Source: Mantamonas sphyraenae STR306
Lineage: Eukaryota > Protista > CRuMs
Length of the DNA stretch: 64,000 bases
NCBI GenBank assembly: GCA_026936335.1
Contig: JAPMXV010000017.1
Span: 1 to 64,000, forward strand
Reading direction: 5' to 3'
The notes under the pieces were generated by a model. That model did not search any database and was not told the DNA's origin. It was given only the letters and a program-made list of their open reading frames with translations. Positions 1 to 64,000 of the stretch are shown here, one piece after another (the first letter of the stretch is position 1; each line of letters begins with the position of its first letter). Both the position numbers and the translations under genes were made by a program.

Positions 1-37
1 CCTAACCCTAACCCTAACCCTAACCCTAACCCTAACC

Positions 38-78
<41 letters not shown>

Positions 79-216
79 CCCTAACCCTAACCCTAACCCT
101 AACCCTAACCCTAACCCTAACCCTAACCCTAACCCTAACCCTAACCCTAACCCTAACCCTAACCCTAACCCTAACCCTAACCCTAACCCTAACCCTAATC
201 CTAACCCTAACCCTAA
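1..216. repeat. Telomeric repeat array (CCCTAA)n = TTAGGG on the minus strand; left chromosome end
   Basis: ~36 tandem hexamers from base 1, with two variants (CCCTAAA near 55-60, CCTAAT near 194-199); ends abruptly at ccctaa|gtga. Confidence 0.99.
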
Positions 217-475
217 GTGATTTCTGATATGGTGATTTCGGTTTAGGTCAGGTGAGTTGTGCTTGTGTTTGCTGGAGGGGTGCCTGAGTTGGGCGGTGAC
301 ATGGGGCAGTGGGCAATGGGTGGGAGTGGAAATGTCGCTGGTGAGTGGCCGTCGCCCTGCAACGCCGCGCAGTCAGCACTGCCCATCCGCCTTCAACCAA
401 AATATCACAAACACCCACAACACCCTCCACCAGTCCAACACAATCCACATACACTCCAGTACCACCACCATCACC

Positions 476-3400
476 ATGGACAAGGACTACTCGAGCACTC
501 CGAAGCAACAACACACACCCAACACCTACCCAACGTGCGTTCTGCCTTCCACTCCGTTTTCAGACTGCCCGCTTCTCCCGCTTCCAGCCTCCTCCATGCC
601 TCCGTCGCTTCCCTGCACTCCTCCCCTGCATTTCCACTTGCCCATCACCACCTCCACTGCCTTCTCTGCTCGTCTCCGATTCCCTCTCCCCTGTCACTGC
701 CCGCCCCGTTGCCAGTTTCCCGGTCTGCCAATCTCCTCCGTTTTTCCCTCTCTGCTCGTTCCAGCCTCCCTTCACCCCCACTTCTGCTCCGACGGCGTCC
801 ATCCCGCCTTGCACTCACAGTTGCCACCCCGCCCTGCCCCTCCCCATCTTCCCCACAGCTACTACATGGTCCCTCCCATGACTGCCCAGCCGTTTCCGAA
901 TACGCTGCCCGTTTCTGACGTACAAAACCCGTACCAGCACCCACAACCACCCATCATCTGGGTCCCTGTCAACACCCATTCCCAGCAGCAGCACGTATAT
1001 CCTCATCACGGCCACCCATACTACGCCTATCCTCCTCCGCCGCCTCCTCAGCCGCGACAAACCGCCCAGATGCACTTCGCTCAGCCTCCGACCCACCCTC
1101 CGCCTGCTCAACCCACCACCAACCACAACGGCGTCCCCAAACGCATCAGCCCTGCCTTTGTCGGCATCACACAGACCACGTCCACCACCACATCGTCGTC
1201 CTCCTCCTATCAGGCCACACGGCAGACTGGAGACAGCGACGACGACGACGCAGACCAGGACACACATACATATGACACCGGCGATGTGGAGGACCTGATG
1301 TTTCTGAACTTTGGCCACCGTGAACCACGGTCAATCTCCAGCAACCCAGAGTGGATGACCAGCTCACGGATGGAGGCGTTTGAAGAATACGGCGAGGCAA
1401 ACGACGCCATCCAGCAGCACGTGGACGACGAGATGGAAACTCAGGGCGCACCTAGCTTCGCAGACACTGGTGATGCCATGGATGAGGAGTACATGCCACA
1501 CGTCGACAACGACGACGACACAGACGACATGGAGCAGGAGGACACGGACGAGTGGCAGCCGAGACGCTCAAGTAGAGGTCGCACACGACGAGGAAACCAC
1601 GCCACTCGACTCACTGGTTCACACTCGATGAAAGGCAGCGGACAGCGCAGGCTCAGGGTCACCCCTGGCAGTGGCACCGAGACAGGAACGTCGAGCACAC
1701 GAGCAAGGAGTTACAAGAACGGAGACAACGGCGCACGGAAGAAAGCAGGCGTGGACAAGACGAACAAGTTGCCAGATGGTGTTGAGCGCAAAGGGTGGAC
1801 AAAGGGACCCAGTGACGAGCGCAGCCGCAGCAACAAGAAGGAGCACAGGACACTGCTGAGGCACATGCACACCCTGGCCAACGAGCATCCCATCGACGAT
1901 ATCCCCGATCTCATGACTCTGCAGGCGCGTGTTGTGGTCTGCCATGGCACCACGACCACGCTTGTCCGACAGATTCAGCTCGCTCTGGGCAGCATTCCCC
2001 TCTCCCAGGGCGACATGGCCTTCTGTCTCATCCTTCTGGGCCATGATGTGGATCAACAGGCGTGCAGTGATGCCATCCGTGTCGCTGGTCTGGCCATGGG
2101 TGTGACCAAGGCTGGGTTGAAGGTGTGCTGGCTCGAGGAGCCACACAACCACGGCGACCCCAACTACGCCCTCCTCCACCTGCTTATGACAGAGATGGAC
2201 ACTCTTGGCAACAGGCCCCATCCCACCACCTGGAAGGAGCACGAGCAGACCCAGCTGTGGCTGCAGAAAGCACGACGCCCTGCTGACAGCGACAGCGACC
2301 CACACTGGACACAATGCGACTACGACCACCACCTCACCACCACTGAGGTGGAAAAGTGGCATAACGAGTCTGTGCGCAGTGGCTGGGCAACGCACAATCC
2401 CAACGACGAGCGTGGCAGCTGCACGGCGCGGGAGTTCCAGACGCTGCTGGCACACGTGAAGGCACGCGCAGCCAAGCACCCTCGCCATCAGCACACACAC
2501 GAGCACCTTGCACTGCGTGAGCTGATCAACAACGGCAGCCTGCTGTCCCTGCTGCGCCACATCATCCTGGCGCTGGGCAACGTTGGCGTGCCGCCTGTCG
2601 ACCTGGCCTTCTTTGTCCGCCTCCTCAGGCCACACCTCACCTACCAGAAGTTACGACATGCCATCAGCGACACCCTCACTCGCGGTGTCACCTCCCTCTC
2701 CCTCAAGATCGCCTGGCTCGACAACCCCAAACCCAGCGACGCCACACTGCACACCCTCCTCCACACCCTCATCGAGCGCATCACACCCCACATCACCACC
2801 CGTCCCACCACCGTCGACGCAGTCAACACCCTCGACATCCCCGAGATTATTCTTCCTGAGCCCACGGAGGAGGATGGGTTGGTCGTGGAGGATGGACTGC
2901 CAGATGGCGTTGTTTGCAGTGGCTGGACAAACTGGCGCAAGAGCGAGCGCAGCCACAGCAACAAGAAGGAGCACACGGCACTGCTGAACCACATGCACAC
3001 CCTGGCCAATGACCATCCCATCGACGACATCCCCGACCTCATGAACCTTCAGGCACGTGTTGTGGTCTGCCATGGCACCCTGCGCACGCTGGTCAGACAG
3101 ATTCAGCTCGCTGTGGGCAACACACCCCTCTCCCAGGGCGGCATGGCCCTCTGCCTCACCCTTCTCGGCCGTGACATGGATCAACATACGTGCAGTGCTG
3201 CCATCCAGAACGCTGGTCTGGCCATGGGTATCACAAAGGCTGGGTTGAAGGTGTGCTGGCTGGAGGAGCCACACGACCACGGCGACCCCAACTACGCCCT
3301 CCTCCACCTTCTCATGACAGAGATGGACACTCTCGGCGACAGGCCCCATCCCACCACCTGGAAGGAGCACGAGCAGACCCAGCTGTGGCTGCAGAAAGCA

Positions 3401-5176
3401 CGACGCCCTGCTGACAGCGACAGCGACCCACACTGGACACAATGCGACTACGACCACCACCTCACCACCACTGAGGTGGAAAAGTGGCATAACGAGTCTG
3501 TGCGCAGTGGCTGGGCAACGCACAATCCCAACGACGAGCGTGGCAGCTGCACGGCGCGGGAGTTCCAGACGCTGCTGGCACACGTGAAGGCACGCGCAGC
3601 CAAGCACCCTCGCCATCAGCACACACACGAGCACCTTGCACTGCGTGAGCTGATCAACAACGGCAGCCTGCTGTCCCTGCTGCGCCACATCATCCTGGCG
3701 CTGGGCAACGTTGGCGTGCCGCCTGTCGACCTGGCCTTCTTTGTCCGCCTCCTCAGGCCACACCTCACCTACCAGAAGTTACGACATGCCATCAGCGACA
3801 CCCTCACTCGCGGTGTCACCTCCCTCTCCCTCAAGATCGCCTGGCTCGACAACCCCAAACCCAGCGACGCCACACTGCACACCCTCCTCCACACCCTCAT
3901 CGAGCGCATCACACCCCACATCACCACCCGTCCCACCACCGTCGACGCAGTCAACACCCTCGACATCCCCGAGATTATTCTTCCTGAGCCCACGGAGGAG
4001 GATGGGTTGGTCGTGGAGGATGGACTGCCAGATGGCGTTGTTTGCAGTGGCTGGACAAACTGGCGCAAGAGCGAGCGCAGCCACAGCAACAAGAAGGAGC
4101 ACACGGCACTGCTGAACCACATGCACACCCTGGCCAATGACCATCCCATCGACGACATCCCCGACCTCATGAACCTTCAGGCACGTGTTGTGGTCTGCCA
4201 TGGCACCCTGCGCACGCTGGTCAGACAGATTCAGCTCGCTGTGGGCAACACACCCCTCTCCCAGGGCGGCATGGCCCTCTGCCTCACCCTTCTCGGCCGT
4301 GACATGGATCAACATACGTGCAGTGCTGCCATCCAGAACGCTGGTCTGGCCATGGGTATCACAAAGGCTGGGTTGAAGGTGTGCTGGCTGGAGGAGCCAC
4401 ACGACCACGGCGACCCCAACTACGCCCTCCTCCACCTTCTCATGACAGAGATGGACACTCTCGGCGACAGGCCCCATCCCACCACCTGGAAGGAGCACGA
4501 GCAGACCCAGCTGTGGCTGCAGAAAGCACGACGCCCTGCTGACAGCGACAGCGACCCACACTGGACACAATGCGACTACGACCACCACCTCACCACCACT
4601 GAGGTGGAAAAGTGGCATAACGAGTCTGTGCGCAGTGGCTGGGCAACGCACAATCCCAACGACGAGCGTGGCAGCTGCACGGCGCGGGAGTTCCAGACGC
4701 TGCTGGCACACGTGAAGGCACGCGCAGCCAAGCACCCTCGCCATCAGCACGCACACGAGCACCAGGCACTGTGTGAGCTGATCAACAACGGCAACCTGCA
4801 GTCCCTTGTGCGACACATCATCCTGGCGCTGGGCAATGTTGGCGTGCCGCCTGTCGATCAGGCCTTCTTTGTTCGCCTCCTCCGTCCACGCCTCACCTAC
4901 AAGAAGGTTCAACAGGCCATCAGCGTCACCCTCACTCGCGGCGTCACCTCCCTCTCCCTCAAGATCGCCTGGCTCGACAACCCCAAACCCAGCGACGCCA
5001 CACTGCACACCCTCCTCCACACCCTCATCGACCGCATCACACCCCACATCACCACCCGTCCCACCACCCCCGCACTCGTCAACGCCTACCCAATCCCCCC
5101 TTTCACCCTGCCCAAGCGCAAAGACCCTTCCTCCTCGTCGTCCTCCTCCTCCTCGAAACGGCAACGCCTCGAATGA
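476..5176 (+). CDS. Subtelomeric repeat-module protein, copy 1: Pro/Gln-rich, acidic and basic disordered N-terminus, three A+B modules, C-terminal bipartite NLS-like PKRK...KRQRLE; probable intron 535-858
   Basis: Within ORF 257-5176. The ATG at 476 (MDKDYS) is shared with copy 2. gtgcgt donor at 535 and ccccacag acceptor at 858. Internal period of 1128 nt. Confidence 0.85.
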   Translation: MDKDYSSTPKQQHTPNTYPTCVLPSTPFSDCPLLPLPASSMPPSLPCTPPLHFHLPITTSTAFSARLRFPLPCHCPPRCQFPGLPISSVFPSLLVPASLHPHFCSDGVHPALHSQLPPRPAPPHLPHSYYMVPPMTAQPFPNTLPVSDVQNPYQHPQPPIIWVPVNTHSQQQHVYPHHGHPYYAYPPPPPPQPRQTAQMHFAQPPTHPPPAQPTTNHNGVPKRISPAFVGITQTTSTTTSSSSSYQATRQTGDSDDDDADQDTHTYDTGDVEDLMFLNFGHREPRSISSNPEWMTSSRMEAFEEYGEANDAIQQHVDDEMETQGAPSFADTGDAMDEEYMPHVDNDDDTDDMEQEDTDEWQPRRSSRGRTRRGNHATRLTGSHSMKGSGQRRLRVTPGSGTETGTSSTRARSYKNGDNGARKKAGVDKTNKLPDGVERKGWTKGPSDERSRSNKKEHRTLLRHMHTLANEHPIDDIPDLMTLQARVVVCHGTTTTLVRQIQLALGSIPLSQGDMAFCLILLGHDVDQQACSDAIRVAGLAMGVTKAGLKVCWLEEPHNHGDPNYALLHLLMTEMDTLGNRPHPTTWKEHEQTQLWLQKARRPADSDSDPHWTQCDYDHHLTTTEVEKWHNESVRSGWATHNPNDERGSCTAREFQTLLAHVKARAAKHPRHQHTHEHLALRELINNGSLLSLLRHIILALGNVGVPPVDLAFFVRLLRPHLTYQKLRHAISDTLTRGVTSLSLKIAWLDNPKPSDATLHTLLHTLIERITPHITTRPTTVDAVNTLDIPEIILPEPTEEDGLVVEDGLPDGVVCSGWTNWRKSERSHSNKKEHTALLNHMHTLANDHPIDDIPDLMNLQARVVVCHGTLRTLVRQIQLAVGNTPLSQGGMALCLTLLGRDMDQHTCSAAIQNAGLAMGITKAGLKVCWLEEPHDHGDPNYALLHLLMTEMDTLGDRPHPTTWKEHEQTQLWLQKARRPADSDSDPHWTQCDYDHHLTTTEVEKWHNESVRSGWATHNPNDERGSCTAREFQTLLAHVKARAAKHPRHQHTHEHLALRELINNGSLLSLLRHIILALGNVGVPPVDLAFFVRLLRPHLTYQKLRHAISDTLTRGVTSLSLKIAWLDNPKPSDATLHTLLHTLIERITPHITTRPTTVDAVNTLDIPEIILPEPTEEDGLVVEDGLPDGVVCSGWTNWRKSERSHSNKKEHTALLNHMHTLANDHPIDDIPDLMNLQARVVVCHGTLRTLVRQIQLAVGNTPLSQGGMALCLTLLGRDMDQHTCSAAIQNAGLAMGITKAGLKVCWLEEPHDHGDPNYALLHLLMTEMDTLGDRPHPTTWKEHEQTQLWLQKARRPADSDSDPHWTQCDYDHHLTTTEVEKWHNESVRSGWATHNPNDERGSCTAREFQTLLAHVKARAAKHPRHQHAHEHQALCELINNGNLQSLVRHIILALGNVGVPPVDQAFFVRLLRPRLTYKKVQQAISVTLTRGVTSLSLKIAWLDNPKPSDATLHTLLHTLIDRITPHITTRPTTPALVNAYPIPPFTLPKRKDPSSSSSSSSSKRQRLE
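2211..4750 (+). repeat. Intragenic tandem duplication, period 1128 bp (376 codons), ~2.25 apparently identical copies
   Basis: SGW codons of the B module at 2378, 3506 and 4634. 2211-3622 matches 3339-4750 with no mismatch seen by eye. Confidence 0.95.
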
Positions 5177-5210
5177 ACCACTCTTCATTCCCTCTCCCTC
5201 CCACTCACCC

Positions 5211-5394
5211 TCACCTCCCCACCCACCCAACCACCCTCTCCATCACCTCATCCGGGAGTGTCACCCACCCTTCCGACCCTCCCTTCTCCACATACGCCTC
5301 TATCCCACCACACCCAAACATCGCCTCCCCCTCTTCCCCATTCATCACCAACCCCGTCTCTTTAGCCTCGCCCCCCTGTGCACCCCACCCATCC
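5211..5394 (-). pseudogene. 3'-terminal remnant of an LRR-ankyrin-family paralog
   Basis: Minus-strand translation LVMNGEEGEAMFGCGGIEAYVEKGGSEGWVTLPDEVMERVVGWVGR* matches the C-terminus encoded at 13953-14140 (LVMNGEEREAMFACGGMEEYVEERGWEGWVTLPDEVMERVVQWVGRGG*). Confidence 0.8.
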
Positions 5395-5484
5395 GCCTTC
5401 AACCAAAGTATCACCAACTCCCACACCACCCTCCAGCTGTCCAACACAATCCACATGCACTCCAGCACCATCACCACCACCATC

Positions 5485-8400
5485 ATGGACAAGGACTACT
5501 CAGACACTCCGAAGCAACAACACACACCCAACACCTACCCAGCGTGCGTTCTGCCTTCCACTCCGTTTTCTGACTGCCCGCTTCTCCCGCTTCCTTGCCT
5601 CCTCCATGACTCCGTCGCTTCCCTGCACTCCTCCCCTGCATCTCCACTTCCCCAGCACCACCGTCGCTGCCTTCTCCGCTCTTCTCCGATCCCCTCTCCC
5701 CTGTCACTGCCCTCTCCGTTGCCAGTTTCCCCGTCTGCCAATCTCCTCCGATTTTCCCTCTCTGCTCGTTCCAGCCTCCCTTCACCCTGCTTCTGCTCTG
5801 ACGGCGTCCACACCGGCTTCCGCTCGCCGCTCCCACCCCGCCTTGCCCCTCCGCGTCTCCCCCACAGCTATGGGTACATGGTCCCTCCCATGGCTACCCA
5901 GCCGTTTCCGAACATGCTGCCCGTCCAAGGCGTACAAAACCCGTACCAGCATCCACAACCACCCATCATCTGGGTCCCTGTCAACACCCATCCTCAGCAG
6001 TACCACGCGTATGCTTCTCAGGGCCACCCATACTACGCCTACCCTCCTCCGCCGCCTCCTCAGCCGCGACAAACCGCCCAGATGCACTTCGCTCAGGCTC
6101 CGTTGCACCCTCCGCCTGCTCAACCCACAACAAACCACAACCGCGTCCCGAAACGCATCAGCCCTGCCTTTGTCGGCATCACACGGACCACATCCACCAC
6201 CACATCGTCGTCCTCCTCCCAACAGGCCACACGGCAGACTGGAGACAGCGACGACGACAACGCAGACCAGGACACACACACACATGACACCGGCGACGTG
6301 GAGGACCTGATGTTCCTGAACTTTGGCCATCGTGAACCACGGACAATCTCCAGCATCTCAGAGTGGATGACCAGCTCAGGGATGGAGGCGTACGAAGAAG
6401 ACGGCGAGGCAGACGACGCACCCCAGCAGCACGTTGAGGACGAGATGGAAACTCGGGGCTCACTCAGCAATGCAGACGCTGGTGATGCCATGGATGAGGA
6501 GTACATGCTGCAAGACGACAGCGACGACGACGCAGACGACTTGGAACAGGAGGACAAGGCCGAATGGCAGCCAAGACGCACAAGAGGAGGCCACACACAA
6601 CGACGCAGAGGCCTCAGCAGCCGCCGTACTGGTCCACAGAAGTTGAAGGGCTGCGGACAGCGCAGGCTCAGGGTCACGGCTGGCAGTGGCACCGAGACAG
6701 GAACGTCGAGCACACGGGCAAGGATGGCCAAGAACGGAGACACCGGCGCACGGAAGAACACAGGCGTGGACAAGACGAACAAGTTGCCAGATGATGTTGC
6801 GCGCAAAGGGTGGTCGATGAACTGGCGCAGTGAAGAGCGCAGCCACAGCAACAAGAAGGAGCACACGGCACTGCTGAACCACATGCACAGCCTGGCCAAC
6901 GAGCATCCCATCGACGACATCTCCGACCTCATGACCCTGCAGGCGCGTGTTCTGGTCTGCCACGGCACCCTGATCACGCTTGTCCGACAGATTCAGCTCG
7001 CTCTGGGTAACATTCCCCTTTCCCAGGGCGACATGGCACTCTGCCTCACCGTTCTCGGCCGTGAGGTGGATCAATACGCGTGCAGCGCTGCCATTCGCCA
7101 CGCTGGTCTGGCCATGGGTGTGACAAAGTCTGGGTTGAAGGTGGGCTGGCTGGAGGAGCCACACGACCACGGCGACCCCAACTACGCCCTCCTCCACCTG
7201 CTCATGACAGAGATGGACACACTCGGTGACAGACCCCATCCCATCACCTGGAAGGAGCACCAGCAGACCCAGCTGTGGCTGCAGAAAGCACGACGCCCTG
7301 CTGACAACGACAGCGACCCACACTGGACACAATGTGACTACGACCACCACCTCACCACCACCAAGGTGGACAAGTGGCAATCTGAGTCTGTGCGCAGTGG
7401 CTGGAGCTATGCTCCAACAAGCGACGAGCGTGGCAGCTGCACGGCGCGGGAGTTCCAGACGCTGCTGGTACACATGCAGACACGCGCTGCCAAGCACCCT
7501 CGCCATCAGCACACACGCGAGCACTATGCACTGCGTGAACTGATCAACAACGGCAGCCTGATGTCCCTGGTGCGTCACATCGTCCTGGCGCTGGGCAACG
7601 TTGGCGTGCCGCCTGTCGACCTGGCCTTCTTTGTCCGCCTCCTCAGACCACAGCTCACCTACCAGCAGTTCTCCCCTGCCATCAGCAAATCCCTCACCCG
7701 TGGTGTCACCTCACTCTCCCTCAAGATCGCCTGGCTCGATAACCTCAAACCCAGCGACGCCACACTGCACACCCTCCTCCACACCCTCATCGACCGCATC
7801 ACACCCCACATCACGAACCGTCCAACCACCTTCGACGCCGTCAACTTCCTCCGCATTCCCGAGCTTGTTCTGCCCGAGCCCACAGACGAGGAGAAGATGA
7901 TGGCCGTGGAGGATGGACTGCCAGATGGCGTTGTGCGCAGTGGCTGGACTCACTGGCGCAAGAGCGAGCGCAGCCACAGAAACAAGAAGGAGCACACGGC
8001 ACTGCTGAATCGCATGCACACTCTGGTCAATGAGCATCCCATGAACGACATCCGCGACCTGCTGATCCTGCAGGCGCGTGTTGTGGTCTGCCATGGCACC
8101 CTGTTGGCGCTGATCCGACAGATTCAGCTCGCTCTGGGCATCATTCCCCTCTCCCAGGGCGACATGGCCTTCTGCCTCACCCTTCTCGGCCGTGACATTG
8201 ATCAAAAGGCGTGCAGCCTTGCCATCCTCCACGCTGGTCTGGCCATGGGTGTGACAAAGGCTGGGTTGAAGGTGTGCTGGCTGGAGGAGCCACACGACCA
8301 CGGCGACCCCAACTACGCCCTCCTCCACATGCTCATGACAGAGATGGACACACTCGGCAACAGGACCCATCCCAGCACCTGGAAGGAGCACCAGCAGACC

Positions 8401-9060
8401 CAGCTGTGGCTGCAGAAAGCACGACGCCCTGCTGACAACGACAGCGACCCACACTGGACACAATGCGACTACGACCACCACCTCCCCACCACCAAGGTGG
8501 AAAAGTGGCATCCCGAGTCTCTTCGCAGTGGCTGGAGCAAATCCGGTCACGACGAGCGTGGCAGCTGCACTGCGCGGGAGTTCCAGACGCTGCTGGCACA
8601 CATGAAGGCACGCGCAGCCAAGCACCCTCGCCATCGATACGCACACGAGCACCAGGCACTGCGTGAGCTGATCAACACTGGCAGCAAGCAGTCCCTGGTG
8701 CGACACATCATCCTGGCGCTTGGCAACGTTGGTGTGCCGCCTGTCGACCTGGCCTTCTTTGTCCGCCTCCTCAGGCCAAACCATACCTACAAGCAGTTCT
8801 CCCCTGCCATCAGCGACACTCTCACTGGCGGCGTCACCTCCCTCTCCCTCAAGATCGCCTGGCTTGACAACCCCCAACCCAGCGACGCCACACTGCACAC
8901 CCTCCTCCACACCCTCATCGACCGCATTACACCCCATATCACCACCCGCCCCACCACCGTCGCACTCGTCAACGCCTACCCCATCCCCTCCTTCACCCTC
9001 CCCAAGCGCAAAGACCTTTCCTCCTCTACCTCCTCCGCCAAACGCCAGCGCCTCGAATGA
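5485..9060 (+). CDS. Subtelomeric repeat-module protein, copy 2 (two A+B modules); probable intron 5544-5867
   Basis: Within ORF 5173-9060. Colinear paralog of copy 1 with the same start context, intron signals and C-terminal PKRK...KRQRLE. Confidence 0.85.
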   Translation: MDKDYSDTPKQQHTPNTYPACVLPSTPFSDCPLLPLPCLLHDSVASLHSSPASPLPQHHRRCLLRSSPIPSPLSLPSPLPVSPSANLLRFSLSARSSLPSPCFCSDGVHTGFRSPLPPRLAPPRLPHSYGYMVPPMATQPFPNMLPVQGVQNPYQHPQPPIIWVPVNTHPQQYHAYASQGHPYYAYPPPPPPQPRQTAQMHFAQAPLHPPPAQPTTNHNRVPKRISPAFVGITRTTSTTTSSSSSQQATRQTGDSDDDNADQDTHTHDTGDVEDLMFLNFGHREPRTISSISEWMTSSGMEAYEEDGEADDAPQQHVEDEMETRGSLSNADAGDAMDEEYMLQDDSDDDADDLEQEDKAEWQPRRTRGGHTQRRRGLSSRRTGPQKLKGCGQRRLRVTAGSGTETGTSSTRARMAKNGDTGARKNTGVDKTNKLPDDVARKGWSMNWRSEERSHSNKKEHTALLNHMHSLANEHPIDDISDLMTLQARVLVCHGTLITLVRQIQLALGNIPLSQGDMALCLTVLGREVDQYACSAAIRHAGLAMGVTKSGLKVGWLEEPHDHGDPNYALLHLLMTEMDTLGDRPHPITWKEHQQTQLWLQKARRPADNDSDPHWTQCDYDHHLTTTKVDKWQSESVRSGWSYAPTSDERGSCTAREFQTLLVHMQTRAAKHPRHQHTREHYALRELINNGSLMSLVRHIVLALGNVGVPPVDLAFFVRLLRPQLTYQQFSPAISKSLTRGVTSLSLKIAWLDNLKPSDATLHTLLHTLIDRITPHITNRPTTFDAVNFLRIPELVLPEPTDEEKMMAVEDGLPDGVVRSGWTHWRKSERSHRNKKEHTALLNRMHTLVNEHPMNDIRDLLILQARVVVCHGTLLALIRQIQLALGIIPLSQGDMAFCLTLLGRDIDQKACSLAILHAGLAMGVTKAGLKVCWLEEPHDHGDPNYALLHMLMTEMDTLGNRTHPSTWKEHQQTQLWLQKARRPADNDSDPHWTQCDYDHHLPTTKVEKWHPESLRSGWSKSGHDERGSCTAREFQTLLAHMKARAAKHPRHRYAHEHQALRELINTGSKQSLVRHIILALGNVGVPPVDLAFFVRLLRPNHTYKQFSPAISDTLTGGVTSLSLKIAWLDNPQPSDATLHTLLHTLIDRITPHITTRPTTVALVNAYPIPSFTLPKRKDLSSSTSSAKRQRLE

Positions 9061-9828
9061 ATCCCCTCCTTCCTTCCGATCCACTCCATCATTTGCTGCC
9101 CTCACACATCACATTCCGTTCCCCTTCTTGGCACAGGGCCTCGCTCCGCCGCTCCGAAGCCCTTTTGCCGACCCCACAGACACCGAGGTGTTCATCTTGG
9201 ATTGTGCCCTGCTCAGCGTCGACATCGCCGTCACTTTGGTGGTGCTGCTGGTGTTGGTGTTGTTTCCGCTGTTGCTCATCACCGTCGCTACGTTGTTGTT
9301 GGTGTGTATGTCCATCCAGCACTCCTCGTCCTCGTCGTGGTCATCCGGCGCATTTGACCATGCACTGGCACCTTGCAAATGACACGCTGACGTCCTTATC
9401 ACGCTCATCACCTGACGAATGCCCCCATTCTGGACTGTGTGTGCCTTGTTGTGCCACAGGGCGCACAGAAAGTCGTCCCTGGTGCATGGGACAAGCAATG
9501 CATTACGCAGAAGCCATGGTCTCCCACACGACACACACGGTTGAATTATGTGGATGTGCGATGCATGCTGCCCCATCGCAGCCAAATGTTCGCACGCAGG
9601 GTGTCCAAGCGAGGAGGCACCTTGCTGGGCCGAACCCTTCGTACAGGCACTCCACGAGTGCGAACCACGTTGATGCACGTCACTGCCCATCATAACACGA
9701 TACATCCTCGACACGACGTGGCTGTGGGTGCCAGTTTGCATGCGGCCCGGTCGTGGCAGGGCAGGAACACGTCGTCCTCATCATCACCATGGCTCAACGG
9801 CACAGCCGCTGTCGTGCAGCGCTGCAGC

Positions 9829-12540
9829 ATGTCTACAGCCACTATCAGTGCTGAGGAGTTGTTCTTGGAGGCCAGAAGCAAGCTGAACAAGCGTGAGGAG
9901 CGCCTGGAGAGGTTGCGCGACCGTGTAGAGTCGTTGTCCGCGGAACTTGGCCAAGCTCGCGAACAGCTGCGACTGAGCCCACAAGGAGAGAAGGAGGCCG
10001 TGCAGAGTTTCGTGGATGAGAAGGAGAAGGAATTGGCAAAGGCAGAGAAGGAAGTGGTGGAGGCAAAGGTGGAAGTGGCGGAGGCAAAGGCAAAGGCGGA
10101 AGCGGCGGAGGCGAAGGCGAAAGAAGAAGCGGAAATCGAAAAAGCCATGGCGGAAGTCGAAAAAGCCGAAGCAAAAGTGAAAGAAGCCCAAGCGTTGCTG
10201 CTGGATGCAAAGAGAAAGGGGGATGAGGATGCTGTTGCGGTGTACCAACTTTGGGTGGATGACGCGAGAACGGGACAGCAGAAGGCCCAGGCGCACCATG
10301 AGCGTGAGTTCCTGACACCCACAATTCTTCGCGCCGCGCCATTTCGCTGACACCCGCCCACTCCCCACAGGCTTGTGGGAAGCAGCTGCACACATTTCGC
10401 CCCACGGTAGGTTCCAACGTTTCTTTGAGCCGTCCATGACGTCGCTGACACTCTGTGCATTGACAAACACGCAGTGGAGCGGGTGGAGCTGACGTCCGTG
10501 GAGCAATTTGCCGAATTGTTGGAGATGGAACCCTGCTTCGATCCCAGCAAGAAGAACACGCCTTTGGGAGACGTCATCGACACGGAATTGGCCATGCAAA
10601 TCCCACTTCAGAATCGGCAGGATGCACTGAAAAGCTTTCGTTTGCGCGCTGACTCCCAACTTCGCAAAATGACTCAACACCGGGGTGACACGGTTCTGTA
10701 CTCAGTAACTGGCATGTCTGGTACTGGCAAGTCGCGCATGCTGATGGAGCTGACGGAGGCTCTGCGACAAGTCACACAGGAAAAGGTACCGCATCTGCAG
10801 GTGCTGCCACTGCTTTTGACGCTGAACAATCAGAACGAGCCAGTTATTGAGAGGAGATGGGGTGATTATGGTCTGGGTGTGCGCATGCTGTACGACTACG
10901 CTGTTGACCGGGGTGACAAGGCTCGTCTCCGTGAGAAACACGTGGTGCAACTTGAGCAGTCGCTGGAATCGCTGCCAACACCCGTTGACGCAGCCGAGTT
11001 GATCGTTAAGCACGCACAGAGTCAGAACGGAGGTTCCCCTGTGCTTCTGTATCTTGGGTACGACGAAGTGCAGAAGCTGGCTGATCCATACAAGCCGAAT
11101 GGCAGGGTCAGGATGCAAGAGGTGATCAACTCGGCCACTGGCATTATCAACAGCGTCAGCAGGATCAGTGGTGTGTATAACGACCAAGAACATCCGTGTC
11201 GTGCCGTGGTTGCCGTTGCGGGCACACGGGACCTGCACCTGATGGGTGCCCTTGATCGCGAGTCGACATACCGCAACTTTCCGCTGGCTGTGCCCACACT
11301 CAGTCTCAAGGAATCCCTGGATGCTGTGCTCGGGTTTGCAAACTTGAAGCACGATGAAGACCATCGACATGAAGAACATCGGGAAAAAGACCATCCAGAT
11401 GAAGTCCGTCGACGTAAAGTCCTTCGCACTCTGCTGTTGCAAACTCTGCGGCAGCTGTACGGTGTGCCGAGAGCGGTTGAGGGGATTGCAAAGCTGTTTA
11501 AGCTGGTTCATTCCCTATCGCTGGATACCATTCAATCTGATCTTCAACGCGCTGTTCAAGAAATCAGGCATGACACGTACACAGCAAACTTCCCGGCAGA
11601 TCTGGCCAAAACGCTCACGCGGATGCACCTGTTCAAGGAGACAATTCAAATTGGTGACAAGGTTGGTGGAAACACTGTGCAAGAACACATGAGTTGTGGT
11701 TTGCTGGTCCACCACGCAGGCCAGGTGATGCCGATTCCCCTCGGTCTGCAAGGGAGTAAAGCGGCTAGCAAGAGTGAACTGCTCCGGCGCATCACCGACT
11801 TCAACGAGGTTGCATTGTGGCAACACTACGAGAAGCAATCACAATACTTTCACGTGTTGCGATCTCTCGCCCTGATCGAGAGCCCACCGGACTACGCATT
11901 GCTGGACGGCGACGAGTGGCACAACGGCGCCTTGAGCTTCAACCTGGACCACATCCAGTACTCCACAAACCTGAAAGCCAGGGTGACGATGGACCTGCAG
12001 GATTATAGGGAACGCTTCCCCGCACAAACAAAGACTGTGAAGGAGGAGGTGGCAAAATTGGTCCAGGCGAATCCGGATGGCCTGCAGACAAGCATGCAGA
12101 TGATGAATGGGACCAACGCACCGTTTGCAGATGTCATAGTTGTCCATCCCGCAGTCGACGGGGTGGTGGTTGAGTGCATCCAGTGCAAGTTCAGCGAGCA
12201 TGGGATTCACGCAAGCGACAAGGTGAGCCTTACACTGATCAAAAACGAGTACGAGAAAGTGATGCAGCATCAGGAGGTTGTCCGTGAGACGTTTCAGCCG
12301 CTGGCAGGCGAGAATGGCAAGGTACACATTGTGTTTGGCTTCACGAGCGTCAAGGGCCCGAAACCCGAACTGGAAGAGCAGCTGAAGGAGTGGACGAAGG
12401 AAGGAGAGAAACAGGTGTATGTGGTGCATGGTCAGAACCACACTGAGTACTACGGTGGTCTCTTGGAATCGATGATGATGATCACCGATGACAACGACGA
12501 GTCCAAAGTGCAGGAAGGCCAAGAAACCTCGGACAAGTGA
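9829..12540 (+). CDS. Crinkler/RHS-like protein: coiled-coil header, P-loop NTPase, C-terminal PD-(D/E)xK-type REase; introns 10304-10370 and 10407-10474
   Basis: Two GT-AG introns with gctgac branch sites join ORFs 9439-10350 and 10474-12540 in frame. Walker A GMSGTGKS, Walker B LYLGYDE, REase-like NAPFADV...IQCK. Confidence 0.75.
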
Positions 12541-12623
12541 CAGTGTGCAGGCATCAATGCAACACACGCAGACACACATTCATGGTTGCATTCCTTCCCA
12601 ATTGCACATTGATCCGAAGGCAT

Positions 12624-13933
12624 CGACGCCACACTGTACACCCTCCTGCACACCCTCATCGACCGCATCACCCCCCACATCACCACACGCCCCACCACCG
12701 TCGACGCCGTCAACACCCTCGACATCCCCGAGCTTATTCTTCCTGAGCCCACTGAGGAGGAGAAGATGGCCGTGGAGGATGGAGTGCCAGATGGCGTTGT
12801 GCGCAGTGGCTGGTCAAGTTGGCGCAAGAGCGAGCGCATGCACAGCAACAAGAAAGAGCACACGGCACTGCTGAAGCACATGCACACTCTGGCCAACGAG
12901 TATCCCCTCGACGACATCCCCGACCTCATGAACCTGCAGGCGCGTGTTGTCGTCTGCCATTTCACCCTGACCACGCTGGTCCGACAGATTCAGCTCGCTC
13001 TGGGCAACATTCCCCTCTCCCAGGGCGACATGGCCTTCTTCCTCACCCTTCTCGGCCGTCACATGGATCAAAAGGCATGCAGCCTTGCCATCAACTACGC
13101 CGCTCTGGCCATGGGTGTGACAGAGGCTGGGTTGAAGGTGTGTTGGCTGGAGGGGCCACACGACCACGGCGACCCCAACTACGCCCTACTCCACCTGCTT
13201 ATGACAGAGATGGACACTCTGGGTGCCAGGCCCCATTCCACCACCTGGAAGGAGCACAAGCAGACCCAGCTGTGGCTGCAGAAGGCACGACACCCTGCTG
13301 ACAACGACAGCGACCCACACTGGACACAATGTGGCTACGACCACCACCTCACCACCGCCATGGTGGATCAATGGCATCCTGAGTCTGTGCGCAGTGGCTG
13401 GGCAAGGCACAATACCAGAGAGGAGCGTGGCAGCTGCACGGCACGGGAGTTCCAGACGCTGCTGACACACATGAAGGCACGCGCAGCCAAGCACCCTCGC
13501 CCTCAGCACACACACGAGAATCAGGCACTGCGTGAGCTGATCAACAACGGCGACCTGAGTTCCCTTGTGCGACACATCATCCTGGCGCTGGGCAACGTTG
13601 GCGTGCCGCGACCTGGCCTTCTTTGTCCGCCTTTCTTAGGCCACACTTCACCTACAAGCAGGTTCAACTTGCGATCACCAATATCCTCACCCGCGGCGTC
13701 ACCTCCCTCTCCCTCAAGATCGCCTGGCTCGACAAACCCAAACCCAGCGACGCCACACTGCACACCCTCCTCCACACCCTCATCGACCGCATCACACCCC
13801 ACATCACCACACGCCCTACCACCAACGCACTCGTGAACGCCTACCCCATCCCCTCCTTCACCCTCCCCAAGCGCAAAGACCGTTCCTCCTCCTCCTCCTC
13901 CTCCTCCTCCTCAAACGCCAACGCCTCGAATGA
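12624..13933 (+). pseudogene. Subtelomeric repeat-module family, copy 3: 5'-truncated and frameshifted
   Basis: Homology starts mid-B-module (cgacgccacactg) ~80 bp after the CRN-like stop. Carries a 5-nt deletion at ~13608 (gccgc|gacc vs gccgcctgtcgacc) and further 1-nt indels at ~13632 and ~13912. Confidence 0.85.
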
Positions 13934-13952
13934 ACCACCCCTTCATTCCCAG

Positions 13953-15675
13953 TCACCCACCCCTCCCCACCCACTGCACCACCCTCTCCATCACCTCATC
14001 CGGCAGTGTCACCCATCCTTCCCACCCTCTCTCCTCCACATACTCCTCCATCCCTCCACACGCAAACATCGCCTCCCTCTCCTCCCCGTTCATCACCAAC
14101 GCCACTTCCATCGCCTCATCCACCTGTCCACCCCATCCAATCCAATGCCACGCCTTCCTCCACCCTGCCTCCCTCACCATGTCCTCCGTTTCCATCCTCG
14201 GCTTGGCACCCCACGCCCTCAACACCTCACACCACCCTCTCATCCCTTCCCTTCACAGCTCTCTCCAGCGCCGTCTCCTTCCCTTCATCCCCTGCAAACG
14301 TGTCCACAGGCACACCCCACTCCCTCAACTCTCTCATCTTCTCCACATCTCCACACTCCACAAACTCCTCGTGCTGCTTCATGTTTCTCTCCAACAGTGA
14401 CTGTAACGCGTCATCGCGAACGCCGTGGATTTTCCAGCAAGAGTGATTGCCATTCATCGCCTGAGCAAGTGCTGCGGCACCTTCGTCCCCGATGCGGTCG
14501 TACTCGAGGTTCAATGTCTGCAAGCTGCTGTTCTCACTCAGCGCCTGCGCCACTGCTGTTGCTCCTTCCGCTCCGATCATGTTCTTGCTGAGGCCTAATG
14601 AGTGCAAGCTGGTGTTCACACTCAATGCCTGCGCCAGTGATGCTGCACCTTCGTCGCCGATGCTGTTCCAGCCGAGGTCCAGTGTCTGCACGCTGCTGTT
14701 TTCACTCAGTACCCGCCCCAACGCTGTTGCTCCTTCTGCCCCGATGCTGGTTCCCACCAGATCCAGTTTCTGCAAGCTGCACTTCACACTCAGTGCCTGC
14801 GCCAGTGCTGTTGCTCCTTCGTCCCCGAATTTGTTGCTGCTGAGGTGCAGTGTCTGCAAGCTCCTGTTCTCACATAGTGCCTGCGCCAGTGCTGTTGCTC
14901 CTTCTGCCCCGATAATGTTGTCTCTGAGGTCCAGTTGCCGCAAGCTGCTGTTCTCACTCAATCCCTGCGTCAGTGTTGCTGCACCTTCTGCCCCGATGCT
15001 GTTGCTGTTGAGGCGCAGTGTCTGCAAGCTGCTGTTCTTCCTCAGTGCCAGCCCAAGTGCTGCTGCTCCTTCTGCCCCGATGCTGTTGAGGCTGAGAATC
15101 AGTGTCTGCAAGCTGAAGTTTTCACACAGCCCCTGCCCCAGTGCTGCTGCACCATCGTCTCCGATGCCGTTTCCCCAAAGATCCAGTGTCTGCAAGCTGC
15201 TGTTTGCACTCAGTGCCTGCCCCAGTGCTGTTGCTCCTTCGTCCCCGAACTTTGTTGTAGCGGAGGTCCAGTGTCTGCAGTCTGCTGTTCTTCCTCAATG
15301 CCAGCCCAAGTGCTGCTCCTCCATTTGCACCGATTCTGTTGCTCCTGAGGTTCAGACTCTGCAAGCGACCCCTGCTGTCCTCACTCAGTGCCCGCGCAAG
15401 TGCCTGTGCTTCTTTTTCTCCCAGACCAACGGAAGCAAGGTCCAATTCCTGTGTACAACGTGTCAACACACGTTCCACTCTTCCTACACACCATCACACC
15501 CACCCTACACGCATCCCTCCTTCCCTTCCCCTTGTGCGACGCACGTCACGCTCAGCAACTCCCTCCCGATATCTTTCCGCAACCTCACCGTTCCCTGAGC
15601 TTCCAAAGCTTCAACAATCCGCCCATGGTCTCGGCTCTGCAACAATTCCAGCCATTCACGTTGTCCCAAGCCCAT
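13953..15675 (-). CDS. RI/NLRC3-type LRR array + ankyrin-like repeat + C-terminal LPxE motif protein; frameshifted in this assembly, start uncertain, possibly a pseudogene
   Basis: ~11 28-aa repeats LQTLxLxxNxIGxEGAxAL (ORFs 14227-15195 and 15122-15478), then GDVEKMREL...GKETALERAVKG-RMRGWCEVLRAWGA and VTLPDEVMERVVQW. 1-nt shifts at ~15251 and ~14245. Confidence 0.7.
14460..15365 (-). repeat. 84-bp tandem coding repeats (LRR units)
   Basis: Recurrent gtctgcaagctgctgtt...ctcagtgcctgc...gctccttc motif at 84-nt spacing. Confidence 0.9.
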
Positions 15676-15966
15676 ATTTCCTGCGATACTCGCGTCAGCG
15701 CCCTCCCGATCCCTCCCTTTCTCTTTGACTCCCTACACACGTGCACACGTCCCCGATAACCCCCCCCCCCCCCTCCCCACTCCCCCCTCTCCCCCTTCCC
15801 TACCCTATGAGCCCTCTGAACTGATCGTGCGCTCAACACACGTTGGACGCCCCCCCGCACGCACTTTCTCTGCTCACACCCCGCACCACCCACCTCCGAG
15901 TTCCATCCCCTCCTCCAACAACCCCACCATGACATCATTTCGTCCATTCCCTCCTTCATTTCATCC

Positions 15967-17211
15967 TCACTTCTTGGCGCCCCCACGGTAAAACAACGGC
16001 ACCATGCTGATTGCAATCGCCGCAATCGCCAACGTCGGCCGGTACCGCACCCACGCCAATGCAATCACAATCACGCTCAGCGACAGTGAAATCACAAAGT
16101 TGACAATGCTCACACCCACCGACGCCACGGTGCTCAGGATCGGCACCCAGTCCACAAGCGTGTGCACAATCTGCGTGATCATGCTCAGGCCCAGCCACAT
16201 CAACAGCCATCCCAGGAAGCGGAACAGCCACGTCTGCATGCTGTTTGCGCTCAACGCGTTCTCAAACAGCTTCTCTGCGCTGTGCTTGCCCGTCTGGATC
16301 ATGCTCACCTCCTTGCCGCTCTGCTTGTCTGTCGCACGCGTCAGCTTGTCCGGCACCTGCAGACCAGCCACCAGGCTCACCACAGTCACCTCGTTGCCAT
16401 TCGTCACATAGCCTTGCTCGTCTGCCTCTGCCTGGTCTCCCGAGCTGCCCACCAAAAAGAACCGCACCCGCACATCGCCCACACGTGGACGAGACTCGTG
16501 CTTCGATGTGCTCACTCCCATCCGGTCGCTGTCCAGATGCAGCCCGTTCTTGGCCATCACCTTGGCGTACTTGTCGCTGAACCGCAGCTGCACCTTGTCG
16601 TCCACCTGCCGCCACAGCCGCGAGTCCACCTCGTACTCACCCACGCTCGCTCCTTCCGCCTCAAACTCCTTGTCTGCGTACGGTGCACTGCTCGGGTTTT
16701 CGTGGTCCCGCGGTTCCCGGAAGCGGCTCGAGTCTTCCACACCCGAGTGCCAACCTTTCGAGTAGCTGTACGTCTTTTCCACCCGCGTGTTCTCTCCCTC
16801 GTTGATTCTCGTCTCGCTCACCTTTTCCTTCCACTGGTACATTTCCACACGTCGCAGCAGCCGCAGCCCCGACGCACGTACATGGAACGTCCGATCGTGC
16901 AGCACCCCGCTCGACCTGATCGCCCCCGTCACATGCACCAGGTCTCCAGCACGCAGGTTCAAGGCTGCGTTGTCTGCCACACGTGGCTGGATCCCCACTG
17001 TGTTTGCACTTGCGTGCAGAAGCGCTGCTTCCGTAGCCACCGCGTTGCCCTCGTTGAACCACAGCGCCGGAAACGCCGCGCTGAAAAGCAGAAGGCCAAA
17101 CACCATCCCGCACAGGCTATCTCCCACTCGCTCCAAGTATCCTGGGTTTCGCACATACGACACGTCTGTCACAGAGTCTCGTGCGCCTCCGAATCGTCGT
17201 CGTGTTGCCAT
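15967..17211 (-). CDS. TMEM43: TMEM43 (DUF1625) family membrane protein
   Basis: [39 protein letters not shown] and AWVRYRP motifs; 1+3 TM layout. Confidence 0.9.
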
Positions 17212-17310
17212 CTTTTGCACTGGTCGCAACCCCCCTTTTTTTCGTGTTGTTTGCGTCAGCGCGTGTCATCCACTTCCGCCCCACCCTTCCCATCGCAATC
17301 CACACCCGCC

Positions 17311-18723
17311 ATGTCCACACGCGTTGAAAAAGACTCCATGGGAGAGATCCAAGTGCCCAGTGACAAGATGTATGGCGCACAGACCCAACGAAGTCTCGAG
17401 AACTTCCGAATCGCACGCGAGTACGACGTCATGCCCATTGACGTCGTCCATGCTCTTGCCACCCTCAAACTGGCCGCTGCACGTGTCAACATGCTCAACG
17501 GCCAGCTGGACAAGTCCATCGGCGACGCCATCGTCACGGCTGCCCAAGAGGTCATTGACGGCGATTTTGACGACCACTTTCCGCTTGTCGTCTGGCAAAC
17601 CGGCAGTGGCACCCAAAGCAACATGAATGTCAACGAAGTGATTGCCAACCGTGCCTCTGTGCTTCTCGGTGGCCAGCCCGGCACCAAAGACCCCGTCCAC
17701 CCCAACGACCACGTCAACCGCGGCCAGTCGTCCAACGACAGCTTCCCCACGGCCATGCACATTGCCACCGCCTGTTCCACCACAACACGTCTCCTTCCTG
17801 CACTCGTCCAGCTCACCAGCACCCTCAGTGCAAAGGCCAGCGCCTTTGACGGAATCGTAAAGATTGGCCGCACCCACCTCCAGGACGCCACGCCCATCAC
17901 CCTCGGCCAAGAGTTTAGTGGCTACGTGGCCCAACTGGAACAATGCCAGTCTCGCATTGAAACTGCTCTCGACGAGCTGTATGCCCTTGCCCAGGGAGGC
18001 ACCGCCGTCGGCACAGGCCTCAACAGCTTTGAAGGCTTCGACACGGCTGTGGCTGAAGAGATCAGTCTCCACACGGGCCTTCCCTTCCGTACAGCCGACA
18101 ACAAGTTTGCTGCCCTCGCTGCCCACGACGCCATGGTCAACTTTTCCGGCGCCCTCAACACGCTTGCCGTCGCCCTCATGAAGGTGGCCAACGACATCCG
18201 CATGCTGGCCAGTGGTCCCCGCTGTGGGTTGGGTGAGATCAGTCTCCCGGAGAACGAGCCAGGCAGCAGCATCATGCCGGGCAAGGTCAACCCGACCCAA
18301 TGCGAAGCCGTCACCATGGTCTGCGCCCAGGTCATGGGCAACCACACCGCCGTCACTGTAGCTGGATCCACGGGCCACTTTGAGCTCAATGTCTTCAAGC
18401 CTGTCATTGTGCGCAATGTCCTCCACTCCATCGCCCTCCTCGGCGACGTCATGCTCAGCTTCGACACAAACTGCGCCTCGGGAATCACAGCCAATGAGGA
18501 TCGCATCGACAGCCTGCTCCACCAGTCGCTCATGCTCGTCACAGCCCTCAACCCACACATTGGCTACGACCGAGCTGCAGAGACTGCCAAGAAGGCCTTT
18601 AAGGAAAACACCAGCCTCAAGGAGGCTGCCCATGCACTGGGTTATGTCGACCAAGACGACTACGACAACCTGGTCAACCCACAGGCCATGACAAAGCCCT
18701 TCAAGCTGAACGACGACGAGTAA
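17311..18723 (+). CDS. FH: Class II fumarate hydratase
   Basis: [37 protein letters not shown] and the signature [15 protein letters not shown]. Confidence 0.98.
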
Positions 18724-18765
18724 ACCAACCAATCACCCCCTCCCCCCTTCCTCCCCTTACCGACC

Positions 18766-19565
18766 ATGTACGCAAAGTCAGGATGGGTTGGCAAGATGCC
18801 CGTGGTGGACGACAACTCTGCCCGCACAGATTGGACAAAGAACCCGGACAAGCAACACACCGGCGCCGGGATTCAGATCGCAGGCAAATCCACAGCCGCA
18901 AACGCACGCATCAACAGGAAACGCGCCGCACGCAAGAACAAGAATGTGGTGGTCATGTACAACGACAGGGAGCGCACAGAATACCTCACAGGCTTCAGGA
19001 AGCGCAAGGACGAACGACGTCGCGTGGCCCAGGAGCAACTCCAGGAAAAGGCGCGTCTGGAGCGCAACCGCGACCGCCGCGAACGTCGCGAGGCCAAACG
19101 AGAGGGTGTGCCTGAGGAGTTGGTGGAGCAGTTTGAAGAGTTGAACCGCAAGGAGGAGGAGAAGGACAAGGAACGGGTGGCGCATGTTGCCAAGTTTGCC
19201 CAGGCCGAGCTCACCACCACCGTCACCACCATTGGTCTGCAAGACGACGACACCCTCGATGACCTTGTCCAGCACGACCACTCCAATCTGCTCCCGCGGC
19301 CCATTCCCGCCGAATACACCCACGCTGACGACTCGGAAACCCAAAATTCCGGACCGGCCAAACGCAAGGCTCCCGCCGCCAAGGATGCTCGCACAAAACG
19401 CCTGCAGCCTCCTCCCACGAGTACGTGCCAGGCTTTGGCGACGAGCCAGAGAGCGACAAGCAGGCATCCCAGCCCAACAAGAGGAGGCGGCGTGGCAAAC
19501 GCGGTTCCAAGAAGAGCAAGAAGAACGGCCCACGCCAGGGTCTTGGCAAAGGAGTGCTCATTTGA
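18766..19565 (+). CDS. NOL12: Nucleolar protein 12 / Rrp17 family; probable 1-nt assembly frameshift at ~19397
   Basis: R.EYLTGFRKRKDERR motif. The basic tail KRRRRGKRGSKKSKK lies in the -1 frame and ends at TGA 19563-19565. Confidence 0.85.
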
Positions 19566-19609
19566 CACACACAAATACATTACCTGGTCACCCTTAGGGT
19601 CACCCTCCA

Positions 19610-21046
19610 CTATTGTTCCATGTACCCTCCACGTCTCCTCCCTCTCCCTCCACGCTTCTTCCTCTTCTGCGGCTCCCGAAACAACATGTCCCCCATATCC
19701 ACCACACCCCCGCTTCCAATCAGCGGCAGATGCCCCTCTGCCATTGTCTTGGGTTTCCTCATCACCGCAGCCTGCTTCCTTGTGCTTCCCATCACCTGTT
19801 CACCCTCCTCCTCCTCCTTCTTCGCCTCCTCCTCCCTCTCCTCCCCATACTTCCCACGTCCCACATGCCTGATCCCCTCTGCTTCCTTCCCCGCTCTCCC
19901 CATCCCCTGTCTGCTCCCTTTGTACACGTGTCCTTGTTGCCGAGCATACGCCGCCAACCCGCCCCCATACCTGCTCGTCGTCGTCTTGCTTGTCCGCACC
20001 TCCACTGCCACACTCCACGGATCCTCTGTGGCCACATTGGGTGTCTCCAGTGTGCTCACCTTTACATCTGACCGTGCACGCCCGGCCTCCGCCAGTCTCC
20101 TCCGCAACCCGTCAATCTGGCCTCGCAACGCCTCAATGGTCGCATCCTTCCCATCCACCTCCTCCTGCATCTTGTCCAGCTGCCCTTTCAGCTGTGCACG
20201 CTGCTCATGGGCTGCCTGTTCCCTCTCACGCGTGTGTTTCAGCAGTGCCTCGTGTTCCTTGTTCTTCAGCGCCACCTGCACCTTGAGCAGCTCATTCAGT
20301 TTTTCCAGCTTCTGTGGCCTTGAACTCATCTCTTCCAACGCCTTTTCCTGTGCCTTCAGCTTGTGTTCCACCTGTTCCTTCTCCTCCTGCACCGCCTCCA
20401 CCTGCTTCCGCAACGCCACAATCTCGCTCTGCAGCCGCCTCTGAGCCACCTTGTATCCCTCCTGCCTCTCCTTCAGGTGTTCCCTCAGTTCTTCAATGGT
20501 CCCCTGCAGCTTTGCATGTGCATCCACCCGCTTGTCTCCCTCTTGCCGATCGAAAATGGCCTGCATCTTCACCTGTGCTCTGCTCTTTTCCACATCGTAC
20601 TCCAGCTGCGCTATGCACTGCTTCAGCTACGCATTCACCCACACACCATCCCATGCATCCAATACCGTGTCAGTCTCCTCTCTCACTCTGCATCATACGC
20701 CAAGCGCACCCCTTCCCTTTCGTCCCAACCGTTACCCATCACCACCCACCTTTTCCCGTTCAATCGCCCACTGTGCACGTGCTTCGCTCATTTGCTGCCT
20801 CGTATGCTCCAATTCCCTCTCGTGTAACCTCCTCTCTGCCTCCACGGCCTCCATGCGTCCACTGTGCGCCTCAAACGACAAGTTGGCAACTTTTGTCTCC
20901 AACGCCTGAATCTCCTTCCCGGCCTGCGCGTATGCATTGCTCAACGACCGGTTCTGTGCCCTCAGGCTCTCCACCACGCTTTCCAGCTGCCCAATCCTCT
21001 CTCTCTCCTTGACATGAAACTCATAGCACTCTGGTTTCTCCGCCAT
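19610..21046 (-). CDS. Coiled-coil protein of unknown function; one intron ~20627-20749
   Basis: ORFs 20732-21118 and 19610-20593 join through gtgggt...gcgtag. Heptad-rich E/K/Q/R/L sequence. Confidence 0.7.
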
Positions 21047-21129
21047 CCCACCAGCAAAGACGAAGCCTTTCCTCACCCGGCGCACACACACACACACAAT
21101 GTACAAAAATGCCAACACCTCACCTCACC

Positions 21130-22823
21130 TCATCCATTCACACTCCAGTCATACGCATCCCACTTGATCGAAAACTTCCCACTCTCCGCAAACTCCCGCA
21201 ACCGTGCCGCCTTGCCTCCCGAACACCATCCTGCCACACGTTCCAACAGCTCCTCGTCACTTGCTCCAAAGTCCCCCTTGTACCACTTGAAGATCATCGA
21301 CATGTGCACCTTGTTGCCCTCCACCCGCACGTTGTCCTCGCAGAACCCCTCCGCCGCCCACTCCAGCGCCTCCTGCACATTCTCCTTGGAAAACACGCGT
21401 ATGGCAGGACAGCTCTTGGCTCCACACACCAGAGCAAAGTGTACCCTTGGGTCAGGCTCCTCCATGATGTATGCCAACCGCGCATCCTTGCTTCCAAACA
21501 CCCGCCCCATCCTTCCCGGTGGCGCTGCGTTGCCACGAAGCACCCCATGCTCAATGTCATCCAGCGAGAACACCTGACCACCCACGTTGAAACTCGTCTT
21601 GCCGTAGAACGCCATGCGCTGCAGCATGTTGCCCGGCACCCCGATCTCCACGTACCCCGCAATGCACAACACATTGTACAGATTCAACCAGAACGCCGTC
21701 TGCGCATTGGTGCTCAGGGCAGACACGTCCACCACCTGCAACTCGGCAGCACTGCGAACAAACTGCTTCCATGCTTTGCTCTCGCTCAGACCCTCGTAGT
21801 CCACACTCTGTCCATCCTCGCTGATGAACGCATCAAACAGCTCCAAGAACCGAGTGCGCATGTCTTCGCTCACCTCTTCCGCTCCCCGCACCACCTCTCC
21901 CACGTAGATGCGCCGGGTGTTGATCACACTGCTCTCCTCATCCTCCTGGAACCGGTACAGCTCGCTGCTGTTCTCGAATTTCTGTTTGGCATCCGACACG
22001 TGGTGCACCAGATGCAAATCCACCATGTACTGTCCCAGTGCCACCGCATCGCTCTCGTCTGCACACTCCCCCTCCGCCAACAGCCACTCCACAAACTCAC
22101 TCCCCACAAAGCACTGCCTGTAGTTGCGCAGCATGGACCACCTGTTCTTGATCTCCAGACTCTCGTGCATGCGTTCAATCAATGCTTCCAGTCGCTCCTG
22201 GTCCATGTGCAGCCGCTCCTGCGCTTCGTCCAGATCCGGCAGATCTTCCGCCTCCGACACCGTTCTTTCTCTCCCCTCCTCTTCCTTCCCTTCACCGTCT
22301 TGCTCCCCACCCACCCCTGCCGACGACGATGAAGACGAGCTGCCTCCGCCCTCCTCCCTCTCCAGCTTCCTGTACGCCTCCATAGCACGCAAAAGCCCCT
22401 CTGGCACGCCGTCGTCCCCTTGCGCCACACCTCCACTCAGCCCCTCTTTCTCCACCAGAGCATCCAACTGTCCCTCCTCTTCCAACGCACTCAATGCATC
22501 GTATCCCTGCCCTCATCGTGTCAGCCGCTGGTTTCCTTCCCTCTGTGGCCACCACGTTTCACTCAACCTACTCCGACATACTCCGTGCCCACAAACACCT
22601 GTGGCACAGTCCGCTTGCCCCCACTCAACTCCATCATCTGCTTCCGCACATCTCCATTCGCCACATCGATCTCATACCAGTCCAGCCCTTTCCTCTCCAG
22701 CAACGCTGTGCGGTGTCAGGTCCTCCATTCTCTGTCCGACGACCCACCACCCACCACCCCCATACCTTTCGCTCGCTTGCAATACCCACAGCCAACACTC
22801 GAGAAAACGACAATCCTTCCCAT
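21130..22823 (-). CDS. Glutaredoxin-DEP-DUF547 protein (two introns in the 5' part)
   Basis: Exon 1 MGRIVVFSSVGCGYCKRAK, exon 2 with TVPQVF, DEP (CFVGSEFVEWL...LYRF), DUF547 (AFWLNLYN, SLDDIEHGVLR, DPRVHFALVCGAKSCP). Confidence 0.9.
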
Positions 22824-22900
22824 TGCGTTGCGTTGCCCAGCCGATCGCAAACACCTGCCCCATCCCACCCAACCCCACCCCCACCCACCCACCCCCCACC

Positions 22901-23854
22901 ATGACCACTCGCTCCCAAGCCAAGATCCAATCCCTCCTGGCCAACAAGGACTACTATGGTGCCCAACAAAAGACCACCATGCTCTACAACCGTCTCGTGG
23001 CTCGAAAGGACTATGATGCCGCCACAGAACAACTCCTCTCCACCCTGACCCCTCTCCTTGAAGCCCAGCAGTTCTCCAGTGCCACAGACCTCCTTCTCCT
23101 CCTCCTCGATGCATACACAAAGGCCCCTGTCCTCGTCGACGACCAGTCGGTCGCACGCATCACAGACGCCCTCGATGCCTTCCCCGCCGACGACCTTCCC
23201 ACCGCACACCTGCAACAAAAGGTCCTCCGCGCAGCCATCGACTGGTCTGCCCCACAATGGGTTCAGCAGAGCCCACACACCTCACTCCAGAAGCAGCTCA
23301 AGGGCCACCGTGGCCACCCTGCCTTCCACCTGCGCCTCGCCGACTCGCATTGTCTCGACAACGACTTTCTCCAGGCCGAAACACACTACCTCCTTGCTGC
23401 CAGCCACGGCACAGCAGGCTATGCTCGCATGTGCATCGATTTTGTCACAAACAACGGCTTCCACTCCGAGTTTGACCTCTTCATCGCCCGCGCCGTCCTC
23501 CGCTACCTTGCCCATGCCGACCTCGCGTCCGCCGCCGCCTTCCAATCCGACCTCGCCGCCCTCCTCGACCAAGACACACACACAGACCTCGACATGCCCG
23601 ACTCTCCCATCCTCCACTTTGTCGACTACCTCTTTGCCGTCGTCCAGCGTGACCTCGACGCTCAGGATCTCTTCCGCGGCCTCTGCTTTGCCTACCGCCA
23701 CGAGCTCCGCCGCGACCCCGGCCTCCAGGAGCACCTCGACGTCATCGGCGAACAGTTTTTCAACATCCAGCCCACAACAACATCCTCCTCCTCCAACTCC
23801 GGTGGCGACATCCTCTCCCAGCTCATGTCGGGTCTCTTCCAGAACGCGTCGTAA
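22901..23854 (+). CDS. GET4: Golgi-to-ER traffic protein 4 (TRC35)
   Basis: DYYGAQQ, GHPAFH, EFDLFIARAVLRYL and LDVIGEQFF motifs. Confidence 0.88.
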   Translation: MTTRSQAKIQSLLANKDYYGAQQKTTMLYNRLVARKDYDAATEQLLSTLTPLLEAQQFSSATDLLLLLLDAYTKAPVLVDDQSVARITDALDAFPADDLPTAHLQQKVLRAAIDWSAPQWVQQSPHTSLQKQLKGHRGHPAFHLRLADSHCLDNDFLQAETHYLLAASHGTAGYARMCIDFVTNNGFHSEFDLFIARAVLRYLAHADLASAAAFQSDLAALLDQDTHTDLDMPDSPILHFVDYLFAVVQRDLDAQDLFRGLCFAYRHELRRDPGLQEHLDVIGEQFFNIQPTTTSSSSNSGGDILSQLMSGLFQNAS

Positions 23855-23927
23855 AATTTTGATTCATCCTAAAATTCTCACAAATGATCTGCCGTATACA
23901 TTTACGCCTCAATCAAAATTCGTGTCT

Positions 23928-26265
23928 TCATTCGCTGCTTTCGCCATCGCTCGCGCTGTTTTTCTTGCCCCGCTTCTCTTCCCATGCCTCCTTCTCCGCC
24001 TCCAACGCCTCCTCCCGCTCCTCCTTCTCCTTTTCGTACGCAATGCGCCTCTCCTCCTCCAGCTGCTCCCGCTCCGTCTTTTCCATCTGGTCACGAAACT
24101 TGCGTGTGCTCTCCCACTCTGCACGCTCCTCCCGCTGCTTCTCCTTGAACGTCTGCAACGCCACCTTGTACAGATTCGCTTGCTCCTCTTCAAATGCACT
24201 CATGGCCTCGCGTTCCTCCTTCATCATCGCCTGCCGTTCCCGTTGGTCCCGTTCCCGCCTCTCCTTCTCCCAGCTCTCTCTGTCCTTGCGCCACTCCTCC
24301 TCCTGCCTCTTGTCCAACGCATCCCATTTCGCTCTGATTTCTCGCTCCTGTGCAGCCCAGCTCCCTCCCTCTTCCCACTCCTTGCGCGCCCGCTCCAGCC
24401 ACTCTCCCCGCTCCCTGTTCTGCCACTCCTGCAGCAACTGCGAGTTGACTCCGATGCGCGGGTCTTCCCACGATGTGTTCTTGCGGTTGTGGTCCACGTA
24501 GTACACCCGTCCGTCCGAGTGGATCCTGGCCTCCACGTTGGGCGGCAGACCACGCGGATCCACCCAGCACGTCTTGCGGCTCTTGTCCTCGGCAAAGTAC
24601 AGCTTGCCTGCCTTTGTTAGACGCATGTGCCAGTCCTTTGGCATGTACCTGGGGTCCACCCACGTGGTCGTGCGTGTTTTGTGGTACTTAAAGTACACGC
24701 GCCCGTCGTTGTTCACCCTCTGCTCCCATCCTTCAGGCAAGAAGCGCGGGTCCACGTAGCACACGCCCAGGTTGTTGCTCGTGTCATTCTGTGCCTTCAG
24801 ATCCACGTACACCAGCTGCCCGTGCCTGTCATGCGCCATCAGCCAATGCGGTGGCAACGGCACCTCCTCCTCGTCCAACGCCAGTTCACGCAGAGACACC
24901 GCATTGTTGCCCCGCAATTGGTTGCTCAGTCCTGCGTTGTGTTCACGGAAGTCCACGCTGCCGCCACTGCCGTCCAACCCACCCACACTCCCCGAGCTCA
25001 GCAGGCCACTACTCCCACTCCCACTGCTGCTGCTGCTGCTGCTGCTGCTCCCACTCCCACCCCCACTGCTCATGCCAAAGTTGCCCATCCCACCCGAAAT
25101 CATCACACTCTGTCGTCGTTCCTCTTCGTCGTCAATCAGATCCACCAGCAGATCGGGCACCTCGAGATCATTGCGCAGCAACCGGGCGTCAAAGATCCCA
25201 TTGTCGTTGTGCACCCCCGTGCGCATGTTGGCATACTTGGGTCCGTTGCCAAAGTAGATGGATCCACTCATGAATCCGATCTGCTGGTTGCTCTCGTTCT
25301 TCACCGGTTCGCTAAACGTGGCCAGCCTGTGCTCCGTCAACGAGTACACACTGTTCAACCGCACCCAGCAATCGCCCACATGTTCCGTGTTGTTGAAGAA
25401 GCCCGACTTTTGGTTCTTCACCTCAAACACCAACGAGCCCTGGTCGATCTCCTTCAGCGTGGTGTAAAAGTGCAACTGCTTGCAGTACCTCCACATGGGC
25501 GTCAGGTTGTTCTTCACAGGGTCACTCTCCACTGCGGCCTCCATCCCATCCTCACCCGACGGAAACACACGGAAGAACAGATTGTAGTCGGCGGCACTGT
25601 TGCTCAACGACTGCACATCCACACGCACGTCCTTCAACGACACCGCCACCTCTGTGTAGTGTTCCATTTCCAGATGGAACTGCACTCGTCCCGTCGGTGT
25701 CCCTGCGTCGTACATCAGCAGGTCGTGGTCTGCAGGTCCCGTGGCCAGCACGTGCAGGTTCACCGTCACGCTTCCCACCAGCGGGTCCGCTCCAAACTTC
25801 TTGTTGTACAACGACAACTCAAACGTTTTCTTGCGCAGTCGATCCACCATCTTGGTTTCGTAGTAGAACAGCAGCGCTGTCCGTCCCGGGTTGTGTGTGA
25901 GTGTGTGTGTGTGTGTGTGTGAGTTCCACACTCTCCACCATCATCTCCCCACCCTCCCACAACCCACAGAAATCATCCCACGACGCCGTCCCATCCGACC
26001 CAGCCTCCACCGGTTCTGTGCTAAACTGCTTAAACTTGTCAAAGTCTGCCTTAAAGTACAGCTTGTTCCTGGGGTGTGCACCAAAAACACAACCCTCCGC
26101 CAGTGTCAGTGCGTTTCCGCCCCTTTCCCTCTGTGCTCTCTCTCTCACTCACTCACTCCCTCACTCACTCCCTCTCTTTCTCCCACACCCCACTCACCCT
26201 TCCACATCAAATGCCTTGATGCGTGAAATCTCCACACGAAACTTGCTCTCTCCACTGCTGCTCAT
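23928..26265 (-). CDS. C2-domain + multiple WW-domain + C-terminal coiled-coil protein (two 5' introns)
   Basis: Exon 1 [23 protein letters not shown] followed by a gtgagt donor; C2-like strands; WW motifs [24 protein letters not shown] repeated ~4 times. Confidence 0.85.
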
Positions 26266-26304
26266 CCTGTGCGGTGCCTCTCCCAGCGCAACTCCCTTCC
26301 ACCC

Positions 26305-27585
26305 ATGGCCATTCTCGACCAAGGCGTCGTCAATGCCATTGCCCGCAATTTCATCTTTTGGGGTCTTGCCCTCTTCCTTGTGGGCCTTGCCAGTCTAAAC
26401 CGAGTCGTCACCAGCGTCTGGTACACTGGCTTCCGCGCCTCCAACCCGCGCAAACTCGCCCTGTACGCACTCCTTGCGTACACCACAGGTATGACACACA
26501 CACTCCCTCCCCCCGCTCTCTCTCTCCCCCCCCCCCTATCCATTCTCCACACATCCTTATCCACCCCATGTTGCCCATTCCACCACACACCTTCCCGCTG
26601 CCCTCGTTTTCCCCCCTCCATTCCATTCCATTCCCTGCCATTTCCCAAATTCCACAAACACCCCCCCCTCTCCCTCCTAACCGCCCCCCCCTCCCAACCC
26701 CCCTCTCCCATCCCCGTCTCAGCCTCGGGTGTCCTGCAAATGTCCCATGGCATCGAAATCGCGTCGTTCTACAACACCATGCCCAACAATCTGGCCGATT
26801 TCCTGCTGGCCTGGCTTCCTCTCCGCTGGCTGCTGCTTGCCTCCCTCGTGGCCACTGTCTACCAATGGAGTGAACTCTTCCCAGACATCATCCCCATGAT
26901 GGAAGCTGACTCACGGTACACCCGCCTTGCTGTCGTCGAGGACGACTTTGCCGACGAGGAGGCTGCCACCGAACAGGACGCCCTGGAGGCCCAGGACAAC
27001 CGCCTCACCAACCATCGCAAGGTCTACTTCTTTGGCATGTCCCTGGGTGCCGCCCTTGCCACCCATCTCCTTGTCCTCTTCTTTGCCCTCGTGCGTGAGG
27101 GTCCTGCCGTTGCCTCCCTGGGCGCCGTCCTCGAGGCCATTCAGAGTGCCGGCATGGCCCTCCTCTTTGGTCGCCTCTCCCTTGCCCTCATGCACCACTT
27201 TGTGCGTGCCGCACGCAACACCCACGGCAATGACATGCAACCCGTCCATGTCGCACAGAGCATTCGTCTCGACTTTGCCATGGATGAACAGGAGAGTGCC
27301 ACCGTCTCCTCCGCCCTTGTCAACGCCCTCCTCTTTGCCTTTGTCTCTCTCTGCCATGCCATCTACTTTATCGTCCTCTCCTCCCTCCCCCACGTCGCTC
27401 CAGACTCCTACGGCTTCCTCTTTTTCCTCGACGTCGCCTCCTGCACCGCCCTCCTCCTCCACCACTGGGTCCAGCCTTCCGAGTCTCCCTTTGGCCTCGA
27501 CAACCCATACGCCGACGCCGCCTCCTCCTCTTCATCCTCTCACAAACCCACCTCTCTCTACGAGAACCTCTCTGAAGACTCGTAA
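26305..27585 (+). CDS. Multi-pass (~6-7 TM) membrane protein of unknown function; intron ~26489-26721
   Basis: Hydrophobic segments in ORF 26269-27585; a C-rich gtatga...ctcag intron interrupts them. Confidence 0.7.
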   Translation: MAILDQGVVNAIARNFIFWGLALFLVGLASLNRVVTSVWYTGFRASNPRKLALYALLAYTTGMTHTLPPPALSLPPPLSILHTSLSTPCCPFHHTPSRCPRFPPSIPFHSLPFPKFHKHPPLSLLTAPPSQPPSPIPVSASGVLQMSHGIEIASFYNTMPNNLADFLLAWLPLRWLLLASLVATVYQWSELFPDIIPMMEADSRYTRLAVVEDDFADEEAATEQDALEAQDNRLTNHRKVYFFGMSLGAALATHLLVLFFALVREGPAVASLGAVLEAIQSAGMALLFGRLSLALMHHFVRAARNTHGNDMQPVHVAQSIRLDFAMDEQESATVSSALVNALLFAFVSLCHAIYFIVLSSLPHVAPDSYGFLFFLDVASCTALLLHHWVQPSESPFGLDNPYADAASSSSSSHKPTSLYENLSEDS

Positions 27586-27617
27586 ACACTAAATGAAGCA
27601 CGCAATCCAACATCCCA

Positions 27618-29902
27618 TCACTCTTCTTTCTTCAACGCCTCCACTCTGCCACCACTGCCCACACTCTCCCCGGCCCTACCAATGCCCAGGCCCCCACCCA
27701 ATCCATCCAACAAGGCCCCCATGGCCTCGATGCCCATGGAACCCACCCCTCGTCCCTCCTGCTGTTGGTGCCTGCGTCGCAAACTGTTCTGTTCCGCCGC
27801 CCTAATCCTTTCCCGGATCTCCTCGGTGACCACCCGCTTGCGTGCACGCACCCACCGTCTTCGTCGACGGTAATCACTGCTTGTGGGTGCCCCATGCCAC
27901 TCCTTGCCATAGTTGTTGGCATACTCCCATCCGTTTGCATCCACACTCCTGCCATCACTGCGTGTGTAATCCACAGCCCACAGTGTCGTCCATTCCCACT
28001 CCTCACCGGGCAATCCCACCTCTTCGCGTGTCTGTGCACGGTGTTCCATGTCACACCAGTGCGGTGGATCGTTGCCCACCAGCTTGTCGTTCCATCCCGC
28101 TCCCACCCACCATCGTTCCTGCTCATACACATAGTCCAGTTGCACCTCAATCTCCTCACCGTGGTACACTCGGCTCTCGTCGTCGTCCTCGTGGTTGCGC
28201 AGGTCTTGGCTTTCCACCTCCGGGTTGTGTTTGTGGATCAGCGACCGTCCCACCGTGTCCCTGCGCACCATCAGCTTGCGTGTGTTGGTGCCCCGCAACG
28301 AGTGACGATACGCCATGCTCAGGGTCCGGTACACGGGTGTGTTGGTGCGCAACAACAGCAGCGTGAACCAGAACAGCACCTGGAACCGAAGGGGCACCAC
28401 CCAACACACGGCCAGCATACACCCACTCGCCACCAACGCCCACTGCAACACCCGGCTGCTCAACTTGCGGTTGTGCCACCCGAGAATAAAGTGGTCAAAG
28501 TGCATCAGCGACTGCATCAGCTGCGTGTACACAGCCATCGAGTTTTGGATGTTCCGCAGCGCTTGCTTCTTCTCCTCCTGCGTCACCCCGTTCTCAAACA
28601 CCTCCACCGGACTCATCTCCTGCTGGTCGTGCAACGACAGCGTCACATACTCGCTCGGTTCACTGTGGTACTCCCGCAGGTAGTGGGACGTCACACGCAT
28701 CACCAGCCCCAAAGGCACCAGCGCAGGCAGGAACTGCGGGTACAAGCAGCCCAGCAGCACACACACGTACAACGCACACGTGTTCAATGCATTCTTCCAT
28801 GTCAGCAGTCCATGCACCCATTCAATCGCCCCAAACGCAACCTGGCTCCACAGCACAAACTTGTTGAAGTTCCTCGTGGAGCGAAGCACGTTAAAGTCCG
28901 CCTTCAGCGTCGACTCCATCAGCCCCACCGACTCCCCCGCCACCTCCCCCTGCGGCGTCCCAAACACTCCTGCACTCGACAAGGATGGGGATGACGGCGA
29001 CGACATGCCCATCAATCCACCACTGCCTGTCCTGTGTCCCCCTCCTGGTGTGCTCCCTCGGCTGTTGCTCCTGCTCAGCGTCCTCCCGTCGTCTCGTCTC
29101 CCAACCCACCAAACGACCTGCTCAACGACCGCCTCGTGCCCACGTCACTCCCATCCACTCCATCCCACCTCCTCTCCCCATAGCTGTCCTCCCGCCTGCT
29201 GCTGCTGCTGCTGCTGCTGCTTGCCCACACGCTCCCCTGCGGCGTCGACTCCAGCGCCGGCGACCCGCCCAAATCTGCGGTGGCCGTTGAATCGTCCACC
29301 ACCGCCACCCTGACGCTGCTACTCCTGCTGCTTGTGTTGCTCATGCTGCTCATGTTGCTCATCACACTCCTGCTGCTCATATCTCCCACCCGCCCAACAC
29401 TTGCCACACTGTCGTTGAGCACCTCGTCGTCCCCACCACCACCACCACCATCCCCGTCCTCACCATCCTCGCTTTCGCCGCCCCCGTCCGACAAAAACGA
29501 CGTGGCACTCTTGATAAACGCATCAAACTGGGTCAACGATGCATCCCCTGCCCGTGCGGCAAACTGCACTTGCACCAGCACCGACGCTGCCTTGCGTCCC
29601 GTGTCTGTGTACAATGGCACTGTCCTGTCGTACACCTGTGTGGAGTTGACATCGTTGAAATTCAACGCCCCCTTGCCCACCACCTGTGCCCTTTCGTTGC
29701 TCTTCAGCGTCAGGTCTGCCTGTGAGTAGCCACTGTCCACTGCCAACTCCATCGAACTCATCCACACCCCGTCCTCGTTGCACTGGCCCGTACTCTCCAC
29801 AGACTCCTCCAACGCCACCCCCAGCACAAACCGCTCGCTCTTGCTCTTCAGCGGCATGTGATGTGTCACAGAATGCACATTCAGACGCAGTCGACCCAAC
29901 AT
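27618..29902 (-). CDS. C2-like domain + Pex24p-type membrane region + DysF domain protein (Pex30/peroxin-ferlin-like); probable frameshift ~29100
   Basis: DysF motifs YEQERWW..GW, WEW...W.VD, GWEYA, RRRRWVR; hydrophobic hairpins upstream; beta-rich C2-like ORF 29075-30049. Confidence 0.7.
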
Positions 29903-30047
29903 TGCTCTCTCTCTCTCTCTCTCTTTCTTTCTCGCCCCCCACCAACGAGCCTGGTCTTTCCCTGCCTTTTTTTGCCTCCACCCCCGCACTCCCCCCCATC
30001 CCAACCCAACCCAACCACCCCCCCCCCTCTCCCTTTCCCCCCTCACC

Positions 30048-31173
30048 ATGTCATCGTCCTACTCTGCCATCGACAAAGGCACCATCAACGACAGTGACCT
30101 CTCCGACTCGTCCAACCCCAGCCAACAACCCTTGGCTCTGGGCATCCGAATCACTGTTTGGGTGTTGTTCACCCTTCATCTCCTCTTCCTCGTCTATGGT
30201 CTCATCCAACAGCGTGCCGACCTCCAAGACACCCTGGGTCCACTCTTTCTCATCTACCCGCTCTCTCCTCCTCATCAACCTCTTCCACTCCCTCTACGTG
30301 TGGGGATGGCCACGTGCTACTGCCTTTGCCCTTCTCACCCTTGTCCTCTCCCTCCTCCTTGAAATGGTCGCCGTCGCAAGCACCGATTTCGTGGGCAACC
30401 TCGCCTACGACGCACGGCCCTCTTCCCACACCGCCGGTGGCTCCGCCCCGTCTGCAGACCAACCCCTCCTTGCTGGCGTCCCTCTCGATGTGCCCCTCTC
30501 GTGGTACATGATGCTCTACCCCTGCTTCTTCCTCGCCGACGTCGTTGCCAACGGCCGCCCTCTGTCCACGCGATCCCCACGCGCAAACAACCCTCCCACC
30601 ACCCTCTCTGCCACCTCCTCCCTCCTCTACGGCGCTTCCGGGGCTGCCGGTGTCACCGACGATGGGGACATCGAGTCCCAGGGTGCACGTCGCTTCTCAG
30701 CCCGCATGGTGGGCCAGGTTCTCTGTGTCACCCTTGTCTCCTGCCTCTTTATGGGTTCCTGGGACCTTGTCCAGAATCCCATCTCCGTTGGCGCGGGTCT
30801 CTGGTCCTTCACCACCCAGGGCGACGCCCTCTTCTTTGGCGTCCCTCCCATTCAGTTTGCTGGCTTCATGACCATCGCCGGCGTCGTCTCTCTCTGCTAC
30901 CTTGTCACCGAAAAGGTGTTGCCCCTCTCCCCCATGGCTCCCCTCCGCAACGGCCGTGGTGACATCCTCTTTCTCATCATTCCCATCTTTGAGTACCTCT
31001 CCATCTTCCTCGTCTTTGCCCTCATCCCAGAACCCGTCGCCCTCCGAACCGTCGCCTTTTTCGCCATGGGCACCCCTCTCCTCCTCGTCGCCGTACGCCT
31101 CTTTTCCGCCCCCTGGTTCCGTCTCTGTGTGGGTGGTGTCAGCTCACGCAACCCCTTTGCCGGCCGTCGCTGA
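30048..31173 (+). CDS. CruF/DUF422-like (carotenoid biosynthesis-associated) membrane protein; probable frameshift ~30258
   Basis: LLE...V, GVPLDVPLSWY, WDLVQNP...GLW.F and FFGVPPIQFAGF match the family pattern as I recall it. Confidence 0.75.
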
Positions 31174-31311
31174 CCAGTGAAATGATCCTCCCTACATAAC
31201 TCCTCCCCTCTTCCTCTTGCCCCATGACACCTCCTCTCTCATGTGTGATCCTCCTCCTCTCCCTCCCGCAACCACCACCTGCCCCCCATGCGAACCCAAC
31301 ACAACTCCCCA

Positions 31312-34300
31312 ATGTCAGCCATCCTGGCGCGTTTGCGTTCTGTCCAGGAGAGACTGCTGCTCACCCTACATGCTGACAATAAGGCGGAATACAATCCAAA
31401 CCTCACCTTTGTGGATCCCGAGCGTGAGGAGGCCTTTGAGGAGTTTATGAACTCCACCTCCCGCAAGAAGGGCATCACCATCTTTGCCATCATTGCCATC
31501 CTCGGCTTCTCCTTCTTCTACTACCTCGATGTCCTCGCTGGTTTCTACGACGAAGTCACTCTCCTCTATGTCACCATCGTCCGTTTCACCACGGTGGCGG
31601 CCGTTCTCATCGGCCTGGTGAGTTTGGGTTTAACGTTTTGCTTCTCTTTCCCATTTACCACCCCCGGCCTCGTCACCCGTCCTCCACACTCCATTCCCAT
31701 CCACGTGTGCCTCCTCCGCCTTCCCCCCATCCGCTTCCCTCCACCCTCTCGCTGACCCTTGCCCCCGTCCAACGCGTCTCCCCCACCGTTCCTGATGATG
31801 TCCGCGCTCGTTTCTGGATGTGCTCCCTCCTCTGAACCCGGCCCCCACCCCCCCACAGATCCTCCTCCACACGGTCATCAAAACCAAGCAACAGTTCCAA
31901 GCCATCCAATTGGTGTTCTTTGTCCTGGTGGCCATCCTGACACGTATGATCTACGTGGTGAGTGGCTGGTGGGTTCGCCCCTGGCCTGGCTACTGGCTCG
32001 CCATCCTCTGTATGTACGTCATCATCCTGCCTGGATGGCATCGCATGTGGCGTGCAACTGTCCTCGTTGCCCTCGCACACTTCTTCCTGCCCCTCCTGTG
32101 GGACTTTCCACGTGTGCAGCGGCTCGGCGACGTCTACCTGCGCAACTTCCTCTCCACACTCTGGTCCTATGTCAACGGCCTCATTGCCAACTACATGCAC
32201 GAGCGTGTGCATCGTGCCATGTTCCTGGGTGCCATCAAACTGGTCAATGTTCAACAGCAACTTCGTGCCGAGCAGTACAGGCTGGCCGAACGTCGCTTTG
32301 GCACCGACCTTGCCATCCTCACCCAACGCGATGGCCTCAACGACAAGCTGACGCTCAAATCATGCAACATTGCACTTGTGATCCATTTGCCAACCTCTCA
32401 TCGGCTGTTGCCGTTTGCACAGATGGTGGTGGAGGAAACGGAACGGCTTGCACACCTGCGTGGGATGGAGTTCTGGCGACATTACGGCATGAGCACACTG
32501 ATGGTGGCACCATTGACACGTGGGTCTGCAGACGGACCCAAGGTGTTGCACAGTCTGATGCGCATTGTGACACAGGTGCGAGAGTTTGTGGAGAAGGAAG
32601 AGGCAACGGTGCGTGCGATGGAGAGAGAGGCACGAGCACGAGACAGACACCAACGCAGGCAACTGGAGGTGGAGGAGAAGGATGAGGATGGCGGTGATGA
32701 TGAGAAGGAGGGTGGTGGGAAGGGCAAGAGAAAGGCAAAGAAGACGACGAGCAAGAGCAAGGGCACAGAGGACGATGGGGAAGGAACAGGAGTGGTGGAG
32801 ACAGATGAGGTGGAGATTGACATGGAGCCCACAGGGACAAGGACGGAAGAGGAGGAGGACGACGAAGAAGTGACGGAGGATCTGCAGACACTGTTCCCAG
32901 TGACGACAGTGGTGAGTGTGGGTCACCCTCTGCGTCTGTACACATCGCTGAGTGCATTCAACGGATCAGCGCTGCATGGACCATGTGTGCACTACACTGT
33001 GCCTGTGGCGTTGCAAGCAGAAGCAGGGGCACAGATGGCAATGACGACCCACGAGTTTGGTGAGCCATTGGACACCAAGCAAGAGTACGAGTACACCAAG
33101 GTGGGCGAGGCCAAGGTGAATGGAGCAGCAAGTGACGATGCAAGTGAGGAGGCTGGTGTGCTGTGGGATGTCACCCTGGCAGACACCCAATCCGACGCAG
33201 GCAGTCGCACGTCACGCAACCGCGCAGCCTCAGAGGTTGACGAGGGTCTGCTCAGGCATCCGCTGCAAACCGAGTCTGTCATTGACAAGGTGCGAGCGTT
33301 GCGACGAGCAGTGGACCATTCGCAACAGGTGTGCACCACAAACGCACACAAGTGGACGTCCACCTTTTATGACCAGGCCCTGGAGGCTGACTTCCATCGA
33401 TGGGTGGCCACCAAGAACATCCCCGTCATCCAAGTGCTCATTGTCACAGGCGTCATCTTCCACACCTTTCTCGCCCTCAGTGACTTTTCCAATCTGGACG
33501 GCAGTGTGCTCACCCTGACCCTTGCCGTGCGACTGGGACTCGGCTTGCCTCTCTACATCCTCGGCTACTCCCTCACAAAGACCCCATTGTGTCGCAAGTT
33601 CTTCCAACAGTGTGTCACCACCACCGCTGCCTGTGTGCTCGCCGGCGTCACATCTCTCAACACCCTCAGCGCCTTTGTCGACGTTGCCAGCTTCCAACAC
33701 ACCCAGCTACCCGTCATGCGCTCCATGCTCCAGCTCAGTTCCTCCTTCTCGCTCACCACTCTCCATGCGGGCTCCCTCTGTGTCGCCGGTCTCTTTGTCT
33801 TTGTGGTGCCCGCTCTCGTGTCACCCGTCCCCTTCCGTCTCCTCCTCAGCGCCACCACGGTGCAGATTGTCCTCATTGTCGGTGCCACCGTGGCCAATTA
33901 CTTTCTGGAATCCTCCCGACGCACCCTGTTTATGACCATCCAACTCACCAACCTCATGGACAAACAGCGACGCGCCATCCAACCCGCCTTTGCTGGCCAC
34001 AACGAACTCCTCCACCGTCTCGACATCCCCCACGTCCAACGCATCCTCCACAAGCGCAACGTGGTCGTCCATTCACACAACACCGTCGTTCCTGTCCTCT
34101 ACCTTCCCAAGGCCACCTGCATGTACCTCCGTCCACCACCCCAGGCCTTCTTCACACCCTCCACCATCTCCAAGAACATGGCTGTGTTGGCCGAGAAGTT
34201 GACATGGATGAGCCACGAGGCAGAGGGGCTGGGCATCCACGTGGAGGCCCAGCTGGACGGTGCCCTCATGCTCGTGTCACAGTACCGTGGCGCACACGAG

Positions 34301-36863
34301 GGTCTGATGCACGAGAACAAGATGTACGACCTGGCACACATCTACACCGAGTTTGTGATGGAACAGTGCACAGACTTGCCATACACGGACGAGCAGCGTG
34401 CGGAGCAGCGATGGTTCCTTGGCGGAGTGTGCCGCGAGACAATGCTGACGGGCACAGGGGACACGGTGTCGTTTGTGGAAGGGATGGCACAGCAGCGTGC
34501 ACAAGCGTTGGCGTATGACACGTGGAGAGTGGATGCAGACCGCAACGGAGCCATCCATCACGACCCCGGCATGGAATTGCTTGGGGAAGGGTACACCACC
34601 GCCACCACCTTTGCTCAGCAACGCACCATGGCCTCGGAATCCATCCAAAACAAGGCCCACGCTTCCGTGGGCAATGTCTTGCAACAGACCGCGCGTTTCT
34701 TCACCTCGCTCATCCTGGATCCCATCCTGTTGGGTCTCACCCATCCCTTCAGCCAACGCTTCGTGGACCCAGACACCGAGGCGCAGTTCCACGAATACTT
34801 TTACCAACGCACGCTCAAGACACGCTACTGGGCCATAGTGGCATCTGTCCTGGCCACCGTCTTCTTCTACCTGGACGAGGCTCTGCTGACCGGGTACTCC
34901 GCAGAGGTGCTCACGCAGCTCCTCATCATCCGTCTCTCCTTCCTCTTTATCATTCTCATGCTTTTCATCTGTTCCATCCGTCTGCCACGCTGGGGCTGGA
35001 TGCCAAACGATGTCACCCTCCTGCAGAAACCAGGCTGGTTCTGGCTTTCCCTCATCACTGTGGATTACCTGGCCAGCGATTACATCAAACTGACACTTGG
35101 CATTCCCATCCCTGTGTCACGTGGCCTCATGCTCATGGGCCAGCTCGCCGCGGTGGGTATCGGCATGCGCTACTACAGTTATGCCACAAGTGCCATTGTC
35201 ACCTGCCTCCTCTTTATCCTGTACCAGATTGTGTTGGTGACTCCCTACCCTGCCTCTCTCCGTGTCCTCTGGAGCCTGCAGTGCATCCTCTTCTTTGCCT
35301 GCTGCTCCCTGCTCTCCTTCATCACCGAGAATCGCTTCAAGGTGGCCTTTCAGCTGCTGCGTCTGCTCCATGAACGCGACCAAACCCAAGGCAGGCAGGA
35401 CGCCCACCATGAGTCCACATACACGGTGTTGCCCGACTATGTTCATGTACCCTGGACACTGCGCAAGGGCTTTGTTGACCGCGCCCTGGAGCAACAGTAC
35501 CAACGCTACCATGCCATGCGCACCGTGGGACTCGTGCGTGCCAGCATGTTCTACACGGCCACTGTGTTCTTTCATGTACGGCGTCTCCGATTCCGTGCTC
35601 TTTGTGGGTGAACGCAGACAGCTGAATGCCATTCTTCGGTACGCCGTGGGGGTGCCCCTCTTTGCCCTTGTGTACAATTCCACCGGCTCGGCCAGTTGGA
35701 AGACGCGCATGCAACCCATGATGCTGCTGTTCAACACCGCCTACCTTCTCTTTGCCATCATCAGCTCCATCAATGCCGAGGAGCGAGCCCTGGCTGTCCA
35801 GTACGAGATTGGCATTGCCTTTACCACCATTGTGCTCATAGGCACAAACCTCGTGCACACCTTTCCCATGTTCCTCACCACCCTCCTTGTCATGGTCTTT
35901 GTCATCGTGTACACCATCCTGGCCGGCGGCATGCGCCACGCATCCTTTGTGATTGCCACCAGCGCCTTTGCACTCATCTCCAGCTCGGTGCTGGAACGCC
36001 TGTCTCGCGAGCAGTTTCTTATCCGTGTGCAACTGCTCCAGGAGGAGCTGCGTCTGCAAGAGGAGGAAGCCAAGGCTGTGGCTTCCTTGGCATCGGCTCT
36101 GGAATCCACGGCGTCCTCCTCACAGGATCTTCACGCGTCGTCTGGAAGCCAGAGCAACCTGTCTGGCAAGGACAAAGCACCCAAGGAGGATGCACGGCCG
36201 TTGCACACGGTGGACTTTGACATGGAGGATGGTGATGATGACATCGACCACCTCGAAGGAGACCGCCAGCGGGGAAACAACAACAACAACAACAACGGCA
36301 ATGGCACGCTGTTGATCGAACGACACGCAGAGGTGGCGGAACAGCTTGTGACCATGGACACCATTGTGATGCGCAAACGCATGCTTGCATTGGTCCAATC
36401 ACGCGACGACGCCGAGTACCGTCGCTCACACATCGAACGGGCACAGACTCGGCCTGCCACAACTGCGCATGCATCCTCACGCAACGAGGAGATGGCGGTC
36501 ATCAAAGCCAACCACGATGATAGAGACGGTGGTGATGAGGACAAGGATGACGTGGCAAACACCGACGACAAAGTCAGTACGATGAACCACAGCAATAGTC
36601 ATGCGGCTGACAATGACAGCGACGATGATGACGAGGATGTACACATGCCGGATAGCACTCATGACACCATTTGGGTGGACAAGGCTGGTGCACACATATT
36701 TGCCTTTCTGCAACCTGGGTCCAAGCGTCTGCAGCTGCTCATCACCTCCATGTCCATCAGCTATCGACAGTTGGTGGGCTATGAAGGCGACGAAGGCAGT
36801 CGCAAGGAGCAAATGGGTCTGGATTTTGCAAAGGCCTCCATCCGTGAGCGCATCGTCTTCTAA
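31312..36863 (+). CDS. Very large multi-pass membrane protein, paralog A: four adenylyl-cyclase-type membrane modules and two degenerate cyclase-like domains; intron 31618-31858; probable frameshift ~35571
   Basis: ORFs 31288-31755, 31820-35611 and 35262-36863 join. Four F.D..(L)E..F/Y motifs, each followed by ~6 hydrophobic helices and E...R..F. Colinear with paralog B. Confidence 0.8.
32162..33209 (+). repeat. Near-identical tract 1 (1048 bp) shared with 42999-44046
   Basis: About 9 substitutions and no indels by eye. Confidence 0.95.
34196..34594 (+). repeat. Near-identical tract 2 (399 bp) shared with 45040-45438
   Basis: About 4 substitutions and no indels by eye. Confidence 0.95.
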
Positions 36864-36903
36864 ACGAATGAACCAATGTACTGTAACACCACCAGTTGAT
36901 CAC

Positions 36904-38790
36904 TCACTCAGCTTTTGCTTTTCCCTTTCCATTGTCCTCGTTCACCGCCACGTGACTGATGGCGTTGGCTTGGTCTTGTTTCCGCCTCTTGGTCTTTCGG
37001 ACAAGCATGGCCACATTGGCCAGCAGCGCACAGAGGACCAGGAAAAGGCACCCCATGAGCCACTGCATGATATCTGCATCGACGAACAAGGACAGCAGGA
37101 ACAGACTCACGAACACCAAGGCCATTTGCCAGGCGAGAAACGAGTACTCCTCCTTGACACACAACACCAGCAAGCCGATGTAGTCGTTGCGTTCCAAGCA
37201 TCCCCACACCAGCTCACCCATGCTCTCCACTACCTCGCTGTGCGTCGTGTTTGCCCCATAGTATCTCTTGCGAAGTGCCAACGCTTCCGTGTGTGTCTTT
37301 TGCGCCTCGTCCAATCGCCCTGCCTTCCTGTATGCAATTCCCAGTTGTGTCAAGGTAAAGGCAAGGTCACCCGGGTCCACCGGGTCCACTACCCCTTGCG
37401 CACGACGAAACGCGGCCACTGCCTCCTTGAACGCCTGAATGGCCTCTTCAAAGTTGTCCTCGGCAACGTGTGTGTACGCGATGTTGTGCAGCATTCGGGC
37501 CAACTGCGGATGTGCATCGCCATGCAAGGTGCGCAGGACGTCACATGCACGTGTGTAAAAGTCGCGTGCGCGTGCATACTCGCCGTTGTCGCTGTGCACG
37601 CTGCCCAGGTTCCCAAACGCATTGGCCACCATCGGGTGCAGGTTCGTCCGATGCAGGTTCTGCGCGATCTCCAAAGCCTTGCCAAACCACTGTTTGGCCT
37701 CTTCGAAATCCCTGTTGGACGCATGTGCAAAGGCAAGGCGTTCCACAACCTCAAGAACATCCTCATCGACGTCGGTGCCCACCACCTGCCGTACATGTTG
37801 CAACTGTGTGTCCAGAATGGCAATGGACTCTTCAGCCAGTCCCATGCGGTCCTTGACATCCGCAATGGCCACACGCGCCTTGACCACCATGGGATGCTGG
37901 TCGTCGTTGCCGTAGAGGCGCAGGTACATGGGCAACACCTCGTTTTCCAACAGATCCAACGCCATCACAAGGTTTCCCGAACGAACCAATGCCATTTTCA
38001 GGTTCATCAGCTCATCTGCTTCCTTTGCACTGTCCCTGTTCCTGTGTGCGCTGCGTTGTAGGTTCGCCGCCTCTTCAAACATGGTGCATGCACGCTTGTA
38101 ATCGCCCATGGTCACGCACACCACACCCATGTTGTGGTAACTTTCTATCACATCCTGGTTTGCCCTGCTGCCAAAGATTTTCTCGGCAATGCTGGCCGAT
38201 TCGGTGTGCAGATCCAGCGCAAGTGCGTAGTGGCCCAGATTCTGGTGGGCAATCGCTAGGTTATTCAAGGACGCCGCCACATCCCGGTGGAGGTTCCCAT
38301 ACACACGACGACGGATGTTCAATGCCTGCTTGTGCATCTCCAGGCACTCACGGTGCTGGCCCAGCGCCTCCAACACGTGAGCCCGTTTGCTGAGCAGCAC
38401 CGCAATCTCTGGGTGCATCTCCCCTTCCAATATGCTCCGCTTCACTTCCAACACTTGATCGCACAGTTCCAGGGCCTCTTCCCATCGTCCCTGCCGTGCA
38501 CACTGCTCAAACAACCGGTACACGCTGCCCGCTCGTGCCACTGCGTCTCGACGCAGCTGTGATTGCCACACGTGGATTTGATTCGCACGAAGCTGTGTGT
38601 CTGTGACACCTGCCCTGTCCATCAATGCAATCCAGTCGTCCTCTGTGTCCACAGAGTCCAGAAACTCCATGGCAAGTTTGCCTTCTTCCGCCACCTGGTT
38701 GATGATCCGATCGGTGACCCCCAGCGTCAACAGCACCACCTTCAACTCCTCCGACGACTCACATTGCAACACCCTGTGCACAGATTCCAT
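36904..38790 (-). CDS. TPR-repeat protein (kinesin-light-chain/nephrocystin-3-type 42-aa TPRs) with a small helical N-terminal domain and C-terminal TM segments
   Basis: HPEIA, HRDVAASLNNLA, HPMVANAFGNLG and HPQLARMLHNIA repeats; hydrophobic C-terminus. Confidence 0.85.
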   Translation of the reverse strand: MESVHRVLQCESSEELKVVLLTLGVTDRIINQVAEEGKLAMEFLDSVDTEDDWIALMDRAGVTDTQLRANQIHVWQSQLRRDAVARAGSVYRLFEQCARQGRWEEALELCDQVLEVKRSILEGEMHPEIAVLLSKRAHVLEALGQHRECLEMHKQALNIRRRVYGNLHRDVAASLNNLAIAHQNLGHYALALDLHTESASIAEKIFGSRANQDVIESYHNMGVVCVTMGDYKRACTMFEEAANLQRSAHRNRDSAKEADELMNLKMALVRSGNLVMALDLLENEVLPMYLRLYGNDDQHPMVVKARVAIADVKDRMGLAEESIAILDTQLQHVRQVVGTDVDEDVLEVVERLAFAHASNRDFEEAKQWFGKALEIAQNLHRTNLHPMVANAFGNLGSVHSDNGEYARARDFYTRACDVLRTLHGDAHPQLARMLHNIAYTHVAEDNFEEAIQAFKEAVAAFRRAQGVVDPVDPGDLAFTLTQLGIAYRKAGRLDEAQKTHTEALALRKRYYGANTTHSEVVESMGELVWGCLERNDYIGLLVLCVKEEYSFLAWQMALVFVSLFLLSLFVDADIMQWLMGCLFLVLCALLANVAMLVRKTKRRKQDQANAISHVAVNEDNGKGKAKAE

Positions 38791-38866
38791 GGTGACGGCA
38801 ATTTTTGGCAATGCGGTGTGGCAATGGGTCCTTTTGTTGGCGCAGGCGCAAGCGCACGACTCAACT

Positions 38867-40338
38867 TCATTCAACTTTCTTCTTCACCACCAGCGAATAC
38901 AGTTGACCCAGGAACAAACGATCTCGCAACCAAATGGTAACGAGGAGAAGGAGGGCAACAGCAGCAGCCACCCCAAGGCGAATAATCATGCCCAGAGCCA
39001 CCTGGTGTGCCCAAGCCTCGGCATAGGCGGCAGCAACAGAAAGCAGAGCCAAGGCGACCAGAACGACGGTGTCAGGAACCACGTCTGCGAGACGCCAGGA
39101 GACAGATCGACGTGCGAAAAAGGCACGGATGAACCAAACGTTGTAGGCAATGCGAGAGGCCATGTTGATGCAGTTTGCAAGCACGAGGCCGACGTTGCCG
39201 TATGTGTCGAGGAGGAGCCAGCAAGCGGTGACGTACACCAGGGAAAACGCGAGCATGAGGAGGTTGTAGCGACGCATCTGAGTCTCTGTGCCCACGGCAT
39301 GCACAAACGCTTCGCTGACACCGTTGAGGGCCATGGTACAGACGTAGATGCAGTAATATGCCAGGACGGTGGGTGCCTCTGTGGCGCTCCATTTGGCACC
39401 GTAGAGCAGATGCATGAGGAGGCCTGCGTACTGGAAGCCCAGCACGGCAATGACGAACCCCACGAGCATCATGAGCTTGAGGAGGATGGAAAGCACACGC
39501 GAGGCAGTGCGCACTTGTGCCAGGGCTGCCTGGTCCGGTTGCGCACCCACCAGCTTGCTGAACAGTGCGGTGGCAGTCTCCTCCACGGGTTGGAACAGCA
39601 AACGGGCCAACAATGAGCCCAGATTGGCCACAAGGGCATACACGCCCTGTTTGGCAGGGGTTGCCACGGCCACCAGCATAAACTGCTCGCCACTGGACAG
39701 CAGCAGCTTCTCCACCGCCTGGTTGGAGTAGGACATGACGTAGGCCAGGGTGGGAGCATGCAAGCCATGCGAGGCAAGTGCAGCCGGAAGCAGGTGACGC
39801 ACGGAGCGAATGCCGTGGGCGGCCAGCGTTGGTAAGGCAGAGGTGTGGCGTGCAAAATAGGCCCAATACAGCACGAGAATGGTCAATCCATACGCCAGCA
39901 TGGCATAGGCATAGGCCAGAAGGCCCATGTGGGCATGGTGGACAAGTAGGTACGTCGTGGCACACCGTACCACCACTGCAGCCGTCTCAATCACCAGCCG
40001 TGGTGTATACAGAAACAGGTTCTGGGCCACAATGTACAACGGCTCAGCCAGCATCTCGGCAGCCACGGCCAGGGCAAACAACACCAGGGTCCACGCATAC
40101 TCCTGCTGCTCGATCCCCTGCGGAGGTGTGCGGAACAAGGCCATGACACCCAACGATGCCACTGTCGACGTCAATGGCACCAACCATGTGACGTTGACCA
40201 CGGCTGCCAGCGGCGTCTTGCCCGGCTGACCCAAATCCGTGCGCAGACACGCTCGTCGGAAGGTCTCCCGTGCCAGCAGCGACACCGTCACCAGCATCAG
40301 CTGCAACTGTACATTGGCCACCTGGGGAAAGCCAGGAT

Positions 40339-40377
<39 letters not shown>

Positions 40378-40787
40378 GGGGAGTGGCGTGGCATGGTGAC
40401 GTGGCATTGGGGAATTGGGGGGGTCAGATGATGACGTCGAAGGGTGGCAGCAGCGGTTGGCAAAGAACGCAACAACGCACCCCATACACGGCCGGATCGA
40501 CAGACCGTGCGATCAGCAAATTAAAGACAAAAGTGACGAGTTTGGAAGCGAGTTGGAGCACTGTTGGCAGAGGCGGACAGCGTGTGTCGTGTTGTCAGTG
40601 TCAGTCGTTGATCTCTTCTACTCTTGCTTGCCTTCTGCAGGCCGGTCTTACCAATGAGGTGTGGCAGTCCACCCATGGCCTGTCCCACCACCTGACTACT
40701 ATCATGGCCCTTCTCCTCTTCTTCCTGTGTTTGCGTTGTGCCTGAGGAACGGACGCTGCCTGCGTCGTCGCCACCTTCGTCGTCCAT
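38867..40787 (-). CDS. RFT1: RFT1 family ER membrane protein (two 5' introns)
   Basis: Spliced exon LQLASKLVTFVFNLLIAR, then RETFRRACLR, GVYALVANLGSLLARLLFQPVEE, MALNGVSEAF and GLVLANCINM. Confidence 0.93.
40342..40375. repeat. (CA)n microsatellite in an RFT1 intron; similar (CA)n/(GT)n/(GA)n tracts at ~25895-25921, 40958-40988, 51097-51121 and 51412-51441
   Basis: Directly visible dinucleotide runs, mostly intronic or intergenic. Confidence 0.95.
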
Positions 40788-40941
40788 GTTGCCTCCAGGC
40801 GCGCACACACTCATCCACCCCTCCTTCCTCCACCCATCACTTGGATACAAGACGCGATGTGTGCATTCAACACCCCGCCACAATCAACGGTCGACTGGAA
40901 AACCCAGAAAATTCATTCGCATCCCTGTGCGCTCTGCAGAT

Positions 40942-40954
40942 TTAGCGGTACTGT

Positions 40955-40991
<37 letters not shown>

Positions 40992-41299
40992 GACGTGTGA
41001 GTAATCCCCTGGTTGTTGTTTTGTCCCCAACGCACACACAATGCCAGGAGTGCACGCGCCCGAGACGTGTGCACGAGGCAAGGGAAGAACCGCCGCGAGG
41101 TGGTCGTGGGGAGAAATTCGTGCATGCACACGAGGCAACGTACCTTGTAGAAGCCAATGTCGTTGGCGTACTCGCGGAAGCAGCGGCGGCAGATCATCAG
41201 ATCATACTTGCGGATGAGGCCACGGCGCGACTTGCAGACGCGGCACGAGCGCGAGCCAGGTCCGTACTTCTTGGGGTGGGTGTTCCAGGTCGTGGGCAT
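40942..41299 (-). CDS. RPS29: 40S ribosomal protein S29 (uS14); intron 40951-41143; probable 5'-UTR intron 41300-41815
   Basis: [15 protein letters not shown]...[26 protein letters not shown]|YR*; gtacgt...cccacag intron. Confidence 0.97.
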
Positions 41300-42036
41300 C
41301 TGAGGCAAAATTGAAAGGGCAGACCCAGAAAAAACACGCAGCACAGGTCACACAGTCCAGTGTCAGCCCATTGTTGACGGTGCAATGCCACACTCCACTC
41401 CATTCCCATCCATGCATATCCTCTGAATGGCCAGGGGAGGCTCGCGTGCCTTTGCAGCGCGCCTCTTTGGCGCCTTGGGCCAAGGAGGCATTGCATGCAT
41501 GTGTGTCGCCTCTTTTGCGCCCCCTCTCATGACACAGGGGTGCTGGTACAGTGTACACAGGTCACGCCTATGGACACATACACAAGGAAGCCCATGCGCG
41601 TGCTTCCCATGTGTCTGCTGTCCGTGTGCGTGCACCGCAGCGCTCGGAGGGTGTGGAAAAGCGCTTTGGCTCTGCGCCCTCATTGCACACCCTCCTCACA
41701 CGCCTGCCCGCCCTTGGTTACACTCTGCACATCCCATGCGCTCACACACACTCGCTCCCACACACACAGCACCACGCTTGTCACATGTGCTGTTCATCAC
41801 TACGCGTTCACTCACATTTGTTTCAGGTGCTTTGTGCTGAGCACACACGCGCCTCTCCACTCCATCCAACCCAACGTTCCCTTGCACGGCACACACACCC
41901 GGGAGGAATCCAACCAGCGTTTGCACCTCATCTCGCTACCCCCAATCTCTTCCCGTCTCTCTCGCTTGGGCACAAAAGGAACCATCCAACCCCCAAACAA
42001 AAATCCAGACATCAGGAATCGCCGCACGCGCCCGCA

Positions 42037-45000
42037 ATGAGCGTTTTCCGTCGTGGCAGCCGCACACAGTCCATTGTGCGCGACAAACTAAGTGGCGCAC
42101 GGTCGCGCATGCTGCGTGTGCTGCATGGAGACAACGAAGCAGCGTACAACGCTGATCTGACCTTCCAAAACGAGGCCCACGAGGCTGCATACGATTATTA
42201 CATGTTCTCCGAGGCTCGCATCAAGGGCCTCTCCATCTTTTCTGCCGTTGCCATCCTCGGTTACACCCTCTTCTTCTTCCTTGACCTCAGCAGCGGCGAG
42301 TACGAGCCCAGTGCCTTTCTGCGCGCCACCACCGTCCGCTTCACCATGGTCGGCACCCTTGTTCTCGGCTTTGTACGTGCCATCATCCCTGCCTTGGATT
42401 GTGCAACGCCTTCGATGCCACGCTCCATGTGTTTGTCTGCATTCCTGCCAGGTTTCAGCGTGGGAAACGGTGTTTGCTTCTGGCCCGTTCGGCTCTCACT
42501 GACACCATCCTCTTGGGCCCCCCCCCACACCCCACAGATCACTCTCAATACGGTGTTGCGCAAACAACTGCGTGAGCGTAAGCCTCCCACGTTGTTCATC
42601 AACATCCAAGTGTTCTTCTTTGTGCTCATTTCGTGCGGCACGCGGTATGTTATCCTTCCTCCTCACCGCTTTCACCAAACACCGCCAGTCAGCTCACACA
42701 CACCCATCCCGCTCCCTCCTCCCAACCCGTTACCGCCTTGCGCCCATGGTGGTGTTTTGCACACACCTGTCCCATCCACAGCCTTATGTTCACCGTGTCA
42801 GACACGTGGGACACCCCTCGTCCTGGCTACTGGCTTGCCGTGCTTTCCTTGTACGTCATCACCCTGCCTGGATGGCATCGGCAGTGGAAAGCAACCGTGT
42901 TTGTGGCTGTGTTCCACGCCTTGATTCCCCTCGTGTGGGACTTTCCACGTGTGCAGAGGCTCGCCCAGCCCTACTTCACCGTGGTGTTGTCCGAGACGTG
43001 GTCCTATGTCAACGGCCTCATTGCCAACTACATGCACGAGCGTGTGCATCGTGCCATGTTCCTGGGTGCCATCAAACTGGTCAATGTCCAACAGCAACTT
43101 CGTGCCGAGCAGTACAGGCTGGCCGAACGTCGCTTTGGCACCGACCTTGCCATCCTCACCCAACGCGATGGCCTCAACGACAAGCTGACGCTCAAGTCAT
43201 GCAACATTGCACTTGTGATCCATTTGCCAACCTCTCATCGGCTGTTGCCGTTTGCACAGATGGTGGTGGAGGAAACGGAACGGCTTGCACACCTGCGTGG
43301 GATGGAGTTCTGGCGACATTACGGCATGAGCACACTGATGGTGGCACCATTGACACGTGGGTCTGCAGACGGACCCAAGGTGTTGCACAGTCTGATGCGC
43401 ATTGTGACACAGGTGCGTGAGTTTGTGGAGAAGGAAGAGGCAACGGTGCGTGCGATGGAGAGAGAGGCACGGGCACGAGACAGACACCAACGCAGGCAAC
43501 TGGAGGTGGAGGAGAAGGATGAGGATGGCGGTGATGATGAGAAGGAGGGTGGTGGGAAGGGCAAGAGAAAGGCAAAGAAGACGACGAGCAAGAGCAAGGG
43601 CACAGAGGACGATGGGGAAGGAACAGGAGTGGTGGAGACAGATGAGGTGGAGATTGACATGGAGCCCACAGGGACAAGGACGGAAGAGGAGGAGGACGAG
43701 GAAGAAGTGACGGAGGATCTGCAGACACTGTTCCCTGTGACGACAGTGGTGAGTGTGGGTCACTCTCTGCGTCTGTACACATCGCTGAGTGCATTCAACG
43801 GATCAGCGCTGCACGGACCATGTGTGCACTACACTGTGCCTGTGGCGTTGCAAGCAGAAGCAGGGGCACAGATGGCATTGACGACCCACGAGTTTGGTGA
43901 GCCATTGGACACCAAGCAAGAGTACGAGTACACCAAGGTGGGCGAGGCCAAGGTGAATGGAGCAGCAAGTGACGATGCAAGTGAGGAGGCTGGTGTGCTG
44001 TGGGATGTCACCCTGGCAGACACCCAATCCGACGCAGGCAGTCGCAAGTCGATTCGAGGGCGAGCAGCCTCCGAGTTTGGCAGCGAGGTGTTGCACCACC
44101 CGTTGCACACAGGCGGTGTGTCCGACCACGCAGTCGCCTTGCGTTTGGCTGTGGAGGATGTGGTCAAGCTGTTTCGAGTCAACAAACGCAAGTGGACACA
44201 CAAGTTCACCGACGCGGCGTTGGAACGAGCATACCACCGTGGCGTCGCCGCAAACAACGTGGTGGTCATCCAAGTGCTCATTGTCACCCTGGTGGCTGCA
44301 CACACCTTCCTTGCCCTCAACGACATCACGGGTGCTCCCCAGCATGCGTTTGCCCCCACTCCTGTCTGTGCGCATCGGCCTCGGCATGCCCCTCTTCATC
44401 CTCGGCTACTCCCTCACAAAGACCCCGCTGGTGCGCAACTACTTCCAACAGACCATTCTGCTCATGGCATCGCTCATCCTAGGTTCCATCATCTCGCTGG
44501 CCACCGTGGTCGCCTACATGGTGCCCGCCAACATCGAAACCTACGTGTTGCTCATCATGCGTGGCTTCCTGCAGAGCAACTCGTCGTTTTCGCTCACCAC
44601 ACGCAATGCTACAGGCATGGTTGTCGTCTGCATCTTGGTGTGGGCACCCATTGTCCTCAACTCGCCTGTGTTTCCATCCACAGCTCTGGGTTCGGTCATG
44701 CTCCTCTCTGTGCTGGCTGTGGCCGCAGGCATTGCCAACTACATGTTGGAAACCTCACGGCGCACGCTTTTCATGGCCACCCAGCTGACCAACCTGCACA
44801 AGAACCACCTGGCGGCCCTGAGCGAAGAGGTGCGTGGCCTGCACGGCCAGGAGGCTGTGGTGGACACAGACGCGGCGAATCGCTTGCTGGAAGCCAAGGG
44901 CCATGCAAAGATGCACAAACTCAACAAGATTGTCTCTGTGTTCCACATGGGAACCACAACCTGCATGTACATTCGCCCGCCTGCAATGTCCTTCTTCACC

Positions 45001-47570
45001 AAGGGTGGGCTGTCCAAACGCATCAGCATGATGACGGAAAAGTTGACATGGATGAGCCACGAGGCAGAGGGGCTGGGCATCCACGTGGAGGCCCAGCTGG
45101 ACGGTGCCCTCATGCTCGTGTCACAGTACCGTGGCGCACGCGAGGGTCTGATGCACGAGAACAAGATGTACGACCTGGCACACATCTACACCGAGTTTGT
45201 GATGGAACAGTGCACAGACTTGCCATACACGGACGAGCAGCGTGCGGAGCAGCGATGGTTCCTTGGCGGAGTGTGCCGCGAGACAATGCTGACGGGCACA
45301 GGGGACACGGTGTCGTTTGTGGAAGGGATGGCACAGCAGCGTGCACAAGCGTTGGCGTATGACACGTGGAGAGTGGATGCACACCGCAACGGAGCCATCC
45401 ATCACGACCCCGGCATGGAATTGCTGGGTGAAGGGTACGCATCGCAGTCGTCGCTGATGGAGCAGCGCGTATGATTGCGTTTGAAATGCTGCGCAAACAC
45501 ACCGAGGTGCCGTTTGCACGTGTGTGGCGCCAAGTGCGCAAGTATGTGGGTGATCTCATGCTGGACCAGACGCTGCGACACGACGTCAACGTGCGTACGC
45601 AAAAGTTCAAGAACGAAAGTGTGGAAAGCCAGTTTGACGAGTTTTGGCGCTACCACACCCTGTTTGCACGCAAGGCCGTCATTGGAGTCGGTGTGTTCTC
45701 CTCGGTGTACTTCTACGTCGACGAGTGGCTTGTGGCCGGCTACTCGCCCGAGGTGCTGCAGTATGTGCTGTGGCTGCGTGTGATCTTTGCTGTCATCATG
45801 CTCACTCTGCTGGTGCTGTCCGTGAGCATCCCCGTCCTGCGCTGGACACCACCACCCGACATTACCCTGCAGCGCAGCAGTTGGTTGTGGTTTGCCATCA
45901 TCACCGTGGACGTGCTCCTCATCGATTACGTCAAACTGCGCCTGGCCGACGTTTTGGTGCCCATCAGTCGCGGCATCATGCTCATGGGCTTTGTGTTGGC
46001 CCTTGCCGCAGGCCTTCGCTTTGCCTATTTTCGCTACGGCGTGGCATCCTCCCTGATCACGTACATCCTCTACGTTGCCATCCTGCTACCCGAGTATGCA
46101 GGTTGGATCCGTGCCGTGTGGGTGTTGCAGGATCTGCTCTTCCTCGTGTGCTGTCTCGTGGTGTCCTTTGTGGTGGAGAACAACTTTAAAGTTGTCTTTC
46201 AACTGCTGCGCATGCTTCGCGAACGCGACATTCGCACAGGTCGCATCAGTGCCGACGCTCCCATGTACCAAGACCCGCCCGACTACGTGCTGGAAGGCAA
46301 GGAGTGGAACTGGCGCAAGGGGTTCCTGGATGCCGAGCTGGAACAGAGCTACTGCAGGTACCACGCCAAGAAGAACGTGGGCTTTGCACGAGCCACGCTC
46401 TTCTACACCGCGGCCGTCCACTTCCTCTACGGCGTGTACGACGCTGTGATTCTGGGTCGCGAGGCCATGGTGGTACAAGGGACGGTGCGCTACGGCATCG
46501 GAGTGCCCATGTTTGTGGCCATCTATGTGTTGACGGGCACCAGTGCGTGGAAGAATCACATGCAGTGGGTGTTTGCCACGTACAGCACCCTGTTCATGGC
46601 CGCCAACATCTGGGCTTCCATCCTGCCCCAGGAGAGCGCCATCCTGGTGCAGTACGAACTGGGCTTTGCCTTTGCCGCCATGATTATGTTTGCCACGGGT
46701 CTGATCAAGAGCAAACCGGCTGCGGTGGGGCTGTTCCTGCTTCTCGTGTACGTGTTTGTGTACAACGTGCTTGCTGGTGGCATCAAGCACGCCACGTTTA
46801 TGATTGTCATCTTTGTGTTTGCCCAGGTGGGTGCGTACCTGAACGAAAAGCAGCTGCGTGTGCAGTTCCTCGTGCGTCTGGTGCTGTTGGAAGAGCAAAG
46901 GGCGCTGGTGAAGCAGATGGAGAAGCTGCAACAGGACAGGCTTGCTGCACAACGCGAGCTGGGCATGAAGGAGATGGGACTGGACGAAACCGACGGTGTG
47001 GAGTACGACCTGCTCAACCTCAGCACCCAAGTCATGCAGGATCGCATCAAAGCCATCACCACCATGCGGGACGTCGTCGAAATGGACACTCTGTCACCCA
47101 ACGGCAGCAGCAGCGGACAGGCAGGAGGTGCCGCCCAACGTGAAGATGGTGGTGCCATGGATGAACAGCAGCAGCAGCAGATGGAAGAGGAAGAGGAGGA
47201 TGAGAATGTGGAAGGAGACACACATGAGGAGGGGGATGCGTGGGCCACGGGCGATGCCAACGACATTGATGGCACGGGACCAAACACAACGACGCAGGAG
47301 GAGGCGGCGGCAAGGGAGGCACGCGAGCGAGAGGAGGCCATCGAGAACATGCTGGCTCACATTGAAGAGTACACGGTGGAAAAGACAAACGCAGGGGTGT
47401 GGTGGCTGTATCGCAGTCCACGACGTGAACGGTTGCTGGACATCAAACGGGAATTGCAACTGTCGGAACGGGTGGCCAGTGTGTTTGAAGACCAAACCAA
47501 GCGACGTGATCGTCTCTCACAGGGCTTTGTGGCCTCGAGTCTGACACGACGTCTGCAAGGGTTGCAGTGA
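42037..47570 (+). CDS. Very large multi-pass membrane protein, paralog B; introns 42373-42537 and 42645-42781; probable frameshifts ~44355 and ~45468
   Basis: ORFs 41551-42924, 42633-45362, 43957-45474 and 45471-47570 join. Same four-module architecture as 31312-36863. Confidence 0.8.
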
Positions 47571-47666
47571 GAGACACCACCACCACGCCACAGCAGAAGG
47601 AATACATACAGTGTGTTTGTGTTTTTGGTGTGTGCGCGCGCGCGGTGGCCCATTGGAACAGTGGCA

Positions 47667-48899
47667 ATGTCGAGTGGATTGGAGCGTGTGGACACGGAGC
47701 AGTTTCTGTCCATGTCTCGTGCTCACGAGCCAATGACGTTGGACGAGCTGCAGAGGCAGCATGGGGACCAATTGGAGGTGCCGTGGGAGGTGTACCTGCG
47801 TGTGCCCGAATCCAAGAAGCAGCTGAGCAAGTACCAGAACCTGCCCACCATCATCCTGGAACAACCGGACACACAGACATGGATCACCGTGTGGAAAACT
47901 TGGTTGCCCAAAGACGTGGAGGAAAAGCTGGCTCTGAAGCGCAGGCAGATGATTGCAGACATGAAAAGCAACTGGAGCCGCTACTCGCTTTCCAAGAACT
48001 TTGGCAAGCGAGTGGCAGGTGGCGCCGACGCTGGCGAGGAGGAGCCGGAAGATGACGAGGATGAGTTGGAACTGGATGTGGAGGAGGAAGAGGAAGAGGA
48101 TGAGGAGGAGGAGGAGGAGACTGAGGCCAACGGTGCAGCACAGGAAGACGCGGGGGAGGAGGGCGAGGAGGACGAGGACGAGGAGGCGGTGCAATTCGAC
48201 TTTGACGATCTGGAGGCGGAATTGGCTGAGGAAGGGTCGAGCTCGGTGATGACAGACGAGGACGAAATGATGGACTACTTTGCGTATGTAAACACGTACA
48301 GCAGCACGACCAACTCTGGGGTGCGTGTGGTGGACGGGCAAAAGGTGTTGGAAAAGACGGTGAGCCAGGAGGACATCCAAATCGACAGCGGCAAGGGCAT
48401 CCTGCTCCTGTCGCTGGACAACCTCTCCTTCCTCAATGTTCGTTACTGGATGGTCATCATCTGCATCGGCGGCGGGCTGAGCGCCGGGTTTGTGGATCGC
48501 GGGGAGATTGTGGTGCACAAGACGCTGCACAAGCGCTACGTGAGGCGTGCGAAGCAGGGCAAGCGACAGGCGAACAAAGACACGACGTCGGGCAGACACA
48601 TCAAGTCTGTGGGTGCAGAGATCCGAAGGGGGCAGGAGAAGAAGCATCGTGAGGAGGTGTTGGAACTGCTCACCAACTGGACACACTATCTGGAGTTGAG
48701 TGAACTCATTGTCGTGCAGGCCCCCGGTGTCAATCGCCACATTGTGTTTGCCGACGACGACGTGCTCAGCATGGATGATCCACGCGTACGCACCACCATC
48801 CCTTTCACCGTCAGCAAACCCAACTTTACCGAGCTGCAGACCGCCATCAACAAGATCAGCACCGTCCTCTATGCGCCCCTGGAGGAGGCAACAGCGTGA
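47667..48899 (+). CDS. Vms1/ANKZF1-like (VLRF1) release-factor-domain protein with a long acidic linker and no ankyrin repeats
   Basis: GG.SAG, HKTLHKRYVRRAKQGKRQANKD, KSVGAEIRRGQE and DPRVRTTIPFTVSKPNFTEL. Confidence 0.8.
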   Translation: MSSGLERVDTEQFLSMSRAHEPMTLDELQRQHGDQLEVPWEVYLRVPESKKQLSKYQNLPTIILEQPDTQTWITVWKTWLPKDVEEKLALKRRQMIADMKSNWSRYSLSKNFGKRVAGGADAGEEEPEDDEDELELDVEEEEEEDEEEEEETEANGAAQEDAGEEGEEDEDEEAVQFDFDDLEAELAEEGSSSVMTDEDEMMDYFAYVNTYSSTTNSGVRVVDGQKVLEKTVSQEDIQIDSGKGILLLSLDNLSFLNVRYWMVIICIGGGLSAGFVDRGEIVVHKTLHKRYVRRAKQGKRQANKDTTSGRHIKSVGAEIRRGQEKKHREEVLELLTNWTHYLELSELIVVQAPGVNRHIVFADDDVLSMDDPRVRTTIPFTVSKPNFTELQTAINKISTVLYAPLEEATA

Positions 48900-48985
48900 T
48901 TGAGAATGAATGGTGCGGGCATGTGCACAGAGATGAGGTGTTGTCATTTCACATTCCCCCCCCCCCTCTCCCTCCTCTCCGCGTG

Positions 48986-50961
48986 CTACACATTGGATCG
49001 TGGACGGTATTCAAACATGACGACGCGTTCGGAGGCGTCGTCGTCGCCGCCTGTGCCAAAGTGTGGCTCGAGGGGCGAAGGACCTGGGAAGCCGCCCGCG
49101 GCTGATCGGGACTGTGTTGTGGGCGATGCATAGGCAGAGGAAGCGGCCGAGGATGTGGTGGACATGGGTAATGTGGAACGCAGCTCACTTGCCTGCTGGC
49201 CAATCTTTTGCTGCAAGGCTGTGACCTGTGCCAGCAATTCGTGGTCGCCGTTTGCCTGTTGGTGCAACCGTGCAGCCACTTGTGCCAGCTGCTCCTCATA
49301 ATCACTCAGCCTTTCGGCCTCGCGTGCAGTTGTATCTGATGATGAGGAGGATGAGGAGATGAGGAGGATGAGGAGGATGAGGAGGAGGATGAGGCTGATG
49401 ATGCCGAGTTGCCGCCGCCACTACCGTTGCGGTTGTTGTTGTTGCCTGCTGCTGCCCATTCTTGCTGTTGCAAGGCGGTATCACCCGTGCGATGCCACGA
49501 AAGGTAGGTGCAACCGTCGTCCAGGAGGAGAATGTCGATGCTTTCATCCAGCATGTCCTCCTCCACAGAGAGGGATTCGTTTGTGTTGACACGCAGGTTC
49601 TGTGTGCCCATTTTGACGGCGTAGTCTGCGTAGGCATTGTGCTTGACATAGTACAGGGTCTGTGGCCTCGGGTACAGGTATTCGTCCAGTTCCGGTGCTC
49701 TCCTGCTCAACGTATGTTCATAGCGGCCGGCTGGCAGGCCCTCGCGCAGGTACCGCACGTACGTGCTGTTCTCGTGCGCCTCCAGGAAGCTGTCCACGTC
49801 TTTGACCAGATTGCAATAAAAAACCTCCTCCTCCAACGCCTCGTACATCAGCCCCGACGTCACTGCCTCGAATTCCCCCAACGCCAGCAGGAACACCACC
49901 CGTTCCTCGATCTCACTCACAAAGAACCCGTGCTTCTCCTCCATGGACACCAGACGCACGTTGGCGTGTGCCCCATTGCTGGTTTGGAACCACAGCGTCG
50001 CAGGTTCCTCGTGCACTCCCACCTGAAAGTCCAGGTTCATCTGCGGTTGTCCAGCGTCGCACGCGGGGGGGAGGGGGGGGGGTGGCGGGGTCAGAAAAAA
50101 AAAGGGGTTTCAGGCGCGGCGACAAAGAGGTTGGGCGGACATAGACCGGGCAGAGACATGCACAAGGCGATCGGATGGGTTGAGCTTGTATGTGTGCCAC
50201 ATGCACAAGGGGTGGGAAAGGGCAGGGAGCGTGTGGAGCGTACCTTGGCCGAGGCGGCGAGGGTGCTTGCCTGTAAATCAAGGATCGTCTCTCCCGCCGC
50301 AGAACGAATGCAGCAGGAGAAGCGCATGAGACGCAGGTTGGTCACATCCACATTCTCCAGACGCAGGGCATAGGAACCGCACGGCAGTTGGGGCTCGCAG
50401 ATCGGAATGATGTGCTCTTCAGTGGGCAGGAGCAAGCGTTTGGATGCAAGGCGGGTGTCAGCTTTGGAGACGGCGGGCAAACGGCAAACGCGCGATCAAC
50501 AACCGAAACGGGAGAGAGGGAGAGAGAGAGAGACACACACACACACACTCACCTCGCTCCACGCTGTTCTGTACATCGGGCAACTGTTCCATGCCGAGGA
50601 AGGAGACTGGATAAAGCCTGTGGGACTGGTCAAGAGAGGTGTGTGGCGAAGCCGTCACAGCAGCCGAAGGAGCAGCTGGACGGGGCGACGATCTTTGCTG
50701 CTGATGCTGCTGATGTACCTCTTGGGTCACCTGTGCCCCATCCATGGACATCTCTTCGCCGTCCTCATCCAGTTCCACAATGTCGTGGAAGCCATTGGTG
50801 CTATGTGTGCCGTTGGCCGTGTGCAGAAGCGACGCCGCCTGAGTGGGAGGCTTCTTGTTCATCCCCTCCGTGTGCACCCCTTGTGGCTGTGGTCCTGACC
50901 CGCCCTCGTCATGCTCGCGTGTGCCATCCCCGTTGAATAGAGTTGCTGGCGACACCAGCAT
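48986..50961 (-). CDS. Hypothetical multi-exon protein; exact structure uncertain
   Basis: Protein-like ORF segments 50458-51243, 50091-50480, 49306-50040 and 48986-49279, with minus-strand donors at ~50552 and ~50243. Confidence 0.5.
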
Positions 50962-51091
50962 TGTGTATGGTCTGAGTGTGTGTGTGTGTGTGTGGGATGC
51001 TGCGGTGGTGGTTCGAAAGCGGGTCGAGTGAACTTGCGCCGGTTGGCGCAGCAGTGCAGAGCAGAGCAGAGCAGAGTGTGTTTGACCCTTC

Positions 51092-51122
<31 letters not shown>

Positions 51123-51156
51123 CCCTTTCATTCGTGTGCACCAGGGGCCAAAAAAG

Positions 51157-51407
51157 ATGTTTGCTCGAGTTCACCGGGTAGCGTGTCAGGAATCCTCCGG
51201 CAGCGTCCGAACGCTTGCCACACAGGCAACTCGAACTGTACACGCGGCCTCCTCAGGCCAGACAAAGCCAATGTGTTTGACCGATCCCTCAAACGGGTGC
51301 AACGAGACCGTGCATCCGCACTGCCTGGGTTTGGCGACGTCGGCTACGTGCGCGCCGAAGTCGCACGCCGTCTCGTGGAACGTCTGCATGTGAGTTGCAA
51401 ACACAGT

Positions 51408-51442
<35 letters not shown>

Positions 51443-52383
51443 AACCTTTTGAGGGTTGCCAATGTGTGTGGACGTCACACTGACACAACCCGCAGGATGT
51501 GAAGCGTGAGTTTCCGCTTGTGCTCGATGTGGGCTGCAACGCAGGGGAAGTGGGAGTGGCCATGCATGAGATGGACGTGTTGGACCACGTTGGGGTGCAA
51601 CGTATGGTACAGACAGATTTCAGTCCAGGCATGCTGGCACAGGCGCGTGCAAACGTCCTCTCCAGTTGGGAATCCCTTCGTCCTGGACCCAAGCTTCACT
51701 CGTTGGTCTCCTCAGAGGAGTATCTGCCCTTTCCAGACCGTACCTACGATCTCGTTGTGTCGAGTCTGAGCCTGCATTGGGTCAACGACCTGCCGGGGGC
51801 GCTTGCACAGATCCAACGCTGCCTCAAATCCGACGGCATGTTCCTTGCCGCCATCCCGGGCGGTGACACATTGGTGGAGCTGCGCAATGCCGTTCTCATG
51901 GCCGAACAGGAACGCAAGGGGGGCATCAGTGCACGCATGTCACCGCTGACCACACACGTGGACGTGGGCTCGCTCCTCAACAGGGCCAATTTCAACCTCA
52001 CCACCCTCGACGTGGACAACATTGTGGTTCACTATCCCGATCCATACACAGTCATGCACGATCTGGGTCTCATGGGCGAGAGCAATGCTCCTGCGCGCAG
52101 CAGTAGGCCTCTGTCACGCGACGAGGCCGCTGCCATCGGTGCCATCTATCAACACATGTACGGTGAGGACACAGAATATGGCATGGCCGTCCCTGCCACC
52201 TATCAGATCATTTACGTGGTCGGCTGGGCTCCCGATGCAAGTCAACCCGCACCCAAGCGCCGCGGCTCTGCACAGGTCAGTCTCACGGACATGGACGAGT
52301 TTCTGGAGCAGGTGGAGGCCAAAGACAAGGACATAGGCAAAGGCAAAGGCAATGGGAGTGAGAAAGCAGACAATCCCAAGTGA
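51157..52383 (+). CDS. NDUFAF5: Mitochondrial complex I assembly factor (SAM-fold arginine hydroxylase); intron 51390-51496; probable frameshift ~51266
   Basis: VFDRSLKRVQRDR, VLDVGC, SSLSLHWVNDLPG, GGDTLVELR, GGISARMSP, MGESNA and PKRRGSA. Confidence 0.92.
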
Positions 52384-52430
52384 CACGTGTGCTTTCATGC
52401 GTACGTGCAATATCCAAATCAAATCAAGTC

Positions 52431-55240
52431 TCACCATCGGTGGCCCACTTGTTCGCTGTCGTCTCGCTGCAGATTGGTCAGAAAGTGGCGTTGGTACTGG
52501 CCAAACTCCTTGAGTTTGCTGAAGCGGTTGCCCAGCTGCGCCTCGCTAATGTTGTTGAGCACCTGCTTGCGCAGCTGCGATGCGCGTTTGCGAAACTCGT
52601 CGATGCGGCTGATACTCACGGGCGACTTGTACGAATCGAGATTCTTGTCTGCGGTGGCCAGCCAACGTTGCAGGCGTTCAAACGCCACATCCTCGACGTG
52701 AAAGACCATGCGATCGAGCACACGGTCCACAACGGCAAGGATCTTGAGACGCACCTCTTCGCTCGGTGCCGACGCCCACAACTTCTTGATCTGCTTCACG
52801 GTCTCCTTGGTCACCTCTTGGTTGAGTCGACACGAGTGGAACAGCAGTTCCATGTCGTAGATCGACTGGGGTGACTTTTCGTCGCACAACCGGCCCAGCA
52901 ATTCGTACAGCTGGTCGCTGTGGTCGATCCAATGTGCGTTCTGCAACAGATCGTTCAGGATCTCTGTGCGTGTCACCTCCATCTTGCGCTTCGCCAGCGA
53001 TTCAATGTACTCTCGCTCGTCAAACGGCTCCATGCCCGTCATATCTCGCAGAAACGTGGCAATCTCCTGCAGCTCCGCCGCGTAGAACGGATAGAACTTG
53101 TACACTTCGTTCGCATGGATGCTCAAGTAGAATCCCAGCGAATCACCCTTCCGTGTGTTGTCTGTGCCTGCGCCAGTGCTGCCATCACCACCCCCGTTGC
53201 TTCCCTGGATGCCCTTGAGGAGATTGCTTGACGATTCCCACACTCGATTCAGTTGGCTGCTTCGTGCCATGCTGATGCTTGTGGTCGAGCTGAGCGAGCC
53301 TGCCTGGCCTCCTCCGCTTCCGCTTCCGCTGCCATTTCCTCCACCTCCTCCTGCTACCCCTGTGCTCAGAGTGCCACCATCGTCTTCGTCTGCATCCACA
53401 TCGTCGTAGAAGCGACCCCAGGTGAACTGTGTGATTTCGTCAAAGCGCAGGGTGATGCCTGGCTTGAGCTGCTCCACACGCAACACCTCCTTGTCCCTGT
53501 TCTCCTCGATCATGGACCGTTCCACGCCGTACCAAATCAGCTCCTGGAGGGTAAAGTCCAGCTGGCCCGGACACATGGAGGTGATGACACCCTCCAGGGT
53601 GTCGTTGAACTCGTTGACCATAAACACCAGCCGCGTGTACTGCGGATCGATCTGGAACGAGATGTCTTTGATGCTCGCCACCACGTAGCCGGGATCAGAA
53701 ATGTCTTCGTACAGCTTGGGGTCGTAGTTGGGTGTCACCGGCCGGTTTGGCAGATCGCCAAACAGATTCTTGCTGCTCAAACGCCATTCGTCGCGCGACG
53801 ACGCATCCAGCGAACGCAACCTCCACGACGCAAGCGTGTGTCCTTGCTTACATCCCTCTCTCCACTCTCTGCAGTGCCGCGGTTTGCGGACGAAGAAGAG
53901 GAGGAAGAGGACGAAGAAGAGGACGACGACGACGACGAGGTGTGGTTTTCCTCTGTGCTTTCTGCCGTCTGCAGACCCTGAGCGGCGTCGACAACAGACA
54001 AGCTGGTGGCCACCTGCGACGGACGCTGCTGAGAGGTGGACAGACCCATCATTTCGCGTTCGATCTGGCGCTTGAGGATGATTTTGCCGAGGTAGAACTC
54101 GTTTGGCAGCGGATTGAGATTCATCACCGGCTCCTCGTCAAAGTCGGGGAAGGAGAGCGGATTCTTGGACAGGTTGTCGACGGTGGGTGACAAGGCGTCC
54201 GCCAGCGACCATGCATCCTCAGCAAGGCCGACAATGTGTGTGTTGTGCTGTTGGAAACGACGGGCGCACAGGTTGGCCACGGCGTCCAGATGGTAGCATA
54301 TGCCGTGGACAGTGAACAGAGAGGGTCCCTTGGAGAGGGTGCGGAGCAACAGCTCAAGCACCTCCTGCACCTTGGCCGGCATGTCTGTGTACTCGCTCGC
54401 GTTTTCCAACATGTCGTGCAGGTACTGCACCAGAGCAATCAGACTGTTGCTGCTGTCTGCTTTGGCTGCCACCTTGCGTTCCAACAGTCGTGTGAGACCT
54501 GCTGTGGTGCCAAACGGCAGTCTGTTCAGTCGTTGCGTCAACAACGGGTATTCAAACGAGCCCCGGTCCTCGTACGCAAGGCCCTCCCACAATGCCTCGT
54601 CGCCGGGATCCATCTCAATGGTGGCCACGCGTACCAGCACGGCGTCTGACAAGGCCACCTTGGCCCACGTCCGCGACATGAGCCGTTCAGGAACCTTGAG
54701 GGTCCTTTTGCCGGCCAACACACGGCCCTGAACCTCTCCCAACGTATGTACAACGTGCAACAGGGGCCTTATGTGGTCAATATCCGTCTTTGACTACGTA
54801 TGGGCGGGGGTGTGAGTGTGTGTGTCCATTGGATACAGAGGAGCGGGAGGGAAAACGGCAGGGGGCCGTTGTGCATCATCATCGCTCACCTTCTTCAGGG
54901 GAAAGGCATCCAAAGCAAACTGAAGCCAGGCCAGTGCCGTTTGGACGAATTTGGCATCGATGGCCGCGTCATCATCCGGGTTGAGAGCGCTGCGAACGAG
55001 CTGTGGACGGGGTGGGGGGGGATGGAAGTTGGTGGGAGGTGAGCGGTTTGCTGGTTGGGCGTGGCGTGGTGCTCAGAAGAGACGGAAACACACCTGACAC
55101 CAAGCCATGTACACGGGTGCATGGCTTGCCGGTTGCTCGTCCTCCAGAGCAGAGAGAAGACTGTTGGGCGACAGCTGGAACCACGTGGAGGTGGGTGTGT
55201 CTGCGTTGCCGCGCAGAAAGCGGTCGAGATCGTCCTGCAT
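52431..55240 (-). CDS. Large hypothetical protein; multi-exon, probable frameshift ~53820
   Basis: Protein-like ORFs 53777-54760 and 52431-53819 plus upstream exons starting MQDDLDRFLRG; no family recognised. Confidence 0.6.
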
Positions 55241-55424
55241 GGCCGTTGTGGATGATCAGAAACGGTTTCGCGAACGAAAGGACAAATCCCGAGAGAAAGA
55301 GAGAGGGAGAGAGAGGGAGAGAAACGTGTGAGAGAGTGTGTGATTGGCAGCGCAAGGGCAGGCAGGGAAATTAAAACAAGAGAGAGACACACACACACAC
55401 CACACACCACACACATAGGGTCAG

Positions 55425-55832
55425 ATGGGCAAGTTCAGTTCGGCGGTGTATGCGTCGACGGACGTACGGACCAGGAGAGAAAAACAGCTGTTTGTGTACT
55501 ACTGCGTGTGTGGGGAGCACGTGCTGATCACCGACCAGGTGCTGGATGAGCTCGGGGTACGTGAGGAAGACGACGCGAGTGTGTTGCACACCGACGAGTG
55601 TGTGGCCAAGTTGAGTCTGGTCGACGCCGGAGTGGTGGGTGTGCGACGAGAGGACGGCGTGGAGAAGCAGTGGCGCATGGAGTGTGCCAACTGCGGTCTC
55701 TGGGTCGCCTACCGCCTTCAGGAAGACAGTGCCACAGTGTGTTTGGTCAGTGGAGGCGCAGAAATGAGCAAATTGGACGCCATGAAGCTGAGGCAAGCCA
55801 AAGAAGCAGAGGCAGTGTCTGTGGAGCTGTGA
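55425..55832 (+). CDS. STEEP1: STEEP1/CXorf56 (UPF0428) family protein
   Basis: LFVYYCVCGEHVLI.D..L..L..R..D and RREDGVEKQWR..C..CGL.VAY. Confidence 0.85.
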   Translation: MGKFSSAVYASTDVRTRREKQLFVYYCVCGEHVLITDQVLDELGVREEDDASVLHTDECVAKLSLVDAGVVGVRREDGVEKQWRMECANCGLWVAYRLQEDSATVCLVSGGAEMSKLDAMKLRQAKEAEAVSVEL

Positions 55833-55891
55833 GAAGTGCTGAGAAGTGAAGCCGTGACGGCGGAAGCCGCGCCAAAGCAAAAACACAGGCA

Positions 55892-57161
55892 ATGCGCATT
55901 GCTCGTCTGTCCCTCCTTGCTCTGCTCTTGCTCAGTGTTGTCCCTCTGCTGTGCCACGCTGCCGATGGCATCAAAGCCTATGGTACGGACCGCATGCCCC
56001 AGTTCTTGTTTGATTGCCGAGGTCGAGCCACACTCACACAAGCACACACCGCATCGCCCGCAATGCCACACACACACACGCACGTACACGTGTAATGTCC
56101 CCTGCACCACATGAACCACATGTGCACAGGACAATGGGACAATGTGTTGAAGCGCAGCGTGTCGCGAGGTCACATCAAAGGTGTGGACCTGAATGTGTTT
56201 GACTACACACAGCTTCGTCAGGGTGACTCGGACTTTTCGGCCTTTGTCGACTACCTTGGAAGGTGTGTATTGCTCAATTGCCCCCCCCCCCACGCACACA
56301 TCCGCAACCTGTCGCTTCGATTGCATGTGTGATGTAACCGTGTGACCATGTCCTTGTGTGTGTTTGTACGGCTGACACGACCTTGCTCCTTTGCGTGAAC
56401 ACACGCTGCACCCTTCTGCACAGCGTGGACACGACGGGGTACAGCAACGCCAGCACCAAAGCGCTTCTAATCAATGCGTACAATGCATTGGCAGTCAAGA
56501 TGGTGGCTGACAACGGATGCCGCGTGCGCTTGGGCCGCTTCTGCTGGCCGCTGCGTTCGATTCGCGACGCAGCCGCCGTCTTTACCCCCGTCTGGAACCG
56601 TCCGGCGGGCAAGTTTGTCGGCCAAGTGGTCAGTTTGGACGACATCGAGACCCGTCTGCGTAACATGGGCGACTATCGCATCCACGCTTGTATTGTGTGT
56701 GCCTCTGTGTCGTGCCCCGATCTCCGTGACGAGGTGTTTTCCAGGTAAGGGTGTGCGTGTGTGGATTGACTCGTGATGGGCCCCTCTATTGTTTGTATTG
56801 TTTGTATTGTTTGTATTGTTTCGCTCACCACAACGTATGGCACACCCGCAACAGCGATCCGGTTGTGTTTGAGGCCCAGTTGACCAACCAGATGAACCTG
56901 TTCCTGAACAACACAGCCAAGGGACTGAAATTGGACAAGGATAGCAAAACCCTTACGCTTTCACCCATTTTCAAGTGGTTTGCCAAGGATTTCATCAAGG
57001 AAAAGGGTTCCGTGCTCAACTTCATCCTCGACTTTTACACCGATGCCGACGGCAACGCCTTTATCCGCCAGAACCAACACGACATCACCCTCGCCTACTT
57101 TACCTACAACTGGGATGCCAACGACCTTCGTGCCAGCACCGGTGTACCCAAAACACTTTGA
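55892..57161 (+). CDS. Secreted DUF547 protein (signal peptide, ~3 introns)
   Basis: MRIARLSLLALLLLSV signal; WDNVLK, FDY, ALLINAYNA, SLDDIE, RIHACIVCASVSCPDL, LSPIFKWFAKDF and YNW. Confidence 0.85.
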
Positions 57162-57210
57162 TTCATTCACGTGTTTCACCTTGTTTGTTTCATTTGACAA
57201 TCTCGCTCAC

Positions 57211-57223
57211 TCACTTGCTGTTG

Positions 57224-57264
<41 letters not shown>

Positions 57265-58526
57265 TCCACTCTCACCCACCTCCTTCTCGGCAAGCTTGAG
57301 GATGTTCTCCAGACCATGTTCAAGACCGTCGGTCACGGTTTTCTGCAGTGTTTTGCCATACAGGGAGCCGATGGAGCCTGTAAAGGCAAACTCGTGCCAA
57401 ATCAGCGTGTGGTAGGCACCATTGGACGTGTCCAAATCCTTGCCAAAGCGCAGGGTGACGCTGGGGTCCTCGTCGCTGGCCTGGATCAGCGCTTCCAACT
57501 CGTACAGGACAAAGGTGCACACCATCTTGCTGCCCGGAATGTTGGCAATGTATGTAAACTGGTGGCCGGGCACCACCTTGGTCAGCTCCGTCTTGAATTC
57601 CTTGCCATCCGTCATGACCACCTCCACCTCGGACCCGTTTTCAAACTCGTCGCTCAGCAGCTTGGCAGACTTGATGTCGGGATCCCACTCACTCCACCGT
57701 GCCGGTTCCACATACAATGGCCACAGCTGTTCCGGTGTGTACTTTGTCCGAGCCGTCCGTCGTTCACTGAAGCCCTTGGATTTCGAACGCCCGCGAACCC
57801 TTCCTCCGCCTCCGCTCAGCTGAGCAGACATCCGCTTTACCCGCTTAATCACATCCTGTGTGCACATCCATAGCCCACCAACCAGCGGAGAGAGAGGGTA
57901 TGTGTGTGACAATTGCGTGGAGTGTGGCCCCGTTCGTTCGTGTCCCATGTGTCAGCTCCTTTGCTCAAGAATTTCCTCCGCCGGTGTACTCTCTCTTTGA
58001 CGCAAAATCACTCACCGCAGTGCTGCCCGCGTTCTTCATCGTGTCTTTCAATTGCTGCATCCACCCATCCATGATCTCTCTCGAGTCTGCCGACAGGAAA
58101 AATGTGCTGTTTCGGGGGGAGATGGCCGGCACAGTGTGAGCTGGGGCAAGGGGGCACGGGTTCTCGACACATGTGGCCAAACGGATTCCTGGGTGTTTTT
58201 GCCTGCCAAACACACGCACTCCAGAGCAAGGGTATGTCCGGTGTGTGCATGTGTGCACGTGGACGACGCCTAGTGTGTGGCGATGCTTACCGATTGGGCA
58301 GCACGATTTCAAAGACGTGCTTGCGTCCGCTGTTGTCGGAGACGGAGACGGAGGTGGCCTCGTCAAGGTCAATCTCCCCAAGGGCCTTTTTGGCCACGTC
58401 GCCTTCTTTGGCATAATACAGCAGGACATTGCCCTGGAGTACGAACCATCTCCTTTTCCATCCCTTGTTGACGGCCCCCTGTTTGGTGAGGTAACCCGCC
58501 TTTGTGATGTCCTCGTTGCTGGACAT
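57211..58526 (-). CDS. PH-domain + SRPBCC/polyketide-cyclase (START-like) fusion protein (two introns)
   Basis: PH motifs KAGYLTKQG..KGWKRRWFVL and R|TFFLSADS...W; a phase-0 intron gtgagt...cacag joins them to PEQLWPLY....WSEWDP. Confidence 0.75.
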
Positions 58527-58713
58527 TGCCGTTTTCCCTTTTCTTTGGCCGCTCCAGTGCACCAGCACGAGTGACCTGAACACGGAGGAACAGGCAATCA
58601 CCTGAGGGGACGAAAGAGGTGTGTGAGGGTGGGAAATCATGGGGTCATGGTGATGGTGATGGAGCAGCTCGGGGGGAGCCAACAACGAGTTTTGTACTTT
58701 TGACTCCGCGGCG

Positions 58714-61170
58714 ATGGCATTCTGGCAATCGGAGGTGGCAGGAATGCTGGACCACATGCTGCGACATCGCCGTGTGTTGGATCCAAGTGGGAATGGGACT
58801 GTATGGGATGCAGGGGGAGGCAAGCAGGTGGTGGAAACGTTGTTGCAACGGTTCGACAACGCCCAACAGGCCACCCTCAAGCGTATCCAGACTCAGCTGG
58901 TCATCACACATGTGCGTGTGTGGAAGACTGTGGTTCAACTGCGCGATACAATTGCCACGATGCAATCCAATCCACGCAGTGACGCCCTCGACGCCGTTTT
59001 ACCCCGCGTCGAGGAACTGAGCGCCGAGTGGTGAGTGACGCCTCTCCCCACACACCCACACACCCACCACCCCTACCCCCCTCCCCCCCACACACACACA
59101 CATACACGCATGCACCAAAGGACTAACACCTTTGTGCACATGAATGACAGGCGTATGTGCCACACGTCGACGCGCAGGGCACGTCGACAATTCCCGCGTT
59201 TGCGTACGGGTGATCTGCTGTCCAACAGTGCCACGGTTGTCTCTCTCCACCGTCGCATCCACTCTGCATTGCATGACGTGATCCAATCCCTCAGCGCTCT
59301 TTCATGGCAGCTTGTGCAGAAGGCAATGACCCGTGTGTGTGGCAACCCCAACCCAGCCTCCTCCTCCTCCTCCTCCTCCTCCTCCTCATCATCATCATCA
59401 TCATCATTATCATCCCCACCCATCAACAACGTGGCTGCCACACTGGTGACTTGGGTGCAAATCAACACATCGCTTCGTGCGCTTCAATCGCACGCCAGCT
59501 GTGCGTACTGCAGCAGTGAGGACGACAAGGCCTCGTCCTCCTCTTCCCGCACTCATCGTGACACGCCGTTCCGCATGCCTCTCTTTCACATGTTGGACCA
59601 ACTAGCCAGCATGCGTGTGCATGCGATGTCCTCTCAACTGGCAGAGGTGCTTGGCGGCAGGGAGGAGGAAGCGGACGAGGTGGTGGATCTCGAACAACTC
59701 GCAGCCCTGTACGACGGTGAAAATGTCCTCGTCCACAGTATGCTTGCAGACGCGTGTGCACACACAGGTCTGCTCCAACACAACAATCCCTTTGCCAACA
59801 GTGCCCTTCTGGCATGCCAGGGCCTGCTTGCCGCCCTGCCGGTGTTGCCTGCCAAAAAGAAGACTGCCAAACCCGTGGCCCTAACCTATGCCACCCTACA
59901 GCAAACCTACCTCACATGTTTCTTTGGCCACGCTGCAGGCCACGTACGTGCGCGACACAGCTCGGTGGAACAGGCACTGGCCCAGTTGCACAGCGATGCC
60001 AGCGTCCACGCAGCCGGGCTTGCTGCCCAGTTGCACATTGTCGAGCAGCGAGCACGGCCCTCGGCCGCAGCCGATCTCATTGCACACGTGCAGCCACGCG
60101 TGCACGTCTGGCAGCAAGCACAGAAGAAGGAGAAGCTCAAGATGAATGACGACCATGACGACCATGACGATTCATCCGATGTGTCGCCTCCACTGTATGT
60201 GAACACCACGTATGCGGCTGCATTGGATGTGGTACAGCTGCACACGGCCTTCCTGGCACGCAGTGGCTTCCTTTCCGTAGAGGTGATTGCCAGTCTGGTC
60301 TCGGTGGTCAACGGCATGACTCAATGGTCCTGGTTCCACTACCAGCGCTACCCGTCTGGAGGCTCCACCATGCAGATGATGTGCATTGTGCATGCACACG
60401 TGCTCATGTGCGCCTCTGCCCTCGAGTCATGCATCGACACCGCAAGCCGTGTCGCGGCACCATCCTCCTCCTCCTCCTCCTCCTCCTCCTCCTCCTCTTC
60501 CCTCTCCCCGGCCACCTCATTTGCCAAGGAACACCTGATCAACCTGTATGGCATGCAACGTCTGCTGGTGGGCCTGATTGGCGAAAAGATAGGCCAAAAG
60601 GTGGAGGAGATGGTCTTTGCCATCATGCAGCAGCACGAATTGTCCGACGAGCGTTACTACGCCATGCGCACCGCACAGGACACATCCAGCACGTACGCAC
60701 AGACCATTGCCGACGATTTGCTGGAGCCTGCGGCACGTGCTCTCAGCCGTCTTGTGTACATGTCGCGTGTGGCCGTGCTCCAGGTCCTCCTCACACACAC
60801 CCATGAACTCATCTGTGCCTATGTGCTCTCCTCACAGCGTGCCTTTAGCGCTGCTGGCGTCGACCAGTTTGCCACCGACATGGCTGTGTTCTCCACGTGG
60901 GTGTTGGAGTGCGAGTGGGTCACTGCCGACGAACGCACCCTCCTCCTCGATCTCGACGTCTACCAACGCGTCGAAGCCATCCTCACCCTGCTTCACGGTG
61001 GACGTCGTCCCTCGGCCACCACCTCTCCCACCAGTGACCTCATGTCTCCCGGCGCCCTAAATGTCCACTTCCATCCAGTTGCTGGTGCCGCCACCGCAAC
61101 GTTTCCCCCCTCGGCTACCATCCGACTGGACGACGAAGACGAGTGGTTGGCCATGCGTACCAACAGGTGA
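58714..61170 (+). CDS. Helical protein; C-terminus reminiscent of CCDC142/CATCHR-type tethering subunits; intron 59031-59150
   Basis: ORFs 58714-59034 and 59035-61170 join by gtgagt...gacag; weak FS..G..QF..D motif. Confidence 0.55.
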
Positions 61171-61232
61171 TGGGGATGGGGAAGACGGTGTCGTGTGTGT
61201 CCATTGGCAAATGCAAAGATTCCATCAATCCT

Positions 61233-64000
61233 TCACTCCGCTTCCTCTCGCTTCTTCCTCGCTGCCTCTTCCCGTCGTGCACGCACTCGTGCTCGCATCT
61301 CTTCCTTTTTCCGCTCCCTCTCCTTCTCCGCCTCACTCATCCCATTGTCATTGCCCGCCTCACCTCCGTCGCCACTGCCATCCTCACCTCCCTGCTGCTG
61401 CTGTTTCGGCTGCGAGCTCCTACGTCTGCTGCGTCGTCGCACCACCAGGCCCCCGTCGTCGTCATCCCCAGACGCAGACGACACCATGCCCGATCCACCA
61501 CCCGCACCACCCGAAACATCGGCGGCTGTGGCTGCGCTGATTTCGCTCAGCACACTTGCCATGTTGCGCTTGGCCTGATTGCGTTCCTTCCGTGCCGTCA
61601 ACGCCTCCACCTGCGCCTGTTTCACCTCGCTCAACACACTGCTCATGCGCGTCGTGTGACCCTCCAACCCACCCAACTCCTCCTGCACCGCCTCCTTCTC
61701 CGTCATCGACGTCGCACTCGCACGCACGCTCTGTTCTCGCATTTGCTTGGCACGCAACGAACGTTCGCTCGTCGTCGTCCCTCCTACGCCGCTGCCGTCA
61801 CCACCCACACTCCCGCTGCCTCTACGGCCGTCGCCTCCCCTCTGACTCTGGCCACCGCTGCTCACACTGCCACGCGGGCTCATTCCTCCTCCTCCTCCTC
61901 CTCCGCTGCTGTTGCTGCTGCCACGCCTGGACGCCGCTGTGCTCACGCGTCGCGTGCGTCCCGTGCTCTGCAGCTGCGACACCACCAGATTCATCTTGCG
62001 TTGGTTGTCCCTCCGCTCCAGCGACTCCTGCTCCTTGCGTTTGGCCTTGGCCTTGACCTCGTCCAAGACCCCTGCCATGGATGCCACCTTGTCCTTCTTT
62101 TCCCGATCTCCTGCTGCTCCCACCATCCGTGTCACCTTGTCCACCTTCTCCGCCTTGCCCTTCTCCGCCTTGCTGCGCAAATCTTCCTTCATCCGCTCCA
62201 GCCTTGCTCGTTGCTCCGCCTCCTTCGCCGCCCTCTCTGCCTCCCTCCGTGCCTCCTTCTCCTCCTCCTCCTCCTTCAACCTGTCCGCCTCTGCCTCGAA
62301 TGCCGCCCGCTTGGCCGCCTTTGCCTGTTCGCCACTCTCTGCACGCGACAACGCCGCCTTCTCCTGCTCCAGTTGGCCTTTGCCTGCTCCTCCAGCAACT
62401 TCTTCCGCTTTTCCATCACCTTTTGCCTCGCCAGCTCACGCATCTTTTCCGCTTCCACACGCTTGCGTTCCCTCTCCTCCTCCTCCCGCTTGCGTTCCTC
62501 CTCCTGGGCCTTGCGCACCGCTGCCATCTGCTCCCGTCGCTTCTCGGCCTCACGGATCTTTTCGATCGTCTTGGCCACCTTGGGCGACTCGATGTGCAAC
62601 TCGCCGATCAGTTGGATCAGTTCGTCGCATCGCACGTCGCCAAACTCCTTGTCGTAGTGCAGGTCGCCGTACTCGTCCTGTGTGTTGCGTTCAATCTCCT
62701 CCCCCTCCTCACGTGCCGTGCGTCGATCCATCCACAGCAACACGTTGGCAATGTTTGCGTGCGACATCGCCTTGATCGCCTGGCCCAGACGATGCTTGCG
62801 CGACGCAAGCACACTCGCCATGCCCATGTCCAGGTGCGGACCCCCCTCCGCATCCTCCTGGTCCTTCTGCGACGCTGCCGCCACCGCTTCCATCTCCCGA
62901 CGCCTGCGTTCCTTCAACACACGCTGCTTTTCCATCTCCTGCAACTCTTCAATCGTGTGTTCGCCACCCTCGCCGCCATCCTTCTTGTCGCCTCCTCCAC
63001 CTCCGCCACCTCCGCCGTCTTTCTTGCCATCGCTGCTGTTCAACGACTCTTGCAACTCCTTCAGGTTGGCTTCCAGGGTGGCCACGCGTGCCAGGGCCTC
63101 GGGGGTGCCGTCGCGATCGGCCACAGCCCGTGCCTGTTCCAGCGACTTGCGCAGCATCATGAATTGCATCAGCTGTTCGCGTTCCCGCTTGAGATCGCTC
63201 ATCAGCTCCTTGCGCGTCACAATGCGCTCGTTGTTTTCCTTCTTCTGCGCCATCAGCTCCTTCATCAGCTCATCCTTGGTCTTGGTGCGTGGTCCCGTGT
63301 TCTCAAACTTGGGCTTCTTGGGCTTCTTCTTGCGTCGTCGTCGCGTGTACTGCGCCATCAAATCCTTCCTCTTCTGCTTGGCCGCCTCTTTCTCCTTCTT
63401 TTCCTTCTCCTGCGCCCCCAGCGCCTTCTTCACCCGTCGGCTGCCCGTCGTCGCGCGACTCATGCGTGAGTTGACCGACATGGTGTCACTCGTGTCGCTC
63501 ACGTGCGATTGCGCATCGTCATCGTCGTCCTCCTCGCCATCTTCGCCGTCCTTGCCCTCGTCGTCGTCGTCGTCATCATCATCCCCGCCACCACCGCGCT
63601 TCTTCTTGCCATCCTTGCCATCCTTGCCCACTTTGACATCGCGTCCCGTGGCCACACTCAGAGCATTGGCCATCAGCTCTGCAATGCGCAGCTCCTCTTC
63701 CGCCTCTTCCAATTCCTTGCGTCGTTCGTACTCTGCACGCTCACGCTCCAACTTCAGCTGCGCCTGTCGCTCCAGCTCCTTCTTGCGCTCGCGTTCCCGT
63801 TTGCGCTTCGCCTCGATGCGCTTCTTGCGCTTGCGCTCCAGATCCTGGCGCATTTCGTTCTGCAGCTTCGTGGAGAACGTTTTGGCCTTTTCGTCCGCCT
63901 CTTTGCTCTGCAGCATCTTGGCCGCCTTTTCGGCCAGATCCTGGGCCTTTTTGCGTTTGTGCTCCGCCATGGCCATTTCCACTCGCTTGCGCTCCTCGTC
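61233..64000 (-). CDS. 3' part of a large charged coiled-coil protein that extends beyond the window; probable frameshift ~62373
   Basis: ORFs 62276-63982 and 61233-62351 are E/K/R-rich; adding one A (GCC AAA CTG GAG) restores a single frame. Confidence 0.75.

Follow-up and report, generated by a model that had tools for sequence, protein, structure and literature searches.

The window (the whole stretch analysed, 64,000 nucleotides from one end of contig C17 of Mantamonas sphyraenae) begins with telomere repeats, directly behind which lies an array of modular genes (Table 1). Gene 1 has a disordered N-terminus, three A-B module pairs and a nuclear localisation signal (NLS)-like tail. Its N-terminal region runs from a Pro/Gln/His/Tyr-rich segment through a Ser/Thr run and an acidic tract to a basic Arg-rich tract, and its tail follows the general form KRK-(9-22 aa)-KRQR found in nearly all copies read. 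Gene 2 has a close copy on another contig (C71, L002). The third copy retains one A module, one B module with two frameshifts near 13610 and 13637, and the NLS-like tail. Judged from their sequences, the segments 535-858 and 5544-5867 very probably represent introns, so that the encoded proteins would be of the lengths listed in Table 1; over eight copies, indels of 1 nt are confined to the predicted intron and those of 3 nt to the exons, and the intron is kept in all eight. Exons were joined solely for the reading-frame check; the database queries were open frames.

Table 1. Features of the telomere-abutting array at the left end of contig C17.
Feature	Position	Strand	Remarks
Telomere repeats (CCCTAA)n, left end of contig C17	1-216		36 TTAGGG-type repeats
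Telomere junction and 5' region	217-475	+	Identity 91-94% at the other ends scored
Gene 1	476-5176	+	Exon 1 476-534, exon 2 859-5176; ~1458 aa
Predicted intron, gene 1	535-858	+	GTGCGT...CACAG; 324 nt; sequence-inferred
N-terminal low-complexity region, gene 1	859-1768	+	From composition
Module A1, gene 1	1769-2260	+	
Module B1, gene 1	2354-2827	+	
Perfect tandem duplication, 1128 nt	2211-4750	+	2211-3622 = 3339-4750
Module B3, gene 1	4610-5092	+	Folded (model m55379399ea15)
Bipartite NLS-like tail, gene 1	5111-5173	+	KRK, poly-Ser spacer, KRQRLE
Gene 2	5485-9060	+	Predicted intron 5544-5867; ~1083 aa; two A-B pairs
Last A module, gene 2	7915-8409	+	Folded (model m33ba49b4ad3e)
Patch 1, last A module of gene 2	7948-7968	+	After GW, in unmodelled N-terminal arm
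Predicted HTH-like three-helix core, last A module of gene 2	8095-8265	+	Model residues 61-117
Patch 2, same core	~8101-8109	+	Caps helix 1 in the model
Helix 3 (patch 3), candidate recognition helix, same module	8203-8232	+	Variable residues 98, 101, 102, 105, 106
Third copy	12621-13933	+	5'-truncated; begins in the end of a B module

Modules A and B are each ~150 aa long and share ~30% identity and 15 invariant columns. The sequence-only reading of this locus had described six modules of each kind, with a 376-aa period and linked to the telomere, and all are present: A modules at 1790, 2918, 4046, 6805, 7939 and 12805, and B modules at 2378, 3506, 4634, 7396, 8527 and 13393, all on the forward strand, with a module-pair period of 1128 nt. 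Only five A and five B modules are distinct, however, because of the perfect duplication in gene 1, a recent, base-for-base event that leaves B1 identical to B2 and A2 to A3; the same reading had also overlooked the N-terminal intron and the broken state of the third copy. The Pro/Gln-rich, acidic N-terminus and the bipartite NLS-like motif that it described are both there.

A search of the M. sphyraenae genome (25.06 Mb, 78 contigs) returned ~163 gene-start motifs and 338 B motifs, with none in the controls. Among contigs 1-26, 49 of the 52 ends carry a family member. Every family gene points inward, away from the telomere; at the telomere junction the start codon lies ~260-340 nt from the repeats. 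Sequence was read at 30 loci of this genome, the later genome searches supplying coordinates. The genes often form 3.9-kb head-to-tail tandems and usually encode two A-B units (four modules) per protein; frames are broken in 5 of 29 loci, and the inner copies include truncated or broken ones. We conclude that this is a Mantamonas-specific family of ~160 genes that supplies the first gene or genes inside nearly every telomere. No relative was found in a profile search of 1.84 billion protein representatives, in viral, metagenome or prokaryotic contigs, in a length-limited word-based protein search with a 361-aa unit, or in a feature search of the ESM Atlas. Pfam, PHROGs and PDB sequences likewise gave no match, whether to any HTH family profile or, with confidence, to a known non-recognition domain, and no transposase, reverse transcriptase, helicase, NTPase motif or nuclease was found in the unit. 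We found no earlier description in the literature of a telomere-abutting A-B family. In the M. sphyraenae genome paper, repeats are mostly unclassified and were masked ahead of gene prediction (PMC10492846), which may explain why the family proteins are absent from the databases searched.

A sample from other chromosome ends (54 modules of type A, 55 of type B) bears out the three short variable patches proposed from the locus. In that sample the mean entropy of patches compared with scaffold is 1.57 against 0.34 bits for A (p=4e-9) and 1.77 against 0.29 bits for B (p=8e-11), and the patches contain 10 of the 12 most variable columns in A and 11 of 12 in B. The variable face is rich in Gln, Asn, Ser, Lys, His, Arg and Asp and nearly devoid of aromatic residues and Glu. 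Patch 1 of module A does vary, but this is partly a fixed difference between the first and last modules within a gene, W-R being present in 28/28 last modules and in 6/28 upstream ones.

The scaffold is under purifying selection, with pN/pS of 0.33 in A and 0.40 in B, whereas patch pN is 0.34-0.38, compared with 0.12-0.17 for scaffold pS and 0.093 for the intron. For patches 2 and 3 together, 126 fourfold sites served as the neutral reference: of 48 first and second codon positions, 19 lie above its 95th percentile and 11 above its highest value (out of sample; Fisher p=1.7e-7). Entropy along helix 3 is periodic, with its peak at 100 degrees for module A (p=2e-4) and at 90 degrees for module B (p=0.002), and the buried codons interleaved with the variable ones stay quiet. 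One helix face thus carries above-neutral diversity. Within patches 1 and 3 dN/dS is only ~1, since synonymous diversity is raised there too, and a minimum-step codon network did not yield dN/dS>1 inside the patches; this method is conservative and saturates, so we relied on the fourfold-site comparison instead. Linkage (r2) falls to background by ~100 nt, the patches are mutually unlinked, and patch combinations are unique in 59/59 and 60/60 modules; there is fine-scale recombination between non-allelic copies. The variation is thus neither scattered nor neutral, and the earlier description of a subtelomerically diversifying family is borne out by diversifying selection on the patches and by shuffling between copies.

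AlphaFold models of the two modules, built from shallow alignments, are of modest quality, with mean pLDDT values of 58 (A) and 62 (B) and cores at ~70. Model A places helices at residues 63-74, 81-90 and 97-106, as a three-helix bundle with a helix2-turn-helix3 arrangement. Nearly all of its best 50 fold matches are HTH or winged-helix domains, aligned on residues 60-117, and further searches with the A core again gave such matches. Superposition on the ArgR-DNA structure gives Z6.8 (rmsd 2.6 Å, 51 residues aligned), a middling score in a range that the tool calls common, and on sigma-54 Z6.6 (rmsd 2.0 Å, 52 residues). Model B has the same helices, but its scores do not exceed Z4.8 and its matches are mixed. 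Foldseek searches of the PDB and of a viral library (BFVD) gave no significant match. Each module is predicted to hold an HTH-like three-helix core. In the models, patch 3 makes up a single face of helix 3, the recognition-type helix, and helix 1 has patch 2 as its cap; patch 1 lies in an N-terminal arm with pLDDT<50.

HHalign comparison with five ArgR sequences also places helix2-turn-helix3 in the register of the structural match (P=0.004, probability 8%). Module A shares with ArgR an SQ-D/E start to helix 2, the Gly of the turn and a Gln in helix 3, and in the HHalign register, at that same 8% probability, variable columns 102/103 fall on the ArgR SR motif, mutation of which abolishes DNA binding (PMC5291005). 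A single E. coli ArgR sequence gave no match to the A/B profile, and in gapless scans with BLOSUM profiles neither ArgR nor RpoN scored significantly in the expected register. Residues 110-129 (pLDDT<50) are drawn as helix in both models, neither of which has a beta-wing; by eye the spacing after helix 3 fits the ArgR wing, the score not being significant. The fold matches extend over no more of ArgR than its DNA-binding part, and the C-terminal arginine-binding hexamerisation domain of ArgR is absent here.

A module of this kind might read proteins instead of DNA. As diversified sensors, A and B would use the variable face to recognise proteins inside the nucleus, whether foreign or self, such as viral proteins or incompatibility or mating partners. 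Consistent with this, module A is net acidic (13 Lys/Arg against 17 Asp/Glu) with few basic residues in its core, Leu, Ile, Pro and Val are frequent at the variable sites, and the fold matches include protein-binding winged helices (the Stn1 C-terminus, cullin WHB and ScpB); selection and shuffling suit any recognition system. Patches 2 and 3, however, are nearly without the aromatic residues typical of protein-binding surfaces, the variation in both A and B falls at canonical DNA-reading positions (helix 3 and the helix-1 cap), and A retains the residues shared with ArgR. We consider protein sensing unlikely.

We think it quite improbable that the family is a selfish telomere-linked element, spread by recombination, whose protein gives an advantage to the chromosome end that encodes it, by drive or by competition among ends, and whose patches diversify in conflict between copies. 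Strict abutment and polarity with a conserved junction, 3.9-kb head-to-tail arrays with degraded inner copies and the lack of detectable relatives all fit such an element, and its compatibility with DNA binding makes it overlap our preferred explanation. Yet neither a transposase nor a reverse transcriptase, helicase or nuclease is encoded in the unit, and the junction, which would be the obvious target within the element itself, does not vary but is conserved. A constant protein for telomere maintenance or capping, binding TTAGGG and tolerating variation, is highly improbable: if the target never changed, the recognition helix should be conserved, and this helix is the most variable part, above neutral. 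Presence at nearly every end, the Stn1 C-terminus among the fold matches and the HTH folds of telomere proteins would fit capping, but gene position says nothing about the binding site. Relaxed constraint, a local mutator or assembly error, for which the raised synonymous diversity in patch codons, the difficulty of polishing paralogous ends and the broken frames might speak, is already largely refuted and barely credible, as neutral drift and a regional mutator are rejected by patch positions that exceed fourfold sites and by codon-by-codon helical periodicity in two modules only 30% identical, and assembly error would be neither in-frame nor position-specific.

We therefore favour, as the probable explanation, a telomere-shuffled repertoire of variable-specificity candidate DNA binders. 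The encoded proteins are probably nuclear. Helix 3 would be placed in the DNA major groove, where the bases read would be set by its five variable residues together with patch 2 at the helix-1 cap and perhaps patch 1 in the GW arm; four modules together could recognise a composite site of sufficient length to be unique. The disordered N-terminus may recruit partners that activate or silence, the patches would be reshuffled as short-tract gene conversion acts from one chromosome end to another, and selection would maintain many alleles. The most likely driver would be a conflict in which the DNA targets (viruses, transposons or competing selfish elements) keep changing, by analogy with KRAB zinc fingers; this is the weakest step, with about even chances within the favoured explanation. 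HTH folds also bind proteins, a point that we count against a DNA-reading function, as we do the modest models and fold scores, the blank HTH profile searches, the acidic charge of module A, the lack of a modelled wing and the dN/dS of ~1 within patches 1 and 3.

If the binding is true, the family represents an independently evolved, diversifying repertoire of DNA readers in a lineage that lies close to the base of Amorphea and for which, to our knowledge, no transcription or defence biology has been described. The family would then show that an HTH scaffold can serve to rebuild the KRAB-zinc-finger strategy, with telomeric recombination as the driving process, and several hundred natural variants differing at about ten positions would provide a training set for the HTH recognition code, which has so far been hard to obtain. 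More tentatively, the modules may constitute a third natural re-targetable scaffold for modular DNA recognition beside zinc fingers and TALEs, HTH-like, present as >300 telomeric A-B units continually recombined into new specificities, with natural variants sufficient for a residue-to-base code. Even without DNA binding, a single family that caps almost every end and is under focal diversifying selection is unusual.

Polarised, telomere-abutting arrays that spread among ends are known from HeT-A/TART, Athena, yeast Y' and the fungal telomere-linked helicases. The Mantamonas arrays are likewise polarised and abut telomere repeats at many ends, but the unit has no reverse transcriptase or Gag ORF, no poly(A) and no terminal repeat, and its intron is retained, so that it is not a retroelement; lacking a RecQ or DEAD-type helicase ORF, it is not a telomere-linked helicase or Y' element either. 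Comparison with ArgR (PF01316) and sigma-54 RpoN shows that the predicted bundle of three helices fits theirs with 51-56 residues aligned at 2.0-2.6 Å. Unlike these proteins, the Mantamonas module has no significant sequence match and no modelled wing, its core lies inside four extra helices, A and B stand in tandem in one chain, and the candidate recognition helix is hypervariable instead of conserved; the family is not assigned to the ArgR/sigma-54 type of HTH domain.

The TLO genes of Candida albicans are a telomere-associated, functionally diversified expansion of a nuclear regulator (Med2) in 10-15 copies (PMC4214616, PMC5908203). The Mantamonas family is also telomere-associated and diversified but has ~160 copies, a predicted DNA-binding-type fold and focal hypervariability, whereas TLO is a Mediator subunit; identity with TLO is rejected, as Pfam gave no Med2 domain match. 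DUX4 in D4Z4 is also encoded in subtelomeric units, a few kb long and arranged head to tail, each with tandem HTH-class domains, but its homeodomains are homogeneous and occupy few ends, whereas the Mantamonas copies differ at the putative reading face and occupy nearly all ends. TAL effectors combine a modular scaffold of 33-35-aa repeats, each with a two-residue RVD as its few variable residues, with an acidic region and an NLS near the C-terminus. No such repeat occurs here, and the Mantamonas gene is eukaryotic, with an intron and no secretion signal seen, its product probably acting in its own nucleus. The analogy with TALEs and zinc-finger arrays drawn by the sequence-only reading therefore stands as a working logic, although the module is ~150 aa long, usually four occur per protein and no code is established. 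In KRAB/C2H2 zinc-finger arrays and PRDM9, tandem modules of fixed scaffold undergo recombination and selection on one helix face behind an N-terminal effector. The Mantamonas family is no zinc-finger array, its period being 376 aa, with no 28-aa C2H2 repeat and no KRAB or SET match in Pfam; built from an unrelated helical module, about four per protein, with one locus per end, it nevertheless shows the same diversifying selection on one face of a predicted recognition helix in tandem modules.

The left edge of the window (positions 1-216) carries 36 telomere repeats, inward of which lie two long forward-strand frames and then a partial third copy. A motif scan recovers, at a 1128-nt period, the six A and six B modules that the sequence-only reading had described, these being the two homologous ~150-aa parts of each 376-aa unit; they share about 30% identity and 15 invariant columns. 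That module set is real but needs four amendments. Only five A and five B modules are distinct, because 2211-3622 recurs base for base at 3339-4750; the third copy is broken; patch 1 of A, the first of three short variable stretches per module, is in part a marker of module position; and each gene very likely has an intron near its start. The predicted intron ends (GTGCGT donor, CACAG acceptor) are unchanged in all eight copies compared, with 1-nt indels confined to the intron and 3-nt indels to the flanking sequence. With it spliced out, all eight copies keep an open frame; left unspliced, five run into stops.

Features at the left end of contig 17
Feature	Position	Strand	Remarks
Gene 1	476-5176	+	
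Intron, gene 1	535-858	+	Very likely; predicted from sequence; Pro/Cys/Leu-rich stretch near start
Gene 2	5485-9060	+	
Intron, gene 2	5544-5867	+	Very likely; predicted from sequence
Coiled-coil ORF	9439-10350	+	Ala/Glu/Lys-rich; directly upstream of NTPase gene
688-aa protein (NTPase) gene	10474-12540	+	P-loop; weak AAA_16 match
Third copy	12621-13933	+	5' part missing; two frameshifts within B
Leucine-rich repeat gene	14227-15414	-	28-aa ribonuclease-inhibitor-type repeats; 84-nt period
First ordinary housekeeping genes	15967-18723	-, +	TMEM43-like ORF (-), class II fumarase-like ORF (+); by eye

Inward, the subtelomere extends as far as the housekeeping genes. Within it, the 688-aa protein has a C-terminal D...QxK nuclease-like motif (by eye) and presumably resembles the Crinkler/RHS-type proteins that join an NTPase to a restriction endonuclease, a lead only; a search for its homologues found none. 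Its gene occurs about 10 times genome-wide, each time close to an end and next to the family. The coiled-coil ORF is possibly its first exon or header, and the same block lies downstream of family genes at three other ends (L012, L016, L024); similar leucine-rich repeat genes come after the family at L021, L027 and L030. Further in, the window contains a direct duplication (31978-34594 and 42814-45438; 87% over 1.65 kb and 98% over 410 nt).

The published genome of Mantamonas sphyraenae comprises 25.06 Mb in 78 primary contigs, with telomeres at both ends of 59 and at one end of 14 (PMC10492846). In a protein search, the assembly used here (25,061,354 bases, 78 contigs, TTAGGG ends) yields 113 units besides the query, at 82-91% identity to it and none with an internal stop. 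By pattern matching there are 163 gene starts and 338 B modules, or about two units to a gene; control patterns matched nothing. Among the matches listed, all those on the forward strand lie less than 14 kb from a contig start; reverse-strand matches are grouped at far contig ends, and at the right ends of contigs 1-3 the start codon and the telomere array lie about 270-340 nt apart. Counted by hand, members occur at 49 of the 52 ends of contigs 1-26, as expected of the telomere-linked family first proposed. The telomere junction and first exon are 91-94% identical among the ends scored. Head-to-tail gene arrays occur at a spacing of about 3.9 kb, and in the innermost copies similarity stops shortly past the stop codon, where no poly(A) was found. 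The frame is open from the acidic region through the tail at 24 of 29 loci, and the bipartite NLS-like motif reported earlier is present nearly universally among the loci read, as KRK-(9-22 aa)-KRQR.

On contig 29 (assembly G000:C29:94643-95722, reverse strand) a member lies within a 3224-aa open frame and probably has many more A-B units than usual. The copy at the left end of contig 73 (L013, G000:C73) has two successive identical A modules, a very recent unit duplication like that in gene 1. Gene 2 (window:5388-9077) has a near-identical partner at the right end of contig 71 (L002, G000:C71), with no protein difference in either A module, which points to a recent exchange between ends that are not homologous.

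The sample for variation comprises 59 A and 60 B modules, all distinct, from 30 loci, 29 of them beyond the window; these loci are the best matches to one query and under-sample more divergent copies. With the window copies excluded, mean entropy is 1.57 (A) and 1.77 (B) bits in the patches against 0.34 and 0.29 in the scaffold, the rest of the module. Purifying selection acts on the scaffold (pN/pS 0.33 in A, 0.40 in B). Patch pN is 0.34-0.38, 2-3 times scaffold pS and about 4 times intron divergence. Within patches pN/pS is 4-5 for patch 2 and close to 1 in patches 1 and 3, where it is no higher because patch codons also show raised synonymous diversity, as would be expected if old alleles were protected from homogenisation. 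A cleaner test takes 126 fourfold sites of these genes as the neutral reference: of the 48 first and second codon positions in patches 2 and 3, 19 lie above the 95th percentile of those sites and 11 above their maximum (p=1.7e-7). In patch 3, variable columns are interleaved with near-invariant ones at helical periodicity, peaking at 100 degrees in A (p=2e-4) and 90 degrees in B (p=0.002), a pattern that neither a regional mutator nor errors of assembly would generate. Informative sites lose their linkage over short distances, reaching background by about 100 nt; the patches are mutually uncorrelated, and their combination is unique to each module. Short-tract gene conversion between non-allelic ends would explain this most simply. 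Concentration of variation in three patches, their diversification and shuffling between copies, as first read from the window, hold in the larger sample.

No sequence relatives of the A/B domain were found in Pfam, PHROGs, PDB sequences, 1.84 billion protein representatives or viral, metagenome and prokaryotic contigs, nor by a length-limited word-based protein search with the 361-aa unit or a feature search of the ESM Atlas. AlphaFold2 models from joint A/B alignments (the last A module of gene 2; the B3 module of gene 1) are all-helical, with the same helices, and modest (mean pLDDT 58.5 for A and 62.0 for B, cores about 70), the N-terminal 22 residues and 110-125 being unreliable. An exhaustive structural search with model A returns HTH or winged-helix domains, aligned to its residues 60-117, in almost every one of the top 50 rows; among them are ArgR in complex with operator DNA (Z 6.8, rmsd 2.6, 51 aligned), sigma-54 (Z 6.6, rmsd 2.0, 52 aligned), Hop2, AhrC, Fur and MecI. 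Atlas and second-look searches concur. Model B gives a mixed list (best Z 4.8), although winged helices again account for the rows on 60-117. These Z values are middling, and Foldseek with the models against PDB and viral structure libraries gave no significant match. The data back a core of three helices in the modules, but no wing is modelled.

A weak profile alignment to five ArgR sequences (probability 8%, P=0.004), made without the model, returns the same helix 2-turn-helix 3 register, with matches at SQ-D/E where helix 2 begins, at the Gly of the turn and at the Gln that opens helix 3. It places variable columns 99, 102, 103, 106 and 107 on E. coli ArgR S44, S47, R48, T51 and K52; the SR motif is required for ArgR DNA binding (PMC5291005). 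From the structural register and this alignment, therefore, patch 3 is predicted to form the outer face of a recognition-type helix and patch 2 to cap helix 1. In HTH and winged-helix domains this cap points at the DNA backbone. Patch 1 falls in the low-confidence N-terminal arm of model A. The A/B domain is probably a distant member of the HTH superfamily.

With location, polarity, open frames, selection and shuffling observed in the copies and HTH-like cores predicted in the modules, we favour, with some reserve, variable-specificity DNA binding. The four cores of a protein would read a composite DNA site, the NLS-like tail would bring the protein into the nucleus and the Pro/Gln-rich and acidic N-terminus may draw in cofactors; recombination at chromosome ends would supply novel readers, which a conflict with shifting DNA targets would preserve. 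Modules B are basic; modules A are net acidic, with few basic residues in the core, which counts against DNA binding. Recognition of protein ligands by the modules is the strongest alternative, although an unlikely one. A selfish end-linked element, which overlaps with the DNA-binding reading, is less likely still, and a constant telomere protein is very improbable. Neutral variation or artefact is equally hard to credit, given that patches 2 and 3 exceed fourfold sites and patch 3 keeps helical periodicity.

Literature searches found no published description of the family. In placement it resembles the Candida TLO genes, D4Z4/DUX4 and telomeric elements, with which it has no domain in common. 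Its working logic, although the family falls outside all three groups by their membership tests, is like that of KRAB zinc-finger arrays, PRDM9 and TALEs.
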